DNA of 64,000 nt from an uncultured virus (IMG/VR IMGVR_UViG_3300031612_000007) (lineage: Duplodnaviria > Heunggongvirae > Uroviricota > Caudoviricetes > Schitoviridae), in IMG/VR virus record IMGVR_UViG_3300031612_000007; one strand, 5' to 3'. Position 1 is the first letter of the stretch. Every line of letters starts with the position of its first letter. The notes under the pieces were generated by a model, which had not been told where the DNA came from, made no database searches, and worked only from the letters and a program-made list of their open reading frames with translations. Positions 1 to 64,000 of this stretch are shown here, one piece after another. The translations under genes were made by a program, and so were the position numbers.

Positions 1-1421
1 GTAGGCACCGTAATTGTAACCCCCGTAGCGATAGTAACCGGGCCTACACTTAGTGCATTATTACCACTTGGTATTGAATAGGTTGTACCAATTGAGGCAC
101 TTTGAATAACTAACCCATTTGTAGTTACTATCTGTGGGACAGCAAAATCATCTGATAAAGCAGTACTAAGTTGTGCAGAAGTAAAAGAGCCTAGTACCGC
201 TGCATTACCTACGCTAGTTATGTGCCCTGTCATATTAGCATTATTAGTTACTGAGCCCGCACTCCCTGTTGTATCCTGATTAAGGGTAGGAAACGTACAA
301 TTAGTTAGTGTGCCGGAAGCAGGTGTACCTAAAGCAGGGTTTACTAGAGTGGCACCTGTTGCAAATACCGCAGTTCCACTCCCTGTTTCGTCTGTTAGCG
401 CAGCTTTTAATTGGGCAGAGGTAAATGATCCCAATACTGCTGCATTGCCACTACTGGTTATATGTCCAGTTAAATTAGCATTAGTAGTTACATTAGTTGC
501 CAGGGTTGCGGTACCCGCATTTCCTGTGATAGTAGTTTGATCGCCTGTGTTAGTACCAGTAATAGCATTTAACTTTGTCTTATCTGCTGCTGACATTGAC
601 CCAGGAATAGAAGCTGTTGCAGCTGCTATACTTATTGTTGGTGATGTACCACCACTCGTAGCTACAGGAGCTGTTACTGATATAGTAGTTACTCCTGCAT
701 TATCACCAGTATTAGTTCCACTAGCATTACCAAGTATTGCTAAGCCAGCATCAGTCACATATCGCTTATCTGTTGAAGCTGCTACATTAGCAGTAGTGAG
801 GGTTACTGATCCCGTATTACCATTTACAGAAAGTACCACATCAGTAGGAGTTAGTAACTCTGACCAATTAGAGAGGGAAGTAGCTGGAGACACTCTGAGA
901 ACAAATGATTTACTTAAGTCACTTCTTATTGCAATATCTCCTACCTCAGCAGTAAGAGCTAGCTGAGCAGCTTGATTCGCTGCTACAGTAGTATTTGTAA
1001 TAGCAAGAGCTGGGAGTTGAGAAGTAGGTATTTTACTATCAGAACCAAGGCTTGCATAACCAGAAGCAGCGCCCTTATTAGCGACATTCTCTGTAGTATA
1101 AGCAATGGTATCTTGCTTTGATCCAAACGTCGCACCTGTGGCACGCATCTCGCAAGCAGTGTCTACAGCCCAAGTTGCAGCAGAAGTACCTTCCTGTGCA
1201 CGCACAATGGTTACAGTATTACTACTACGCGCTGTTACCTTAAGGATTTCCCAGGTATCTTCTTTACCACTAGCATTCTTACTGAATAATGTGAGTAAGA
1301 AGTAATCCCCACCTGTAGGTGATGGCATTGATGAAGCATCATCTAATACCAAAGATGTAGCCGAAGCATTAATCCCTGTGGCTACTTCGGTTACTATATT
1401 ATTTGCGAAGAGTTGAGTCAT
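1..1421 (-). CDS. Tail fibre / virion structural protein (3' end runs off the window; missing from the ORF track)
   Basis: Manual translation from ATG at 1421: MTQLFANNIVTEVATGINASATSLVL...WEILKVTARSSNTVTIVRAQEGT..., open to position 1. Thr/Ala/Gly/Ser-rich, with an internal duplication (NANxTGHITSxGNAAVLGSFTSAQL twice). Follows co-oriented structural genes. Confidence 0.75.
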   Translation of the reverse strand, partial: MTQLFANNIVTEVATGINASATSLVLDDASSMPSPTGGDYFLLTLFSKNASGKEDTWEILKVTARSSNTVTIVRAQEGTSAATWAVDTACEMRATGATFGSKQDTIAYTTENVANKGAASGYASLGSDSKIPTSQLPALAITNTTVAANQAAQLALTAEVGDIAIRSDLSKSFVLRVSPATSLSNWSELLTPTDVVLSVNGNTGSVTLTTANVAASTDKRYVTDAGLAILGNASGTNTGDNAGVTTISVTAPVATSGGTSPTISIAAATASIPGSMSAADKTKLNAITGTNTGDQTTITGNAGTATLATNVTTNANLTGHITSSGNAAVLGSFTSAQLKAALTDETGSGTAVFATGATLVNPALGTPASGTLTNCTFPTLNQDTTGSAGSVTNNANMTGHITSVGNAAVLGSFTSAQLSTALSDDFAVPQIVTTNGLVIQSASIGTTYSIPSGNNALSVGPVTIATGVTITVP

Positions 1422-1423
1422 AA

Positions 1424-1702
1424 TTAGATCTCTTTAATTTTAAAAAATATCTCATCTTGAAATATACGACCATCAGCAGTAGTAACAGTTGTTGTTACCT
1501 TATACTTAATACCCGTAGTACCACCTTCAGCCCAAAATTTTATTTTCGGGTCATAAGTAGCTATGTTATCTATGGTTAAACCTGCTGGGTCTGCTACTAC
1601 AGTAACAGATTCCACATTATCGCCTGTTGTAAGCGCAGTGGTGTAATCTATAGTATAAGAAAATCTTTCAGCGGGTTGTTTACTTACCGTTCCTAACTTC
1701 AT
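1424..1702 (-). CDS. Small phage tail-fibre adaptor-like protein
   Basis: 92 aa, KQPAERFSYTIDY...GGTTGIKYKVTTTVTTADGR pattern common next to tail fibres; overlaps the upstream gene. Confidence 0.55.
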   Translation of the reverse strand: MKLGTVSKQPAERFSYTIDYTTALTTGDNVESVTVVADPAGLTIDNIATYDPKIKFWAEGGTTGIKYKVTTTVTTADGRIFQDEIFFKIKEI

Positions 1703-2157
1703 GCGACTCTCCTAAAGACAACATCTGCCGGTCTAACAAAATCAACAACATTAGCTTCTCGCGTAAAGTATCTCCATGCTGGATCCAAAACTGTAGGATT
1801 TGCAATAGAGCCGACAGAGAGGCTCATATCACTAAATATGTTAGCAGTTGCAGCATGTAACTTGATACCGATTCCTTGTAATTCAGCACTATTTGCTACG
1901 GTAGCAGTTGGTATTAATATGCGAGTAGCTGTAGCCGCTATTACAGATCCAGGAGAATCTATAAGGACTGTAGCAAAGGTTGTGCGAACACTAGTATCAA
2001 TGATACTTGCTATTGCTGTTGCAGCGGCAACTCCGAGTTGTAGCCGATTACCAGTTCCTACAATAGAGGCATTCCCTGTTAGTGCAGCAAAGCCTAATAC
2101 CACAGGTGTCCCACCACTGGCATTAAAACTTGCACTATTAAAGGCAGAGAAATTCAT
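1699..2157 (-). CDS. Putative virion structural protein
   Basis: 152 aa Ala/Thr-rich, FNSASFN N-terminus, inside the tail operon. Confidence 0.5.
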   Translation of the reverse strand: MNFSAFNSASFNASGGTPVVLGFAALTGNASIVGTGNRLQLGVAAATAIASIIDTSVRTTFATVLIDSPGSVIAATATRILIPTATVANSAELQGIGIKLHAATANIFSDMSLSVGSIANPTVLDPAWRYFTREANVVDFVRPADVVFRRVA

Positions 2158-2160
2158 CTA

Positions 2161-2586
2161 TTAAGCAATCGTAAGTACAATAGCTCCCGTACCAAATGAA
2201 AGTACATCACTTGGCAGCAGTGTTTTAGAACTTACTAGCGGAGAGTGATATAACAAATTACCATTCGTAGCCGCATCGTATATTCCTAGATGTGTAACGA
2301 CTACCGAACCAGATCCGTTATTCCCTGGATATGTAATTGGTTTAGCATTACTAGTAACTCCATTAGTAGGAGCAACCCAACCAGTCGCTATTGCAGCACC
2401 CACTGCAGCATCCTTGCGCACATAAGCAGGAAAAGCTGAGGTTGTTACTTCATTTGAAGTTACATTCGCGTCAGTTGGATCAGCAGTAAAGAGTGCAACG
2501 TAGATACCTGTAGGTACAGGGAAAGCGACCCCACGTAATGTAGTCGCTATAATATTGGCTTCAGTATAATCAGAAAACTTACTCAT
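2161..2586 (-). CDS. Conserved phage tail-associated structural protein
   Basis: YVALFTADP...THLGIYDAATNGNLL pattern typical of a widespread tail-module family; GAGGG RBS upstream. Confidence 0.65.
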   Translation of the reverse strand: MSKFSDYTEANIIATTLRGVAFPVPTGIYVALFTADPTDANVTSNEVTTSAFPAYVRKDAAVGAAIATGWVAPTNGVTSNAKPITYPGNNGSGSVVVTHLGIYDAATNGNLLYHSPLVSSKTLLPSDVLSFGTGAIVLTIA

Positions 2587-2750
2587 GGTGGTCCCTCTAG
2601 ATTGTTAAAAATAAAAACGACAATTGTCGTAAATTACCCAATCAGCTGGAAGTTCCTTAAGAGTAGACATCCATATTGATGGTTCTCATTGTACCAGACT
2701 CAACTGAATAATTAGGTAATTATACAAGTAATTTAGGTAACACTGTTTAT

Positions 2751-3164
2751 TCATACTGGAGTAGCAGGCCAAATGACTTTATTAGGGAACCCAGTTTGAA
2801 CAGTAATATCTCGTAATGTTTGTCGGTAAGTAACCCACTTTTTAGAAGTAGTTACATCCGGGAGCTGTGTCCAATCACTATTAGCTAATAATTTATTTCG
2901 TTTGAACACTATAGCCTTTGCCTGTAGATCAGCTTTTAGTACCCATTTCCTATCTTCCCATATATGTGCACTATCTGGTTGCTCAGGTTTTACGCCTACT
3001 TTACCATTAGCTGTAATAAAATAGCCTGAGAGTGATTCAACAGAAGCATCTACCAAGTGTTTCCCTTTAGGATGGAGAGCTAAATTAGCTTTAATTTCCT
3101 CTTCATTTAACTTCCTAGCTGTACTTACTAAGATATCTCCATTCTTAGGATCATAGATAATCAT
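2751..3164 (-). CDS. Tail fibre assembly chaperone
   Basis: C-terminal RNKLLANSDWTQLPD...W..YRQ.LRDIT...GFP..V.WP signature. Start MIIYDPK at 3164 is coupled (ATGA) to the upstream gene. Confidence 0.75.
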   Translation of the reverse strand: MIIYDPKNGDILVSTARKLNEEEIKANLALHPKGKHLVDASVESLSGYFITANGKVGVKPEQPDSAHIWEDRKWVLKADLQAKAIVFKRNKLLANSDWTQLPDVTTSKKWVTYRQTLRDITVQTGFPNKVIWPATPV

Positions 3165-4684
3165 TTTTTCACCGTTAGAATAAGGGTTTTCCAATCCGAC
3201 ATAGTATGTGTATTTTGGATTGCAGTAGAAGTATAGGAAATAGTTATAGCACTACTCCCTGGGGAAGGTAAGTAATGCATAAAAGGAAACGCAAGGGACA
3301 TGAGAGTATCGCCACCACTTGTTACTGCACGAAACCTTTGTGTGACAACTGTAGTTCCATCTATATTAAGCATTACATTTGCATCTGGATCAGGAGATCC
3401 AGTAAATTGCATAGTTGATATGAGTATAGCAGGGTGTCCACCAAAATTATGACTAAAAGAATTACCAAGATACACTGTAGGTACCGTTACTGCATTATTT
3501 GCAATTTGTAGTGTATCTACAGCTAAGCTACCAATCTTACCTGCAGTAACTGCAAGAGCCCCAATCTTCGCAGAGGTAACTGCAAGATCATCAATTTTAG
3601 CTATAGTAACTGCAAGGTCATCAATACTGGCTGTCTCTACTTTAAGGTATGCAGCCTGAACTTTCTCATTTGCTACAATAAGACTACCGGATGTATTTTT
3701 TAATTTGGTAAAAGTTAATTCATTAATTACTGCTTGATCAATAAAAGTTTCAGAACCTACAACTATAAAGGGCTTACGCTTATTAGCAGCAGTAGTACCT
3801 ATCCAGAATTTAGATACATCGAAGCCTGCTTCTACACTAGCACCAGTATTATAGATACCAAAGCCACCAACTAAACCATTAGCAGTAACAGTGGTTGAGT
3901 ATAAAGCTCCTATAGCTCCAGTAGTAGTAATGTTAGCTGTTAAGCTAGTTTGCACTGTAGCAATACTACTATTAAGAGTAGCTTGCGCTGTGACAACACT
4001 AGCAGCTATCACTGTATCTGCAGTGGCACGCACATTAAGTTCAGTAGCAATTGCCGCAGTATTAAGGTTAGCACTAACACCAACAAGATCAATAGAGGTA
4101 ACTAAGGCAGCATCTGCAGTAATCCTAGCAGTATCCTGTGTTTGTACAAAAGTGTTAAGTGTATTGGTTGCTGATTGAACTGAAGTTAAAAACGTATTAA
4201 TAGCAGCGCTATCCGCAGTTCTAGCTGTTGTCTCTGTACTAAGCGCTGTACTTAATGTAGCTATACTACTAACTTGTCCACTTAAGACACTACCAAGAAA
4301 TCCTGATTCAATTTCCCCTGTTAAAGCAGTAGTAACATCAGTAAGAAGTGGTCGAGCAATTGCAGATGCTGGACCAATGGCAGCACCCACAGTACCGTTA
4401 ACTGAAATGATATAAATCCAGTAGTAATATGTAGATGGAAAATCAGTCTTATCGTAGTATCTATTCCCACCTACCACTGCAATTTGCGGTGCTACAGCAA
4501 GCACATTTGTGGTAGCCCTGTAGAGCAATATGTGAGAAACTGCATGAGGGTAAGTTGTAGGATATGTCCAGGAAACTTCAATGCCTCCGAAAGCTGGAGA
4601 CGCAGTAAGAATCACATTGTTATCTGGATCTCCGGGTACAGGCCCTGACCATTCGCCGGTACCACAGCTGCCGTGTGAAGACAT
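3161..4684 (-). CDS. Tail tip / fibre protein (gpJ C-terminal DUF1983-like region)
   Basis: FN3-like N-terminus, coiled-coil middle (ETTARTADSAAI), YSTTVTANGLVGGFGIYN motif, 10-aa AVTxAKI repeats. Confidence 0.7.
   Translation of the reverse strand: MSSHGSCGTGEWSGPVPGDPDNNVILTASPAFGGIEVSWTYPTTYPHAVSHILLYRATTNVLAVAPQIAVVGGNRYYDKTDFPSTYYYWIYIISVNGTVGAAIGPASAIARPLLTDVTTALTGEIESGFLGSVLSGQVSSIATLSTALSTETTARTADSAAINTFLTSVQSATNTLNTFVQTQDTARITADAALVTSIDLVGVSANLNTAAIATELNVRATADTVIAASVVTAQATLNSSIATVQTSLTANITTTGAIGALYSTTVTANGLVGGFGIYNTGASVEAGFDVSKFWIGTTAANKRKPFIVVGSETFIDQAVINELTFTKLKNTSGSLIVANEKVQAAYLKVETASIDDLAVTIAKIDDLAVTSAKIGALAVTAGKIGSLAVDTLQIANNAVTVPTVYLGNSFSHNFGGHPAILISTMQFTGSPDPDANVMLNIDGTTVVTQRFRAVTSGGDTLMSLAFPFMHYLPSPGSSAITISYTSTAIQNTHTMSDWKTLILTVKK
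3500..3630 (-). repeat. 30-bp / 10-aa tandem repeat in tail protein
   Basis: IDDLAVTIAK IDDLAVTSAK IGALAVTAGK IGSLAVDTLQ; GTAACTGCAAG recurs every 30 bp on the + strand. Confidence 0.8.
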
Positions 4685-4762
4685 TAAAGAACCCCCTAGA
4701 TTAAAAAGTTATTACTATATTTTACATGCCATTAACAAGCAGTATACCCTTTTTCTCTTCAT

Positions 4763-4779
4763 AGCGCTTTCCAAGCGCT
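4763..4779 (+). promoter_or_regulatory. Perfect hairpin upstream of thyX, candidate phage promoter element
   Basis: AGCGCTT-TCC-AAGCGCT; the template-strand loop reads GGA, as in N4 hairpin promoters; lies in the divergent intergenic region. Confidence 0.35.
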
Positions 4780-4804
4780 GTTCCAAACTTTTATAGGAAA
4801 CATT

Positions 4805-5497
4805 ATGCCTAAAAATATTATTGATAGTCACATTAATGTACTAGACCATGGTTTAGTTCGTCTTGTAGATTCAATGGGCTCTGATCTAAGTGTAGTCAGG
4901 TCTGCTCGAGTCTCTTACGATGCTGAATGGCGTAGTGGAGAAGACTCTGACAAGGATGCTAAGCTATTAAACTATCTAATTAAAAATAAGCATACTAGCC
5001 CATTTGAAGCCTGCACCTTTACCTTTGAAGTAAAGGCACCTATCTTTGTGCTTCGCCAATGGCATCGTCATCGTACATGGAGCTTCAATGAAATTTCAGC
5101 TCGTTATGCTGAACTTCCAGAGGAATACTATATTCCAGCTAAAGAGGACATTACAACTCAATCATCTTCTAATAAGCAAATGAGAACTAAGGATGTAAAT
5201 CCAAACGCAATATTCCACCAAGAATCAATAAGGAATGCTAATAAAGCCTCTTTTGTAGCCTATAAGAAAATGTTAGCTAATGATGTGCCTCGTGAGCTAG
5301 CTCGTTCTGTACTACCTCTAGGTACTTACAGCCACATGTTTGCTACTGTTGATCTACATAACCTAATGCATTTCCTTAACCTTAGACTACATGAGCATTC
5401 ACAATATGAGATACGAGTCTACGCTGAGGCCATGCTACAACTAATTGAACCTATTGTACCAATATGTACAGCAGCGTTTAAGAAGCACATTCTTTAG
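4805..5497 (+). CDS. thyX: FAD-dependent thymidylate synthase
   Basis: ThyX motif RHRTWSFNEISARY, plus HTSPFE, RELARSVLP and HSQYEIR. Confidence 0.97.
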   Translation: MPKNIIDSHINVLDHGLVRLVDSMGSDLSVVRSARVSYDAEWRSGEDSDKDAKLLNYLIKNKHTSPFEACTFTFEVKAPIFVLRQWHRHRTWSFNEISARYAELPEEYYIPAKEDITTQSSSNKQMRTKDVNPNAIFHQESIRNANKASFVAYKKMLANDVPRELARSVLPLGTYSHMFATVDLHNLMHFLNLRLHEHSQYEIRVYAEAMLQLIEPIVPICTAAFKKHIL

Positions 5498-5505
5498 GAT
5501 ATATT

Positions 5506-6504
5506 ATGCCCTCTAAATACTCTAACGTATCAGATGTACCTTTAGCTTTAGCTGTATTCCTCGCATCAGATACTTATGATCACAACAGCGATCCAAACAC
5601 CATTAGTGCTACCACGCTATTAAAACCACTGCGCCAGATCATCCTACCGCTTCGTATACCGCCCGGAGAGGGCCTAGTTAATCTTTCTGATATGATGGCT
5701 AGCCGTATGGGTACAGCGATCCATGACGGCATCGAGAAAGCTTGGATGACTAATTACCCAGCAGCAATGGAAGCGATGGGGCTACCTAAGAAAGTCATCG
5801 AGCGTATCGTTATTAATCCTACCGAGAGACCAGACCAACTAAGTCCTGATGTAATTCCTATCTATCTGGAGCAGCGTCTAACACGCAAGTTGGGTACATG
5901 GACTATTACTGGACAATTCGATTTTATTAGCGAAGGTAAAGTACAGGATTTCAAATCAACTGGTGTCTGGACTTACAAGAAACAAGCTAATACCTCTAAG
6001 TATATTGAGCAAGGTAGTATTTATCGTTGGCTTGATCCAGAACTTATTACCGCAAACGATATGGACATTCACTATATCTTTACTGATTGGAAAGCAATGA
6101 TGGCTAAGAATGATCCTACCTACCCACCAAAGAGGTTTCACACACAGAGCTTACAGCTTATGCCATTAGAAGAAACTAATAATTTTATTAGAAATAAGCT
6201 AGAGCTAATTAAGAAGTACTTAACTGCTGCAGAGACAGATATCCCACTTTGTAATGATATTGAGCTATGGCGTAGTACTCCACAGTTTAAATATTATAAA
6301 AATGGAAACATCAATTCTAGCCGTAGCACAAAGAATTTCACCACAAATAGCGATGCCGTACTTCATATGGCTACTAAGGGTGGAAATGTAGGCGCAATTA
6401 AAGAAGTCCCGGGGACAGTCACTGCTTGTAAGTACTGTCCAGCATTCGCAATATGTACCCAGAAAGATGCACTCATTGAGAGTGGCGATCTTCTCATGGG
6501 TTAA
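5506..6504 (+). CDS. PD-(D/E)XK / Cas4-like nuclease (N4 gp42-like)
   Basis: GTAIHD, ITGQFDF...VQDFKST, C-terminal CKYCPAFAIC; immediately upstream of primase as in N4-like phages. Confidence 0.8.
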   Translation: MPSKYSNVSDVPLALAVFLASDTYDHNSDPNTISATTLLKPLRQIILPLRIPPGEGLVNLSDMMASRMGTAIHDGIEKAWMTNYPAAMEAMGLPKKVIERIVINPTERPDQLSPDVIPIYLEQRLTRKLGTWTITGQFDFISEGKVQDFKSTGVWTYKKQANTSKYIEQGSIYRWLDPELITANDMDIHYIFTDWKAMMAKNDPTYPPKRFHTQSLQLMPLEETNNFIRNKLELIKKYLTAAETDIPLCNDIELWRSTPQFKYYKNGNINSSRSTKNFTTNSDAVLHMATKGGNVGAIKEVPGTVTACKYCPAFAICTQKDALIESGDLLMG

Positions 6505-6524
6505 GCCAACAATAAGGAGTAACT

Positions 6525-8666
6525 ATGCTGCAGATAGATCAGATGGAGTATCACAAGACAGCTGAAGACGTAGTGGGGATCTTACGAGACCACACACAAA
6601 GAGATGATTCATTATTCTTTCGTCTACTAGTAGGCTATTATTTTAGTCTAGCTGCATCTCAGATGCGCTGTACGATTGATTCCCCTGACCGTGGAGAGAT
6701 CCCTATTAATATGTACGTACTTAACTTAGCCCCAAGTGGTTATGGTAAGACAATGGGTACGAATATGATGGAAGAGCAGGTACTTAACCAGTTCCGTCAT
6801 CGTTTCTTAGATGAAACATTTCCTATATTAGCAGAGGACAACCTACCCAAATTAGCACTTAAACGGGCTAACCGTAAGAGTACCGATCCAGATGAGGAGA
6901 TGCTACGAGTCGAAAAAGAATTTGAGCGTCTAGGCACTCCAGCGTTTTCTTTTGATTCAGGCACAGCACCAGCTGTTAAACAGATGCGCCATATGCTTCT
7001 AATGGCTAATGCTGGATCTATGAATCTTATTATGGATGAAGTTGGGGCCAACTTAGCTGCTAACACAGAGGTATTTGATACATTCATTGAGTTATTTGAC
7101 AAAGGGACAATCAAGCAGAAGTTAATTAAGAATACCTCTGACAATATTCGCAATGAAGAAATCATTGGTAACACGCCTGCTAACTTATTAATGTTCGGAG
7201 TACCAAATAGATTATTCGACGGCGCTAAAACTGAAGAAGCTTTAATGACAATGCTTAACCAAGGTTACGCTAGACGTTGTTTCTTTGGATATATACGTAA
7301 TTCAAGCAGGAAAGCTAACCGTACTGCAGAACAAATGTATATAGATCGTACAAACAATAACAACCAAGCACTACTGGATGCATTAGAAGATCGGTTAGAT
7401 AACCTAGCTGACATAATTAACGCTAATAAGAAGCTTACAATGAGTAAGGCTACCTGTATTACGCTTAATGAATATCAGTTGTACTGTGAGAAGCGTGCTG
7501 ACAAACTACCGGACCACCTAGAAGTACAGAAGAGGGAGATGTCAGAGCGTAACTTTAAAGTATTAAAGCTTGCTGGAGCATATGCATTCATTGATGACTC
7601 TCCAGAAGTAACTGAAACTCACATCTACAATGCTATTAAGCTAGCCGAAGACTCAGGTGAGGCGTTTACGTTACTCCTAACTAGAGATAAGCCTTGGGTA
7701 AAGCTAGCTAAGTACATTGCTTCAGTTGGTAATGATGTTACACAGGCAGACTTAGCTGAAGACTTACCTTTCTATAAGGGTGGTGCAAGCTATAAAAGTG
7801 AACTTATGACCCTAGCTACTGCTTACGGGTATAAAAACAATATCATTATCAAGAAATCATTCTCAGAAGGTATAGAATTTTTACGTGGTGAAACACTAAA
7901 GGAGACTAACCTATCCAAAATGGTAATTGCGTACAGCCAAGATATGACCACAGACTACCTGAACGAACATGTACCTTTTGATAAATTACATCAAGTAGCT
8001 CAAGCATCAGGGATGCATTGGACAGCTCACCATTTAAACAATGGGTATCGTAATGAGGAAAATGTGATACCTGGCTTTAACTTAGTAGTGCTTGATATAG
8101 ATCATGGAGTCAATATTGAGACAGCAAAGTTATTACTAGAAAAGTATAAATACCTACTGTATACGACAAAACGCCATACAAAACAGGAGCATCGCTTCCG
8201 TATTGTATTGCCTCTGAATTATGAACTGACCCTTGATGGTAAAGACTTTAAAGAGTTTATGCACAATATATATGAGTGGCTACCTTTTGAAGTAGATACT
8301 GCTACTAATCAACGGGCACGTAAGTGGTTAGCACACCCTAAACAGTATGAATACAATGATGGAGAACTCCTCGATGTCTTATCCTTCATACCGAAAACCA
8401 GTAAAAATGAGGAACGTAAGATCTTATTAAATTCGCAACACTCTATGGATAACTTAGAGCGCTGGGTAATTAATAATATTGGTGATGGCAATCGCAATAA
8501 CCTTCTCCTGAGATATGCACTATTACTACTTGATAGTGGTTTTGATTTTGAAGGTATACGTCAGCGTGTTTTAGCTCTTAATGACAAGATCCCTGATAAA
8601 TTGGAAGAAGCTGAAGTAATGAGCACTATTCTAATTACAGTTGCTAAGAATATTGCTAAGAAATAA
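6525..8666 (+). CDS. DNA primase (N4 gp43-like) with P-loop region and PriCT-type C-terminus
   Basis: 713 aa; APSGYGKT P-loop, LVVLDID, YTTKRH...RFRIVLP and GNRNNLL motifs; synteny. Confidence 0.85.
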   Translation: MLQIDQMEYHKTAEDVVGILRDHTQRDDSLFFRLLVGYYFSLAASQMRCTIDSPDRGEIPINMYVLNLAPSGYGKTMGTNMMEEQVLNQFRHRFLDETFPILAEDNLPKLALKRANRKSTDPDEEMLRVEKEFERLGTPAFSFDSGTAPAVKQMRHMLLMANAGSMNLIMDEVGANLAANTEVFDTFIELFDKGTIKQKLIKNTSDNIRNEEIIGNTPANLLMFGVPNRLFDGAKTEEALMTMLNQGYARRCFFGYIRNSSRKANRTAEQMYIDRTNNNNQALLDALEDRLDNLADIINANKKLTMSKATCITLNEYQLYCEKRADKLPDHLEVQKREMSERNFKVLKLAGAYAFIDDSPEVTETHIYNAIKLAEDSGEAFTLLLTRDKPWVKLAKYIASVGNDVTQADLAEDLPFYKGGASYKSELMTLATAYGYKNNIIIKKSFSEGIEFLRGETLKETNLSKMVIAYSQDMTTDYLNEHVPFDKLHQVAQASGMHWTAHHLNNGYRNEENVIPGFNLVVLDIDHGVNIETAKLLLEKYKYLLYTTKRHTKQEHRFRIVLPLNYELTLDGKDFKEFMHNIYEWLPFEVDTATNQRARKWLAHPKQYEYNDGELLDVLSFIPKTSKNEERKILLNSQHSMDNLERWVINNIGDGNRNNLLLRYALLLLDSGFDFEGIRQRVLALNDKIPDKLEEAEVMSTILITVAKNIAKK

Positions 8667-8688
8667 GCGTGCCTCCGCACGTTTTTAT
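8665..8688 (+). terminator. Hairpin plus T-tract after primase
   Basis: CGTGC-CTCC-GCACG followed by TTTTTAT. Confidence 0.45.
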
Positions 8689-8711
8689 AAATTTAATATA
8701 TAAGGAAACCT

Positions 8712-9437
8712 ATGAGTACTGTTAATGATCATCTAGTCTTAATAGTGGGTAAGAGCGCTGCAGGTAAATCTGCATCCCTCATGAATATGCCTAACCCTGC
8801 AGGAGTATTTTATGCAAACTGTGAAGCAGGTAAACGATTACCTTTTAAAGCTGGCTTTGAGCAACATACAATTACAGACCCGCTTCAGATGTATGAGGTA
8901 TTTAACCGTGCAGAGACTAAGCCAAAGACCCATACGATTGTAATAGATAGTCTTACATACCTTCTTGATATGTATGAGACGAATTACATTGTAGATTCTG
9001 CTAATGGAATGAAAGCTTGGGGAGATTTCGCTCAGTACTTTAAGAGACTAATGCAGCAGTATGTTGCTGTATCAACTAAGCGTGTAATCTTCACTGCACA
9101 TACCTTAGATACTCTTAATGAAGGTGAGATGTTAATGGAGACTAAGGTCCCTGTTAAGGGTTCTCTGAAGAATAATGGAATTGAATCTTGGTTCAGTGTA
9201 GTTATTGCAGCTAAGAAAGTTAATCTAAAGCAGTTAAAAGATTATGCATCACCATTACTAACCATTACACCGGAAGAAGAAGCCCTAGGCTTTAAGTATG
9301 TCTTCCAAACAAAGATTACTAAAGAGACAGTAAACGAGAGGATACGTAGTCCACTTGGCTTATTTGATACTAAAGAAACATTCATTGATAACAATATTCA
9401 ATTAGTGTTAGATCGACTTGAGGAATATTACAAGTAA
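8712..9437 (+). CDS. AAA-family ATPase (N4 gp44 / Sak4-like)
   Basis: Walker A GKSAAGKS, Walker B IVIDSLT; lies between primase and SSB. Confidence 0.85.
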   Translation: MSTVNDHLVLIVGKSAAGKSASLMNMPNPAGVFYANCEAGKRLPFKAGFEQHTITDPLQMYEVFNRAETKPKTHTIVIDSLTYLLDMYETNYIVDSANGMKAWGDFAQYFKRLMQQYVAVSTKRVIFTAHTLDTLNEGEMLMETKVPVKGSLKNNGIESWFSVVIAAKKVNLKQLKDYASPLLTITPEEEALGFKYVFQTKITKETVNERIRSPLGLFDTKETFIDNNIQLVLDRLEEYYK

Positions 9438-9486
9438 TTACCGCAGTAGATTCACTTTTTTAAATTTTATAGGAAACAAAATTATT

Positions 9487-10233
9487 ATGTCATTATTTAA
9501 AAATCAAACCACATCACCTGATATTGCTGATGAAAATGATGTTATCAGTACATATGCTCCACTAGAGTCTGGTGCTTATAGCGCTACCATTACTCTTGCT
9601 TATGGCATGACCACTGCATCAGGTGCTACAGGTCTAGTCTTACAGGCTAGTACTCCTAATGGTCAAGAGTTTAAACAAACTCTTTATACAGCTTCTGGAA
9701 ATGCAAAAGGTAATAAAAATTATTACCAGAGCAAGTCTGGTGAGAAAGTCTATCTACCTGACTTCTTGAAAGCACAGTCACTATCACTACTAGCTTGTGG
9801 CAAACAGTTACATGAACTAGAACCTGAAACTAAAGTAGTAAATGTATACAACAATACTGCTAAGGCTGATGTACCAACTAAAGTAGAGATGCTTGTTGAA
9901 CTATTAGGCAAGGATGTTAAGCTTGGTCTAGTTAAACAAAAACTTAATAAACATGTTAAGAATAGTGCTGGCACTTACGTAAACGATCCATCAGGTGCTT
10001 TCTACGAAAAGACTGAGATTAATAAAGTATTTCGTGCCTCAGATAACATGACTGTTACAGAAGTACGGGCTAAAGCAGAGAATGCTACTACCATCGACAA
10101 TTGGGAAAAGAAATGGGCCGGTAAGACCCAAGATAAATTTGTTCCAGTAGATGGTACCTCAGGTACTCCTACAGCAGCTGTAACTCCTATAGCTAGTAGA
10201 AAACCTACGGCTAGCCTATTCACAGACGAATAA
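9487..10233 (+). CDS. Single-stranded DNA-binding protein (N4 gp45-like)
   Basis: ATG at 9487 downstream of AGGA; LESGAY..TI..AY...ASGA, GNKNYY, ends ...SLF as in N4-type SSBs; synteny. Confidence 0.8.
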   Translation: MSLFKNQTTSPDIADENDVISTYAPLESGAYSATITLAYGMTTASGATGLVLQASTPNGQEFKQTLYTASGNAKGNKNYYQSKSGEKVYLPDFLKAQSLSLLACGKQLHELEPETKVVNVYNNTAKADVPTKVEMLVELLGKDVKLGLVKQKLNKHVKNSAGTYVNDPSGAFYEKTEINKVFRASDNMTVTEVRAKAENATTIDNWEKKWAGKTQDKFVPVDGTSGTPTAAVTPIASRKPTASLFTDE

Positions 10234-10244
10234 GGATAACACTG

Positions 10245-10544
10245 ATGAGCGAAGAAGAAAAAGTAGAGGCACCTAATGAGATTGTCCAGATAGATGATAT
10301 ACATCAAATGGTAGTTATCTTAACTAAGTGGCATGAGAAGAAAGTAGCAACTCTAGAGCATATGAGAGAAATTCCTGAAGGTACTGTCATGGTAGTTGAT
10401 GACGATACTAAGATTACTATGAAAGGTAAATTTCTTGATGGCTTTAAGGCAGGTATCCAACTAAGTTTAATCGAGTTAGGTACTTTACCCTTTGCTGTTG
10501 AAAACTCAGCTACTGAGGCTACTGATGCCCCTACTAAAGAATAA
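10245..10544 (+). CDS. Hypothetical protein
   Basis: 99 aa, AAGGA RBS, in operon. Confidence 0.6.
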   Translation: MSEEEKVEAPNEIVQIDDIHQMVVILTKWHEKKVATLEHMREIPEGTVMVVDDDTKITMKGKFLDGFKAGIQLSLIELGTLPFAVENSATEATDAPTKE

Positions 10545-11112
10545 ACTTAAAGTAATTGGTATTGATCCATCACTCCGTAACTGGGGCTTGGCTACTGCAA
10601 CTTTAGATCTGGTAACTAAAAAACTAACTCTCGATAAGCTTTCTGTTGTGAACCCTGTTCTCCCTTCGGGAAAACGGGTTCGTCAGAATAGTCTTGATCT
10701 TGAATCAGCGTTCCAGCTCTATAAAGAAACAGTTATTGCTACTAAAGGAGCCAATGCAGTATTTATCGAAGTGCCCGTTGGGTCACAATCAGCCCGTGCT
10801 ATGGCATCCTATGGTATCTGTGTAGGGGTCTTAGGCGCACTGAGAGCGAATGGGATACCTTTCTTTGAGGTAACACCTACTGAGGTTAAACTAGCAGGTC
10901 CAGGGATGAAAACTGCCACTAAGAAGCAGATGATCTCTTGGGCTTTGCATCAACACCCAGAAGGTAACTGGCCTACATATACTCAACATAATAAGATATT
11001 AGTTAGTGAAGCTAAAGCCGAACATATGGCTGATGCAGTAGCTAGTATATATGCAGGTATGGCTGGTAATTCTTTTCAACAATTGTTGGCTATAATGCCA
11101 ACACAATCTTAA
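10525..11112 (+). CDS. RuvC-like Holliday junction resolvase (N4 gp46-like)
   Basis: IGIDPSLRNWG, FIEVP, TPTEVK, EHMADA; start set at ATG 10525 after GAGG. Confidence 0.85.
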   Translation: MPLLKNKLKVIGIDPSLRNWGLATATLDLVTKKLTLDKLSVVNPVLPSGKRVRQNSLDLESAFQLYKETVIATKGANAVFIEVPVGSQSARAMASYGICVGVLGALRANGIPFFEVTPTEVKLAGPGMKTATKKQMISWALHQHPEGNWPTYTQHNKILVSEAKAEHMADAVASIYAGMAGNSFQQLLAIMPTQS

Positions 11113-11120
11113 GGATAGAA

Positions 11121-11363
11121 ATGATAATTAACTTACAACAAAAAGAAGTTGCTGGAGCCCTACACCTATACCTTGTAAAGCAAGGCTTTAATCTACAAAA
11201 TAAAACAGTAGATATTAAGTTTAGCTCTACACGTAAAGACTCCGGAGTACTGGCTACAATTAGTATTGAAGAAGCTGGTGCAGCTACACCAATAAAGTCA
11301 AGTCCTCAACCAACACCTAAAGCAGAACCTGAAGTAGGAAAGACTACTAGTATCTTTACATAA
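11121..11363 (+). CDS. Hypothetical protein (N4 gp47-like position)
   Basis: 80 aa, AAGGA RBS, MIINLQQKEV..AL..YL..QG pattern. Confidence 0.6.
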   Translation: MIINLQQKEVAGALHLYLVKQGFNLQNKTVDIKFSSTRKDSGVLATISIEEAGAATPIKSSPQPTPKAEPEVGKTTSIFT

Positions 11364-11373
11364 GTAGACCATT

Positions 11374-11559
11374 ATGCAAATACTAAAATATATTGGTTAT
11401 TTCATACTTGCTGCTGTAGTATTCGTCATAGCAGCTGCTGTTAATATGGTTGCAATAACCGTAGGCAGTGCGCTTGGCTGGTTAGTTACTATATTTGTAT
11501 TACTAGTAGTTATTGGTGAAGGTATTAAATCAGGCTACGAAAGTAACCAAGATAAGTAA
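11374..11559 (+). CDS. Small membrane protein
   Basis: Two hydrophobic segments. Confidence 0.6.
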   Translation: MQILKYIGYFILAAVVFVIAAAVNMVAITVGSALGWLVTIFVLLVVIGEGIKSGYESNQDK

Positions 11560-11567
11560 GCTATGCG

Positions 11568-11650
11568 ATCATGCCATATGAAGGGCGGTTGGTTAAGGGA
11601 CGAGCCAAGTGCTATGTAGTATGGTGTGATGCCGGATAACGTAACCGGTA
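11568..11650 (+). ncRNA. Candidate structured RNA between convergent operons
   Basis: 11-bp stem 11568-11578/11620-11630 with two G:U pairs, inner stem 11589-11594/11603-11608, then hairpin GCCGG-ATAACGTAA-CCGGT. Confidence 0.35.
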
Positions 11651-11652
11651 CT

Positions 11653-11928
11653 CTATTCTTTGTACATCTCAACTAGGTATTGATGTAATGAATGTGCAAG
11701 ACCATCAATCAATATCTCATCATGATTGTCTGACCTACCCGTAGAATAAAACAAAGTATGTAACAATTCATGGCAGAACGTCTGTTCCATGACTTTCTTA
11801 TTAGCATTCTTTTCAATTAATATTGTAGCATTCCGAAAATCTGATTGTCCCATTCTATCAGGCAAATCCTCCACTATCTTGACCTTCCAAGTAATTGCGC
11901 CTAATGTGAATTCCTTTGGGATCTTCAT
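11653..11928 (-). CDS. Small zincin-like metallopeptidase-family protein
   Basis: TFCHELLH...HDE motif. Confidence 0.7.
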   Translation of the reverse strand: MKIPKEFTLGAITWKVKIVEDLPDRMGQSDFRNATILIEKNANKKVMEQTFCHELLHTLFYSTGRSDNHDEILIDGLAHSLHQYLVEMYKE

Positions 11929-11929
11929 A

Positions 11930-14900
11930 TCATTTTAATATCGCAAGAGCACCTGCCATAGCAGGTATAGTTTGCACTGCATCAGGATATCTAAAGATGC
12001 CTGAACCAAGAGGGATATTGCCTGCATGCGCGAACATAGAACTTTCTATGATATGAGGTGGCAGAATGTCTAGATAATTTTGCATCATTAATAGCGAAAG
12101 TGCTCGTCCAGGGTTTCCTTTAACTACCCTTAGCAATTCACTTTGTATATATAAGAAATACTTAGTAAATAAAGTAAGCCCCATATCATCACTGTATTGT
12201 AGCCAACGATGTAATGGAATATCGTAATTTACAAAAGATCTGCTAGCATGTCGAATAGCCTCTTCATGGGATAGTCTATTTTTTGTACGCGTAGTCTGAT
12301 GTTGATATAAGGCATATCGAGATGTAAAATCTGACATCTGTGTAAGATGTGCCAGCCCTTGGTACATTTTACTATCTCTAGTCATATATGCTGCACGGAG
12401 AACTTTTACCATTCCATCAGGTAGTTTATCAAGCTGTTTCTCAACTTTCTTTGTAAGTACACTTTTGAAAGAGTACTTATCTTCAGTCATATCTAAATCT
12501 TCTACAATTGTTGGCATTAGACCAGCATTTATTAGTGGAGTTACTGGATTACGTTTAATAGAATCCTCTAGTTCAGTCATACGTTGGGTAATACGGTTTT
12601 GATTACCTTTGGTATAGTTTGCTGTTAATGAAATACGTAGACTATTTAACTCATTAAGATCTTTCTTATGTTGAGTGGCAGAGTTATACGCTACTATGGT
12701 GTACTTAACAGCATCCGCCATAGGCACCCCTTGCAAATATAACATTGAGATATTACTAGTCATATTACCTAATAATACGATACCACTTTTTACAACTATT
12801 ATATCCTTTACTTCAGTAACTACACCTTGCCACATATTCTCACCTCTAGATACTAAGTATGCTGCACCCTTAGCATAGTCTTTAGCTTCATCTTCAGTAT
12901 GGCCTCGCAATCTATGGTTTGTACGTAACATTCCCTCTATTACAGCAATAACAAGTTTCTCTACTTTAGTAATTTCCTCTAAATCCTGTAAATTAGTAGG
13001 AAGATTTTTAGCCTTTCTAATCATACGTTCATCATTTGCCCGTCTGAACATATCACCCATTCCCACTTTTGGGTATCCAAATAATATATCTACCGAATCT
13101 CTACGAATCATTACCCCATTACGATCCCAAATTTCTTTAACATCCTTCTTTGTCTGGGTAGGAAGCCTATCCCAAATAGCCTTTAATTCTGGATCAGAAC
13201 TATCCTCTCCAACTAATAGATATGATTTACCCCTAGTAATATACTCTAGTTCATACTGTTCTCGCATAATTTTGATGGCTACCTTGTTCTGCTCTATAGT
13301 ACTTTTCTTACCCATAATAGAACCCGCTAATTCTCCTAATACTGACTCATAGTTATTATCGCGTTCTAGTAAAGTATTCCTAGTCCTTGTAGTCATTAAG
13401 TATCTCATTCCTACTATGTCACCCTTATCACTATAGATAGGTGCTGCATAATTTTCTTTCACTTTAGTTGGATTAAAGTTTGCTGAAGGTTTTATTCTGT
13501 TCCTGTTACGGTGTTTCATAATATGGTTATGTATAGCCAAATTAGATTGTCCAGCTACTGTATTTGGCAACATATAATTATCATAGACTGAGGTACCCTT
13601 ACTCTTAAGACTACCGAACCCGACAGCAGAAGTTAAGTATGGCGGCATACCACCATCTAAAAGTGTATAAAGGTATTTAGGTTCTTGATTTGGATCGCCT
13701 GGGTCAATTGGTACTGGTAAACTACTCTTAACATACCTCTGATTAATAAGCTCTTTGCCTTCTGCCTCAGTTGCTGTCTCTACTTTTATACGATAGTTAT
13801 AAATTTCTGGCACATATCCATGCACCATTTTTACTGGGTTACCATCAAATTCTTCAATTAATGCCTGATCTTCTAATGCTTTATGTAAACCAAGAGCTAA
13901 TTCAATACCATTACCCTCTTCTACAGATCGGGCATTTTCTGTTTGCATAAGTTTTTTAATTTCTGCTGACTGCTTTCTTGTTGTATCTCCGCCTTCTAAG
14001 TAAAATAATGCATACAATGTGATCAATGATTTGATAGTTTTATCAGCTCGTTTTAGCTGTGATTCATTAAGAGGATCTACATTCCTATTAACACCAAAAC
14101 GCCTAGTTATTTGGTAAGCATTGTGTTTAAACTCCTGAACCTTAGTTTCTCCCCCTATTCTACTAAAACCTAGTGCATTTGCATTTTCAATAAATTCTGC
14201 TTTAAGTGCTCCAAACTGATCTAGAGTGTCTTCAAGTTTTTTAATCTCTGCTTTTATTGCAGTAGTATTGCCTATCAAGTTTTCTATATCACTTAAGGTA
14301 AACCCTGCTGCTGCAAGATTATGTACTCCTGAACGTAAGAGTACAGCTGTAATTGCATCTTTAGTCTCTGCAGGTAGATTTTTATCTTCAAAAGCATCTC
14401 TAAGTGTTTCACCTACAGAAGCTATTTCTTGTACAACTTCACCTTCTAAACGCTTACGTCCTCGAACAAGTAATTCATATGCCTCAAGAGGATTTTTGAT
14501 AGCATTTATTATTCCTTCTCCCAGCTTTAGCTGCCCATCTTGATAAGAGTTTTTCTTATCAATTAGTACTTGCAGTACTCCCTCTAAACGTCCCGAGGCT
14601 AAGGTATCAACAAGTGCAGCTGTTCCCCTAATAATGCCACTACCTGATTTTCTTACTATAGGTGACTTGGCTGCTTTTATAACCTTTTCAGTTGCCTTTT
14701 CAGTTACTGCTCTAGCGAGCTCTTCCGCAGACTCTATAATAGGGTTAGGACCTTTAGCCTCAAGTTTAAGCTCATATCTACGTTGGGCTTCAACAGCCAC
14801 TAATTGCTCTACTAAGGTAGTTAGTCTTTCATCAATATTCTGGCCTTTCTCAATATTAGCAAGTTTACGATGAAAGAAATCCAAAACACTTTTATAGAGA

Positions 14901-17900
14901 GCTATTAAACGGTCAAGGAAATCTAAACTTACTGCGTCAGGGTTACGAGCCTCAGTAGGTATTTTCAAAAGACTATTAAATTCTTCATGTGCTAAAGATA
15001 AAGCTGCAAATCTAGCCAAGTAATCTGATTTGCCGTCTTCACGAGCTTTTGCACTAAAAACAAAATCATATAGTTCTGTAGCATCTTCTAATGTGTTTGC
15101 TCCGAATTTACCTCTGAAATCTTCTGGAGTAAGCCGATCTTTAGTTTCTTTAAATAATCTTTTTAGCTCTGTGCGCAATGATTCATTGGTTACAGTATGC
15201 ATATTAGAATCTAAAGCAGCACGCATAGTAGCTTCAACTTGTTGTATAACGAAACCCTGCTGCTTATTGCCAGTAAATCCTGAACCTAGTATTTCCGATG
15301 CAAAGGGTGCTTTACCATCGTCTAACGCCTTAAGCCACACTTCTAAGGGGTTACTAGCCGCATCCTTCCGTAAGGCTTCCTTGAAGCTTCCAAAGGGCCC
15401 GTGAAGCTTATCAACGATACCTTCTAGTAATTCACGAAGGTGATCTTTAAACTCTGGTGCTCCTCTCCCATCATCTGGGAATGCGTTAAAAATATCTAAT
15501 GTAGTGTATGCTTCAATATCTGCATCTATAGTAGTTCCTGATATCATAGGCAGTATAGTAAGCCCACCTGAAGTATCCCCTGTATCTTTAGCATCCCTAC
15601 TCTCAATAACTTGTTCCATAAGCCCTGAGACATGCACTATTAGTTCATGCATACCAGTGACAGCTGTGCTATCAGTCCTAGTCCAAGAACCAAAGAATGC
15701 GCTAGCAATCTCAAAGATAAACTCCTGTAAGCCATCTCTAAGGGTTGAAAGCCAAGACTCCTGCTTATTCTCTGGTGGTGTTAGTTTAATTAATACTTTT
15801 TGTTGGAACTGAGTGTTAGACATACCCCAGGATATAAATTCGTCTAGATTACTAGTTGCTGCATTAAAACCTCTAAGTTCTTTCTCGGAAAACTCTTTCC
15901 TATTGGCCTCAATATATTCTATAGCTTGTATACGTAATTTCCCTAAAGCAACAATATGTGGGTTATTTGTTTTCTTTGCAATAAATCCAGATAATGCCGC
16001 ATGCATCAACTCATGTACTAATAGCTCATGGGTTATTCCAGAGTTTTTAAATTCGGTACCTAGAATAGCAACTCCTACTTTTTGCCCATCTCTATATGTC
16101 CAACCGCGTACCTCTAAGTCTTCTGGTACGCCACGGATATCCTCTTTCTTTGTATCAGCAGTAATATAAGTAATCGGCAAATCATCTGGTAATGCTAGCT
16201 TTAACTTAGTTAATAGTTTTAGATAGAAATCACTATTAGTTACACCAGTATCCTTACCATATGTATTTTCTAATATTTGAAATACTTTCTTAGCTGTGGT
16301 CTTTTTATTACGCTCAAAAAAGTCAACCAAAGCAGTATTAGACTCTGTGTTAGAGGTCCCTAATTTACCAAACTCAGTCTCTGTAACTTGCTCCTCCCCA
16401 AAGTCAAGTTCTCCTATAATTGATTTCTCTGCTTTGCTTACATTTGAATCAAGCTTATTACCAGCTTTATATAATTCTAGTAGTTTTGTATTTGCCTTTT
16501 TACGGAACTCTTGTGGCACTTCAAAACTACTAGTATGAGAGGCATATTGTCCAACATTTTCTAAATTTTGTAGTAACTGGAACTTAAGTTCATTTGCTTT
16601 AAAAGTAGACTCTACTATACCCGAGATTGTTTGCCCTAGTACTTCTCTCCCAGAAGTTTTAATATAGTCACTATTCCATTTATTATCTCTATTTATCTTT
16701 TCTGCGGTATTTGTTAAAAATATTGTCAATGCTTGTAAGGTATCCGGAGAGAGCTCTCCAGCTTTTATCATAGTAGAGACACCTTGAACTACCCGCTCTA
16801 GAGTATTAGCTAGCTCTTCTCCTGGAGAGTATGCCAATACAGACTTAGCAAAGTTTTCGTTTACTAGTTTTACAATACCGTCATGGTTACTTAAACTCCC
16901 ACCTAGACCATCATGTATGTTTAATATATCGTACTCTAATTGTGTAAGATGGGATGTTTGGCTATCAAGTGAATGGGTCAACCATGCAGGTGTAGATATC
17001 CCAACACTTTCAAGATAGCTTCTAAATCCTCTGACAGATGCTGAATTAGCACCACCCACAGTTTTCCTATTGTGACGGACTCTAGCTGTATAAGCTGAAT
17101 TACCATACTCAGCTGTACTACGGAAAGATTTACCCAAGAATAAACCACTCTCTAAGTTATCCTCTGCTTTTGACATTGCAGTATGTACTATTGGTTCTAT
17201 TCCCCTTTCCTTAAGTGATTTAGCAAAGGCAGCTTCCTGTTTAGCATTCATATCGCTAGCTGGATTTCCACTCTTAGTTTTTGCTATTTCACCTTTCTCC
17301 ATTAACCTTTCAATCTCTACTTTACGTTCGCTTTCATAAATTACTATATATAAACCACTAGCCATTTGTGCTGCTTTATTAATTTTATCTTGACGATCTA
17401 TAAATACTGCAAAATCTTCCCTTAGTATCTTTATAAGCGGGGCACTTATGTATTCTTTAAACTCAGCTTTTAATTTAAGTACTTGGTCGTCAGTAAGTTC
17501 GGTCTCCATAAGTGTTTGTATGGACAACTCAGTATTTAGTAGCTCAGCTCCACCTTTTTCGAGGAGCCAGTTTACACTCTCAATATAAATATCAAGTTCT
17601 TCTTTATGTTCGTTACGTTGCGCTTTAGTTTTATTAGTACCATAACTGTTATATTTTACTGATATACGCTCAAGCCCCTTATAGTATTGACTAATAAAGT
17701 CATCTCCTAGTTTCTCTTGTATACGAAACATACTAGAACTAAACATTAGAGGATTAAAAACACCTTTAATAAGCTTTCGCATATCGCCAGCAAAGAGCGG
17801 CTTAGCAATTACTTCAATTGAGGCGATTATTGGATAGGATTCATCCCTAAAGCTATCCATGTACGTATCATCTGCCAAAACATCTTTTAACTTTGCACCT

Positions 17901-20900
17901 GTAGCCTCATAAATATCTTTATTTCCATGTTTACTTCTCCAAGCAGGGTAATTCGCGTAACTATCTCCTTTACTAAAAATACCACCTTTTATTACAAATT
18001 TTGCTAAGTCTTTAACATTATTAAAGGCCCCATATAGAATATGGTTAATCATAGTACCATTGGCTACACCATCAGTTACTGATACCATCTGTACATCAAA
18101 TGTTTGATTTTTATTACCCGTTTTTGCCTTCCTATCTTTAGCAGCCTTATAAGAAGCTAAATTGACAAGAGCATTAAGCGATTGTACATTCTGCCCGCCT
18201 GCTTCTACTGCAACAGCAATATCATTTTGCTGATCAGGAGTAAGAATTACACCATCAGTTAATAACTCTGTTATTGCGTCAATGGCAGCAAAATATGGTA
18301 ATTCTTGGTTAGATATTCTTTTTTGAACTTCAGACCAAATAGAATCAAATTGTCTCTCTTCAATTCTAATTCCTAGGTCTTCAGCAATTGTTAAGGCAAA
18401 CCTTGTCATTGCTGGATTATCACCTATCGTAATAGTTTCTTTCCATGATGTTGCAGCGGATAGGTAGCGAGATATTTTACTGTTTACTGGATTAAAATCT
18501 GCTTGGGCAATTCCAACTCTATGCTGTTTCCATACTGTATGGTCATAATAGAAGGGTGTATCAAGACCTTCTTTAGAAGGTATTAATAGTTCGTTAGCAA
18601 AACGTACAATATTGTCGTATTCTAATATTCTTGCTGTATTCCCCGCTTCTGCGCCAGGCCGATTAATAACATGAGTATTCTGAGGAGTTATAGTAGGAGC
18701 TCCAAGTACTCTAAACAGTATAGGATTATTATCCCAAATATCTTTATTAGACCCTATAAGAGACTCTAATACTCTTACAACAGGTACATTTAAATTATGC
18801 TTAGTCTCAACTTTTTTATTAATAACATCTATTAATACTTCAGGAATTAGAGATGTAATAGTTCTTACGCCGCTTTTAATCTTAGTATTAATAGACTTAG
18901 TTGGACTTAAAGTAGGTGTTTTATTTCCTCCTTCTACGCCAAATAATTTATTAAGTATGCCTTCTGACCCACTAGTAATCTCTCTAATCTTTTCAGCTTG
19001 TGGAGACGGGAGTTGTTGAGTGTACTTCTTCTTAGTCTTCACCCCACGTGTTATTGCATAAAATATATGTGCAGCTTTATCATCACTTACATCAGTCCTT
19101 TTATGTACTTCTACTTCCCCAGATGTTGTAGGAGCCACTGTAGGCTGACCAGACTTCCTTTTACTAAGTTCTTCTATTTGCTTACTATCAAGACCTTCTT
19201 GTACTAAGGTCGTCATACTCTTATTGGTTATAGATGTAGCTACTATTAAGCCTGAATCTTCAGCTAGTTTTAATGCATGTTGCCCTAAGGTAGCACGTAA
19301 TCTAGCTTCCCAATGTTGTCCTGTAGTATTCTTTGCTTTAAGTCCTAAGGCTTGCATAACTGTGGTGCCTAAACTATCTAGTAATATAGATCTAGATACT
19401 CCACTAGTCCCTAATTCTTTTCTTGCAGTCTTAGATACTGGTGTATCTCTATCTCTTCCTAAAATCTGATTAATACGTTCATCTGATAGACTAAAGTTAT
19501 CACTAGCGTGATCGCCTATATACTTAATAACTGCAAGGGATATAGCAAGTTTAACATTCTCTTCTGTGTCTCTAACCTCACCCACAGTATCTACGAAGTA
19601 CTGCATTACATCATTTTGCCTGAGATTATCTGGTACAAATTTTGGTAAGTTTTCCTGAATATTATCGAACCATTTTGCTGATGTAGAAAAGAATTCTTTT
19701 ATTGCTTGATCTTGTTTTTCAGTTAAACCCTCAGAATCCAAGAAATCTGCAATTTCAATTTCCTTTTTCTCATACGCTGTATATAGATCTTTAACAGTAA
19801 TCAGTGGGTTTGTTTTTCCATCAGTACCAATACCATCGGTCTGTAGAAAGTCCTCAGCTATAATCTCACGAAGTTGACTTTCAGTACCATCTTCACCTGT
19901 TATAGCAGGTTTAGATTCTCTATTAAGCGCATTTAATCCTTTAATTTCTTCTACAGGTAATGCTGCTTCCGTTTGTTCTGCCTTTTTTATTACACTCCTA
20001 GGTATATGTCTAAAAGTTAAGCTAACTCGTTCAGTCTCTGCTGGTCCTACCGCATGTAAGTACTCTTGTTGAAACTTACCATCTGGCATAGTGTATATAT
20101 CACCACTCTCTGCCGTAAATGACATACTTTCTCTCTTACCACCGTTACGTGTTATCGTAATCTTTGCCTCTCCACCAAAACTAACAGTGACTACAGACCC
20201 TATAGTTTCATCATCACGTAAGAAAATACTTTCAGCATCTGCGTGTTTACCAATTTTATTACCTGCAGGAATTACATTCATTAACCCACTATTAAGGTAG
20301 CCTGGCTTATGTCCAAGTTCTTGCTCTAAGGTTTCAGCTATCTTGATAAGTACTGGGGGCATATCTTTCTGCACATGCTCATATGTCCCATTCGAGTACG
20401 AATATGGAACTGGCCCAAACCAAGCAGTATCTCGAGCTTTTTGTGTCTCAAGCTTATTAGATTTAATTAATTGTTGGATTGCTCCACTTTTATAAAACTT
20501 TTCTAACTCACTAATAGGCGTAAAACCTTTTATAATGTTGAGCCCATTAGGAAATATAATTATATCTTTATTATCTATTTGCTCTGGATTTTCTGCCCTT
20601 TCTTGGGTCCGTATTTTATCTAATATACGAGGAAATTCTGTTGTCCAAATATCAGATCCATAAGGGCCCTTATGGGTAATCGTCTTATTACCTGATTCCT
20701 TTAATAGCGCAAGCGCCTCAACAGCTTCCGGTTCCCCAGAAGCAAGAGAGGTACGTATTAATGTATCCATGATGTCTAAATTCTTATCTCTATTCTCGCT
20801 TAGACGACCACGAAGTTTATTATTTTTCCCCCAACCCTTGTAATCATACGTTTGTTGATCAAATTTACCAGACTTCACAGTTTGGTAAGCATGTTCAACT

Positions 20901-23900
20901 GATTTATACTTTATACCTCCATATGTAAAAGGTCGATTAGCAAGATTACTAAGGATTGCATTCTCCCCTGAACCACTCCATATATTAAAATCTTCTTCTT
21001 TTACTTGTTCTGATTTTTCTTGATCTTGCTCTGCCCTTTCTTGCATGGCAGCTTCTGCTTCGTCTTCTATTTCTGATGATATTTTATGAGCCTCTCCACC
21101 GTCATATTCTTCACGTATACGGTCTCTTAGTAATTGAGCCCCACCATCCACATCCTCTAATTCTGCTTGCGTAAAGTATCCATACTGTTCTAGCTGTGTA
21201 GCTAGATCAGATAAGTCAGTAAACTTTCCATCTTCTTTAAATAATGAACCAATGAATGGGATTCCCTGATTGCCTTTAGTATCACCAGTTATATCAAGCT
21301 TCAAAGTAGTACTGATACCACCCATCTTAATGATAGCTTCATTCATGGTATCGTCTGAAGTAATAACCTTCTTTGATTCAGCTCTTTGTTTAGCAGTAGA
21401 TTTTTTAACCTCTGCCTTTACTTGTTCTGTTTCCTTTGTTTTAACAACTGAGGCTTGGTCATCATCATCTCCGCCCCCTTTAAGGTCATCAAGAGGAATA
21501 TTAGAGAATACGAGATTATACTGGGATTCCATTGCCGTAAGAGCAGCTTTAAGCGCCCGTGCTTCACTCTTAATTGCATCAATTAACTTAAATGAGGTTT
21601 TCCTAATTATTAACCCATTTCTTTTCTTTAACTCTGCAGGACTTAATGTCTCACCTTTGTTTACACTCCAACCTTTATTGGCATCAAGAACTGCTTGTAC
21701 CTCTTCATTTGGTTTAAGTGCTGCATGTATATTAGACAATGCCCAAGCTTTATCAGAATGAGCAGTTGCGAATTTCTTTAAAGCATCTATCTCATTAGCT
21801 GCTTCATTTGCTTTATTAGCTTTTATTGCTTTGTTGAAAACTTGGGTATGTTGAAGAAGTCCTTTATTTCCTTGGTTGCCTTCAAATATATCCTTGGATG
21901 TTAAAACTAAACCTTCAGAAAACTTCTTAAGCTCTCGTGCTTTTGCTACTTTGCGTAGGAAATCCCTCTGTGACTTAGTAAGACCATTACCTTTATTGTT
22001 AGCTATCTTCTTTAGCTTTTCAGTAGGTACTCGGTCAGTATTCTTCATAGCATGTGTTATCACTATGTTAGCAGCCCGTGTAGCCTCTGTATTATCACTT
22101 GGAGTAGCAGCTACCTCCTTAGTATTTGCACTACCAACTATTTTTTCACGTATTCTCTCAGCGAGAGCTTCTGGTTTTTCTTTAGAATCAAGAGTTAATC
22201 CTAGAGCTTCTGCTACTCTCTTCATGGGTGCAGTACTCATTACTGCCCCACCAGCATCATCAAAGCTTTTTATGAAATCTATTGCCGCAGACATTTCTGG
22301 TGTTAGAGTATCTGTACCAGCAGCTTTATCTATTAGCTTGTCCATTACCTTGTTTGGTATTACATACTCGTCTAACTCAACTTTTTCTTTTCTAGCTCTA
22401 ACAAGTATGGCTTTTTTCTCAGCTAGTTCTTTCTCATAAGCTTTTCTCTCCGCCTTTGATAGTTCCCCTTTATCTTTCCTTCGATCAATCTCAGATTGGT
22501 AAGCATCTACAATTGTTTTAAGTTCTGTTATCCTAGACAAATCAGGGGATTCAGCTGATTCAAGTTCTTGTACCTGAAGTGAAGCCTTATTAACTATACC
22601 TTGTAAGGTTTCAGTACTCTCTAATATTCCCTCTAATGCGGTCTCTTTTTTAACTAATGCTTCAATTGCATCATCAGCTGTCTTTAGGTGCTCTTGCTTA
22701 GTTTCTTCTGTTGTATCTTCTCTTTTGGCATTACCATGTAAAGCCCTTATAGCCTCATCAGGGGCATAAGTCTTCTTATTAGCAGGGTCAACCATTGAAT
22801 TTATATCCCCGCTCTCTATGGCTGCAGCACTCCTCTCAGCTAAACCTTTCTCTATAGGATCATCTTTAAATCTAGCTTTCTGCGCAGATAGCTTTGCACC
22901 TTCATGTAAAGCACGACCACTACCAGCTAATCCAAGACCAGCAACTCCACCAATCACACCGCTTGTAAATATATCTTTAGGTGTTGCAGGCTCATCAACA
23001 ATCTTACCTTCTATGTATGTTTGATAGGCTTCAGTAGGAGCTTCAGTAATTAAACCTACTGTGCCTCCCTTAGCGGTTTCTTTAACTGCTTTCGGTATAC
23101 TAGTACGATTAGCAGCATCTCCAGCTGCTTTCGTAACTGCTTTGCCTGCTAGCTTAGTCATACCTAAACTGACTACATCACTACCATGCTCTACAACAGC
23201 AAGCATAAGTGCATTTCCAGCCATCTCTTCTTGTTTTTCTACTGAGGGTAGTTGTCCATTATGTTTTTTCTTATATGCCTCAAGTCCCATCTGATACTGT
23301 TCTATTGCATAGCCAGCATTACTACTCACTAAAGCAATAGTACCTGCTTTTCCAAATACTCCAAGAGCAAGTTGGGGTATATTCTCAACTATATACTCTA
23401 CTGCAGTAGCTTTATTATTAAGTACAGCTGACCCAGCATTAGCTATTAACTTACCTACTCCTGAGGTTAGTTTAGAGAGTCCAGCGATAAACTCCCCTTC
23501 CTTAATCTCATCTACTCCTTCAGTAGCCTCAGAATAGTTTTTCTCAAAGCCTTCACCTATTTCTTTAGTGAAAGCTTCACGCCCAGATTGATCAACAATA
23601 TTTCTTACATTGTGATATTCATTAATTTCTTGGGCTGCAGCACGGTTCGCTTGTGAAGCTTTTATATTCTCTAATGGTGTTTGTAGATTTGGGCTGGGTC
23701 TAGTATTTAAGAGGTTGATATCCTGAGGGGTTGCTTTACCACCTTGGAATCTATTGTATGCAGAGATATGGCTATTATCAACATTTGCATTGTAAATGCT
23801 AGCCGTTACACTATTGGGCAGCTGACGTAAGTGACCAGCAACACGAGATGCTCCAGATACAAGGGATGCGGCAGTATCTACTACATTACCTGCGACACTA

Positions 23901-24061
23901 TTAGGATCTAAATTATATTTTTTTACCCAGGATGTATCTTCTAATTCTTCTAATTTTTTATCGTGAGTGGCAACTATGCCATCTAGCTTTTGAACAAGAG
24001 GATCATTTGCTTCTGCTGCTTTATTGCTAAAATATGTATCATAGTCAAAAGGGTTAGCCAT
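11930..24061 (-). CDS. Virion-encapsidated RNA polymerase (N4 gp50-like) with inserted NADAR-like and AlkB-like domains
   Basis: 4043 aa; motif A TDGVANG (~18060-18075), motif B RKLIKGVFNPLMF (17741-17779), motif C IHDG (~16910), HELMH zincin (~16005). No Cys seen. Sits downstream of the gp51-59 block. Confidence 0.95.
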   Translation of the reverse strand: MANPFDYDTYFSNKAAEANDPLVQKLDGIVATHDKKLEELEDTSWVKKYNLDPNSVAGNVVDTAASLVSGASRVAGHLRQLPNSVTASIYNANVDNSHISAYNRFQGGKATPQDINLLNTRPSPNLQTPLENIKASQANRAAAQEINEYHNVRNIVDQSGREAFTKEIGEGFEKNYSEATEGVDEIKEGEFIAGLSKLTSGVGKLIANAGSAVLNNKATAVEYIVENIPQLALGVFGKAGTIALVSSNAGYAIEQYQMGLEAYKKKHNGQLPSVEKQEEMAGNALMLAVVEHGSDVVSLGMTKLAGKAVTKAAGDAANRTSIPKAVKETAKGGTVGLITEAPTEAYQTYIEGKIVDEPATPKDIFTSGVIGGVAGLGLAGSGRALHEGAKLSAQKARFKDDPIEKGLAERSAAAIESGDINSMVDPANKKTYAPDEAIRALHGNAKREDTTEETKQEHLKTADDAIEALVKKETALEGILESTETLQGIVNKASLQVQELESAESPDLSRITELKTIVDAYQSEIDRRKDKGELSKAERKAYEKELAEKKAILVRARKEKVELDEYVIPNKVMDKLIDKAAGTDTLTPEMSAAIDFIKSFDDAGGAVMSTAPMKRVAEALGLTLDSKEKPEALAERIREKIVGSANTKEVAATPSDNTEATRAANIVITHAMKNTDRVPTEKLKKIANNKGNGLTKSQRDFLRKVAKARELKKFSEGLVLTSKDIFEGNQGNKGLLQHTQVFNKAIKANKANEAANEIDALKKFATAHSDKAWALSNIHAALKPNEEVQAVLDANKGWSVNKGETLSPAELKKRNGLIIRKTSFKLIDAIKSEARALKAALTAMESQYNLVFSNIPLDDLKGGGDDDDQASVVKTKETEQVKAEVKKSTAKQRAESKKVITSDDTMNEAIIKMGGISTTLKLDITGDTKGNQGIPFIGSLFKEDGKFTDLSDLATQLEQYGYFTQAELEDVDGGAQLLRDRIREEYDGGEAHKISSEIEDEAEAAMQERAEQDQEKSEQVKEEDFNIWSGSGENAILSNLANRPFTYGGIKYKSVEHAYQTVKSGKFDQQTYDYKGWGKNNKLRGRLSENRDKNLDIMDTLIRTSLASGEPEAVEALALLKESGNKTITHKGPYGSDIWTTEFPRILDKIRTQERAENPEQIDNKDIIIFPNGLNIIKGFTPISELEKFYKSGAIQQLIKSNKLETQKARDTAWFGPVPYSYSNGTYEHVQKDMPPVLIKIAETLEQELGHKPGYLNSGLMNVIPAGNKIGKHADAESIFLRDDETIGSVVTVSFGGEAKITITRNGGKRESMSFTAESGDIYTMPDGKFQQEYLHAVGPAETERVSLTFRHIPRSVIKKAEQTEAALPVEEIKGLNALNRESKPAITGEDGTESQLREIIAEDFLQTDGIGTDGKTNPLITVKDLYTAYEKKEIEIADFLDSEGLTEKQDQAIKEFFSTSAKWFDNIQENLPKFVPDNLRQNDVMQYFVDTVGEVRDTEENVKLAISLAVIKYIGDHASDNFSLSDERINQILGRDRDTPVSKTARKELGTSGVSRSILLDSLGTTVMQALGLKAKNTTGQHWEARLRATLGQHALKLAEDSGLIVATSITNKSMTTLVQEGLDSKQIEELSKRKSGQPTVAPTTSGEVEVHKRTDVSDDKAAHIFYAITRGVKTKKKYTQQLPSPQAEKIREITSGSEGILNKLFGVEGGNKTPTLSPTKSINTKIKSGVRTITSLIPEVLIDVINKKVETKHNLNVPVVRVLESLIGSNKDIWDNNPILFRVLGAPTITPQNTHVINRPGAEAGNTARILEYDNIVRFANELLIPSKEGLDTPFYYDHTVWKQHRVGIAQADFNPVNSKISRYLSAATSWKETITIGDNPAMTRFALTIAEDLGIRIEERQFDSIWSEVQKRISNQELPYFAAIDAITELLTDGVILTPDQQNDIAVAVEAGGQNVQSLNALVNLASYKAAKDRKAKTGNKNQTFDVQMVSVTDGVANGTMINHILYGAFNNVKDLAKFVIKGGIFSKGDSYANYPAWRSKHGNKDIYEATGAKLKDVLADDTYMDSFRDESYPIIASIEVIAKPLFAGDMRKLIKGVFNPLMFSSSMFRIQEKLGDDFISQYYKGLERISVKYNSYGTNKTKAQRNEHKEELDIYIESVNWLLEKGGAELLNTELSIQTLMETELTDDQVLKLKAEFKEYISAPLIKILREDFAVFIDRQDKINKAAQMASGLYIVIYESERKVEIERLMEKGEIAKTKSGNPASDMNAKQEAAFAKSLKERGIEPIVHTAMSKAEDNLESGLFLGKSFRSTAEYGNSAYTARVRHNRKTVGGANSASVRGFRSYLESVGISTPAWLTHSLDSQTSHLTQLEYDILNIHDGLGGSLSNHDGIVKLVNENFAKSVLAYSPGEELANTLERVVQGVSTMIKAGELSPDTLQALTIFLTNTAEKINRDNKWNSDYIKTSGREVLGQTISGIVESTFKANELKFQLLQNLENVGQYASHTSSFEVPQEFRKKANTKLLELYKAGNKLDSNVSKAEKSIIGELDFGEEQVTETEFGKLGTSNTESNTALVDFFERNKKTTAKKVFQILENTYGKDTGVTNSDFYLKLLTKLKLALPDDLPITYITADTKKEDIRGVPEDLEVRGWTYRDGQKVGVAILGTEFKNSGITHELLVHELMHAALSGFIAKKTNNPHIVALGKLRIQAIEYIEANRKEFSEKELRGFNAATSNLDEFISWGMSNTQFQQKVLIKLTPPENKQESWLSTLRDGLQEFIFEIASAFFGSWTRTDSTAVTGMHELIVHVSGLMEQVIESRDAKDTGDTSGGLTILPMISGTTIDADIEAYTTLDIFNAFPDDGRGAPEFKDHLRELLEGIVDKLHGPFGSFKEALRKDAASNPLEVWLKALDDGKAPFASEILGSGFTGNKQQGFVIQQVEATMRAALDSNMHTVTNESLRTELKRLFKETKDRLTPEDFRGKFGANTLEDATELYDFVFSAKAREDGKSDYLARFAALSLAHEEFNSLLKIPTEARNPDAVSLDFLDRLIALYKSVLDFFHRKLANIEKGQNIDERLTTLVEQLVAVEAQRRYELKLEAKGPNPIIESAEELARAVTEKATEKVIKAAKSPIVRKSGSGIIRGTAALVDTLASGRLEGVLQVLIDKKNSYQDGQLKLGEGIINAIKNPLEAYELLVRGRKRLEGEVVQEIASVGETLRDAFEDKNLPAETKDAITAVLLRSGVHNLAAAGFTLSDIENLIGNTTAIKAEIKKLEDTLDQFGALKAEFIENANALGFSRIGGETKVQEFKHNAYQITRRFGVNRNVDPLNESQLKRADKTIKSLITLYALFYLEGGDTTRKQSAEIKKLMQTENARSVEEGNGIELALGLHKALEDQALIEEFDGNPVKMVHGYVPEIYNYRIKVETATEAEGKELINQRYVKSSLPVPIDPGDPNQEPKYLYTLLDGGMPPYLTSAVGFGSLKSKGTSVYDNYMLPNTVAGQSNLAIHNHIMKHRNRNRIKPSANFNPTKVKENYAAPIYSDKGDIVGMRYLMTTRTRNTLLERDNNYESVLGELAGSIMGKKSTIEQNKVAIKIMREQYELEYITRGKSYLLVGEDSSDPELKAIWDRLPTQTKKDVKEIWDRNGVMIRRDSVDILFGYPKVGMGDMFRRANDERMIRKAKNLPTNLQDLEEITKVEKLVIAVIEGMLRTNHRLRGHTEDEAKDYAKGAAYLVSRGENMWQGVVTEVKDIIVVKSGIVLLGNMTSNISMLYLQGVPMADAVKYTIVAYNSATQHKKDLNELNSLRISLTANYTKGNQNRITQRMTELEDSIKRNPVTPLINAGLMPTIVEDLDMTEDKYSFKSVLTKKVEKQLDKLPDGMVKVLRAAYMTRDSKMYQGLAHLTQMSDFTSRYALYQHQTTRTKNRLSHEEAIRHASRSFVNYDIPLHRWLQYSDDMGLTLFTKYFLYIQSELLRVVKGNPGRALSLLMMQNYLDILPPHIIESSMFAHAGNIPLGSGIFRYPDAVQTIPAMAGALAILK
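20000..20570 (-). other. AlkB-family 2OG-Fe(II) dioxygenase domain within vRNAP, ~aa 1165-1354
   Basis: RDTAWFG..YSYS, IGKHAD (HxD), VSFG, GDIYTM, QQEYLHAV (distal His), RVSLTFR (RxxxxxR). Confidence 0.88.
20604..20989 (-). other. NADAR (YbiA/DUF1768-like) domain within vRNAP, ~aa 1025-1152
   Basis: LSNL...FTYGGIKYKSVEHAYQTVK...IMDTLIR...LLKESGNKTITH...SDIW...ILDKIR follows the NADAR pattern (SNF...Y.SVEH.YQA.K...LL.TG...L.E...D..W...LM..R). Confidence 0.8.
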
Positions 24062-24112
24062 TTATACCTCAGTAGTTCAATTAAATATAGAAGATTCACG
24101 AAATATGGCCTT

Positions 24113-26443
24113 CTATCGAGACGTATTATCTGGATCAAGCCAGCGATAGGTACTACCTTTTAACAGTCCAGCATCTTTAAAGCGATCCATAAGAATTTGT
24201 TGTTCAAATTTGCTTAATACTCTACCTTGTTTACCGGTACCCATTAATTGGTCACGTAATGTTTTTACTAATTCAGTGACCTTTCTTGGTTGAACAATAC
24301 GCTTATTGGAATCTGGTTGCATTTCACCCCTAGGCATAACAACTCTATCTATTGGGTCCCCAGAGAAGATTTCTCTATTAGAATATCCTTTTAGAAGTTT
24401 ATCCTTGCTATCCCTATAATTAGAGCGTCTATCCTTGAGATCATCAATAATTTCTTGATTACGACTACTATTAAGTGGTTTCCAACTCTCAGGAATACTT
24501 ACATCATTAATATCGAAGTCTCGAATACTTTTAGCAGCTGCTCTCCCAATTTCTACTGATTTTCCACCAATTTCTTTTGCAGCCTCAGTAACCGCAGGGT
24601 TTATCCCAACACTACCATCTCCCATTAAGGTATTAAATAGGCGAGGACCGGGCAGCTTTGATATCATCCGTTCTACTTCTGGATTACCATCCCTCATGTA
24701 TGGCACATCTATGCCTGGTGTCATATTCTGAATTAAAGCTTCAATTGGGTTGATTTCGTCTAGTATGTCCTTTTCAAGTAGTAATTGTATACCAGACTTT
24801 GGTGCTCCAGATTTACTGCTATCCTCAATAGCTGATTCAATCTGGTCATAAAAGGTCGTTATACTATTTGAAGCATTACCCTTTCCACCATGCATTTCTA
24901 ACATTTTCTGTCTATCCGCCATTGGCATTGGGTTTCTATCTTTCCAGGCATTAGCTACCGCGTAAAGCGTATCCTCAATAGTTATATTGCCTTCCTTGTA
25001 CGCCTTTTTATAGAAGCGCAAGTCATTAGCTAAAGTGGTTTTAACCCCTTGTGATAGACTACCAATCTGTTTCTGTAGCTTGAAATCTCCACCTTGTTCG
25101 CCACGACTTTCTGCCTTCAGTTGGGCGACTTCTCGATCAAGTGCACTTGTATCTGGTTCATTATCAAGATCGCCTGGGCGTAAGGCATTAAGCCCACCAG
25201 TGTAGACACCTTTGTTTTCTAGTTCGTATTGTGGATAGTCGTCTTTATGCACTAAATCACCTTTTGATGATATAGTAAAATCAGCGGGACCGGCTGGAAC
25301 TCCTGACACAGGTACATCACTACCCCCTCCTAAAGGAGCATTCCCTGCTTCCGGATTAAGTCCAGCTTTATTGAAGTAGTCCGCTACTTCCCCATCAGTA
25401 ATCGACTTGAGACCATCATCTCCTTGTAAATCTTGTAAAGTAGGGCGTTTGGTATTCTTTAGTGCATTCGTATAGTAATCACGGAGTTGATCTCTTCCCT
25501 CCATAAATTCTACGTTTTTGGGACTTTGGTAGAAGAAATCTATTGCAGTACCTAAACCCTTAGCAGCGTCATCAGCAGAACCAAATGTGCCTTCCGGACG
25601 AGCATCATACCATGCGGTGTTCTGATTCTTAACATACCTTGCAGCAATACTAGCAAGGTCTTTTGGACTCATACGTCCATACTTTGCATTTGATGATACT
25701 TTGTTTGCAAGGGCCCTCTTAACGACACTTCTAACTTTATCAGATACGTCTTCAAATCCATCAATTATTTTATAAGCCTCTTCTAGACCACCAGAAGCTT
25801 CTTCTTTTTGGAATGTAGTAAAGTTTTTCGCTATCTTTTCCTGTCGAGTATCTTGGTCATTCTTCAATGCTCGATTCTCTTTTCTTTCCAGCAAGCCAAG
25901 CTTCGTTTGCTCTACATTTGCTGCTGCTTTAGCAGCATTCTTATGAGACTTAGTTGTGGCCAAATCTTTAAGGAACGTACTATCACTAGGTAATGTTGCC
26001 AGTAATGCGTCACCCTCTTCCATCTTGTCTTGTATATATAGAGAGTGAATCTTATTTACAAGCGGCATTTGAGCATGATCTTTTGTTGCCTGTGCATATG
26101 TCCTTTCTTGGGATATTGTATTTAATCTATTTAAGTTCTCAGCATTAAGTGTTCGTAATCGTGCATCAGCACCACCAACTGAAGCTATTCTTCCGGCTTG
26201 TCCCATCCCTTCTTTTAAAGACGCTAATTCTGGACGCATGGCTTCTAGTTCTTCGGGTGATCTCGCAGAATTTAAAAGTTCTTTGAATGCTAGAACATCT
26301 CCAGCATTTTTATTTTCTGCATATTTAGTGAATGTGTCAGATATTTGATCAGCACCTGCACTCATGCCACTAAGGGCTGAACGCATTCCTTGAAATGCCC
26401 TACCACTACCCATACCAGATACATTATTCCAATTAATAGCCAT
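24113..26443 (-). CDS. Internal virion / ejection protein (N4 gp51-like)
   Basis: 776 aa, MAINWNNV start, directly upstream of vRNAP, no Cys seen. Confidence 0.65.
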   Translation of the reverse strand: MAINWNNVSGMGSGRAFQGMRSALSGMSAGADQISDTFTKYAENKNAGDVLAFKELLNSARSPEELEAMRPELASLKEGMGQAGRIASVGGADARLRTLNAENLNRLNTISQERTYAQATKDHAQMPLVNKIHSLYIQDKMEEGDALLATLPSDSTFLKDLATTKSHKNAAKAAANVEQTKLGLLERKENRALKNDQDTRQEKIAKNFTTFQKEEASGGLEEAYKIIDGFEDVSDKVRSVVKRALANKVSSNAKYGRMSPKDLASIAARYVKNQNTAWYDARPEGTFGSADDAAKGLGTAIDFFYQSPKNVEFMEGRDQLRDYYTNALKNTKRPTLQDLQGDDGLKSITDGEVADYFNKAGLNPEAGNAPLGGGSDVPVSGVPAGPADFTISSKGDLVHKDDYPQYELENKGVYTGGLNALRPGDLDNEPDTSALDREVAQLKAESRGEQGGDFKLQKQIGSLSQGVKTTLANDLRFYKKAYKEGNITIEDTLYAVANAWKDRNPMPMADRQKMLEMHGGKGNASNSITTFYDQIESAIEDSSKSGAPKSGIQLLLEKDILDEINPIEALIQNMTPGIDVPYMRDGNPEVERMISKLPGPRLFNTLMGDGSVGINPAVTEAAKEIGGKSVEIGRAAAKSIRDFDINDVSIPESWKPLNSSRNQEIIDDLKDRRSNYRDSKDKLLKGYSNREIFSGDPIDRVVMPRGEMQPDSNKRIVQPRKVTELVKTLRDQLMGTGKQGRVLSKFEQQILMDRFKDAGLLKGSTYRWLDPDNTSR

Positions 26444-26997
26444 TACGCTGCTACCTGATTTTGTTGCATGTAATCTCCTACTGATTGGTATGCCCCTGGA
26501 TTAGAAGCAACCCGTGCACTCTGTCTATCCCTTAGACTAGCATTAGTAGTTTGCCTTTGTGCTGCATAATTCTTATTAAATGAATTTCGAGCGAATTTAA
26601 GTTGTTTTTTAGCCTGTCCATATTGCTTAAAGCCTAAACCTAGCTTGCCAAGTCCGAGGAGCATATCTGCGCCCATCCCAAGACCTTCTGGAGTTACTTT
26701 ACCAAACATATCTCCCATACCACCCCAGAGACCACCCCCTCCACCTAGTCCAACCCCACCAGCACTAAAGCCTCCTTGGATACCGGTATTGGAAAATTGT
26801 GACCCCTGAAGGCCGGTTGAACCACCCCACAAGTTTGAACCCGAGCCAGGAAGAGCTCCTTGAGTATTATATGCACCAAGGGCTGGACCATACGCTGCTC
26901 CTACTGGCCTTTGGAGATTTAAGTGTGGTGAAGCATATAGTTGATTTCCAGCATTATTAAAGGTATCAACTTGTTGCGAATATGGTGAACTTGCCAT
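26443..26997 (-). CDS. Virion ejection protein (N4 gp52-like)
   Basis: Gly-rich; C-terminal FNKNYAAQRQTTNASLRDRQSARVASNPGAYQSV signature. Confidence 0.8.
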   Translation of the reverse strand: MASSPYSQQVDTFNNAGNQLYASPHLNLQRPVGAAYGPALGAYNTQGALPGSGSNLWGGSTGLQGSQFSNTGIQGGFSAGGVGLGGGGGLWGGMGDMFGKVTPEGLGMGADMLLGLGKLGLGFKQYGQAKKQLKFARNSFNKNYAAQRQTTNASLRDRQSARVASNPGAYQSVGDYMQQNQVAA

Positions 26998-27016
26998 CCT
27001 GTAATACTCCTATAAT

Positions 27017-29308
27017 CTACTGTGTGCCTACTGCTATTGGTTGTAATGTAGTCCTTAGGGTAGGCAATTTTAAAGCCTGGTCTACGTATGCTTCTACTTG
27101 ATCAATTGCCAATATGCCTATATTACCAGAATGTATGGTTCTATTGTAAAAATCATCTGGTTCTTCCCCAAATATAACAAAAGGAAAGAGATAATTACTT
27201 TGATCTAGTAGTGCATTGGCTTCCTCTAACTCTTTATCCCTTTCATCCTGAAGAACGGACAATTCAGCCATTTTCCCCGCTATACCCTTAGTAAGGCGTT
27301 CAAAGTGATCGAAAGTAAGGAGTGAAGTTGCTATTTGTAGCAATACTTGTGAGCTAGTAAATCCCATCGAAGGCATGGCAAGTGATGCACTAGCTGGAGC
27401 GAAGTAGAACGCTGCAGCCAGTAATACAGCACCTAAAATCATAGAGCCAACAGGACCCAAGTGTTTAGATATAAACTTTACTGCAACAGCTATAACTATA
27501 GTAACTATCAGCATCTTAGCTATTGCTACCATAACAGCCATGTTAGCCGCTGCAGCTCCCAATGCAAAATTAACAGCAGCTATCTGCATAGCCATCGCAG
27601 GTGCCATCGTACCCATTGATACAATAACAATTGCTACCATTATAACCATAACAAAAAACTTGAAAAGACCGGTCTGATACCACTTTATTTTAATTATTAT
27701 TACAGAGTTAAAGACAAGGTGCAGGCCACGGGAATATAGTATTTCTCTATCCCTAAGTGAATAAAATTGTGTTATTGAGCGATCTAAAGGTACTGTTAAT
27801 AGAATTCCATTTGGATCATAGCCATCGCCAGCTGTAGTTGTATAGTTACCAATAATATGAAACATTAATTGCATATCACGTACAATAACCTCTTCATATA
27901 TGCTAGCTGAAATCTGATGGCGATACCTATGTTCTGCTGGCCTACCCCCTGCGGTTAATGTCGATCTATAACCATGTTCAATAAGCTGTGGCCAAGTCAC
28001 AGGGACATATACCATAGAATAAGTTCCTACATCCCCTGTTACGCCCGCAACTAAGTGCGTAGTTACGCCTCTATTTTGTAATGTAAGTTTAAATCGTTTA
28101 TCTTGGATTACTAGACTGTGCTCACCTGGAGCCCAATCTGTAGCAATTACTTGGCTAGAATATGCTTTCCAAAAATCAAATAGATATCTAAGTTCTATTT
28201 CATTAGAAGTGGTAGCAGGGACAGCCATAATCTGCATAGCTTGTTCTACGTCACCAATACCAGGATTTGACTCTATCTCAGCAACAACCTCATCATAGTT
28301 CATTTCTATTTTGCCAGCCATTTTTTTACTATGGATATAGTCAACTGAACTAGTATTTGCTAATGGCGACGCTTTATTGAAGCGGAAATATAAGAATGGA
28401 AAAAACTGCCCATTAGTTGTTTGTGGGGTATTAAATATTAAATCTAATGCCGTATATCCACCAGAGCCGTCTTCATAAAGCCAATACTTTGTTGCTCCCC
28501 CACTTACATTATATGCAACATGGTAATAATCAGCAGCATCGTTATAAGCAGCTAAAGATAGGGTGAAACTACTAGTGTGAATAGTTGGAGGTGTAGATCC
28601 ATGTTGTTGCCACGCACTTGCAACTTCCCATACATACTGAACTCTAACATGAGCTACTGTAGCAGTAGTACTTCTCTCTACTGCTGAATGTGCTCGTATA
28701 CCTAAATTAGCGAAATGGTGAGTATAAGGTCTAGTGGGAGAATACCCTGCTCTAGCTACTCTACCCCATTTATGGAAAGTTTTAAGATCATATCCTTCAT
28801 TAAGCTCTAGTAAAGCTAAGTCATAATCAGCAGCAGGTACGACTACAACCATATCATCTAACCACACTGTAGTACCCATTGAGGCAGTTAGATTCCCTAG
28901 TGTATTAGATCCTTCGATATATCCATGATTATCTATAATCTGCATCCAAGCAACATGGTGCATGTTATAAGGGACTACATATGTATATTGTATACTTATG
29001 GCAGATTCGGCGACACTATGAACGCCTGCTAGTACTGTTTTAACTGCTGGGTTGCCTTCAGAGGGAGAACGAAATTGCCCTGAAGGCAACCCATAGGTAT
29101 AAGAGCCAGCGCCATAGGTGTACATCCTATCGGCCTTGAGAGATATACCATCCATGAATTCTTCAAGTACAGAACTGTATATAGGCTGCTTTTGTTGTTG
29201 CGCTATAACGAACCCAGTAATAAGAGAGTTAGGTACCTTATCATCCTCCAGGGACCTTACCACTGTGGTTCCTACTTTCGTTTTTCTTTTTGTACTAAAA
29301 AGACCCAC
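27017..29308 (-). CDS. N4 gp53-like structural protein with C-terminal hydrophobic helices
   Basis: GTG start, MGLFSTKRKT, KWYQTG.F followed by hydrophobic segments, E.PD.FYNRT.H.GNIG. Confidence 0.75.
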   Translation of the reverse strand: MGLFSTKRKTKVGTTVVRSLEDDKVPNSLITGFVIAQQQKQPIYSSVLEEFMDGISLKADRMYTYGAGSYTYGLPSGQFRSPSEGNPAVKTVLAGVHSVAESAISIQYTYVVPYNMHHVAWMQIIDNHGYIEGSNTLGNLTASMGTTVWLDDMVVVVPAADYDLALLELNEGYDLKTFHKWGRVARAGYSPTRPYTHHFANLGIRAHSAVERSTTATVAHVRVQYVWEVASAWQQHGSTPPTIHTSSFTLSLAAYNDAADYYHVAYNVSGGATKYWLYEDGSGGYTALDLIFNTPQTTNGQFFPFLYFRFNKASPLANTSSVDYIHSKKMAGKIEMNYDEVVAEIESNPGIGDVEQAMQIMAVPATTSNEIELRYLFDFWKAYSSQVIATDWAPGEHSLVIQDKRFKLTLQNRGVTTHLVAGVTGDVGTYSMVYVPVTWPQLIEHGYRSTLTAGGRPAEHRYRHQISASIYEEVIVRDMQLMFHIIGNYTTTAGDGYDPNGILLTVPLDRSITQFYSLRDREILYSRGLHLVFNSVIIIKIKWYQTGLFKFFVMVIMVAIVIVSMGTMAPAMAMQIAAVNFALGAAAANMAVMVAIAKMLIVTIVIAVAVKFISKHLGPVGSMILGAVLLAAAFYFAPASASLAMPSMGFTSSQVLLQIATSLLTFDHFERLTKGIAGKMAELSVLQDERDKELEEANALLDQSNYLFPFVIFGEEPDDFYNRTIHSGNIGILAIDQVEAYVDQALKLPTLRTTLQPIAVGTQ

Positions 29309-29320
29309 TATACTTCTCCA

Positions 29321-29357
29321 AAGAGAAAAAGGGGAGCAAATAGCTCCCCTTCTTTTG
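29321..29357 (-). terminator. Rho-independent terminator, possibly bidirectional
   Basis: AAGGGGAGC-AAATA-GCTCCCCTT flanked by A-rich and T-rich tracts. Confidence 0.75.
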
Positions 29358-29377
29358 TTGGCTATTAATACAGCTAA

Positions 29378-30007
29378 TTATATCCCAACTCCAGTTAGTA
29401 ACTTATCTACTACACTACCAACAGATGCATCATCCAGTTTATTAGTAGAGTTAGCAGCAGTTGCTTCATCTGTCATTCGACGAGCGCTCCAAGTCTCTAC
29501 TAAAATCTTAGCAGCCTTTTGCTCAGCATCTCGAGTAAATCCAGCAGTTTGTGCTGTATATAGTCCTTTTTGTACACCTACTAAACTAGTAGCATCTACA
29601 CCAGCTGCTATCGTCTGTGCTTTTTCAGTTAGCACTTTTTGTAGGAGGAGTGCAGTTTCCTGCTGTACTTTCAGTTTAGTGAGTACTAATACATCAAATT
29701 CAGCATTAAGTTTACACTTCGTAGACTCTAGGACCTCATGTTCTTTAGCAGCATTAAGTATTTGTTGTGCTACTAGATCTGCGTCCAAACTTGCCTTATC
29801 TTTCGTTAGCAAGAATTGAATCGAGGCACTTAAAACTGCCTGAAGTGAACCTAAGTATACAGTAGCATACTCAGCCCCTTTAATACGATTCTTAGCAAAC
29901 TCAGCATCCAAGTGTGCTTTATTTGCGCGTATTAAAGTATCGAATACTCCTGTACCGTCAAGTGCTGTGGTAGTTAAAGCGGCTGTACTAACAGGTGTAA
30001 TTGGCAT
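29378..30007 (-). CDS. Structural protein (N4 gp54-like)
   Basis: GTGVFD.L...HL..EF..NRI.G.EYA.VY and F.RDAEQKAAK motifs; synteny. Confidence 0.75.
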   Translation of the reverse strand: MPITPVSTAALTTTALDGTGVFDTLIRANKAHLDAEFAKNRIKGAEYATVYLGSLQAVLSASIQFLLTKDKASLDADLVAQQILNAAKEHEVLESTKCKLNAEFDVLVLTKLKVQQETALLLQKVLTEKAQTIAAGVDATSLVGVQKGLYTAQTAGFTRDAEQKAAKILVETWSARRMTDEATAANSTNKLDDASVGSVVDKLLTGVGI

Positions 30008-30017
30008 TGTTTATCCT

Positions 30018-30581
30018 CTATCTATCAATAGATTTAGAAGCAGCTTGTCGAGCTGCTAGTTTAGAAATATCTAATTCGGTTAGTGCAGGTAAGTCCTGAA
30101 TAGCAAATTCTTTAATTAGTTTACCAGAACGTCCTTTATTTCCACGAGAGTCCGTAGTTACAGAGAATACTTGACACATACGGTCATCCATCGCTTGTAC
30201 AACAATACTAGGTAGATGCCAACCGTCTTCGGCATTAAAAGGTACATAATGTGTAACGGTACCTACTACAGAGTTTCCAACTGTGAATAATTCACCATTC
30301 CATTCTTTCTTAGCAGGATTCATGCAAGTAATTTGCACACGCTTCAATGCATGAGCCTCTTTTCTTAGGCGAATACGTATTGCATTTTCGCTTTCAGGCT
30401 TTGACTCTTCAATAGAAGTGGCTTCTTCATTAGACGCTGCTTCTAACACAGCATTAACCTTATCACGGAGTTTAGTTAACCCGATTGAAGGATGGTACGT
30501 AATGCCCATTAAATCAGCCCGCTTTTTGAGGTTGGCCTTTTCGTCTTGACCAGTTACTTCATTAGTTTCGGTATTTGACAT
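30018..30581 (-). CDS. N4 gp55-like protein
   Basis: LK.RA.LMGI.Y.PSIG..KLR.KV, ITCMNP.K, KEFAI..LP.LT; downstream of major capsid. Confidence 0.75.
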   Translation of the reverse strand: MSNTETNEVTGQDEKANLKKRADLMGITYHPSIGLTKLRDKVNAVLEAASNEEATSIEESKPESENAIRIRLRKEAHALKRVQITCMNPAKKEWNGELFTVGNSVVGTVTHYVPFNAEDGWHLPSIVVQAMDDRMCQVFSVTTDSRGNKGRSGKLIKEFAIQDLPALTELDISKLAARQAASKSIDR

Positions 30582-30610
30582 AGTGTCTTTTAAAATCCCA
30601 AGTTAGTGTT

Positions 30611-30645
30611 AAAAAAAAGAGGGATGAGCATAAACCCACCCCTCT
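30611..30645 (-). terminator. Terminator after major capsid gene
   Basis: Minus strand AGAGGGGTGGG-TTTATG-CTCATCCCTCT followed by a T-tract. Confidence 0.8.
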
Positions 30646-30655
30646 AAGACTTACT

Positions 30656-32077
30656 TTACATCGTTGCTGAAGTTAAAATCAAGCCAATACGTTCTGAACG
30701 CAAGGTCATGAATCCATAATACCACTTAATGGACATGAACCCAGTTTCACCGTAAGGATCGGTTTTATCCGCTGTTGCTTCACCCGGTGCTTTATGGAAG
30801 ATCCGGAATTTCACGGTTTTGCCATCGGTTTGGAAACCAATAGTTGTGAAAGCCTCATCACCCACTACCAAGATAGGGAACACATCGAAACGTCCTGCTG
30901 TTTCATAATGTGTTGCACTACCAGAAGCATCTGCACCAGCGCCAGACCATTTTTGCATTTCAGGTACCACTACAATACGTAGGGCATCTATTGAACCAAC
31001 TTCACCAACAAGTACGTTGGCAGCATCAGCATATCTATTTGCTGGTACAAAAGCTGGGCTAGAATGGAAATCTGACATTGCTTTCAATGTTGGTAGTAGT
31101 TCAGACCCAACATACGCAACGCGTCCACCGGAAATGGTGCGAGTATCAACCATACGTGATCCAGCAATAACTTTGGTGGATTTAGGAGTACGGTTGTTAT
31201 CCAGATCAATAGCTAGCAACATTAGATCTTTAAAGACTACTACAGAACTAGCAGCAATAGTTTGTCTAGATGTAGCAGATCCGCTATAACGAATTACACC
31301 AGCAGCGTTTAACAAATCAACCTGTAGTGCAGCTTCGGTTAATTCATTAGCACCTTTAACCATTTCATCATTGATATGTTGTGCTAGATCAGCATCAGTA
31401 TCAAAGTTCATTGATTCTTCAGTGTATTCATCAAAGAAACCGAATTTCTCAAACGTACCTTCTAGTTCTACACGTTTGAAACCTACCCGGTTAACACGAC
31501 CACCGTTTTCAGATACTGCTGGCAATTTACCAGAAATAACACCAATATCTTTAGATGAACCGTATAAGTTACCAGAACCTTGCTGTTTCACACCACCAAT
31601 GTTGAGATCTACTACAGCGGTAGCTTTAGTATCATCAGCATATTTAAGTGTTAGTGAGCCAGTAATGGTAAGAGTAGCTAGCCCAGAGCCGCCAGAACCA
31701 TCAGCACCTGCAACACAAGGAGTGCCGGTAAGGTTGTTAATAGCGGTAGCAGCAGCTGCTTTCGTAGCATTTGTTACAGCCATAACAGCTCTAGGTAGTG
31801 TTACGTAAAAAGCTGTGCCTGCAATGGTTACACCTGCAGCATCAATGCCTTGATCATTTAGATTAGCATCATCTAATAGAGGCAAATAATGGTACCGCTT
31901 TATTTTTTGTCCCATGTTTTTAGGCATGGATGTAACGTCAGCTAGTTGACCAAAAAAGGCTTCCTTAGCTGCTGTAACTAGTGCTTTCTTTTGATAGTAA
32001 GCACTGTTGATTTGTGGACCGATATCCGAGGCTGTACCTGAAGCCGTGGTTGACGGTGCATTATAGTCGCGTGTCAT
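30656..32077 (-). CDS. Major capsid protein (N4 gp56-like)
   Basis: PLLDD.N.NDQGIDA.G, GNLYGSSKDIG, ENGGRVNRVGF and DPYGETGF.SIKWYYG. Confidence 0.95.
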   Translation of the reverse strand: MTRDYNAPSTTASGTASDIGPQINSAYYQKKALVTAAKEAFFGQLADVTSMPKNMGQKIKRYHYLPLLDDANLNDQGIDAAGVTIAGTAFYVTLPRAVMAVTNATKAAAATAINNLTGTPCVAGADGSGGSGLATLTITGSLTLKYADDTKATAVVDLNIGGVKQQGSGNLYGSSKDIGVISGKLPAVSENGGRVNRVGFKRVELEGTFEKFGFFDEYTEESMNFDTDADLAQHINDEMVKGANELTEAALQVDLLNAAGVIRYSGSATSRQTIAASSVVVFKDLMLLAIDLDNNRTPKSTKVIAGSRMVDTRTISGGRVAYVGSELLPTLKAMSDFHSSPAFVPANRYADAANVLVGEVGSIDALRIVVVPEMQKWSGAGADASGSATHYETAGRFDVFPILVVGDEAFTTIGFQTDGKTVKFRIFHKAPGEATADKTDPYGETGFMSIKWYYGFMTLRSERIGLILTSATM

Positions 32078-32098
32078 AATATTTCCTTATAATAAATT

Positions 32099-33253
32099 TT
32101 ATGCATAACGGGATGCAGCAAGTTTGCTGAATTCCTCGTCTGACATAGATAATGGATTAAAATCCTTTGCAGGTGCCGTTGGGGCTGCAGCTGGTGTACT
32201 ACCAGCAGCTCTGCGCTTGTCCTTTAATGCTGGATCATTAACTTTTTTCGTTTTTGGAGTAACTACTATAGGCGCTTCTTCTTTGGATCTCTCCTGGGGT
32301 ACACCCAGATGGTCAAATCCTCCATTAGCTTGTATAGCATCTCCAACTTTACGGTAAGCTTCAATGTCCGAAACACCGTTCAGGTGACCAAGCATACGTC
32401 CACGTTCTACTTCAGTATTGATTTGATCATAAATACCACTAGCCATGTGGTCATTAATCACTTTAAGCAACTGAGGTTGTCCCGCTACTGTTCGCTTGCT
32501 AGCACTGTCCCATTCCTTACTGATTACATCAAGAGTTCTATTATATGTTGGTGTACCTTGGATATCATCCAATACAGAGTCCAACTCTAACTCACGATCA
32601 TCAACCGAATGGGTTTTCGGTGCGTATTCACCTGCCTTTTCTGCGTCTAGTTCCATAGGATCTAGCCCGCTGTCTTTTACCAGTTTATTAATTGCTTCAG
32701 GATTCTTTTTATCCAAGTCAATCAAAAAACTTAATTTTTCTTCACTTAGAAGACCGTTATTCTCTAACAGCTTCAAAATCTTTAGGCTAGGTTTCAAACC
32801 AGCCATCTTTTTGTTGTAATTAGCACCCATTTGCATCAGTGAGATAGCATCATCCACTGTATCCACCGTAACATCCCTCCCATTAGCTTTAAAGGGTTGT
32901 AGTAGGCGCTTGTATTCGGCTTCATAGTTTATGCTCTTAGAATCGGTCTCAGGAGCCTCTTTTTCCTCTATATCTTTTTCAACAGGCTTTTCTGCCGCTT
33001 CTACTGGTTCAGGTATCTTATCAGCTACTTCTTCGGGCTCTTCGGCTTCGCCGGAGCCCTCAGCAGGTTCTTCAACTTTTTCGTCAGCAGCAGCAACTTC
33101 TACAACAGCTTCTTCTGCAACTACATCTTCAACTGCTACTTCCTCAGGAGCAACTACTTCCTCCTGTGGAGGTGGCGACGCTAGAAATTCTTCATCTGTC
33201 ATTTGAAGAGGGGAAATTACTTCTTCAACCTTTTCTTCTTTAGTATCAGCCAT
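32099..33253 (-). CDS. N4 gp57-like protein (acidic; scaffold or tape-measure-like)
   Basis: PFKANG, LMQMGANY, PLSMSDEEF; upstream of capsid. Confidence 0.8.
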   Translation of the reverse strand: MADTKEEKVEEVISPLQMTDEEFLASPPPQEEVVAPEEVAVEDVVAEEAVVEVAAADEKVEEPAEGSGEAEEPEEVADKIPEPVEAAEKPVEKDIEEKEAPETDSKSINYEAEYKRLLQPFKANGRDVTVDTVDDAISLMQMGANYNKKMAGLKPSLKILKLLENNGLLSEEKLSFLIDLDKKNPEAINKLVKDSGLDPMELDAEKAGEYAPKTHSVDDRELELDSVLDDIQGTPTYNRTLDVISKEWDSASKRTVAGQPQLLKVINDHMASGIYDQINTEVERGRMLGHLNGVSDIEAYRKVGDAIQANGGFDHLGVPQERSKEEAPIVVTPKTKKVNDPALKDKRRAAGSTPAAAPTAPAKDFNPLSMSDEEFSKLAASRYA

Positions 33254-33636
33254 TATTCATTCCCCTGTTCAGTATAAAGTTCAGCCAAACTAGCTGCATC
33301 ATCTTCTAAGGTTTTACTAGCCATAGTTGCTTTAGCAAGTAGAGTATTTAGATAATTACTAAAACAACCAATTGCGTCAATTTGTAATATGAGAGCACGT
33401 TGGTCATCTACTGATTGCATACTTGGGGCAGATTTAAGATGAACTAAGCGGATTGCTTCTTCTTCAAAGTATCCTTTTAAAACCATACTCTTAAAGTCTC
33501 TATTTGACTTAAGTCGGGCAAGTGAGGTAACAACATCAGCAACACTTTTTGCACTAGCTATACTACGCTCAGTTGCTTCGATTCTCTCACTTCTTTCCAA
33601 TCTCTCGATTGCATCATACGATTCATTTATTGTCAT
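33253..33636 (-). CDS. N4 gp58-like protein
   Basis: L.RL..NRDFK..VL.GYFEEEAIRLV; between portal and gp57. Confidence 0.75.
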   Translation of the reverse strand: MTINESYDAIERLERSERIEATERSIASAKSVADVVTSLARLKSNRDFKSMVLKGYFEEEAIRLVHLKSAPSMQSVDDQRALILQIDAIGCFSNYLNTLLAKATMASKTLEDDAASLAELYTEQGNE

Positions 33637-33701
33637 TTATCTACCATTGTTTTAAAAAAAGTTAATAGATTGTCCGTAACTACCGTAACTATATACCAGT
33701 T

Positions 33702-35903
33702 TTATCCTCTATTAGTCAAATATTGTTGTAATAAGTTTGTATCTTGTTTTGCTTCTTCTTTTTCTAATCCAAGCTCATGGTCAAGTAATTTTAACTTTTC
33801 CTGTGCTTTTGCTTGTGCACCATGACGTTCTAAGTCACGTTCTTGTGTAACACCCAATTCCTGTTCTACATAGTTAAGGTTACGTTGGTCAGTATCTGCT
33901 GAAAGATTAGCGCCTTTAACAGACTCAGTATTGGTCTTAGCTTGTGCTAGCCCAGCATCTACCATGATCTTTTGTGTTTTAGCTTGCATTTCAGCAATCT
34001 CAGCTTCTAATTTAGCAACTTCTAGCTGTTGTACTTTTTGAGCAACAGGATCAGGCTCAGGTTTATATGTTGTAATACGTTGTGCTAAATCAGGCATCTT
34101 ACGTAATTTAGCAATATCCCCTAAGATCATCTTAGTCATTTCTGGGTCCATAGTGGGTCCAGTAGTCTGAAGCATAAAGGCTAGCTGTTCAGCTTTATTA
34201 TTATCTTCTTCTGCAGTGGATATAGATAATGTTAAGTCGAATTTACCGGCAAGGTCATCTCTACGAATAGTCACAAATTCTTTATTAGTGACTCGGACAA
34301 CCTCTTCATCTGATAGGAACTCTGCATTCATACTAATAAGCTTACGACCTATCTTTACTATACCGCTGGAAAGTCTGCGAAGTATTCCAAGCTCCCGTTT
34401 AGAAGCTGCATCCAAAGCTCCACGTATGCCTGCGGCTACGTCACCTAATACAGCACCTGAAACACCTTGGGACCAAGATTTTACACCGGTCATAGATTCA
34501 GCTTCCATACTTTGTAGCTGCAACATAAATTGTGCAGATGCTGGGATCTCTGGATAAGTATGCATAAACACGCCTTGGCGTGGATCTACATTAGCATTAA
34601 ACTCATAGTCTCTACCTTGATCAAACTTACGTCGATTAGTTGTATCCAACATATCTTTACGTATCCCGGTCTGCCCATTCGCAGATTTACCCATGATATC
34701 TATCATCCCACGAGTTACTGCGCCAATAACCTTTTGATTATCTTCTAGCAATGAACCATCTGGTTCACCGTAGTTACTTTTACGTACAGGTAGGTAATGT
34801 TCAATAACAAATGGTAATGCCCCATCTGGAAAAGGGACCTCTTCCATACGAATCATCACATCACCAACCCATTCAGCTACAAATGCTGTGACAAGACCAC
34901 TACCATCTACATCTCGTTTACCCCAATACTGATGTACTACAAATTTCTTACGTGCTTCATCAGTAAAGTTGAAGTTATCTTCGTCCTCTCTAGGAGTATG
35001 GTCTGGAGTTGATAAGATTGAATTATTATCAATACTAATCTTGTCTATATTCTGATATTTTTTACCATCCTTATTAAGTGCAGACTTACTTGTTTCATAA
35101 GTTTTTATGAGGAAGCCCGCTTTTTCGATATCCCCATTAGCAGTAGGATCGATCATTACATTACGAAAATCACATACTTCTAAGGTTGGTTTATTACTTA
35201 GGATGCGAGTTTTCTCTTCCTTACGTACTTCACCAGTAAATATAGGCACAATCGGGCGACCTTCTTGCATTGTTAACTCATGCGCCTCTTTTAATTCCTC
35301 TGGCACATCGGTAGCATACTGACTAGGAGATTCTTGCATTAACTGATGTATATGCTCATGTAGTGGAGCTTGCGCCTCATCTACTTGAAACTCAATTACA
35401 GGTACATCTTCTTCGTAGGTTTCCTCAGCGAATTCCCAACCAACTTGAACAATGACTGTGCCCTCATCTACTGCAGTGCGTATATACTCGTCAATAAATC
35501 TAGTTTTATCAATTTTAGTATTTAATTGGTAGTTTAATACTAGTTCATTCTGCTGAGCTGCATCACGATCTTCCCAGGTTACTGGTCGCACATTAAATAC
35601 ATCATCAGTAGATAGGAAAGGTTCACTTAGAGAAGCATATCGCCATTCTGCTTGCTTACGTATAAGTTTTGGCTGTATTGCGGATTGCCCAGCTATTGTT
35701 TTTATAGCCGCTGTGCCAGTAATATTTAGATTATCTAACCATACACCGATCTTATCTACTTGAGCATCATGGATTGTCTTAGCAATTAGTCGATCTGCTT
35801 TCATTTCCTCAATAGTAGGTGGCGTAGTCCATCCTTCAGGAGCAGTAATACCAATAGATTTCTTAATGCCTGTCTCTACTGTCTTTTGATTTTTTTCAGC
35901 CAT
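33702..35903 (-). CDS. Portal protein (N4 gp59-like)
   Basis: PKLIRKQAEWRY..LSEPFL, TRGMID.MG.SANGQ, ALDAASKRE; start set at ATG 35903 (TAATG coupling). Confidence 0.93.
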   Translation of the reverse strand: MAEKNQKTVETGIKKSIGITAPEGWTTPPTIEEMKADRLIAKTIHDAQVDKIGVWLDNLNITGTAAIKTIAGQSAIQPKLIRKQAEWRYASLSEPFLSTDDVFNVRPVTWEDRDAAQQNELVLNYQLNTKIDKTRFIDEYIRTAVDEGTVIVQVGWEFAEETYEEDVPVIEFQVDEAQAPLHEHIHQLMQESPSQYATDVPEELKEAHELTMQEGRPIVPIFTGEVRKEEKTRILSNKPTLEVCDFRNVMIDPTANGDIEKAGFLIKTYETSKSALNKDGKKYQNIDKISIDNNSILSTPDHTPREDEDNFNFTDEARKKFVVHQYWGKRDVDGSGLVTAFVAEWVGDVMIRMEEVPFPDGALPFVIEHYLPVRKSNYGEPDGSLLEDNQKVIGAVTRGMIDIMGKSANGQTGIRKDMLDTTNRRKFDQGRDYEFNANVDPRQGVFMHTYPEIPASAQFMLQLQSMEAESMTGVKSWSQGVSGAVLGDVAAGIRGALDAASKRELGILRRLSSGIVKIGRKLISMNAEFLSDEEVVRVTNKEFVTIRRDDLAGKFDLTLSISTAEEDNNKAEQLAFMLQTTGPTMDPEMTKMILGDIAKLRKMPDLAQRITTYKPEPDPVAQKVQQLEVAKLEAEIAEMQAKTQKIMVDAGLAQAKTNTESVKGANLSADTDQRNLNYVEQELGVTQERDLERHGAQAKAQEKLKLLDHELGLEKEEAKQDTNLLQQYLTNRG

Positions 35904-36583
35904 TACTTCCAACCCCCATCCCTAAATCGCGCATTCTTAGTAGTATTCTCAACTTGCGGGTTTAGATTAGTTAATAATTGCGAAGCCATCTCGTATTTTT
36001 GCATATAATTATTACTTGCTAGTCCCTCAAACTGCCCTGTTCCAGTATTAGCAAGCATTCTAGAAGCTACAAAGTATATTAAAGGTTCTATATACGTATA
36101 TGGTATTTCCAACTCCAATTCATCAGGATCTAGGTCAGCATCCTTCTCCTGGAGTTTAGGGTGATTAGCACGATAGACTAAATCCAATGATGTAGCCTTC
36201 AGAGCGGTTGGTAAAGTAGTGCTATTATCAACTATAGCAATGGGAACCACCAAGACTTTGGGACTTGTAGTAAAACAACTATATATATCTATCTCATTAT
36301 TAAGACTTAACTCTTCTTTTAGAGCAGAGTCAGTAAAAATACGTTCTATTCTATTAATATCCTCGCCTACAACTGTATAAGTATATGTTCCTGTTACTAA
36401 AGGTACATTGACTCGCCCTTCTTTTAATGGGAATCGTTTATATATTGCAGCTAGTGCCATATTGACATGTGGGATCACCCGTTCACGATTAGATACGCTG
36501 ATAACACCAGCTTCATTACCACCAATACTTAACTGGGAAAGTTCACCATAAGTAAGCTGGTCAAAGACTTCTTGTAATTTCAT
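35903..36583 (-). CDS. Head-tail adaptor (N4 gp67-like)
   Basis: MKL.EVF.QL.YGELS, YKRFPLKE, YRANHP, YFVASR; ends F...GW. Confidence 0.75.
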   Translation of the reverse strand: MKLQEVFDQLTYGELSQLSIGGNEAGVISVSNRERVIPHVNMALAAIYKRFPLKEGRVNVPLVTGTYTYTVVGEDINRIERIFTDSALKEELSLNNEIDIYSCFTTSPKVLVVPIAIVDNSTTLPTALKATSLDLVYRANHPKLQEKDADLDPDELELEIPYTYIEPLIYFVASRMLANTGTGQFEGLASNNYMQKYEMASQLLTNLNPQVENTTKNARFRDGGWK

Positions 36584-36592
36584 AATTTTACC

Positions 36593-38206
36593 TTACACAA
36601 TATAAGAAGATATGCGATCAGTATCTTTAACATCAACGTCCACATGCCACATGTTGTCATCCTTACCAGAACTAACTATGGGAGCTTCCTCTGAAGGCTT
36701 CCAAGGCATAAGGGAGCTTAACATAGATATTGTATCTAGGAAGTCATCATTCTTGCTGCGCATACCCCCCACTGCAATTAAACTAAGTTCATTTATCGCT
36801 TCTACCATTGGCGCTTCAGCTTTACGTTCTATAGGAAAAAATACTTTTCTTGCTTTAAACCAAGGGACTACAGTATTGAATCGTACAAGTTTATTTGTAC
36901 TAGGTCGCATACCAGCTTTACCTTGATTACTTTCACTTGCTAGAGGGAAATAAATGTTCCGTTCTAGCATTTGTGATTGAATCCATTGAATGAAGCCTCC
37001 CTGTTGCCCACTTACCTCAATACCTACAGATTGGGGTTTGTATTCTTGGGCTAACCGGAATAAATCATCAATGTTCTTATCCATTAACTGGCGTTTACAG
37101 ATACCATCTACCCATAACCAATCGCCTACATTATTATACGCCCATACACTAATAACTGAGAAATCTGCCTTTTCCTTCTCTGAAGTGGCGAAATCAGTAG
37201 TAATATAGAAGTTAAACCTACCCTTGTTCCGTAAGACAGCATCTATCTTGTACCATCCAATATCCCCATCCTGTATCATCCGGTCCTCTTCACTCATAAT
37301 ACGCAACATTAATTCTTGATTGAATGTATCAATCTTATTATTCTTCATTGCCGTATCATATTTCTTCTTAACGAAATCATAAGTGAATCGATCAGGCCAA
37401 CTCCCCCTAAATTCTTCCTCAGTACAAGGAAATGATTCACATACCGGGAATACATTAACTGCCCAAGCACCAGACTCAACTGCCTTATACAGTGGGTCTT
37501 TGGCATTAAAGGGTGTGCCAGACCATATGATCATGTTCCTAGTAGGATGTAATGCATAAGTAACAGCCTTATAGACTGTATCTTCTACTGAAGCAATGAC
37601 TGTTGCTGATCTAGCGTCTTCATCACTGATTAGATCATCTAGTACCGCCAACTGTGGGCGCATACCCATCTCTTTAGCACCACGAACACCTGTTTTTGCT
37701 CCGTATCCACGGACAATAAAAACATTACCATCGGCATTCTTAAATTCCCATCGGATATCTGTAAACCGCACAGTCGGTATATATTGTTTTAGGAAATCTG
37801 AATTTTCCCAGCGGAACTCTAAGTTCTTCCGCATATTTTTTATACCATTCTCAATGGAATCTGATACGTATAAAGCTAGATCTACTTTACCAAAACCAGG
37901 CAAGGTCCCATAAACACCTAGGTATAAGAATAAATACTCACCCATCACTGTAGTTTTACTTATACCACGGTGACATAGATTAATAATCTGGGTACCCCCG
38001 TTGGTAATAGTATCCAACATTCTATAATGGACTACCGGGGTTTGGTGTTCTTCGCCGCGCTCGCCATTAACCAGTTTAATAAAGGTTACGAACTCTAATG
38101 CAAATTCACTAGGCACATAGTCCTTATCGTCCTCATAACTAGTGCTATTAAGGTATTCCTCAACTTTCTTGGGTGAAAATATTTCTTTAGTCGCTGTTTG
38201 GCTCAT
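36593..38206 (-). CDS. terL: Terminase large subunit (N4 gp68-like)
   Basis: CHRGISKTT Walker A variant, LAVLDD Walker B, GTPF, YITTDFA nuclease, NDDFLD. Confidence 0.95.
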   Translation of the reverse strand: MSQTATKEIFSPKKVEEYLNSTSYEDDKDYVPSEFALEFVTFIKLVNGERGEEHQTPVVHYRMLDTITNGGTQIINLCHRGISKTTVMGEYLFLYLGVYGTLPGFGKVDLALYVSDSIENGIKNMRKNLEFRWENSDFLKQYIPTVRFTDIRWEFKNADGNVFIVRGYGAKTGVRGAKEMGMRPQLAVLDDLISDEDARSATVIASVEDTVYKAVTYALHPTRNMIIWSGTPFNAKDPLYKAVESGAWAVNVFPVCESFPCTEEEFRGSWPDRFTYDFVKKKYDTAMKNNKIDTFNQELMLRIMSEEDRMIQDGDIGWYKIDAVLRNKGRFNFYITTDFATSEKEKADFSVISVWAYNNVGDWLWVDGICKRQLMDKNIDDLFRLAQEYKPQSVGIEVSGQQGGFIQWIQSQMLERNIYFPLASESNQGKAGMRPSTNKLVRFNTVVPWFKARKVFFPIERKAEAPMVEAINELSLIAVGGMRSKNDDFLDTISMLSSLMPWKPSEEAPIVSSGKDDNMWHVDVDVKDTDRISSYIV

Positions 38207-39159
38207 GCAATATTAGTTTCTAATCGTTTAGCTAACCTTTTTGACCTATTACCCACCTGACCCCACCATTTTGAATCTTTCATTTCTGTGATAGCTTTAT
38301 TCATATCACCAGCTTCAAAACCTTCTTTCATCTTCTTAAATTTAGATAATCCGCCCCTACCTAGATTAAACGCCATATTTACGAGAACTTCCCTGGATGT
38401 ATCATTTAAATTTACACCCTTGTAAAGTGTATCCACATCATTATTAGCTGTTTTAAAATCTGCTTTGAACCATTTATCCACTTGTTCCTGTGGAACAGCC
38501 ATCCCCCCTTCGTATTTCCCTGATGCTAATTCTGCCTTAGTAAGTTTATGACCTATGCCTGCAGTTAAATACCCCTCAGTATCTGGGTAAACAACATGGT
38601 CCCCTTGCTTATTTCGTTTTGTTCCTTCATCCGTCTGTAGTTGTTGTACTGCAGGTGAGAATGTTTGTGGTTGCTGTGGATTCTCAACAAGATCTTGATT
38701 TTCACTCATACTACGAGAAGCTGCAGTAGCAGCGTCTGGGCTATCATACATGCCTAAATGTTCACCTGTTTTTCTATAGTAATCTTTTGCTTCTTCCTCT
38801 CCCATATCTTCTCCAGTTTCTGGATGAACCGTTGGTATCAGTGTTTCTACTCCATCTATATTGTACGATGTCCCTAAGATGGTTTTTTGTTGCCCATTTC
38901 CAGCATCAAATCGAGTTCTATTTGCTAGATTAATATTTCCTGGTGCTAGCTCTCCGTTTTCATATTCAGGTGTGTATTGTTGTAGGGTCTCTACCATATT
39001 ACTATTATAGTTTGGTACAACTGCTTGCTGTGCTTGGTAAGCATTTCCATAATCTATACTAGCCGGAGCTATTGGTTGTTCTGGGCCCTCATTGAAATAT
39101 TGTTTAAAGCTATCCCAAGCATTACCAGCTGAGTTCCTAAGATCGTCGTAAAGTGCCAT
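38203..39159 (-). CDS. Two-domain protein: unknown N-terminal domain plus T4-type (GH24) lysozyme
   Basis: C-terminal DEG...YPDTEGYLTAGIGH, LVNMAFNLG..GL.KFKKM, SKWW.QV.NR. Confidence 0.85.
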   Translation of the reverse strand: MALYDDLRNSAGNAWDSFKQYFNEGPEQPIAPASIDYGNAYQAQQAVVPNYNSNMVETLQQYTPEYENGELAPGNINLANRTRFDAGNGQQKTILGTSYNIDGVETLIPTVHPETGEDMGEEEAKDYYRKTGEHLGMYDSPDAATAASRSMSENQDLVENPQQPQTFSPAVQQLQTDEGTKRNKQGDHVVYPDTEGYLTAGIGHKLTKAELASGKYEGGMAVPQEQVDKWFKADFKTANNDVDTLYKGVNLNDTSREVLVNMAFNLGRGGLSKFKKMKEGFEAGDMNKAITEMKDSKWWGQVGNRSKRLAKRLETNIA

Positions 39160-39587
39160 TAGTTAGATATTCCTACATTAGTCACACTACTAAGGGCGGG
39201 ATCGCCATAGTATTTTTGTAAAAGCGCATAAATCTTAGCTCTAGCGCTTTCTTCTGGTTGTTTCATCATAGGAGGTGCCTCTTGCGGTTGTAAATCTGTT
39301 ACCTCACCTCCAGGACCATATGCACTCATTGAGCCCAGAAAATCAGGTTGTTTTACCTCTCCATGCTTTGCAAGTCGATCATAAACTGTATTCCCGTCTT
39401 CTCCTCGATTTCTACCACTTGCTAAGAACTGAGCCCAAGAATCCCCACCCGCCGCAGGCGCTTGAGATGTAGGAAAGGGTGTTGGTTGTGTTCTCACTAC
39501 TGGGGTGGCAGAAGCGAAAGGGGCAGTGGCCCCTTGAGCTCTTGATTTTGGATATATATTATTAAATGTATTAACTGCATTATACAT
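39159..39587 (-). CDS. Hypothetical Pro/Gln-rich protein
   Basis: 142 aa, coupled to the lysozyme gene. Confidence 0.55.
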   Translation of the reverse strand: MYNAVNTFNNIYPKSRAQGATAPFASATPVVRTQPTPFPTSQAPAAGGDSWAQFLASGRNRGEDGNTVYDRLAKHGEVKQPDFLGSMSAYGPGGEVTDLQPQEAPPMMKQPEESARAKIYALLQKYYGDPALSSVTNVGISN

Positions 39588-39590
39588 ATA

Positions 39591-39785
39591 CTATGTTTCC
39601 CAATCGCGCTTATCGCGCTCTATATCATCTAATTCTTGTACTGTATGCTGTTTGCCTGCTGAAAACCGCAAGCTTTTGACTATCTTATCCTTACCAACTT
39701 TGCGCCAGTTAGATATATGCCATAGTAAAGTATTCCTGCGACCACTACCAGAACCGTGAAGGAGCTTCTTTTTAGCCATTGACAC
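39591..39785 (-). CDS. Hypothetical protein
   Basis: 64 aa, AGGTG RBS. Confidence 0.5.
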   Translation of the reverse strand: MSMAKKKLLHGSGSGRRNTLLWHISNWRKVGKDKIVKSLRFSAGKQHTVQELDDIERDKRDWET

Positions 39786-39840
39786 ATTATTTCACCTTTT
39801 AGAATAAAATCTAGCTACAATATGAGCATTCTACCACCAA

Positions 39841-40545
39841 TTAACTAATTATCTCCGCATCATCAACCTCAGTTGGCACTACTTCTAGCTTCGACCCAGC
39901 AATAATACCGGCTGTAGTCTGCCCCGCCTTCATTAATAATCTCTGATTGGCTACTAATTCCAGCGTAGCCGTCCTAAGTACATTGATTGAACTGTCTTCT
40001 TTAATACCAATATCAAGCTCAACTTTCTTAACTTCAGGCATTTTAAGCTGTGTTAGCAGTGAATTAGCTGCATCAGTCCTAACCTTCTCGCTTTTAGCAG
40101 TTACCATCAGCTCCGCCTGTACATTTAGGGCCTTTTGGTACATATCCTGATTTAGCACATAACTAGGTATCAATGTCTGCTCATATATAAGATTGACCAA
40201 TTTACTCTTGTTATATGCAGTCACATAACTAGCTATATCTTTAGACGCTACCCCTTGTGTAGCAAATCGTAATATTTTTTCTGGGAACGTCTTACTATAC
40301 CCATCAATATGAGAACAGCCCATGAGCTTATGGCTCACGTATTTCACCGCAGAGATATACTCGCGCATCTTAAACCTGCCATCCTTCATAACCCCTGCGT
40401 AGCTAATCAGATTCTCCCTATAAGCCTCATACAGCTCTGGTTCAGTCAATGTCTTGTTGATTTGATCTATCAAAGCTTGGTTAACTGATTTTCTTACCTT
40501 ATCTGGTAATGCATGCTTGAATTGCTCAACTGTTAATGCCGTCAT
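39841..40545 (-). CDS. Terminase small subunit (N4 gp69-like)
   Basis: YI.AVKYVSHKLMG, YNKSKLVN.I.EQ..IP, SEKVR.DAANSLL..LK. Confidence 0.8.
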   Translation of the reverse strand: MTALTVEQFKHALPDKVRKSVNQALIDQINKTLTEPELYEAYRENLISYAGVMKDGRFKMREYISAVKYVSHKLMGCSHIDGYSKTFPEKILRFATQGVASKDIASYVTAYNKSKLVNLIYEQTLIPSYVLNQDMYQKALNVQAELMVTAKSEKVRTDAANSLLTQLKMPEVKKVELDIGIKEDSSINVLRTATLELVANQRLLMKAGQTTAGIIAGSKLEVVPTEVDDAEIIS

Positions 40546-40893
40546 GTAAGACCCTTTTGGGTTAGTGTATCGGGAGAGTATAGATTAAATCCAGAGGGTT
40601 AGGGGAAAAATTATTTTTTTGGGTTTTGAGAAATTTATAATTTGGGTACGATTGCAGGGATTGAACTGTCAAGGACTAGAAGCAAATACTCCCCCCCTCT
40701 ATATCTGCAAATTAGGTTATGGGCACGACTCACCACCCAAAGGCACACCTCAGGTCAAAACCGAAGGCACACTAAGGTCAACTACCACAGTAGTGATTGC
40801 TGAACACGACTCACGCGCTACGCGGGAGAAACAGGCAAGCCTGTACGGGCTGGAACATTCACCCGAATGCTTCCCAATTAATTGGAGACTAAT
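40546..40893. other. Divergent non-coding region, probable genome end / terminal repeat
   Basis: Separates the late (-) block from the first small + genes; homopolymer tracts and short repeats; corresponds to the N4 genome ends by gene order. Confidence 0.5.
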
Positions 40894-41085
40894 ATGAGTA
40901 ACGCTTTCGGTATGGTTTGGAAGTTTCTTTACCACCTCTTCAGCGGTGCAAACAAATGCGCCGTAGCTTTCGAGAACATTGCTACCGTAGGTGAGATTAG
41001 TTCAGTAATCTACCTAAACGAGCAGAAGCACAACCTCGCTAAGCTTGAGAAGGTGTCTAAGAAAGAGCTCGATGCTATGAAATAG
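40894..41085 (+). CDS. Small early protein
   Basis: GGAG RBS, ATG 40894; similar to the next gene. Confidence 0.65.
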   Translation: MSNAFGMVWKFLYHLFSGANKCAVAFENIATVGEISSVIYLNEQKHNLAKLEKVSKKELDAMK

Positions 41086-41147
41086 TAGCACGACTCATAC
41101 CTGTGCACCGCTCGGTGTGCAGGTTGTTAATCAACTTCGGAGGATGT

Positions 41148-41375
41148 ATGTACAAAGACATTTGTGCTTTCTTTAAGCTTTTAAAAGCAGCTTTTGTAGC
41201 AACTAATACGCTTGCTACTATGCATGATTGCGGCTATCGTGGTACGCCTGTGTATTCTCAGGTGTATGTTGATGAGCAAAGGAAAAACCTTGCTCGACTC
41301 GAGAAACAGGCGAGTACACAACTCACAGAGCGTAACTACATGCCTGTGGAACCTGTTGATTACATTAGAAGATAA
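41148..41375 (+). CDS. Small early protein, probable paralogue of 40894-41085
   Basis: GGAGG RBS, ATG 41148; YVDEQRKNLARLEK versus YLNEQKHNLAKLEK. Confidence 0.6.
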   Translation: MYKDICAFFKLLKAAFVATNTLATMHDCGYRGTPVYSQVYVDEQRKNLARLEKQASTQLTERNYMPVEPVDYIRR

Positions 41376-41446
41376 ATCCACGACTCATCTATCCCACACT
41401 GGGGTAGGTGGGTCCAACCCTTTAACCCAAAGCCACACATAAGGTT

Positions 41447-41500
41447 CAAGATCAAAAGCAACGTCAACATCAACATCAAAGGCAGAATCAAAGGCAAAAG
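41447..41500 (+). repeat. Degenerate hexamer tandem array (CAANNN x9)
   Basis: caagat caaaag caacgt caacat caacat caaagg cagaat caaagg caaaag. Confidence 0.7.
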
Positions 41501-41659
41501 CGATAAGGTCAAAAGCAAGTTCTAGGACAGTCACGACTCATTTACTGAGTAGGGTATCGGACAGTCAGTAGCTAGGTTTACTGATTACCTGTTATTCCTA
41601 CTTACTTAAGTACTTTACTTAGATAGTCCAAATACGATATCACTACGGTATCTTTAGTC

Positions 41660-41956
41660 CTATACCTTCCTATTCTTTCCATACACTTCTGGAGAACTTC
41701 TTCGCCATCCTTTATTCTTCTTCTCACCTACTACTTTGAGGTTACTTAACTTAGTATCACCACCCTTATCCAATAACCTAACATGGTGTACGTTCTTACC
41801 ATCACCCTTGCTAGCCTTGCCTGCCTTCACAGCTATTGCTCTAGCTTGGTTCTGTTTAACCCTACTAGCTATCCTATCAGGATGTGCGTTGTAGATTGCT
41901 TTGTTACGTCTGGCTTTATCATACGCTGCTTGGGATTGTCCTTCCTTCTTAGGCAT
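41660..41956 (-). CDS. Small HNH endonuclease-like protein
   Basis: GDGKNVHH...KGG....NLKV.....N pattern; basic; AAGGA RBS. Confidence 0.7.
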   Translation of the reverse strand: MPKKEGQSQAAYDKARRNKAIYNAHPDRIASRVKQNQARAIAVKAGKASKGDGKNVHHVRLLDKGGDTKLSNLKVVGEKKNKGWRRSSPEVYGKNRKV

Positions 41957-42273
41957 AGTGTTTCCTTATATATATAAGAATACTAACTTCCAAACGCACG
42001 CCTGTTCCCGACTCGCGTCGGAAACGCTGAGCGTTTGTAAGCATTGGGTGGGGTTGCTTTTGATTATAGTACTTGCCTCGGTGTAAAAAGTTATATCACA
42101 TACATAATATCATTGTCAAGTGAAAGGTCAAAATCTCGGGAAGTGCTCCCTCTCGATATCCTTCATCTCTTATCGTCTTATTTTCGTATTAGGTTGGAAA
42201 CAATCACGGGCAAGCCCGTATTTACGGCGATATTCTCAGCCAAATAACGTACTATTTATTTAGGAGATTTAAA

Positions 42274-42540
42274 ATGATTGACTTTAAAGATTCAGACAAA
42301 ACAGTAGATTCCAACTCAACTTGGAAGAAAGCTGATGGTTTTATTAACATTACTTTAGAAGGAACTGATGGTTCTTATCCTAAGTTAGGCGCAATTGGGT
42401 TGCATTTGAACAAAGCCCAAGACAAACGCCTAATTGAGTGGCTTTCAAAAGATCCAGAAGGTAACAGTGCAAAATTAGCTCAGAGACTTAGAGTTAATTA
42501 TCGTTCAGCTCAACCAGCAGCTGAATTCAAATTAGATTAA
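42274..42540 (+). CDS. ssDNA-binding RNAP II cofactor (Drc / N4 gp2-type)
   Basis: 88 aa, A.GFINI.L...DG...KLG.IGL...L.EWL; immediately before the RNAP II genes. Confidence 0.65.
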   Translation: MIDFKDSDKTVDSNSTWKKADGFINITLEGTDGSYPKLGAIGLHLNKAQDKRLIEWLSKDPEGNSAKLAQRLRVNYRSAQPAAEFKLD

Positions 42541-42550
42541 AGTCCCACAT

Positions 42551-42590
42551 AGCCTTTACTGACACATAGTCAGTAAGGGTTATTTTATTA
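42551..42590 (+). terminator. Terminator
   Basis: CCTTTACTGAC-ACATA-GTCAGTAAGGG followed by TTATTTTATT. Confidence 0.7.
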
Positions 42591-42637
42591 GATAGATAGT
42601 CAGAAAGTCCCTTACTACTACTATAGGAGTTCAGGTC

Positions 42638-43546
42638 ATGGATACAAATCAGCAGATTCTAGCCCAAGAAATAATCGAAGGTACCTATAACCGTAGACAT
42701 ATTGATACTAAGATCCGGAAGGTTATAGAAAGTCATCCACTAATACAATCTAAAGTTCTTCAAGGTATTGATTTAATTAATAAATACTTACAAGGAACAT
42801 ATTATGATAGTAAAATGAAGAGAGTCGCTCAGTTAAAACTGATGGATATTCGTGAGTTAGTTATAGATATCTTCATAGGTATCACATACTTTCAAGCTCC
42901 TGAACTATTCACTTCAGCATCTGCACAACTCGCTATGCGGTTGAAGTTTAGTAACCAAGTAGAAGCTATTGCAGCTACAGCTGACTTACTAGCAGTACTC
43001 TGTAATACAGATGCCTTTGATATCACTAAGGAATCTAAAGGTGCTAGCCTTAAAGTAGTATCACGTATACCTATAGAAGATAGTTTAGTATCTTTCATTA
43101 AGGACAGTGAGTTCTTACCACCTATGGTATGTGCACCTTTACCACTAACTCATAACTTTAGTAGTGGCTACCTTACTCATAACGACAGTCTAGTACTAGG
43201 TACAGGTAACCATCATGATGGAGACTTGTGTCTATCAGTACTTAACACTATGGGACAAGTAGCTATGAAACTAGACACTGAGTTCTTACTTGAGATGGAG
43301 GAGACACCTAACTATAAGTTAGATACCGCTGATAAGATTAGTCACTGGCAAGACTTCAAACAACAGAGTAGCTACTTTTATATACTTATGCTCCAACAGG
43401 GCAACCGTATATATTTCAATCATAAAGTCGATAAGAGAGGGCGTATCTATGCTAGTGGCTACCATATCAATCCTATGGGCACTAGTTATAAGAAAGCTAT
43501 GCTCGAATTTGCTAACGAAGAACTAACAGAGGGAGTACCGCTATGA
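42638..43546 (+). CDS. RNA polymerase II subunit 1 (N4 gp15-like)
   Basis: LPPMV..P, DKRGRIYASGYHINP.G (DxxGR), YKKA. Confidence 0.92.
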   Translation: MDTNQQILAQEIIEGTYNRRHIDTKIRKVIESHPLIQSKVLQGIDLINKYLQGTYYDSKMKRVAQLKLMDIRELVIDIFIGITYFQAPELFTSASAQLAMRLKFSNQVEAIAATADLLAVLCNTDAFDITKESKGASLKVVSRIPIEDSLVSFIKDSEFLPPMVCAPLPLTHNFSSGYLTHNDSLVLGTGNHHDGDLCLSVLNTMGQVAMKLDTEFLLEMEETPNYKLDTADKISHWQDFKQQSSYFYILMLQQGNRIYFNHKVDKRGRIYASGYHINPMGTSYKKAMLEFANEELTEGVPL

Positions 43547-43836
43547 AAGTAATACTAGAATTTGAAAGTGAAGAAGAGTTTAGGGAATACAAATACAAAT
43601 TAGCAGGTAAAAGAAAATTTGATCCAGGGAGTTTTCATATAAATAGCCTTCAGATTAGTAATGCTATAAAAAGAAGGCTTATGGCCGCAAATAAGAATTT
43701 GGTCCGAGATATCAGCAGTATGACAAATATAGAGTTATATAGATTACCGGGCATTAGTTGGCAATCAGTTGCTGAGATAGTTGCAGCCCAACTTTTACTC
43801 ACTAATACATCACTTAAAATAACCTTTACTGACTAA
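43543..43836 (+). CDS. RNA polymerase alpha-CTD-like (helix-hairpin-helix) protein
   Basis: INSLQIS.AI..RL.AA....V.DI..MT..EL..LPGIS..SVAEI aligns by eye with RpoA CTD (VDDLELTVRSANCLKAE.I..I.DL...TE.ELLK.PNLG.KSL.EI). Confidence 0.65.
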   Translation: MKVILEFESEEEFREYKYKLAGKRKFDPGSFHINSLQISNAIKRRLMAANKNLVRDISSMTNIELYRLPGISWQSVAEIVAAQLLLTNTSLKITFTD

Positions 43837-43850
43837 TTTAAGGAAACCAA

Positions 43851-45098
43851 ATGATTAACTATTCAGGATGGCAATGGCTACTCATAGATGTAGCAAACCA
43901 GTTCGGACTTGACAAGCTTACCTTTGAAGACCGTATTAAATGGACTGAAGATAACCTTGAGAAGTTAGAATCCTTAGACTCTGAAGTGTCTATAAAGAAG
44001 AGAGCGTTGTATATAAAAGCTCGTCTTGCAGTTCGTAAAGCACTAAATGGTTTTCCTACAGGGCACATGGTAGGTGTAGATGGTACATGTAGTGGCATCC
44101 AGATAATGTCAGCTCTAACAGGCTGCGTAGAGGGTGCTAAAGCTACTAATCTGACTGATCCTACCACTCGATATGATGCATATACAGAAGTTACAGAAGC
44201 TATGTCTAAGACTTTAGGTAGTTCTATCTCAGTATCTCGAGATGATGCTAAAAGCGCCACAATGTGTAGTTTCTACGGCTCAAAAGCTGAGCCTAAGAAG
44301 ATCTTTGGAGAAGGGTCCCCTCAATTAGAGGCCTTTTACAAAGCTACTACTAAGATTGCACCGGGTGCATGGGAACTATTACAAGACCTCCTATCTAGCT
44401 GGCAGCCTTATACTTTAAGCCATAACTGGAAATTACCTGATGGATTTGATGCACATGTAAAAGTCATGACTAAACGTACTGTACGTATAGAAGTGGATGA
44501 ACTTCCAGGACATCCTACTTTTAGTTATGAACTTTATGATAATGCAGGTGAAAAGAAAGGCTTAAGTAATGTAGCTAATGTAGTGCACTCCATTGACGGA
44601 TTTATCGTAAGGGAAATGCATCGTCGCTGTAACTATGACCGTAAAGTTATAGATCAAGCAGCTCTGACTGTTGAAATTGAACTAGTTGCACGGAATATAG
44701 GCAAGGTTTACGATGATAAATGTTTTGATTCAAACATTGAATATTATCGTGATCAATACCATTACAGCGGTATGCCTAGTATAGTAATTGCTCCGTATAT
44801 AGATACAACTACTGTTGCATATCTAAGTACAAAGCATCTTGTGGCTCTATCCAAGATAATGAATGGGATGCTTCAGTATCGTCCATTCGATTTAGTTACT
44901 GTACATGATGAATTCCGATCCCTTGCAAATAATGTTAATTGGGTTAGATGGCAATACAAAGAAATTCTGGCACAGATTGCAGATAGTGTATTACTTGATG
45001 ACCTAATAAGTCAATTACATCAATCAGTTGGTACATTCCGAAAATTGTCGCCTAACTTAGGTGATCAAATAAGGAATTCTAACTATGCTTTAGTGTAA
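43851..45098 (+). CDS. RNA polymerase II subunit 2 (N4 gp16-like)
   Basis: Motif A DGTCSGIQ, motif B RDDAKSATMCSFYG, ANVVHSIDG, motif C VHDEF. Confidence 0.95.
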   Translation: MINYSGWQWLLIDVANQFGLDKLTFEDRIKWTEDNLEKLESLDSEVSIKKRALYIKARLAVRKALNGFPTGHMVGVDGTCSGIQIMSALTGCVEGAKATNLTDPTTRYDAYTEVTEAMSKTLGSSISVSRDDAKSATMCSFYGSKAEPKKIFGEGSPQLEAFYKATTKIAPGAWELLQDLLSSWQPYTLSHNWKLPDGFDAHVKVMTKRTVRIEVDELPGHPTFSYELYDNAGEKKGLSNVANVVHSIDGFIVREMHRRCNYDRKVIDQAALTVEIELVARNIGKVYDDKCFDSNIEYYRDQYHYSGMPSIVIAPYIDTTTVAYLSTKHLVALSKIMNGMLQYRPFDLVTVHDEFRSLANNVNWVRWQYKEILAQIADSVLLDDLISQLHQSVGTFRKLSPNLGDQIRNSNYALV

Positions 45099-45142
45099 CA
45101 GCCGGACTCCGTGCGGTTTTTTGATTTAGTGATACTTTTATG

Positions 45143-45180
45143 TGGACAGACCCGAAAGGGTTTGTCCATTTTCTTTTTAT
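45143..45180 (+). terminator. Terminator after RNAP II genes
   Basis: TGGACAGACCC-GAAA-GGGTTTGTCCA followed by TTTTCTTTTT. Confidence 0.8.
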
Positions 45181-45193
45181 ATCGGAGATAATT

Positions 45194-45580
45194 ATGGGCT
45201 TAGACCAGTATGCGTATTCCATTTCTAATCGAGTTGCCGGAACTAAACAAGTAGATATAGAAATGCCACCTAGAACTAAGAAAAAAGAACTTGCATTTTG
45301 GAGAAAATTCAACCATTTACATGGTTGGATGCAATCTCTATATTACGACAAGAAAGGTCTAGATAATCAGTTTAACTGTGCGTCTGTTCGCTTAATGCCT
45401 GCAGATTTAGATGCTCTTGAGAAGGCTTTAATAGCCAATACATTACAGCATACACCGGGGTTCTTTTTCGGTAGTGCTGAGATATATCCTGAAGATGTTA
45501 AGAACACTTTAGAGTTTATTACAGAAGCTCGAGTTGCCATTAAAGAAGGGCGTGCAGTAATCTATGATAGTTGGTGGTAA
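45194..45580 (+). CDS. Conserved phage hypothetical protein
   Basis: GGAG RBS, MGLDQY...WRK.N.LHGW...GFFFG...Y.SWW family pattern. Confidence 0.75.
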   Translation: MGLDQYAYSISNRVAGTKQVDIEMPPRTKKKELAFWRKFNHLHGWMQSLYYDKKGLDNQFNCASVRLMPADLDALEKALIANTLQHTPGFFFGSAEIYPEDVKNTLEFITEARVAIKEGRAVIYDSWW

Positions 45581-45666
45581 TCCAGGACTTATAAAAATAC
45601 TCAACCCGATATACTATTTTCATCAGAAAGTCATTTTTTGACTATATACAGCCTGCAAGGAGACAA

Positions 45667-45885
45667 ATGGCAAATAACAATAAACAATTACAACTGTTCC
45701 CCGAAATAGAACCGACAGTCGCACCACTATTTCCAACCATGGGTAGCTTACAGGATGTAATTAATTTAGCTGAAAGTAGCTTACCCATAACAAATAGAAA
45801 TGGTATTTATGCGCTATTAATGACATATCACAATACTTTATTAACAGAAGTTCAACAGCCTTCGAGAGAATATTATGAAGATTAA
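45667..45885 (+). CDS. Hypothetical protein
   Basis: AAGGAG RBS; LLMTYHNTLL. Confidence 0.65.
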   Translation: MANNNKQLQLFPEIEPTVAPLFPTMGSLQDVINLAESSLPITNRNGIYALLMTYHNTLLTEVQQPSREYYED

Positions 45886-46888
45886 TATAGAACAGGCTTT
45901 ACGCGTTATACCTACATGCATTAAATCTAGACTGGTTCCTATGTTGGTTGGTAGCCCGGGGATTGGTAAATCACATATTGCCCACCAAATAGCATTAGAA
46001 AATAATCTAAAGGTTATTGATCTACGTTTAGCGCAATGTGACCCTTGTGATATTTTAGGTTTTCCTAACATAGTTGGAGATAAAGCTGGTTACATCCCGA
46101 TGGAAACATTCCCCATAGAGGGTGATGAGCTTCCTGAAGGGCATTCAGGTTGGCTACTCTTCTTAGATGAATTCAATGCAGCTCCACCAGCTGTTCAAAG
46201 TGCAAGCTATAAACTTGTATTAGATCGTATGGTTGGCATGCACAATTTACATAGTAGAGTAGCCATCATGTGTGCAGGTAATCTAGATACTGATGGTGCT
46301 ATTGTTCAAGAAATGAGCACAGCACTGCAGTCACGGCTTATTCACTTTGAATTAACAGCAGATCCAACCACTTGGTTGAACTGGGCTATGAATAATGAAA
46401 TTGATCATCGAATTACAGATTACATTAAGTTTAAACCAGGCGATTTGTATACATTTACCCCTGACCACACAGATAAGACCTATGCCTGCCCACGTACTTG
46501 GGAATTTGTTAGTCGTTTACTACCTGATATGACTGAAGATGACCCTGATATGCTTCCAATACTATCTGGGACTCTTTCAGAGGGCGTAGCTCGTGAGTTT
46601 GTTGTATTTATGAAAATCTACGCTAGCTTACCTAAACTTTCCGAGATTCAAAAGGACCCTCAGACAGTCTTCATTCCAAAAGAGCCTAGTATCTTATTCG
46701 CATTAACTGGCTCACTTAGCCATAACATGAAAGCAGATACTGCTGATCAAATAATGTTGTATGTCTCCCGACTACCAGTTGAATTTCAAGTAGTGACATT
46801 ACGAGAGACTGTAAGGCGCAACAAAGAAATGTTAACTCACCCAGCTATACAAAAATGGGTTAATGAATCCTCAGCTAAACTATTTTAA
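45875..46888 (+). CDS. MoxR-like AAA+ ATPase (N4 gp24-like)
   Basis: GSPGIGKS, LFLDEFN, AGN, ALQSR, PRTWE. Confidence 0.9.
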   Translation: MKINIEQALRVIPTCIKSRLVPMLVGSPGIGKSHIAHQIALENNLKVIDLRLAQCDPCDILGFPNIVGDKAGYIPMETFPIEGDELPEGHSGWLLFLDEFNAAPPAVQSASYKLVLDRMVGMHNLHSRVAIMCAGNLDTDGAIVQEMSTALQSRLIHFELTADPTTWLNWAMNNEIDHRITDYIKFKPGDLYTFTPDHTDKTYACPRTWEFVSRLLPDMTEDDPDMLPILSGTLSEGVAREFVVFMKIYASLPKLSEIQKDPQTVFIPKEPSILFALTGSLSHNMKADTADQIMLYVSRLPVEFQVVTLRETVRRNKEMLTHPAIQKWVNESSAKLF

Positions 46889-46897
46889 GGAAGACTA

Positions 46898-47392
46898 ATG
46901 GGTGATCGTTGTATTGCAGATCTAGTAATACTAGAACCACATAAAAAGAAGGTAATTGAAATAATTAATAAATATGCAGATTTTAGTTTAGACCGTCGCC
47001 CCATTACAGAAAAAATGTCTTCTAGAGAAGATGGTATTTCTCTTATATGTTTCTATTTTGATGATGTAAATTATGGACACTTAGACTTCTTACAAGACCT
47101 CCCAAATAAAGGTATACCTTATGATTATAGTTGGGGACAAGGTGATGAGTATGACCCAGGGAATGGGTATTGTCGGTATCTTGAAGATGGGACTTTATTC
47201 GAGAGAGTAATCTCAAGTGAAGATGTTAACCCACCTATGTCCTCACTTATAGAGCTTATTGATAAACCATTCGCATTAGCCGAGTATGTCAAAAATCATG
47301 CTAACTGGATGAAGATTCCTTCATGGAAGAACCAAGATACATATGCAGATAAGTTTCGTACTTTACAACTAATAACTGAAAATAAAGGCTAA
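46898..47392 (+). CDS. Hypothetical protein
   Basis: 164 aa, AAGGA RBS. Confidence 0.6.
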   Translation: MGDRCIADLVILEPHKKKVIEIINKYADFSLDRRPITEKMSSREDGISLICFYFDDVNYGHLDFLQDLPNKGIPYDYSWGQGDEYDPGNGYCRYLEDGTLFERVISSEDVNPPMSSLIELIDKPFALAEYVKNHANWMKIPSWKNQDTYADKFRTLQLITENKG

Positions 47393-47397
47393 GACCT

Positions 47398-48528
47398 ATG
47401 GATTCACTACGAATAGTTGAAGCTAATGATGCACTTGATAAATCTAAAATAAGTTTAATGAGTAGAACAGACTCTGCTTTCTTTACTAGACTTTGTTTTA
47501 GTATGAAGCATACATGGACAGATGACCTTCCTACAGCAGCTTGTGATGGTAAGACAATATTCTGGAATCCAGATTTCTTCTTAGGTCTTGCTAATGCTGA
47601 AGAACGTATATTTATAATGCTGCACGAAACTATGCATGCAGCCTACTTACATATGGACCCAGTACGTCTGAATGGTCGTTGCCCAGATCGCTGGAATATC
47701 GCAGCAGATCATGTTATTAATTTACAACTAATTGAGCGTGGCTTCACAATGCCTACTGGTAATAATAAAGGAGTGGCCGACTCAATTTATAAAGATATGT
47801 GTACTGAAGATGTATATGCTAAGTTACCTAAAAATCCAGGTAAACCTACTATGGTAGATCTATTGACACCAAGTGGGGATACTGAAGAGCTTAGAAAATT
47901 AGTACAAGACAATTTAATCCAAGCATCAATTCAATCTAGGATATCTCATGATAAGGCAGGAACTATTCCAGGAGAAATACAAATTTTCCTACGGGAATTA
48001 CTTACTCCAGAATTACCTTGGACTCGTCTATTGCAAAAGTATTTACAAAACTTTGCTAAGAATGATTATTCATTCAAAAGACCGAATCGAAGATTTTTCC
48101 CTAAGTTTTACTTACCAAGTATGCTAAGTGAAAGTCTAATTGATCTGTGTATCGCAGTCGACACCTCTGGGTCAGTATCAGATACAGATTTTCTACGATT
48201 TATCTCTGAAATACATGGAGTATTTAAGATGATGAAACCTAAGAAAATTACCCTAATACAGTTTGATTCAGAAATCAAAGATGTAACCGAAGTGTCCAGT
48301 ATAAAGGACTTAATGGATGTTAAGTTTGCTGGACGAGGTGGAACAGTAGTAAGTCCTGTACTGAAGTGGGCTAAAGAGAATAAACCCCAGCTATTGTTAG
48401 TTTTCACAGATGGTGAATTCAACTTCCCTAGAACAGAGATAGAACTGAAAAGTAAAGTTATATGGCTCATCCATAATAACAAACAATTTAAAGCACCAAT
48501 AGGAGAAACAATACATTACAGCATTTAA
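47398..48528 (+). CDS. Metallopeptidase plus vWA domain protein (N4 gp25-like)
   Basis: HETMH, WNIAAD..IN, MIDAS DTSGS, GRGGT, FTDG. Confidence 0.9.
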   Translation: MDSLRIVEANDALDKSKISLMSRTDSAFFTRLCFSMKHTWTDDLPTAACDGKTIFWNPDFFLGLANAEERIFIMLHETMHAAYLHMDPVRLNGRCPDRWNIAADHVINLQLIERGFTMPTGNNKGVADSIYKDMCTEDVYAKLPKNPGKPTMVDLLTPSGDTEELRKLVQDNLIQASIQSRISHDKAGTIPGEIQIFLRELLTPELPWTRLLQKYLQNFAKNDYSFKRPNRRFFPKFYLPSMLSESLIDLCIAVDTSGSVSDTDFLRFISEIHGVFKMMKPKKITLIQFDSEIKDVTEVSSIKDLMDVKFAGRGGTVVSPVLKWAKENKPQLLLVFTDGEFNFPRTEIELKSKVIWLIHNNKQFKAPIGETIHYSI

Positions 48529-48539
48529 TAAGGATAGGA

Positions 48540-48773
48540 ATGATGAAATTTCTTGATTTGAAAAATAAAGCAGATGAGAAAATATGGTTAAAAATAATTG
48601 ATGAAGGACATAGTGCAAACTTACATAGGTGCCCATACGATCAAGACTTTGAGGCATCTAAAGCATGCCCAAAGTACGAAAAATATGGAGATACATTAGA
48701 GCGTGAGTGTCAATTCGTTCTTATTACTAATTCTAAATGTTTTTGTGAATTACAACCAAGCACTAAAGGATGA
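48540..48773 (+). CDS. Hypothetical Cys-containing protein
   Basis: 77 aa, RBS present. Confidence 0.5.
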   Translation: MMKFLDLKNKADEKIWLKIIDEGHSANLHRCPYDQDFEASKACPKYEKYGDTLERECQFVLITNSKCFCELQPSTKG

Positions 48774-49120
48774 CTATGAATATTAAAAAAGACTTTTTAA
48801 ATGCAAAGAAGGAATTAAAATCTAATAGGCGGGACCAGAACTATATGACCATAGCATGGGGATATAGTACAGAGCTAATCCTTCCCTATGACGATGCACT
48901 TAAACTCTTAAGCTGCTTAGAGTATGCAGAAGAGTTCACTGGTGAGTATGGGAACAAGAGAATTACATCTTTAAGCAGCGACGCTATTAAAGTAGCTCGT
49001 TTACCTCGTATAGAATATGAAAATCATAAAATAGCAGCTTTACTTAATGTTAACTACACAGACATACAAGACCATATCAATGACGTAACTCTAGCAGAGA
49101 GTGTGAAATGCAGAACATAA
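48770..49120 (+). CDS. Hypothetical protein
   Basis: 116 aa, overlaps both neighbours. Confidence 0.6.
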   Translation: MTMNIKKDFLNAKKELKSNRRDQNYMTIAWGYSTELILPYDDALKLLSCLEYAEEFTGEYGNKRITSLSSDAIKVARLPRIEYENHKIAALLNVNYTDIQDHINDVTLAESVKCRT

Positions 49121-50424
49121 CTCTAACTACTGACCAAGAAGCCGCACTCTCCGCTATTAATGCATTCTTACTCGACCCTATTGAGACAGTATTCGTATTA
49201 CGAGGATATTCTGGTTGTGGTAAATCTACTTTAGTTCGTGAAGTAGTCAAGGGAATGCCTGCTTTCCTACAATCAAACAAGTTAATCCATCCGGCTCTTA
49301 AAGAATATGAGCTAATGCTCACCGCGACTACAAATAAAGCAGCTGAGAATTTAGCATCTATTACTGGAATGGACGTTAGAACAATTCATGCATTCCTAGG
49401 ATTACGTGTACATACTGATTATAGAAATAATACTACCCAGCTAATTCCTGCTACTGGAGAGATATTACATGACTATTTAATATTCATTGATGAGGCTAGC
49501 TATATAGATAGTCAGCTCTTAGAGCTTATTTTTAAGAAACTAAGAGATTGTAAAATCATTTTCGTTGGTGATCCTGCACAGCTAGTACAAGTAAAAGCTA
49601 AGGATGCTCCTGCATTTAAAATTAACTATGCTGGTGCAGCACTAACTCAAGTAGTACGCCAAGCCAAAGATAACCCTATCATTGATTTATCTGTCAAGTT
49701 TCGTAGAACAGTAAACACAGGTGAATTTTTCCAATTTGTTCCTGATGGGGAGTATATTCAACACTTAAGTCGTACAGATTTCATACAAAAAGTTATAAGC
49801 GAAGTTAGTAAACCTGAGTGGGAATATACACATTCAAAGGTACTTACTTGGACCAATAAATGTGCAATTACCTTTAATGACCTTATTCGTGCGAGTACTA
49901 AAGGAAACCACCGTTTTCATCCTGGAGAATATGCCCTCTGTAATTCATATACAGAAACAATTGTAGCAAACAGTACAAATCTATCAGGTACTGGACGGAG
50001 GAGCGTTAAAAAACAAGGTATTAGAGCTGATTCATTAGTACAAATTCTAAAAATTTCTAAGGATCATGACCGGCATGATGTACCGGGCAATATGTTTACT
50101 CTAAAAGCACATGATGCAGCTGACGCTTTTGCTATATTTATGCCACATAAAAGAGAAGACCGAGCTGCTCGCATTAAATTAGCTAGAGCAGATGGCAGTA
50201 AACAATCTATGGACGTTATAGAAGAAATTGGGAGGCACTGGATAGATTTACGTGCGGCTTATGCACAAACAATCAATAAATCCCAAGGCTCTACTTATGA
50301 TCAAGTATTCATTGATCTTGATGATGTTTCTAAATGTCGTAATCCTAACCAACTAGCTAGGATGTTATATGTTGCAGTATCAAGGGCGAGAACTAGAGTA
50401 TATTTCACTGGAGATTTCAAATGA
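49108..50424 (+). CDS. Dda/RecD-like SF1 DNA helicase (N4 gp37-like)
   Basis: GYSGCGKS, IDEAS, VGDPAQL, VRQ, TINKSQGST, YVAVSRA. Confidence 0.93.
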   Translation: MQNITLTTDQEAALSAINAFLLDPIETVFVLRGYSGCGKSTLVREVVKGMPAFLQSNKLIHPALKEYELMLTATTNKAAENLASITGMDVRTIHAFLGLRVHTDYRNNTTQLIPATGEILHDYLIFIDEASYIDSQLLELIFKKLRDCKIIFVGDPAQLVQVKAKDAPAFKINYAGAALTQVVRQAKDNPIIDLSVKFRRTVNTGEFFQFVPDGEYIQHLSRTDFIQKVISEVSKPEWEYTHSKVLTWTNKCAITFNDLIRASTKGNHRFHPGEYALCNSYTETIVANSTNLSGTGRRSVKKQGIRADSLVQILKISKDHDRHDVPGNMFTLKAHDAADAFAIFMPHKREDRAARIKLARADGSKQSMDVIEEIGRHWIDLRAAYAQTINKSQGSTYDQVFIDLDDVSKCRNPNQLARMLYVAVSRARTRVYFTGDFK

Positions 50425-50948
50425 GACAACCAAATCCACATGCAAAACAATTAATAAGAAATGATATTTTAAGCCATTTATATGAGGTCCCTTTTGAAAA
50501 AAGTGTAGAAGAATTAAAAGCCCTTATTATACGTAATACCCTTATTGGGCAACATTTACATAAATCTTTTACATATAAAGATTCATTATATTCCTGTGTT
50601 ACAGCTCCACCACCTAGAGTAAAGAACCGGCTACTACCAGCAATACGTCCAGATATGGAGATATATTTAGATAATAGGGATGCTTTGATAGAGGAAAAAA
50701 ATGCTGTTTCTGGATTCCTTACTCGTATGCTTAATGCAACAGAGACACTAGAAGATTACCTAGCTGTATTACCTGAAACACTGCATGAAAGGTTAGGAAA
50801 GACTATTGAATCTTTATATACATCATGGCCACCATTTAGAGATTCCCCTAAGAGATTCTCAAATGATGAATTAATGCTTTTTAAACAAAATAACCAAACA
50901 TACAGCGATTTAATGAAGAATCGTATGGTTGTTAATCTAATAATATAG
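50421..50948 (+). CDS. N4 gp38-like hypothetical protein
   Basis: Between helicase and polymerase; ATGA-coupled. Confidence 0.6.
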   Translation: MRQPNPHAKQLIRNDILSHLYEVPFEKSVEELKALIIRNTLIGQHLHKSFTYKDSLYSCVTAPPPRVKNRLLPAIRPDMEIYLDNRDALIEEKNAVSGFLTRMLNATETLEDYLAVLPETLHERLGKTIESLYTSWPPFRDSPKRFSNDELMLFKQNNQTYSDLMKNRMVVNLII

Positions 50949-50958
50949 GAGGACTTAA

Positions 50959-51411
50959 ATGGGGTACCGATCACAAATAGCTATAGCCGTAGATAAACAT
51001 ATCATTACTCAAGACCTTATTCACCCGCTCATTCCCCCAGTACTTCGATTTGAAGAAGAACGTAGGATAACGAACGCAGGTTGTTTTTGGGTTCTTGAGG
51101 ATTGGAAATGGTATGACAGTGACTCTGATGTTAGGGACATTTTAAGATTCTTTGACGAGATGGATGATATGCCTAGATTTACATATAAGATAGAGAGAAC
51201 TCATCTTGTCAAACACCATAACGACAAAGGCACGCCTAGTGACTTAGTTGAATATACACAAGCTGCTTATGGAGCGATCCGTATAGGTGAAGATAACGAC
51301 GATAGTGACTACTGGGGCTCCCCAGGAGAGTTTGAGATATATACGGACCGTAGACTTGTTACTCCATATTATTCAAACGACGATAATCCTGATGGCATTT
51401 TATTTGTATAA
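50959..51411 (+). CDS. Hypothetical phage protein
   Basis: AGGAGG RBS; MGYRS...W.KWY...RIGED..D pattern. Confidence 0.65.
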   Translation: MGYRSQIAIAVDKHIITQDLIHPLIPPVLRFEEERRITNAGCFWVLEDWKWYDSDSDVRDILRFFDEMDDMPRFTYKIERTHLVKHHNDKGTPSDLVEYTQAAYGAIRIGEDNDDSDYWGSPGEFEIYTDRRLVTPYYSNDDNPDGILFV

Positions 51412-51429
51412 AACAAGGTAAAATTTATT

Positions 51430-51927
51430 ATGCACAGTCTTACACAAGAAGAATTAAAAAGAATAATGGAATTTGACCATGTTACTGGTATTTTCACTTG
51501 GTCAGGTGCTGCTAAAAATAAAATGCGAGCTGGAAGTAGAGCTGGGACTAGTAATACTACTGGCTATATTTGTATTATGATATATGGCAAGCACTATCGA
51601 GCACACCGATTAGCCTGGTTATGGGAATACGGAGAGTTTCCCGCAAAGGAAACAGACCATATAAACGGAATCCGTAATGATAACCGTATAGCTAACCTTA
51701 GACAGGCAACTCACCATGAGAATATGCAGAATCAACGAAAGATGCATAAGAATAACTGCTCAGGGTATCTCGGAGTTTATCCTTCAGGCTATATGAAGAA
51801 ACCTTGGAGAGTTACCATAAGTGTAGACAATAAAACAAAACATGTAGGGCATTTTGTAGGTAAAGAGGAAGCACGCGATGCTTATATCGAGGCTAAAAGG
51901 ATGTATCATAAATTCTGCACCATATAG
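51430..51927 (+). mobile_element. Free-standing HNH homing endonuclease (HNH plus AP2-like domain)
   Basis: AHRLAW, DHING.R.DNRI.NLR...N..N, SGYLGV, HVG.F....EA..AY. Confidence 0.9.
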
Positions 51928-51951
51928 CCACCCATATAAGGAGCTATCACT

Positions 51952-54576
51952 TTGAAACACCATATATTTAAAAAGTCAACCAATAACAATTACCCAATTG
52001 CAGTATTAATAAAAAATACTTCATTCAATAAGAAAGAATTACAAGATAACTACATCACAGCATTAAACCAACAGAACATACCTAGTGATACCATCATTGC
52101 ATTTACACTTGATTACAATGATACGAATAAAGCACCTGTTAAGTTTATCAAGAATTACTTGGCTAAACTACTACCGGCCCTTGATTCTCTAGGTACTAAG
52201 ACTTTATATGTAGCTGACTCAGCTTACTTTAAGGTCTTAGTTGGAAAGTCAAAGGCTGAAACTAGTTTTGGTTATGTACTCCGATGCAATATTAAAAACT
52301 TTGAACATATAAGTGTAGTGCTAGGTTTGAATCATCAGGCATTAATTTATAATCCTCAATTAAATTCAAAACTATCCCTAAGTTTAAAAACCCTAGTTGA
52401 TCATGTAACTGGGTTCTATAATCCTCCAGGATTAGACATTATTCACTCGGCTTCATACCCAAGGGACCCTGAGGCGATCTCTGCTGCGCTTGCAGCGCTG
52501 CATCGTCACCCAAGTCTTACTTGTGACATTGAAGGCTTCTCACTGCGTTTTAACGAGGCTGGTGTAGGTACCATTGCTTTTGCTTGGAATGAGCACAACG
52601 GGATTGCATTCTGTTGTGATTATCAGGATGGCTCCTTTCAACCGAATGAAGCGATAAGAAAATTACTACTAGAATTCTTTGTTACCTATAAAGGTGAGCT
52701 AACTTTTCATCATGCTCCTTATGATGTGAAAGTATTAATCTATACCTTATGGATGCAAGACTTACTAGATACCCGTGGCTTACTAGCCGGGTTAGATGTA
52801 ATGACCAAGCGTATGCATGATACTAGAATTATTACTTACCTAGCTATTAACTCCACAGCGGGGAACACTTTAGGATTAAAGTACCTGGCTCATGAGTTTG
52901 CAGGTAACTGGGCTGTAGAGGATATAAAAGATATCCGCCTTATCCCTGAAGATATACTACTTAAATACAATTTAATAGATGCCTTATCCACACATTATGT
53001 TCGTAATAAGTATGAACCAATAATGGAGAAGGATAACCAAGGGGATCTATATCGAGGACTAATGTTAGATAGTCTAAAACTGATTATTCAGTTAGAACTA
53101 ACAGGCATGCCAATGTCCCGAAGTAAGATACAAAGAGTTAAAGCTAAGCTTGAAAAGATCCAGAAAGTTCAGCTAGATATCATTCAGAAAAACATTGTTG
53201 TCCACGAAGTGAATCATATTATACGTGACAGAGCAATGGTATCTGCCAATATGAAGCTTAAAGTTAAGCAGCACCCAATAGAAAAATTTGCAGACCTAAG
53301 CTTCAACCCTAACTCTAGTTCTCAATTGCAGATTCTTCTATATGATCAAATGTGGTTGCCAATAATAGACACAACAGAAAGTGGAGCGCCTGCTACCGGT
53401 GCTGAAACAATAGAGAAACTAATCAACCATACAGATGTCTCTGAATATAAAGAATTGCTTACTGCAATAATTGCCTATGGTGGAGTAGGTACAATGTTAT
53501 CTACATTTATTCCAGCATTTGAGAAAGCAATTTCTAAGGATGAGAGCGACACAGTATGGTTACATGGCTCACTTAATCTTGGTGGAACTGTATCTGGAAG
53601 ATTATCTTCTAGTAATCCAAACTTAACCAATCTACCTTCTGGTTCAACATATGGTAAATTAGTTAAGAGCTGTTTTAAAACGCCCACTGGCATAATAATG
53701 GTCGGTGCTGATTTTAATAGCCTAGAAATGATGATAGATGCACTTACTACTCAGGACCCAAATAAACTCCGTGTATACGAAAGTGGTATGGACTCTCATG
53801 CATTTAATGCTTCAGTTTACTGGCCTGAGAAAATGCCTGTAATCGTTAAAGCTATGCAAGCTGCAACTACACCTACAGAATATGCTAAAGCAGTTAATCG
53901 TGTAAAGAAGGAATTCCCTGAATTACGCCAACGATCAAAGACTGTATCTTTTGCTCTCCAGTATGCAGGCACAGCTCACACCTTAGTCAAGAACTCCGGT
54001 TTCTCTAGGGAAGAGGCAAACAAAATCTACAATAACTATCACGAAACTTACTCAACTTCTAGAGAGTATTCCAAAGTTAAAGTTAAGCAGGCATCTAAAG
54101 ATGGTTATGTCACCGTAGCTTTTGGATTACGTGTTCGTACTCCTCTACTTGCACAAGTTGTCTACGGTGCTCCTAAAGTACCCTATAAAGCAGCAGCTGA
54201 AGCTAGGACTACAGGTAATTCATTATCTCAGTCCTACGGCTTACTCAATAATAGAGCTGCAGTTGCTTTCATGAAGAAAGTATGGAAATCTAAGTATCGC
54301 TATAACATATTACCAATTAGCTTAATACATGATGCATGCTACTTCTTGATTAAAGATGATGTTGAAGTACTTGAGTGGGTAAACCAAGAGTTAATAACAG
54401 CTATGCAATGGCAAGACTTACCTGAGCTAAAGCATGATGAAGTAAAGCTAGGCGCAAACCTTGATGTTTTCTATAAAGGGTGGCACCAGCCAATTACGTT
54501 ACCTAATGTATCCACTGCACAGGAAATACAGAAGCTAGCCAGGGAAACCCAGAAAATCTACGATGATAAAACATAA
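51952..54576 (+). CDS. Family A DNA polymerase (N4 gp39-like)
   Basis: Exonuclease DIE, SGRLSS.NPNL, ADFNSLE, RQRSKTVSFALQY, IHDA; TTG start after AAGGAG. Confidence 0.95.
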   Translation: MKHHIFKKSTNNNYPIAVLIKNTSFNKKELQDNYITALNQQNIPSDTIIAFTLDYNDTNKAPVKFIKNYLAKLLPALDSLGTKTLYVADSAYFKVLVGKSKAETSFGYVLRCNIKNFEHISVVLGLNHQALIYNPQLNSKLSLSLKTLVDHVTGFYNPPGLDIIHSASYPRDPEAISAALAALHRHPSLTCDIEGFSLRFNEAGVGTIAFAWNEHNGIAFCCDYQDGSFQPNEAIRKLLLEFFVTYKGELTFHHAPYDVKVLIYTLWMQDLLDTRGLLAGLDVMTKRMHDTRIITYLAINSTAGNTLGLKYLAHEFAGNWAVEDIKDIRLIPEDILLKYNLIDALSTHYVRNKYEPIMEKDNQGDLYRGLMLDSLKLIIQLELTGMPMSRSKIQRVKAKLEKIQKVQLDIIQKNIVVHEVNHIIRDRAMVSANMKLKVKQHPIEKFADLSFNPNSSSQLQILLYDQMWLPIIDTTESGAPATGAETIEKLINHTDVSEYKELLTAIIAYGGVGTMLSTFIPAFEKAISKDESDTVWLHGSLNLGGTVSGRLSSSNPNLTNLPSGSTYGKLVKSCFKTPTGIIMVGADFNSLEMMIDALTTQDPNKLRVYESGMDSHAFNASVYWPEKMPVIVKAMQAATTPTEYAKAVNRVKKEFPELRQRSKTVSFALQYAGTAHTLVKNSGFSREEANKIYNNYHETYSTSREYSKVKVKQASKDGYVTVAFGLRVRTPLLAQVVYGAPKVPYKAAAEARTTGNSLSQSYGLLNNRAAVAFMKKVWKSKYRYNILPISLIHDACYFLIKDDVEVLEWVNQELITAMQWQDLPELKHDEVKLGANLDVFYKGWHQPITLPNVSTAQEIQKLARETQKIYDDKT

Positions 54577-54586
54577 GGAATTTCAG

Positions 54587-54964
54587 ATGAGTAAAGAAGC
54601 TTGGCAAGAAAGTAGTGATGAAGATGCACATGAATATAACAGACAAGAAGAGTGGATGGAGCAGCGACAAAGGGAGCAAGATGTACAAGAAGATCTAGAA
54701 CTTGGTCTCATGACCAATACCCATGATGACGCTATAAACCACCCAAAGCACTACACAAATTCTAGAGCCAGATGCCCTGATTGCAATGCTACAGTAGAAT
54801 GTATCACAGTAGCTAAGCATATGGGATTCTGTCTAGGTAATGTCCTTAAGTACGTTTGGAGGGCAGGCGAGAAGGGCGATGCCATAGAAGATTTAAAAAA
54901 AGCAGCTTGGTATCTCCAGTGTGAGATTGATAAACGATGCACATCTTATGGGAAACCAAAATGA
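54587..54964 (+). CDS. DUF3310-family protein
   Basis: INHPKHY...ECI...GFCLGNVLKYVWRAG.K...EDLKKA.WYL; start uncertain (54563 or 54587). Confidence 0.85.
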   Translation: MSKEAWQESSDEDAHEYNRQEEWMEQRQREQDVQEDLELGLMTNTHDDAINHPKHYTNSRARCPDCNATVECITVAKHMGFCLGNVLKYVWRAGEKGDAIEDLKKAAWYLQCEIDKRCTSYGKPK

Positions 54965-55058
54965 AAATAGTAATAGAGCTTATATTTTTCTTAGGCGTAG
55001 TTTACGCCACATATCTTCTTTTTACCACAGGTACGATTCTAATTACAGGAGGAACAGA

Positions 55059-55303
55059 GTGAACAAAATAGTTGAGAGTATTGCGACGGTTTGTGCTGGA
55101 ATTGCAGCGGCTGCAGTAATTATCGGTGTATTCATAATACAGTGTGTATTAGCAGTAATACCAGTAGCAATAGGTATCTACGTAATTCTATGGTTTCTAG
55201 GGAAAGCGTAATGAAAGATCAAAGAAAGATAAGTGCCATTATAGCTATTGCTTTAGTGGCGGTTTTATCACTTATATCATTACTTTTTTGTTTAACTACT
55301 TAA
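55059..55303 (+). CDS. Two small hydrophobic ORFs (55059-55211, 55211-55303)
   Basis: AGGAGG RBS, transmembrane-like runs, TAATG coupling. Confidence 0.45.
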
Positions 55304-55320
55304 GAGATTGAGAGGTCAGA

Positions 55321-55617
55321 ATGAAAAAACTTATAACTTTAACAATATTAATTATATTTATGTTTTGTTGGACACAAAGCTATGCAGATAGTAATCCATA
55401 CAGCGCTGCTAATAACCCTTACAGTGCCCAGAATAATCCATATAGCACTAATAACAACCAGTACAGCTCTGAGAATAATCGCTACAATACAAATAGTACC
55501 AGAATAATTCGTAATGGCTCCGGTGAAGCTATGGGGTATGCAGTACCTAGATCCGACGGTGGTACTAACTATTATAGTTATGATGGCGGGTACATAGGCT
55601 ACCAATCTCCTGAGTAA
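55321..55617 (+). CDS. Secreted protein with NNPYS heptad repeats
   Basis: Signal peptide MKKLITL...SYA; five 7-aa repeats. Confidence 0.7.
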   Translation: MKKLITLTILIIFMFCWTQSYADSNPYSAANNPYSAQNNPYSTNNNQYSSENNRYNTNSTRIIRNGSGEAMGYAVPRSDGGTNYYSYDGGYIGYQSPE

Positions 55618-55749
55618 TCTCTTAGTGTGTTAATATTTGCCTAAGACCCATGGAACAATAAAGGAGGTGATCCTATCTATGCCTTATCTAGAAGCCTTAA
55701 AAAGTTTTTGGTATAAGTTCCTTTCATTGGTAACAAAAGGAGAATCAAA

Positions 55750-55935
55750 GTGAAACGAACACCAGTATTCTTAACAGGAATAGCTTTCTTTATTCTATCT
55801 TTTATATGGTTCTCAAGCGCATCCATAGCAGATACACACAAAGTATGCCATGTAGCTTCAGCAGGCTGCAACAAGGTAGAGTGTATTAATAAAGATTGTA
55901 GCTCAAGTTGTAAATCCCATTGCAAACATGAATAA
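55750..55935 (+). CDS. Small secreted Cys-rich protein
   Basis: AAGGAG RBS, signal-like N-terminus ending ASIA, six Cys. Confidence 0.5.
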   Translation: MKRTPVFLTGIAFFILSFIWFSSASIADTHKVCHVASAGCNKVECINKDCSSSCKSHCKHE

Positions 55936-55946
55936 AGGAGATTCAC

Positions 55947-56030
55947 ATGCCCCAAGGTCCAGGAACTTACAAAAACCCAGGAAGACCCCGTACTAAATCT
56001 AAAACTAAAAAGAAGAAGTGCTTTAGGTAA
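55947..56030 (+). CDS. 27-aa basic peptide with AT-hook-like PGRPR
   Basis: AAGGAG RBS; MPQGPGTYKNPGRPRTKSKTKKKKCFR; TAATG-coupled to the next ORF. Confidence 0.6.
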   Translation: MPQGPGTYKNPGRPRTKSKTKKKKCFR

Positions 56031-58460
56031 TGTGGTACTTACTCGTATCCCTGTACTTACCTGTACAGGATGTGGGTATTACTTACCGCTTTGATGAGTG
56101 GGGGTCTGAGTGGGCTTGTACTCAAGCAAAAGCTAAACTAATAGACCATCAAATAGATCTACTGAGAACAACCGGCAAAGATTCATTTATAACCAAGATA
56201 GAGTGTAAGGAAGTAGAGAATGGCTAGTATCCCCGCCGAGTTGATTACTATGTGTGTATTAATTCTATCAATTGGAATGGTAGGTATAGCCATTAGTGGC
56301 ATCCTATGGGTACTAACACAGATAGCAGAAGATATTAATAGGTGAGAAAATGCAGGACCTGTAGGCTAGAAAAGCCCCTGGTTGACTTTATAAGAAATTT
56401 CCCTCATTGTAATACTTGCATTACTGAGTATAAAAAAAGTTGGGAAAAAAGGAATAGAATAAAATTGGAAGAGTATCTAGAACTAGGCGATGATAAAGAA
56501 TTACCAGTAGGTGGTGGAGTAGTACCAAACTATAAACCTAAGTAATACGAAAGGTAGTTAGCGTCGTAACCCAAAGCTTGGAGAGGCAGAGGAGTTAGCT
56601 ACCTTTCTTATTAGAAAGCTTATCAAAGGAGTAGTTCTAATGAATAGGTATAAGATTGAAACAGTAACAACATCAGGTAGTAAAATCACTTCCCATGTAA
56701 TAGCAACTTCCGCAGACAAAGCCATTAAAATGATACAAGTCATTATTAAAAATGCCGAGATTCTGCATTTAACTTTAGAAGACGAGACAGAAAAGGCTGA
56801 TTAATTTCAAACGAGTCTTTTTGTGAGGGGACTTGCTCCATCAAGCATTTCCCCTCTTTTTACTTATATACAAGATAGAGGAGTACAGATGAGTAACCCT
56901 GACACAATAGTAGAGGTTGGTAATTACTGGATTTACGATAAACCACCAGAAAATGCTAGTAAGAAAATGCTTCTACTTACTGCTGGGAAAATTTGTATTC
57001 TAGGGCCCTGGCATGGAACAGTGGGTGTTATAGCTTGGCATCCAGTACCAGATCGAAATAAAAAATTAGAATTATCTTTAGGCCTTTAAACAAAGGGGAA
57101 ACTAAGCGATGATAACAAGTAAATTAGATATGGAATTCGTCTACATGTATACCGTAGATGATACCGAAGAATTTAAATCACAAATACTTAGATGGCGTGA
57201 CCTAGAGGATATGGGTCAAGATTGGATATCAGGCTGGGACGACGGTTACGAGAACGGTGTTTTAAGCCTTAAAGTTGGAGAGAATCTAAATGTTAGTGAT
57301 GTCAATAGCGAATATATTATTCGTATTAAATAAATGAGTATCTATCTAGAAGCCGATCAATTCTTAACTCTAGCTGCAGAGCTAGCAGAACGTAAACTTG
57401 ACCTTCTAGAACATATTGACGGTATCGAAAGGATACATGTTCTTCATGATGACGGTGATAGCAGTTACTCTTGTAATGCTCAATACGTTTTCACTAGAGA
57501 AATGGGTATAGTATGCGAGATTTTAAATGAGAATGGGATATACCAGAGGGAGCCAAATGGACGTACATGATAATGAAATAAAAAGACTTAAAGCATTACG
57601 TTTCCCAAGAACTTACCGAGAAGCAACAGGCAGTAACTTCTACGCGGAACCTAAAATAAAATCTTCTTGGAAAAGTTGGGTATCCCTTTTACTGTTTATA
57701 GTTATCCTACTAGCAGTTGTAGAATAAATGAGCACATATACTGAAAGTAGTGCAGAGGCCCAGGGCAGGGAAGATTTCTTCTCTACAGCAGAGAATGAAT
57801 GCGATCCTGTGTGTCCCCATGAATGGGGCACACCGGAAGATATTGCTTGGCGGAAAGGGTTTTATGAAGAGAAAAGCCTTTGGCTAAAAGCTATGGCTGA
57901 TAGTTTTGTAAACGGAGACTCAGAATGAATGATACTGTTAAAGTGAAAAGAAGAGCTATCCATGTTAGAAGATGCAGCTATGCAGGCAAGCTAGTTGTAC
58001 AGACTCGATCACTAGACTTAGCGAATGGGGAACAAGTTCCAGCTATAGGTAATATGTACAGTATGCTCACAATATATAACAATATAATATCTAAGGAAAA
58101 AGAGATCAAGGACCGCCTAGAGTTTAATAAGGGCAGATGCAGGCGTATACGCGCTGAAGCAAAAGCACAAGCTAGACTAATTACTAACTTGTAATGAAAA
58201 AGAAGTATTACAACTACAATTATAATCCCTATAAGGATACAGGTAAGCCTGTTAGGGTGTTTAGTAGTTGTTACTACTGGGAAGTACCTGTCCATCCAAC
58301 ACAGTTTGAGTTGCTGCAGCATTTAATAAAGGATACTGCAATAACTAAAGCAAACGCTATAGCACAGCGGGAGTTAATTGAACTTAGAATGGATAAACTA
58401 AAGAAGACTCTTAATGAGAAAAGAGTTAAACGCTTAGCCGACAGTGAAGACTTTGACTAA
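56030..58460 (+). CDS. Array of small hypothetical genes (56030-56227, 56342-56545 Zn-finger-like, 56640-56804, 56889-57089, 57109-57333, 57334-57570, 57557-57727, 57728-57928, 57925-58194, 58194-58460)
   Basis: Tightly packed co-oriented ORFs, many with RBS or stop/start coupling; no recognisable function. Confidence 0.55.
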
Positions 58461-59209
58461 ACATTAGAGGTCTTCGTATGTACCGGTATCTTACATACCG
58501 CTTCATGACCACGGAACCAATGATGGCAGGAGTTACAACTGTATCTCTTGTACACTCCAGATGCTGTAGCAATATTACCCCTCGCTATAAAATGTTCAGA
58601 CCCACAAGTAGGGCAGCGCATCTCATCTAATACCTTATCTTCATATAGATTCTGGTTAGGATGATTCTTAATCCATGGCAATAACTTAAAATATACCTTT
58701 TCAGTTAGCGCCACATCTTTCTTATTATAAGAAATCATTTTTTTCCAGGACTTTTCATCATTGGACATGCAACCCTTCCAATCGTCCATGTTCATTCCCT
58801 TAGTTTTATGACCAATACCAAGAGCTTGTGCAACATAATCTAATTTATTACTTGGAAACTTGAATTGACTACGAACAGTACGTAGTAAGTCAATTTGTTT
58901 ATAAGGACTTGGTGGAAGAAGTGGAGGCTCGGCCAATAAAAACTCACTATGGACCCAAGGCATATCAAAACGCTGGCCATTATAATGAATTACTGCATCA
59001 GCCTCACTTATCAAGGCGTGTAAACACGTTAGAAAGTCTTTATCACCTTTGGATCGGCTATAAATACCTCTCTTAGTTGTCCATTTCGCCGCCCAGCACA
59101 GCATATACCCTGACTCAATTAATTGACTTAAGGAGATATTCTGTTGCCATAAACCCCAACAATAACCTGTGTTGGGTGCCGTCTCGATATCAAGGGTAAG
59201 TAAACGGAT
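58457..59209 (-). CDS. RNase H-like (DEDD) exonuclease with C-terminal Zn ribbon
   Basis: In-frame extension IRLLTLDIETAP upstream of the track ORF; HYNGQRFD, SNKLDY, YNKKDV, CPTC...CNSC. Start uncertain (ATC at 59209). Confidence 0.85.
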   Translation of the reverse strand: MRLLTLDIETAPNTGYCWGLWQQNISLSQLIESGYMLCWAAKWTTKRGIYSRSKGDKDFLTCLHALISEADAVIHYNGQRFDMPWVHSEFLLAEPPLLPPSPYKQIDLLRTVRSQFKFPSNKLDYVAQALGIGHKTKGMNMDDWKGCMSNDEKSWKKMISYNKKDVALTEKVYFKLLPWIKNHPNQNLYEDKVLDEMRCPTCGSEHFIARGNIATASGVYKRYSCNSCHHWFRGHEAVCKIPVHTKTSNV

Positions 59210-59282
59210 AGGATCTCCAAAGCGTGTAACACCTTGTCTATACTACATGAAGTTGAGGTTATTTGGCTAAACGGGGGGAAAC

Positions 59283-59492
59283 TTACTTAACTGCTCTCTC
59301 GAGTTCTAAAATATACACAGCCAGTTCTTCGGCATTTTCAGAATCCATGCACATTCTTCCATCTGACATTTGTGTAATTTCAAGACTTGGTTTCGTCGGA
59401 GCTATCAGTCTTGTTGGGTGGCTTTGACAAGCCATTAGAGAAATGGTTAGCAAACCAAGCACTAGGGTTCTTTGAAATTTTATCTCGCTCAT
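59283..59492 (-). CDS. o-spanin (Rz1-like lipoprotein)
   Basis: Lipobox LMAC after a hydrophobic stretch; starts inside the i-spanin gene. Confidence 0.65.
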   Translation of the reverse strand: MSEIKFQRTLVLGLLTISLMACQSHPTRLIAPTKPSLEITQMSDGRMCMDSENAEELAVYILELERAVK

Positions 59493-59589
59493 GTTGAGCC
59501 CCTCTCTTTTCGTCTGTACGCTTATACGCAAGTAACAGCCACAACAGCTTATCCAATACAGCGATAAGCGTTGTGCTAAGAGCGATCAT
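59380..59589 (-). CDS. i-spanin (Rz-like)
   Basis: N-terminal hydrophobic segment followed by a charged helix; overlaps the lipoprotein gene in another frame. Confidence 0.55.
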   Translation of the reverse strand: MIALSTTLIAVLDKLLWLLLAYKRTDEKRGAQHERDKISKNPSAWFANHFSNGLSKPPNKTDSSDETKS

Positions 59590-59795
59590 GCAGAATCTGT
59601 AGATTTAGCTATACGTTTAACAGCTTTGATGCGCCCGAATATGGCTACAGCACCACCTACTAAAGCAGTTACTTGTTCTGCTAAACCATTTGTATCTCCA
59701 AGATCCCATCCAGCAAGTTGTGAGATAGTCGCAAAAATAGCGATTAATGCTCCCCAGATAGTTTTACTTTCTAGTAAACCTTTTATATCATCCAT
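59586..59795 (-). CDS. Putative holin
   Basis: SKTIWG, two TM segments, AIFGRI.A.K.I basic tail. Confidence 0.65.
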   Translation of the reverse strand: MDDIKGLLESKTIWGALIAIFATISQLAGWDLGDTNGLAEQVTALVGGAVAIFGRIKAVKRIAKSTDSA

Positions 59796-59855
59796 AATGA
59801 TCTCCGGTTAAATTACGAACAACTATACTACTCTTTTTTTATCTTGCTGCAAAGA

Positions 59856-60110
59856 CTAATCTTTATCAGCCTTACGACTAACCTTTGCTTCAATTCTGTC
59901 AAGCTTATTAAAAACTGTTTTCATTACATCTGAAAGTTCTGCCCTTGTCATGTAACTCCCTGCGACAAGAACCTCAATTGAAGAAACTTTTTTCATTATA
60001 TCTTTATCAGCAGTTTGTAATTCTTTTACTGCTTGCCAGATAACATGGAGCAAAAATCCGAGCAAGGTTCCTAGTCCACCTAAAACCCAATTAACCATTA
60101 TTTGTTCCAT
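59856..60110 (-). CDS. Membrane-anchored coiled-coil protein (holin/antiholin-like)
   Basis: N-terminal TM; EVLVAG.Y..R.E....F.KLDRIE.K. Confidence 0.55.
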   Translation of the reverse strand: MEQIMVNWVLGGLGTLLGFLLHVIWQAVKELQTADKDIMKKVSSIEVLVAGSYMTRAELSDVMKTVFNKLDRIEAKVSRKADKD

Positions 60111-60255
60111 AAATAAGCCTCTTTACATACTATAAAATAGATATTGGACCATAAAATCGTACCAGGGTGTCTAAGACGCTCTCTAAGAGCTTTTAATACA
60201 AATTTGATGCTATCCTATTCCCTTATACTAAATAAACCACTGTACGATGGTACTT

Positions 60256-60513
60256 TTACTCATGTCGATGGTTTTCTACCATCGCGCTATTCTTTATTGC
60301 TAATTCTTTAGCTTCTAGTGCTAATGTTATACTAAAAGTAGTTCGGGAGCTCTCTTTTTCGTCAACTCCTTTTGATCTGTCCACCTCATTTACATGAGCT
60401 GTATCTTGTCCGAAGTTAACTACAGTAGCATTTATTACTCCACCTGTCATTGCTACGATATATGCAGTAATAAGACCGATAGCTAATTTACTGTCTTTAA
60501 TAGAGTCCCACAT
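60256..60513 (-). CDS. Membrane protein
   Basis: N-terminal TM helix. Confidence 0.5.
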   Translation of the reverse strand: MWDSIKDSKLAIGLITAYIVAMTGGVINATVVNFGQDTAHVNEVDRSKGVDEKESSRTTFSITLALEAKELAIKNSAMVENHRHE

Positions 60514-60514
60514 A

Positions 60515-60781
60515 TTAAGTTAGTATATAAAACCAACCTGCAGCAGATGCTGCTATTCCTGAAACAACACCAGCATAACTCCATTTTAAATCTAGGTTAA
60601 AGAAGTTAAGCGCTGCTACATTCTCAGTGAATGAATAATCATGGTCCTTATGCTGATAGTACTCTCGTGTAATTGCCCATAAGATAACAATATGAGCACC
60701 GAATCCAGCTGTTATTAATGTAAGTCCGAAACAACTTCCAAAATGTGCAGATTGATCCCTCAATTCTTTATTCACGGTCAA
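60515..60781 (-). CDS. Small membrane protein
   Basis: Three hydrophobic segments with H..., RE.., DL...G pattern. Confidence 0.55.
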   Translation of the reverse strand: MTVNKELRDQSAHFGSCFGLTLITAGFGAHIVILWAITREYYQHKDHDYSFTENVAALNFFNLDLKWSYAGVVSGIAASAAGWFYILT

Positions 60782-61217
60782 CTCCCATACGTTTCACAGG
60801 CTGTGGTCTACGCTTTTCATCCACTGCCACATAAGTTAATATAGCTTCCGTTACTTTAATACAGATTTCCTCATTTCCTTCACGAGGTCCTCGCTGTGCG
60901 TAAACAGTAACATCTACTGTAATTGAAGTATACCCTACCTTAGTAACCTCAGTATAGAAACTAACCAAGTCACCTACATATACAGGGTGTTTAAATACAA
61001 AATTATTTACTGCGACTGTAACTACGTGTCCACCTGAATGGCGAATTGATGCCATACTACCGGCTATATCAACCTGGGACATTATCCAACCTCCGAATAC
61101 ATCCCCTGAATGGTTAGTATCCGATGGCATAGGAACTATTCTTAGTGTTGGGTTAAGTCCTTTTGGTAGTGAAGTATAAAATGGTGTCAATAATCTTTCC
61201 TTATCATTTATTGTCAC
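60768..61217 (-). CDS. Acyl-CoA thioesterase (YciA-like, hotdog fold)
   Basis: MPSDTNHSGDVFGGWIMSQVDIAG, VTVAV..F.F..PV.VGD, VG.TSI.V, A..TYVAVD...RP. Confidence 0.93.
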   Translation of the reverse strand: MTINDKERLLTPFYTSLPKGLNPTLRIVPMPSDTNHSGDVFGGWIMSQVDIAGSMASIRHSGGHVVTVAVNNFVFKHPVYVGDLVSFYTEVTKVGYTSITVDVTVYAQRGPREGNEEICIKVTEAILTYVAVDEKRRPQPVKRMGVDRE

Positions 61218-61510
61218 TTTTGCTTCTCTTTAGGATATTTCAGTTTAACTGCTAGACATTCATCAATGTATCTCTGTACCTGGAGGTCATCAGCTTTAGC
61301 AATACCATCCAAGTAATCAGCTACAGGTGGATACTCTCTTACTCTTAATTCTTGATAAGTAGGTGGTGTAGGTTTATCAGCATCAAGAGCTACATTACCT
61401 GCCTTTAACCACTTAAGATACTCTACATAATCTGAATTAGCCTTATCCTTTGGGATAGATGCTCCGTCTTTAATTCTAATAATTGTGTCTGTGTCTGTTA
61501 ATTTATACAT
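61214..61510 (-). CDS. Tail fibre assembly-like protein
   Basis: IP.D.ANSDY..YL.WL..GN and R..EYP...VK.KYPK motifs. Confidence 0.7.
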   Translation of the reverse strand: MYKLTDTDTIIRIKDGASIPKDKANSDYVEYLKWLKAGNVALDADKPTPPTYQELRVREYPPVADYLDGIAKADDLQVQRYIDECLAVKLKYPKEKQK

Positions 61511-61513
61511 AAT

Positions 61514-62728
61514 TTATAGCTCCGCTGATGCTGTAAATGTACCTGTGTTTAAAAACAATGCCGCACGCAGACCTAAAGTGTTTGTCAGGGCTGAAGCACA
61601 AGTCATATCGTATTGAATCATTTCAGGCTTACAGTAACTTGCGCCTAATGTTGCATTTGCCCCAATAGCACCGCCATTCCACAAACCGCAAGTACCAGAC
61701 AAAGCCCCAGTAGGGGCAGTGCGCATAACAACGGGGAGTTCAAATCCCCACCGATGAACAGTAGTTGCGTTGTTAGTGTTTCCTGACCCAAGCATAGTAT
61801 TTGCGTGCGGCCCATAATGTTGATAATACCTCTGACACAAAGCAAACTCAGTTCCATAACTTCTATGTTCAAATGGTGTGGCTACTGAACCTATTTCTAG
61901 TTGAACACCTGTGATATAAATTGTAGCATTTAAGACACTTATTAACTTTACATCAGCAGCCTTGCGCTTAAAATTCCCTGCTTGCCATGTATCTGCTGTT
62001 GATGTTTCGAAAGCTGAACCAGACCCTATATCACAGATACCTACATATATGCTAACTCCATTAGTGCTATCAGCAGTAACCCAACCTGTTCCTGTTGTAT
62101 CTCCGGGAACTGTTACACTATGTTGTACCCAAGAATTAACTTGTCCCGCAGAGACAGTTACGGCGGTAGTATATGACCTATTGCTTTGTGTCATATTGCC
62201 TAAGAATGAAACCCCGTATGATCCTGCGGTATTGGCATACATCCAAAAACTTAAAGTAAAGGATTTTGCATTAGCTGTACCAAAACTCATGTCCGTGAAA
62301 TTAAACCCTTCAACAGCTTGCCATATAGCATTTATATCTCCTGATGAAGCGGTTGCTGCTGTAGTTGTTTTTACTTCAAAACAGTCATAGAATCCTCCTA
62401 GAGTAGAGGCATCTGTTTTTCTCCCTGTCATAACTCCACCTGAAGTACCCTTGTATGCTCTAGTACGATCAGCAACAAATGTAGTTGTCGCTGTAGCACC
62501 TAATGTAATGGTTGATGTTCCGTGTCTCTGATTAATCCTCATATCACCATTAATTATCTTGTTTCTATTACCTGCTAACTGACCACCATTAAGTGAGGTA
62601 CCATTTAGCGAAGTAGCAGTGACACCCGCTGTAAACGTAGCGTTTTCATTAGTATCTACACTTAGATAAGTATTCCCATTATTCTTTAGCGTAGTAGTAG
62701 TACTCGTACTTTCTATACTAGATGCCAT
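61514..62728 (-). CDS. Tail fibre / receptor-binding protein
   Basis: NRNKIINGDMRINQR...ITGVQLE.GSVATPFEHR.YG.E.ALCQRYY domain; F..V.MRTAP. Confidence 0.8.
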   Translation of the reverse strand: MASSIESTSTTTTLKNNGNTYLSVDTNENATFTAGVTATSLNGTSLNGGQLAGNRNKIINGDMRINQRHGTSTITLGATATTTFVADRTRAYKGTSGGVMTGRKTDASTLGGFYDCFEVKTTTAATASSGDINAIWQAVEGFNFTDMSFGTANAKSFTLSFWMYANTAGSYGVSFLGNMTQSNRSYTTAVTVSAGQVNSWVQHSVTVPGDTTGTGWVTADSTNGVSIYVGICDIGSGSAFETSTADTWQAGNFKRKAADVKLISVLNATIYITGVQLEIGSVATPFEHRSYGTEFALCQRYYQHYGPHANTMLGSGNTNNATTVHRWGFELPVVMRTAPTGALSGTCGLWNGGAIGANATLGASYCKPEMIQYDMTCASALTNTLGLRAALFLNTGTFTASAEL

Positions 62729-62952
62729 TAGACACTTACTCCTTTAAGCTCACCAAGAGTTTTCATATCATCCACTTGTTTGGTTACATCTCTAAGTCTA
62801 TTCTTTTCTTTAACAATAGCTGAAGTATCTTCAGATGTTTCTAATGCTCTATTAAATAGAATGTCCTGTGCTTCAAGTAGAGGTTTGCGTTCCTCACGAA
62901 GCCTATCTTTGGTAATAACTTTAGCCTTATTAATGTCTATTATTATGCCCAT
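62728..62952 (-). CDS. Tail fibre assembly chaperone-like protein
   Basis: KAK...KD.LR.ER..LL...D....ALE...K..LRD.T; start uncertain (62952 or 62958). Confidence 0.65.
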   Translation of the reverse strand: MGIIIDINKAKVITKDRLREERKPLLEAQDILFNRALETSEDTSAIVKEKNRLRDVTKQVDDMKTLGELKGVSV

Positions 62953-63131
62953 GTCCAAGCTCCTCTAAAAGTTCTATCTGAAGGTACATCTGAATCTTCT
63001 ACTATTTCAAATTCAGCACCTTCTGGTACATCTTTAGCAGCAAGTTCTTCAATGGTGTGATCTTGTAGGTAATCAGGAGTTGGGATAAGAACTGCCACTC
63101 CACCTTCTTCTGTTTTATATATTATTCTCAT
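62943..63131 (-). CDS. Small tail-associated protein
   Basis: RIIY....GGVAV..P...KDVP...P.DRTFR.AW pattern. Confidence 0.65.
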   Translation of the reverse strand: MRIIYKTEEGGVAVLIPTPDYLQDHTIEELAAKDVPEGAEFEIVEDSDVPSDRTFRGAWTWA

Positions 63132-63140
63132 AGTTGTCCT

Positions 63141-64000
63141 TTATCTAAAAATAGCTATACATATATTGTGAGCATCCCATGCCGACCCATTTTGGTAAGC
63201 TACTGTATATCTACAAGATCCTACTGCGGGTACTTCAGTTTGAGAGTTTTGAGATACGTTAATCTGGTCTGCACCCGCGCCACCTGCCGTACCCGCTGAA
63301 CAATAATTCACATCTGGCATATTGTTTGTAAAGTTTACTCTGTAATTTCCAACTGCCACATCAGTAACAGAGCTAACATTAGCACTACCACGAATAGCAA
63401 GAGTACCCTGTCCATTGAAGTTAACCCAAGCTCTACATCCATAAGCTGTACCAGTAGAGCCAAATCCTGAGTTGAACTTCAAGTCACCTGTGGAAGTAAC
63501 CCTCATCTTCTCAGAGATTGCCCCAGAATCTACAGATGTACTTGTACGAAATACTAAATCGGCAGGGGCTGCTGAACTAGCAGTTCTATCACACCCTATA
63601 CTCGCCATTATTCCTGCGTTGTTTTCATTCATCCAATCAATTGTGAATGGCTGAAGTCCAGTAGTGGAAGCAGGTGATGTGATTTCAAGGTTTCCCGCAC
63701 CTGCAATACGCATACGCTCTGTCGGGTTTCCCCCACCTCTGGTAGAGAATATTAAATTTCCGTATCCCGCGCTTTCATAGTTACTTGCAATTGATGCACT
63801 GCCGTGATCGTCATGGCTAAACATCATTCGAGCCAAGTTTCCTGTGGACTTCGTTACTGAATTTATAGCCAATTGCCCTGTGTATGCACTAGACTCAGCT
63901 ATATCATCTCTTATATCTAGTTTTGCTTGTGGTCCAGTAGTACCTATACCAACATTTCCGCCATTTGGATTTAACAATAGTGGATACTCTGTTTGCATTC
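63141..64000 (-). CDS. Tail fibre protein (5' end outside the window)
   Basis: GNVGIGTT.P..KLD, repeated ERMRI/EKMRV units, C-terminal RAWVNF.G...NVSSV.D...G.Y.VNF. Confidence 0.85.
   Translation of the reverse strand, partial: MQTEYPLLLNPNGGNVGIGTTGPQAKLDIRDDIAESSAYTGQLAINSVTKSTGNLARMMFSHDDHGSASIASNYESAGYGNLIFSTRGGGNPTERMRIAGAGNLEITSPASTTGLQPFTIDWMNENNAGIMASIGCDRTASSAAPADLVFRTSTSVDSGAISEKMRVTSTGDLKFNSGFGSTGTAYGCRAWVNFNGQGTLAIRGSANVSSVTDVAVGNYRVNFTNNMPDVNYCSAGTAGGAGADQINVSQNSQTEVPAVGSCRYTVAYQNGSAWDAHNICIAIFR

Follow-up and report, generated by a model that had tools for sequence, protein, structure and literature searches.

A NADAR- and AlkB-bearing insert in the predicted virion RNA polymerase of an N4-like marine phage

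The virion RNA polymerase gene and its payload slot

The window, a 64,000 nt stretch of an uncultured viral genome, encodes a 4043-aa protein in a single uninterrupted frame on its minus strand (Table 1). Residues 57–4035 match PHROG 2206 'virion RNA polymerase' at E=0, and the N-terminal, core and C-terminal regions are each homologous to 32 virion RNA polymerase (vRNAP) clusters, with ~27–34% identity to known vRNAPs. Two RNAPII subunit genes, together with portal, capsid and terminase genes, provide an N4-like genome context. On these homologies the ORF is assigned as the N4-type vRNAP of an N4-like marine phage, in agreement with the original prediction of a 4043-aa vRNAP carrying additional modules in frame. 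Motif A, placed by that prediction near aa 2000, lies at D1997, an invariant column in vRNAP alignment A4 (first row beginning at aa 1800). D2384 in NIHDGLG is taken to be the motif C aspartate by likeness to T7 RNAP. The H, E and H of a downstream HELMH sequence are nearly invariant across the vRNAP alignment; a Pfam search of the 4043-aa protein gave no match at this site, and the reading of the vRNAP HExxH as a zincin (MPTase) is that of Iyer, Burroughs, Anand, de Souza & Aravind (2017; PMC5512222).

Table 1. Features of the vRNAP gene, with positions in the window
Feature	Position	Strand	Basis
N4-type vRNAP ORF, 4043 aa (predicted)	11930..24061	-	ORF list and translation; PHROG 2206; 32 vRNAP homologues via core region
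Three-module insert, aa ~855-1365, between N-terminal domain and polymerase core	19967..21499	-	BLASTP against 14 vRNAPs
M1, unnamed ~105-aa module, aa 895-1000	21062..21379	-	phmmer/HMM matches to polyvalent proteins
Codon 1016, divergence point from sister variant P0003, acidic linker after M1	21014..21016	-	
NADAR, aa 1022-1157	20591..20998	-	Profile match, homologues' Pfam, structure comparison
NADAR residue E1056	20894-20896	-	Residue position in vRNAP
NADAR residue K1063	20873-20875	-	Residue position in vRNAP
NADAR residue H1130	20672-20674	-	Near-invariant His, last strand
AlkB-type Fe(II)/2OG dioxygenase, aa ~1165-1356	19994..20569	-	PF13532, ALKBH3 profile match, model
AlkB residue H1273	20243-20245	-	HxD...H motif
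AlkB residue D1275	20237-20239	-	HxD...H motif
AlkB residue H1336	20054-20056	-	HxD...H motif
AlkB residue R1345	20027-20029	-	RxxxxxR motif
AlkB residue R1351	20009-20011	-	RxxxxxR motif
Polymerase motif A aspartate D1997 (TDGVANG)	18071..18073	-	Invariant column D198, vRNAP alignment A4
Presumed polymerase motif C aspartate D2384 (NIHDGLG)	16910..16912	-	H584/D585 invariant in alignment A4
HELMH, zincin-like HExxH, aa 2683-2687	16001..16015	-	Downstream of polymerase core

In BLASTP comparisons with 14 other vRNAPs, backbone homology stops at aa ~845–855 and restarts at ~1343–1405. The insert is therefore ~510 aa long and not ~450 aa as first proposed (the interval 20000–21355, equivalent to aa 903–1354), although the predicted in-frame block of three modules stands: M1, NADAR and an AlkB-type dioxygenase, in that order. 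In these relatives the content of the slot ranges from 43 to ~1170 aa. It is filled by a NADAR alone in P0150, an SF1 helicase in L074, DUF7831 in P0039 (with a cpYpsA SLOG match farther downstream, aa 2783–2814) and an ART plus zincin in the cultured phage RPP1. As judged from these alignments, the slot before the polymerase core is a variable payload site with swappable modules.

M1, originally listed as an unassigned module, proved real and conserved. It matches 14 proteins with ART-PolyVal, LPD38, InPase, LPD5/LPD1 or RadC domains (phmmer/HMM), with 38–62% identity to polyvalent-protein segments, and its alignment has 22 invariant columns. M1 belongs to no named family, as Pfam, PDB and Atlas searches were all without a match; the best rows of a fold search reached only Z 3.0–3.6, to winged-helix DNA-binding domains, and M1 possibly binds nucleic acid.

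NADAR and AlkB domains

The NADAR's own sequence scores 20.9 bits against PF08010 (gp30.3), below the cut-off of 36, and a sub-threshold E of 0.087 against TIGR02464; the failure to reach the Pfam gathering level counts against the explanation favoured below. A profile built from 22 homologues, 15 of which match PF08719 at E<=0.01, matches YbiA (2b3w) at E 1.3e-8. The NADAR part of the predicted model has block-mean pLDDT values of 80–98, mostly >90, and aligns with YbiA (Z 12.2), a Phytophthora NADAR with ADP-ribose (Z 11.6) and a Geobacter lovleyi NADAR (Z 8.0); the first unrelated structure follows at Z 3.6. Foldseek ranks YbiA and 8bau first and second. E1056 and K1063 are seven residues apart, the spacing of E36 and K43 in T4 AdfN, mutation of which weakens anti-DarTG1 rescue (PMC11825919), and H1130 is a His, as in the 'phage/gp30.3' form of the position by which NADAR subfamilies are defined (PMC11125620). 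Profile and model together identify a gp30.3-type ADP-ribosylglycohydrolase fold with predicted catalytic residues intact, bearing out the NADAR-like domain initially proposed. NADARs are also present in at least six other metagenomic vRNAP-like clusters. In other vRNAPs NADAR occurs together with SLOG domains, as in P0123, where the partner is a cpYpsA SLOG domain.

The AlkB-like domain was likewise upheld. PF13532 matches aa 1210–1351 with 44 bits (50.4 on the sub-sequence) against a cut-off of 31.2, and the family profile matches ALKBH3 (E 1.8e-16) and ALKBH2 (E 6e-9). The AF2 model (pLDDT 90.8) has ALKBH3–ssDNA as its top Foldseek match (E 4e-12, TM 0.71–0.74), and H113, D115 and E117 (alignment numbering) are invariant in the family alignment. 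The NCBIfam AlkB equivalog scores 18.3 bits, far under its cut-off of 231; the module belongs to a phage/polyvalent-protein subfamily. Its fold is, on sequence and model, that of an ALKBH3-like dioxygenase with the Fe(II) and 2OG motifs kept.

Integrity, rarity and pairing of the cassette

The window is metagenomic in origin, and Logan contigs in some runs break within the block (20179–20208, 21024–21053 and 21365–21394), those of runs X15 and X16 ending or beginning at 21024–21053, near codon 1016. An assembly chimera or frame artefact joining unrelated genes, a concern raised for the junctions, is nevertheless exceedingly improbable. The cassette occurs at 100% identity, inside the 4043-aa frame, in two IMG/VR contigs from different samples; clustering at 90% groups 21 sequences drawn from JGI, ENA and Logan, of which 14 are full-length; 20 marine runs from 19 studies (11 of the runs being possible sources) contain at least 93% of the sampled words; and a single contig of run X19 covers 19700–21800 with six differences. 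The insert does not differ from the rest of the gene in GC or GC3. A chimera is rejected because the IMG/VR contigs, the 14 full-length variants and the X19 contig all span the block. These variants differ at 10 of 4043 sites, one of them within the insert and none catalytic; they are nearly clonal and therefore say little about selection.

Among N4-like vRNAPs the cassette is rare, which supports the original prediction. It was found in 0 of 469 GenBank N4-like records with a vRNAP C-terminal match (tblastn, E<=1e-3) and in only two of 77 IMG/VR loci, both from this phage.

The sister variant P0003 has only four differences from this vRNAP in aa 1–1015 and diverges completely beyond (99.2% identity over aa 1–1020 by BLASTP). 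There, modular exchange has placed AlkB ahead of NADAR, with identities of 64% for AlkB, 41% for NADAR and only 30% for the polymerase core. The pair also recurs elsewhere: a NADAR of the same type is present in nine of 20 AlkB-type proteins (>=900 aa, either order) versus one of 13 M1-bearing proteins (Fisher p 0.05), in a sample biased by being drawn with a query containing both domains. The swapped-order sister and this co-occurrence support selection for the NADAR and AlkB pair.

Possible function and relation to known systems

In N4, a 3500-aa vRNAP threads a 25 Å tail tube before the DNA, four molecules being injected from the virion; it helps genome transport into the cell, and requires a promoter hairpin of ssDNA, whose −11A/G, −10G and −8G it recognizes (PMC4496689). 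By analogy, we infer that a few copies of the present vRNAP would be packed in the capsid, exit before the DNA, refold in the cell and bind single-stranded hairpin promoters, and that transcription would help to pull the genome in. NADAR and AlkB would then sit on the polymerase at the first-entering DNA, and, if packed and injected, both could be in the cell before the first phage gene is read. The NADAR may remove ADP-ribose from ssDNA guanines, the DarT1-type toxin adduct, and AlkB may oxidatively strip N-alkyl lesions (such as 1-meA or 3-meC) from ssDNA or early RNA. The polymerase would otherwise stall where a template strand or promoter hairpin bears either lesion. We favour, with moderate confidence, this reading of the vRNAP as a polyvalent delivery protein with pre-loaded base-adduct erasers acting on ssDNA or RNA.

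Few copies per virion would mean a small capacity. Activation of DarT is believed to take place in the course of infection and may follow the onset of early transcription, which would also count against erasers that act at entry. A benefit of the tether is suggested by the guanines read in the N4 hairpin promoter, as ssDNA guanines are the targets of DarT1 (Schuller et al., 2023; PMC11543638). In one study G-ADPr was hydrolysed in vitro by both T4 gp30.3 and YbiA, yet neither rescued cells from DarT1 (PMC11125620); hydrolysis alone is thus no proof of counter-defence.

A possible but distinctly less probable role is the quenching of signals, in which the NADAR would destroy soluble NAD+/ADP-ribose-derived immune signals or toxic metabolites at entry and AlkB would reset methyl marks. 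The Aravind group argued that soluble signals derived from ADPr are the main targets of phage NADARs (PMC9503650), with which the pairing of NADAR and SLOG in other vRNAPs such as P0123 fits, and phage AlkB has been suggested as a resetter of methyl marks, not a repairer (PMC7824862). However, the partner of the NADAR here is a predicted nucleic-acid base dioxygenase, not SLOG, Macro or Nudix, and a few polymerase-tethered copies at the membrane would be ill placed against a diffusible signal. In addition, guanine-ADPr in DNA is a substrate for every NADAR subtype tested so far (PMC11825919), including four of four in vitro (PMC11125620).

It is unlikely that the two enzymes act offensively on host nucleic acids, for example by stripping protective or regulatory methyl or ADP-ribosyl marks from host DNA or RNA for takeover. 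The usual interpretation of polyvalent-protein domains is as effectors aimed at host macromolecules (PMC5512222), and host adenine methylation has been raised as a possible phage AlkB target (PMC7824862), but the nearest structures, ALKBH3 and ALKBH2, are ssDNA/RNA lesion-repair enzymes, a handful of tethered copies would be too few for a host genome, and a host-directed role for NADAR was not found in the literature examined. Still less probable is that the modules are kept not as enzymes but to provide bulk, or a linker, in packaging or ejection: the slot accepts unrelated content of very different lengths and N4 vRNAP can transcribe without its two large flanking domains (PMC4496689), but every catalytic residue is kept in both domains, P0003 retains both despite its divergence, and the models are compact and confident.

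The protein resembles N4 gp50 and other Schitoviridae vRNAPs in its full-length PHROG match, T7-like motif A and C aspartates, homologous N-terminal, core and C-terminal regions and genome context. It differs in being ~540 aa longer than the N4 protein (PMC4496689) and in having M1, NADAR and AlkB before the core. N4-type vRNAPs have already been described as polyvalent proteins, always fused to a zincin and in some cases to lysozyme, PBECR1 RNase or ART (PMC5512222). Many effector domains on one polypeptide, here packaged by analogy, are a shared property, and M1, NADAR and AlkB recur in the ART-PolyVal, LPD38, InPase, LPD5/LPD1 and RadC giants. The main text of that paper, however, names neither NADAR nor AlkB (the terms 'NADAR', 'AlkB', 'DUF1768', 'YbiA', 'dioxygenase' and '2OG' are all absent; PMC5512222), contrary to the earlier statement that both were known from it.

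Phage NADARs that neutralize DarT1 have been published, three lineages countering DarTG1 (Johannesman et al., 2025; PMC11825919), and packaged NADARs were predicted earlier (PMC9503650). The folds, catalytic residues, frame and site upstream of the core fit the injected erasers first envisaged, but their novelty was overstated and is confined to the pair within an N4-type vRNAP, which was not found in published literature. The present NADAR shares with AdfN (T4 gp30.3) and DarG1 NADARs the fold and the Glu and Lys seven apart, and with AdfN the phage-type last-strand His and a weak Pfam match to the gp30.3 family. Its similarity to gp30.3 is under the Pfam cut-off, with activity predicted only; AdfN is free-standing and made post-infection, whereas this NADAR is a domain of a probably pre-packaged protein. 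The AlkB module has the fold (TM 0.66–0.74) and Fe(II) and 2OG ligands of ALKBH3, ALKBH2 and E. coli AlkB, but only 16–23% identity.

In GenBank, the crAss-like phage cr126_1 encodes a 2402-aa 'DUF1768 domain-containing protein' that adjoins a 'putative RNA-polymerase subunit' and has an N-terminal NADAR 33% identical to that of this vRNAP. Polymerases of the crAss type probably belong to another, non-homologous class, in which case the two lineages would have come to use the same payload convergently.

An insertion block in an N4-type virion RNA polymerase

The window covers most of the genome of one N4-like (Schitoviridae-type) phage, including genes for two N4-like RNAPII subunits, portal, major head protein, terminase, primase, SSB and DNA polymerase. 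PHROG 2206, 'virion RNA polymerase', spans aa 57–4035 of its virion RNA polymerase (vRNAP) with E=0, and the N-terminal, core and C-terminal segments of the protein each match at least 25 vRNAP clusters. In a 15-sequence vRNAP alignment, D1997 (TDGVANG) and H2383/D2384 (NIHDGLG), which we take to be motifs A and C by their likeness to T7 RNA polymerase, are invariant columns, and the original prediction of a vRNAP with motif A near aa 2000 is thus upheld. HELMH at aa 2683–2687 falls in nearly invariant columns of the vRNAP alignment, and Pfam gives no peptidase match for the window vRNAP; the vRNAP of the cultured Roseovarius phage RPP1 matches M90/SprT. Homology over the full length, together with the N4-like genome setting, identifies the protein as an N4-type vRNAP (Schitoviridae gp50-like). 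By analogy with N4, it would be packaged and injected.

Coordinates of vRNAP genes, neighbouring ORFs and other elements in the window and in related sequences
Sequence	Feature	Coordinates (nt)	Strand	Remarks
Window	vRNAP ORF, 4043 aa	11930-24061	minus	PHROG 2206
Window	776-aa ORF	24113-26443		Directly upstream of vRNAP gene; no PHROG match at E<=1e-5
Window	Hairpin	42549-42583		15-nt arms, 87% complementary, 5-nt loop; just upstream of first RNAPII subunit gene
Window	Recurrence (93%) of left arm of hairpin	43819-43833		Just upstream of second RNAPII subunit gene
Window	HNH endonuclease-like ORF	47398-48528		Amid replication genes
Window	HNH endonuclease-like ORF	51430-51927		Amid replication genes; immediately upstream of DNA polymerase gene
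L074 (IMG/VR locus)	N4-type vRNAP, 3902 aa	3947-15652		~1170 aa in slot
crAss-like phage cr126_1 (L085, MT774391)	2402-aa 'DUF1768 domain-containing protein'	8839-16047		
Bacillus phage vB_BspM_AgentSmith (MW749006.1)	NADAR match	46382-46795		

Backbone homology stops at aa ~845–855 and restarts at ~1343–1405 (BLASTP against 14 other vRNAPs). The intervening in-frame block contains M1, a ~105-aa module, followed by a NADAR and an AlkB domain. Positions 20000–21355 of the original prediction correspond to aa 903–1354 of the vRNAP. RNA polymerase, NADAR, AlkB and M1 are combined in a single ORF adjoining structural genes, as in polyvalent proteins, and the block modules are common to ART-PolyVal/LPD proteins.

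In relatives (P-numbers, metagenomic proteins; L-numbers, vRNAP or related loci), the same slot holds 43 aa (L039), 63 aa (P0019), 100–223 aa (several others), 538 aa of unnamed content (L008), ~600 aa with DUF7831 (P0039, which also carries a cpYpsA SLOG), a lone NADAR at aa 873–1002 (P0150) or, in L074, an SF1 helicase (AAA_30, AAA_19 and UvrD_C_2; PIF1-like) at aa ~841–1294. The vRNAP of RPP1 carries ART-PolyVal (aa 1023–1096) and zincin (aa 1252–1387) domains, both upstream of the polymerase core. Since slot content varies so widely among relatives, the block occupies a general payload slot; variable in content and with modules cleanly bounded, it can be read as a natural map of the sites at which a packaged protein accepts foreign domains. 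Six further proteins with a match to the polymerase core also carry a window-type NADAR (P0003, P0014, P0112, P0123, P0126 and P0150). This NADAR lies at the N-terminus in P0014 and P0126, and in P0123 cpYpsA and NADAR are inserted in the C-terminal region.

An assembly chimera is ruled out by two IMG/VR contigs from different samples with the block at 100% identity in the 4043-aa frame, by 14 full-length variants, by a Logan contig of metagenome run X19 that spans 19700–21800 whole with six differences, and by the GC and GC3 of the block, which are those of the remaining gene; the chimera at the junctions that the original prediction named as a refuting outcome is thereby set aside. The other three runs compared cover this stretch in overlapping pieces, and one of them, X15, yielded no contig below 21024, with ~67% of that run read, a gap from which no conclusion is drawn. 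In 20 marine-metagenome runs from 19 studies, 93% or more of the words sampled from 19700–21800 were found, 11 of these runs being possible sources; no RNA run is among those listed with these words. The 90% cluster has 21 members; the 14 full-length ones show variation at 10 of 4043 sites, of which one lies in the block (P1236R) and none is catalytic. These 14 variants are nearly clonal (no more than seven differences) and are therefore uninformative on selection.

Identity of the NADAR, AlkB and M1 modules

Taken singly, the window NADAR falls below the Pfam gathering score for PF08010 gp30.3 (20.9 bits vs 36), has no match to PF08719 and matches TIGR02464 at E 0.087 only. A search of 1.84 billion proteins with the block returned 706 relatives. 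A profile built from the NADAR domain and 21 small homologues matches YbiA (2b3w) over the whole domain (E 1.3e-8, 137 positions), and 15/22 of the sequences in it match PF08719, and 8/22 PF08010, at E<=0.01. A model of aa 866–1165 has a mean pLDDT of 82.8, and block means over its NADAR part are 80–98, mostly >90. Foldseek ranks YbiA and a Phytophthora NADAR with ADP-ribose first and second for this model; VIA-align, run over 48,161 chains, scores 2b3w at Z 12.2, 8bau at 11.6 and 8bat (Geobacter lovleyi NADAR) at 8.0, with no unrelated chain above 3.6. E1056 and K1063, seven residues apart, are invariant in the NADAR family alignment, and H1130, at the end of the last strand, is nearly so. 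The catalytic Glu and Lys of T4 AdfN are E36 and K43 (PMC11825919), and at the last strand YbiA has Glu, DarT1-linked NADARs have Asp and phage gp30.3 proteins have His (PMC11125620). We infer that E1056, K1063 and H1130 are structurally equivalent to T4 E36, K43 and the phage-type His; the presence of H1130 on the last strand therefore suggests that this is a phage-type NADAR. AdfN-like removal of ADP-ribose from guanine, with rescue on DarTG1 hosts, is predicted from homology and the conserved residues.

The AlkB module matches PF13532 (2OG-FeII_Oxy_2) above the cut-off of 31.2, with 44 bits for the whole protein and 50.4 bits for the sub-sequence. Its phmmer match to ALKBH3 has E 7e-4, and a profile of 19 AlkB homologues matches ALKBH3 (E 1.8e-16) and ALKBH2 (E 6e-9). 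For the AlphaFold2 model of aa 1161–1370 (mean pLDDT 90.8, pTM 0.88), the best Foldseek match is ssDNA-bound ALKBH3 (E 4e-12, TM 0.71–0.74), followed by ALKBH2 and E. coli AlkB. The iron ligands HxD...H (H1273, D1275 and H1336) and the RxxxxxR motif (R1345 and R1351) are all present. Because the NCBIfam AlkB equivalogs score far below cut-off (TIGR00568, 18.3 bits vs 231; NF011930, 14.9 vs 267), the module is considered a member of the family but not a bacterial AlkB orthologue. The NADAR-like and AlkB-like domains originally proposed are thus both supported, by profile and fold matches and by the retention of their key residues.

M1 (aa ~895–1000) has 22 invariant columns among 10 sequences and is present in 14 fetched proteins; of the 11 M1 proteins scanned with Pfam, seven carry ART-PolyVal, LPD38, InPase, LPD5/LPD1 or RadC. 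M1 itself gave no match in Pfam or NCBIfam and no usable match in the ESM Atlas. The PDB profile search yielded one GGDEF/EAL protein segment at E 0.34 only, and the fold search gave only Z 3.0–3.6 to ETS and ArgR winged-helix domains, below a meaningful level. M1 is left without a family name.

Pairing of NADAR with AlkB and its possible role

The sister variant P0003 (4056 aa) has four differences from the window vRNAP over aa 1–1015; complete divergence sets in at codon 1016, within the acidic linker that follows M1. Beyond this point it encodes AlkB (64% identity), then NADAR (41%) and then the core (30%). The modules start sharply, AlkB with FPNG/YPNG and NADAR with DFNIW. In runs X12, X15 and X16, Logan contigs have their ends, with 30-base overlaps, at 21024–21053, 20179–20208 and 21365–21394. 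The ends at 21024–21053, in X15 and X16, adjoin codon 1016, and both variants may be present in samples with contig ends at this position.

Among the fetched proteins, the NADAR–AlkB pair occurs in both orders and with several spacings. Outside the window's own cluster, NADAR is present on 9/20 AlkB-type proteins of at least 900 aa, vs 1/13 M1 proteins with the pair (Fisher p 0.05), a co-occurrence that is only suggestive since the query behind the sample contained both domains. That the pair recurs across several architectures, whichever domain comes first, suggests a common substrate class for NADAR and AlkB and provides a specific role to test for phage AlkB.

The vRNAP of N4 has 3500 aa, of which aa 998–2103 are enough for transcription; four molecules are injected, leaving through the 25 Å tail tube before the DNA, and the enzyme transcribes the early genes and helps to bring the genome into the cell (PMC4496689). 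It reads ssDNA hairpin promoters in which -11A/G, -10G and -8G are essential (PMC4496689). DarT1 attaches ADP-ribose to ssDNA guanines (PMC11543638), and DarTG1 is countered by three phage NADAR lineages, which do not touch the DarT2 thymine adduct (PMC11825919). By analogy, the best reading of the block is that NADAR and AlkB would be pre-loaded on the vRNAP and would erase base adducts beside the polymerase. If the domains are active and injected, the phage would have a counter-defence in place ahead of its own gene expression, held at the very DNA that must stay readable. The main rival is the view of the Aravind group that phage NADARs mainly destroy soluble ADPr-derived signals (PMC9503650); this fits vRNAPs with NADAR and SLOG, such as P0123, but suits an AlkB partner less well.

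In its fullest form, the pre-loaded eraser would be a coupled, cis-acting remover of defence-made adducts on an injected polymerase with single-stranded promoters and template, and it is improbable that the whole of this proposal holds. NADAR would remove the N2-guanine ADP-ribose made by DarT1, and AlkB would oxidatively remove ring-nitrogen adducts beyond the reach of NADAR, possibly also the N3-thymine ADP-ribose of DarT2 via anomeric-carbon hydroxylation. DNA ADP-ribosylation would then be unable to stop early transcription or entry of the genome, and the pairing would have arisen convergently on unrelated crAss-type virion polymerases.

No convincing repeated family of N4-style hairpin promoters was found in 39400–46000; the argument from promoter guanines therefore rests on N4 and not on the window phage. 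The hairpin upstream of the first RNAPII subunit gene may serve as a promoter or terminator.

Rarity and relation to known systems

Megablast of 19900–21600 against GenBank phages gave no match, and tblastn of aa 841–1370 against 50,697 GenBank phage records matched four, none of them N4-like. The vRNAP C-terminus matches 469 GenBank records, of which 0/469 contain the cassette at tblastn sensitivity, a census that would overlook NADAR/AlkB types very distant from it. Among 77 IMG/VR vRNAP loci (from the best 80 of 122 matches; in 15/77 the frame runs off the contig), any module was found in the longest frame of two only, L006 and L007, both of which are the window's own phage. Likewise, a search with the core found 32 vRNAP clusters, and PF13532 is on record only in the window's own. 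The concern attached to the original prediction, that the cassette might already be common in N4-like vRNAPs, is thus set aside.

N4-like RNA polymerases have been described as polyvalent proteins, with fusions to zincin, lysozyme, PBECR1 or ART (PMC5512222). The main text of that paper, taken apart from its supplements, names neither NADAR nor AlkB, and so does not bear out the earlier caveat that both were known from this work of Iyer, Aravind and colleagues. Within the literature on polyvalent proteins, vRNAPs, phage NADARs, Schitoviridae and crAss-like polymerases, no description of NADAR with AlkB in a vRNAP was found. The platform idea is already published, and of the new points the most useful are the coupling of NADAR with AlkB and the cleanly bounded slot for payloads.

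Among GenBank phages, the NADAR module is matched best (39.6% identity, E 8e-15) in AgentSmith, within a 'putative toprim domain-containing protein' gene of this 200-kb phage. In the crAss-like phage cr126_1, the 2402-aa protein begins with a NADAR that shares 33% identity with that of the window, and it directly adjoins a 'putative RNA-polymerase subunit' gene. Published anti-DarT factors differ from the pre-loaded arrangement proposed here, because they are first made in the infected cell.
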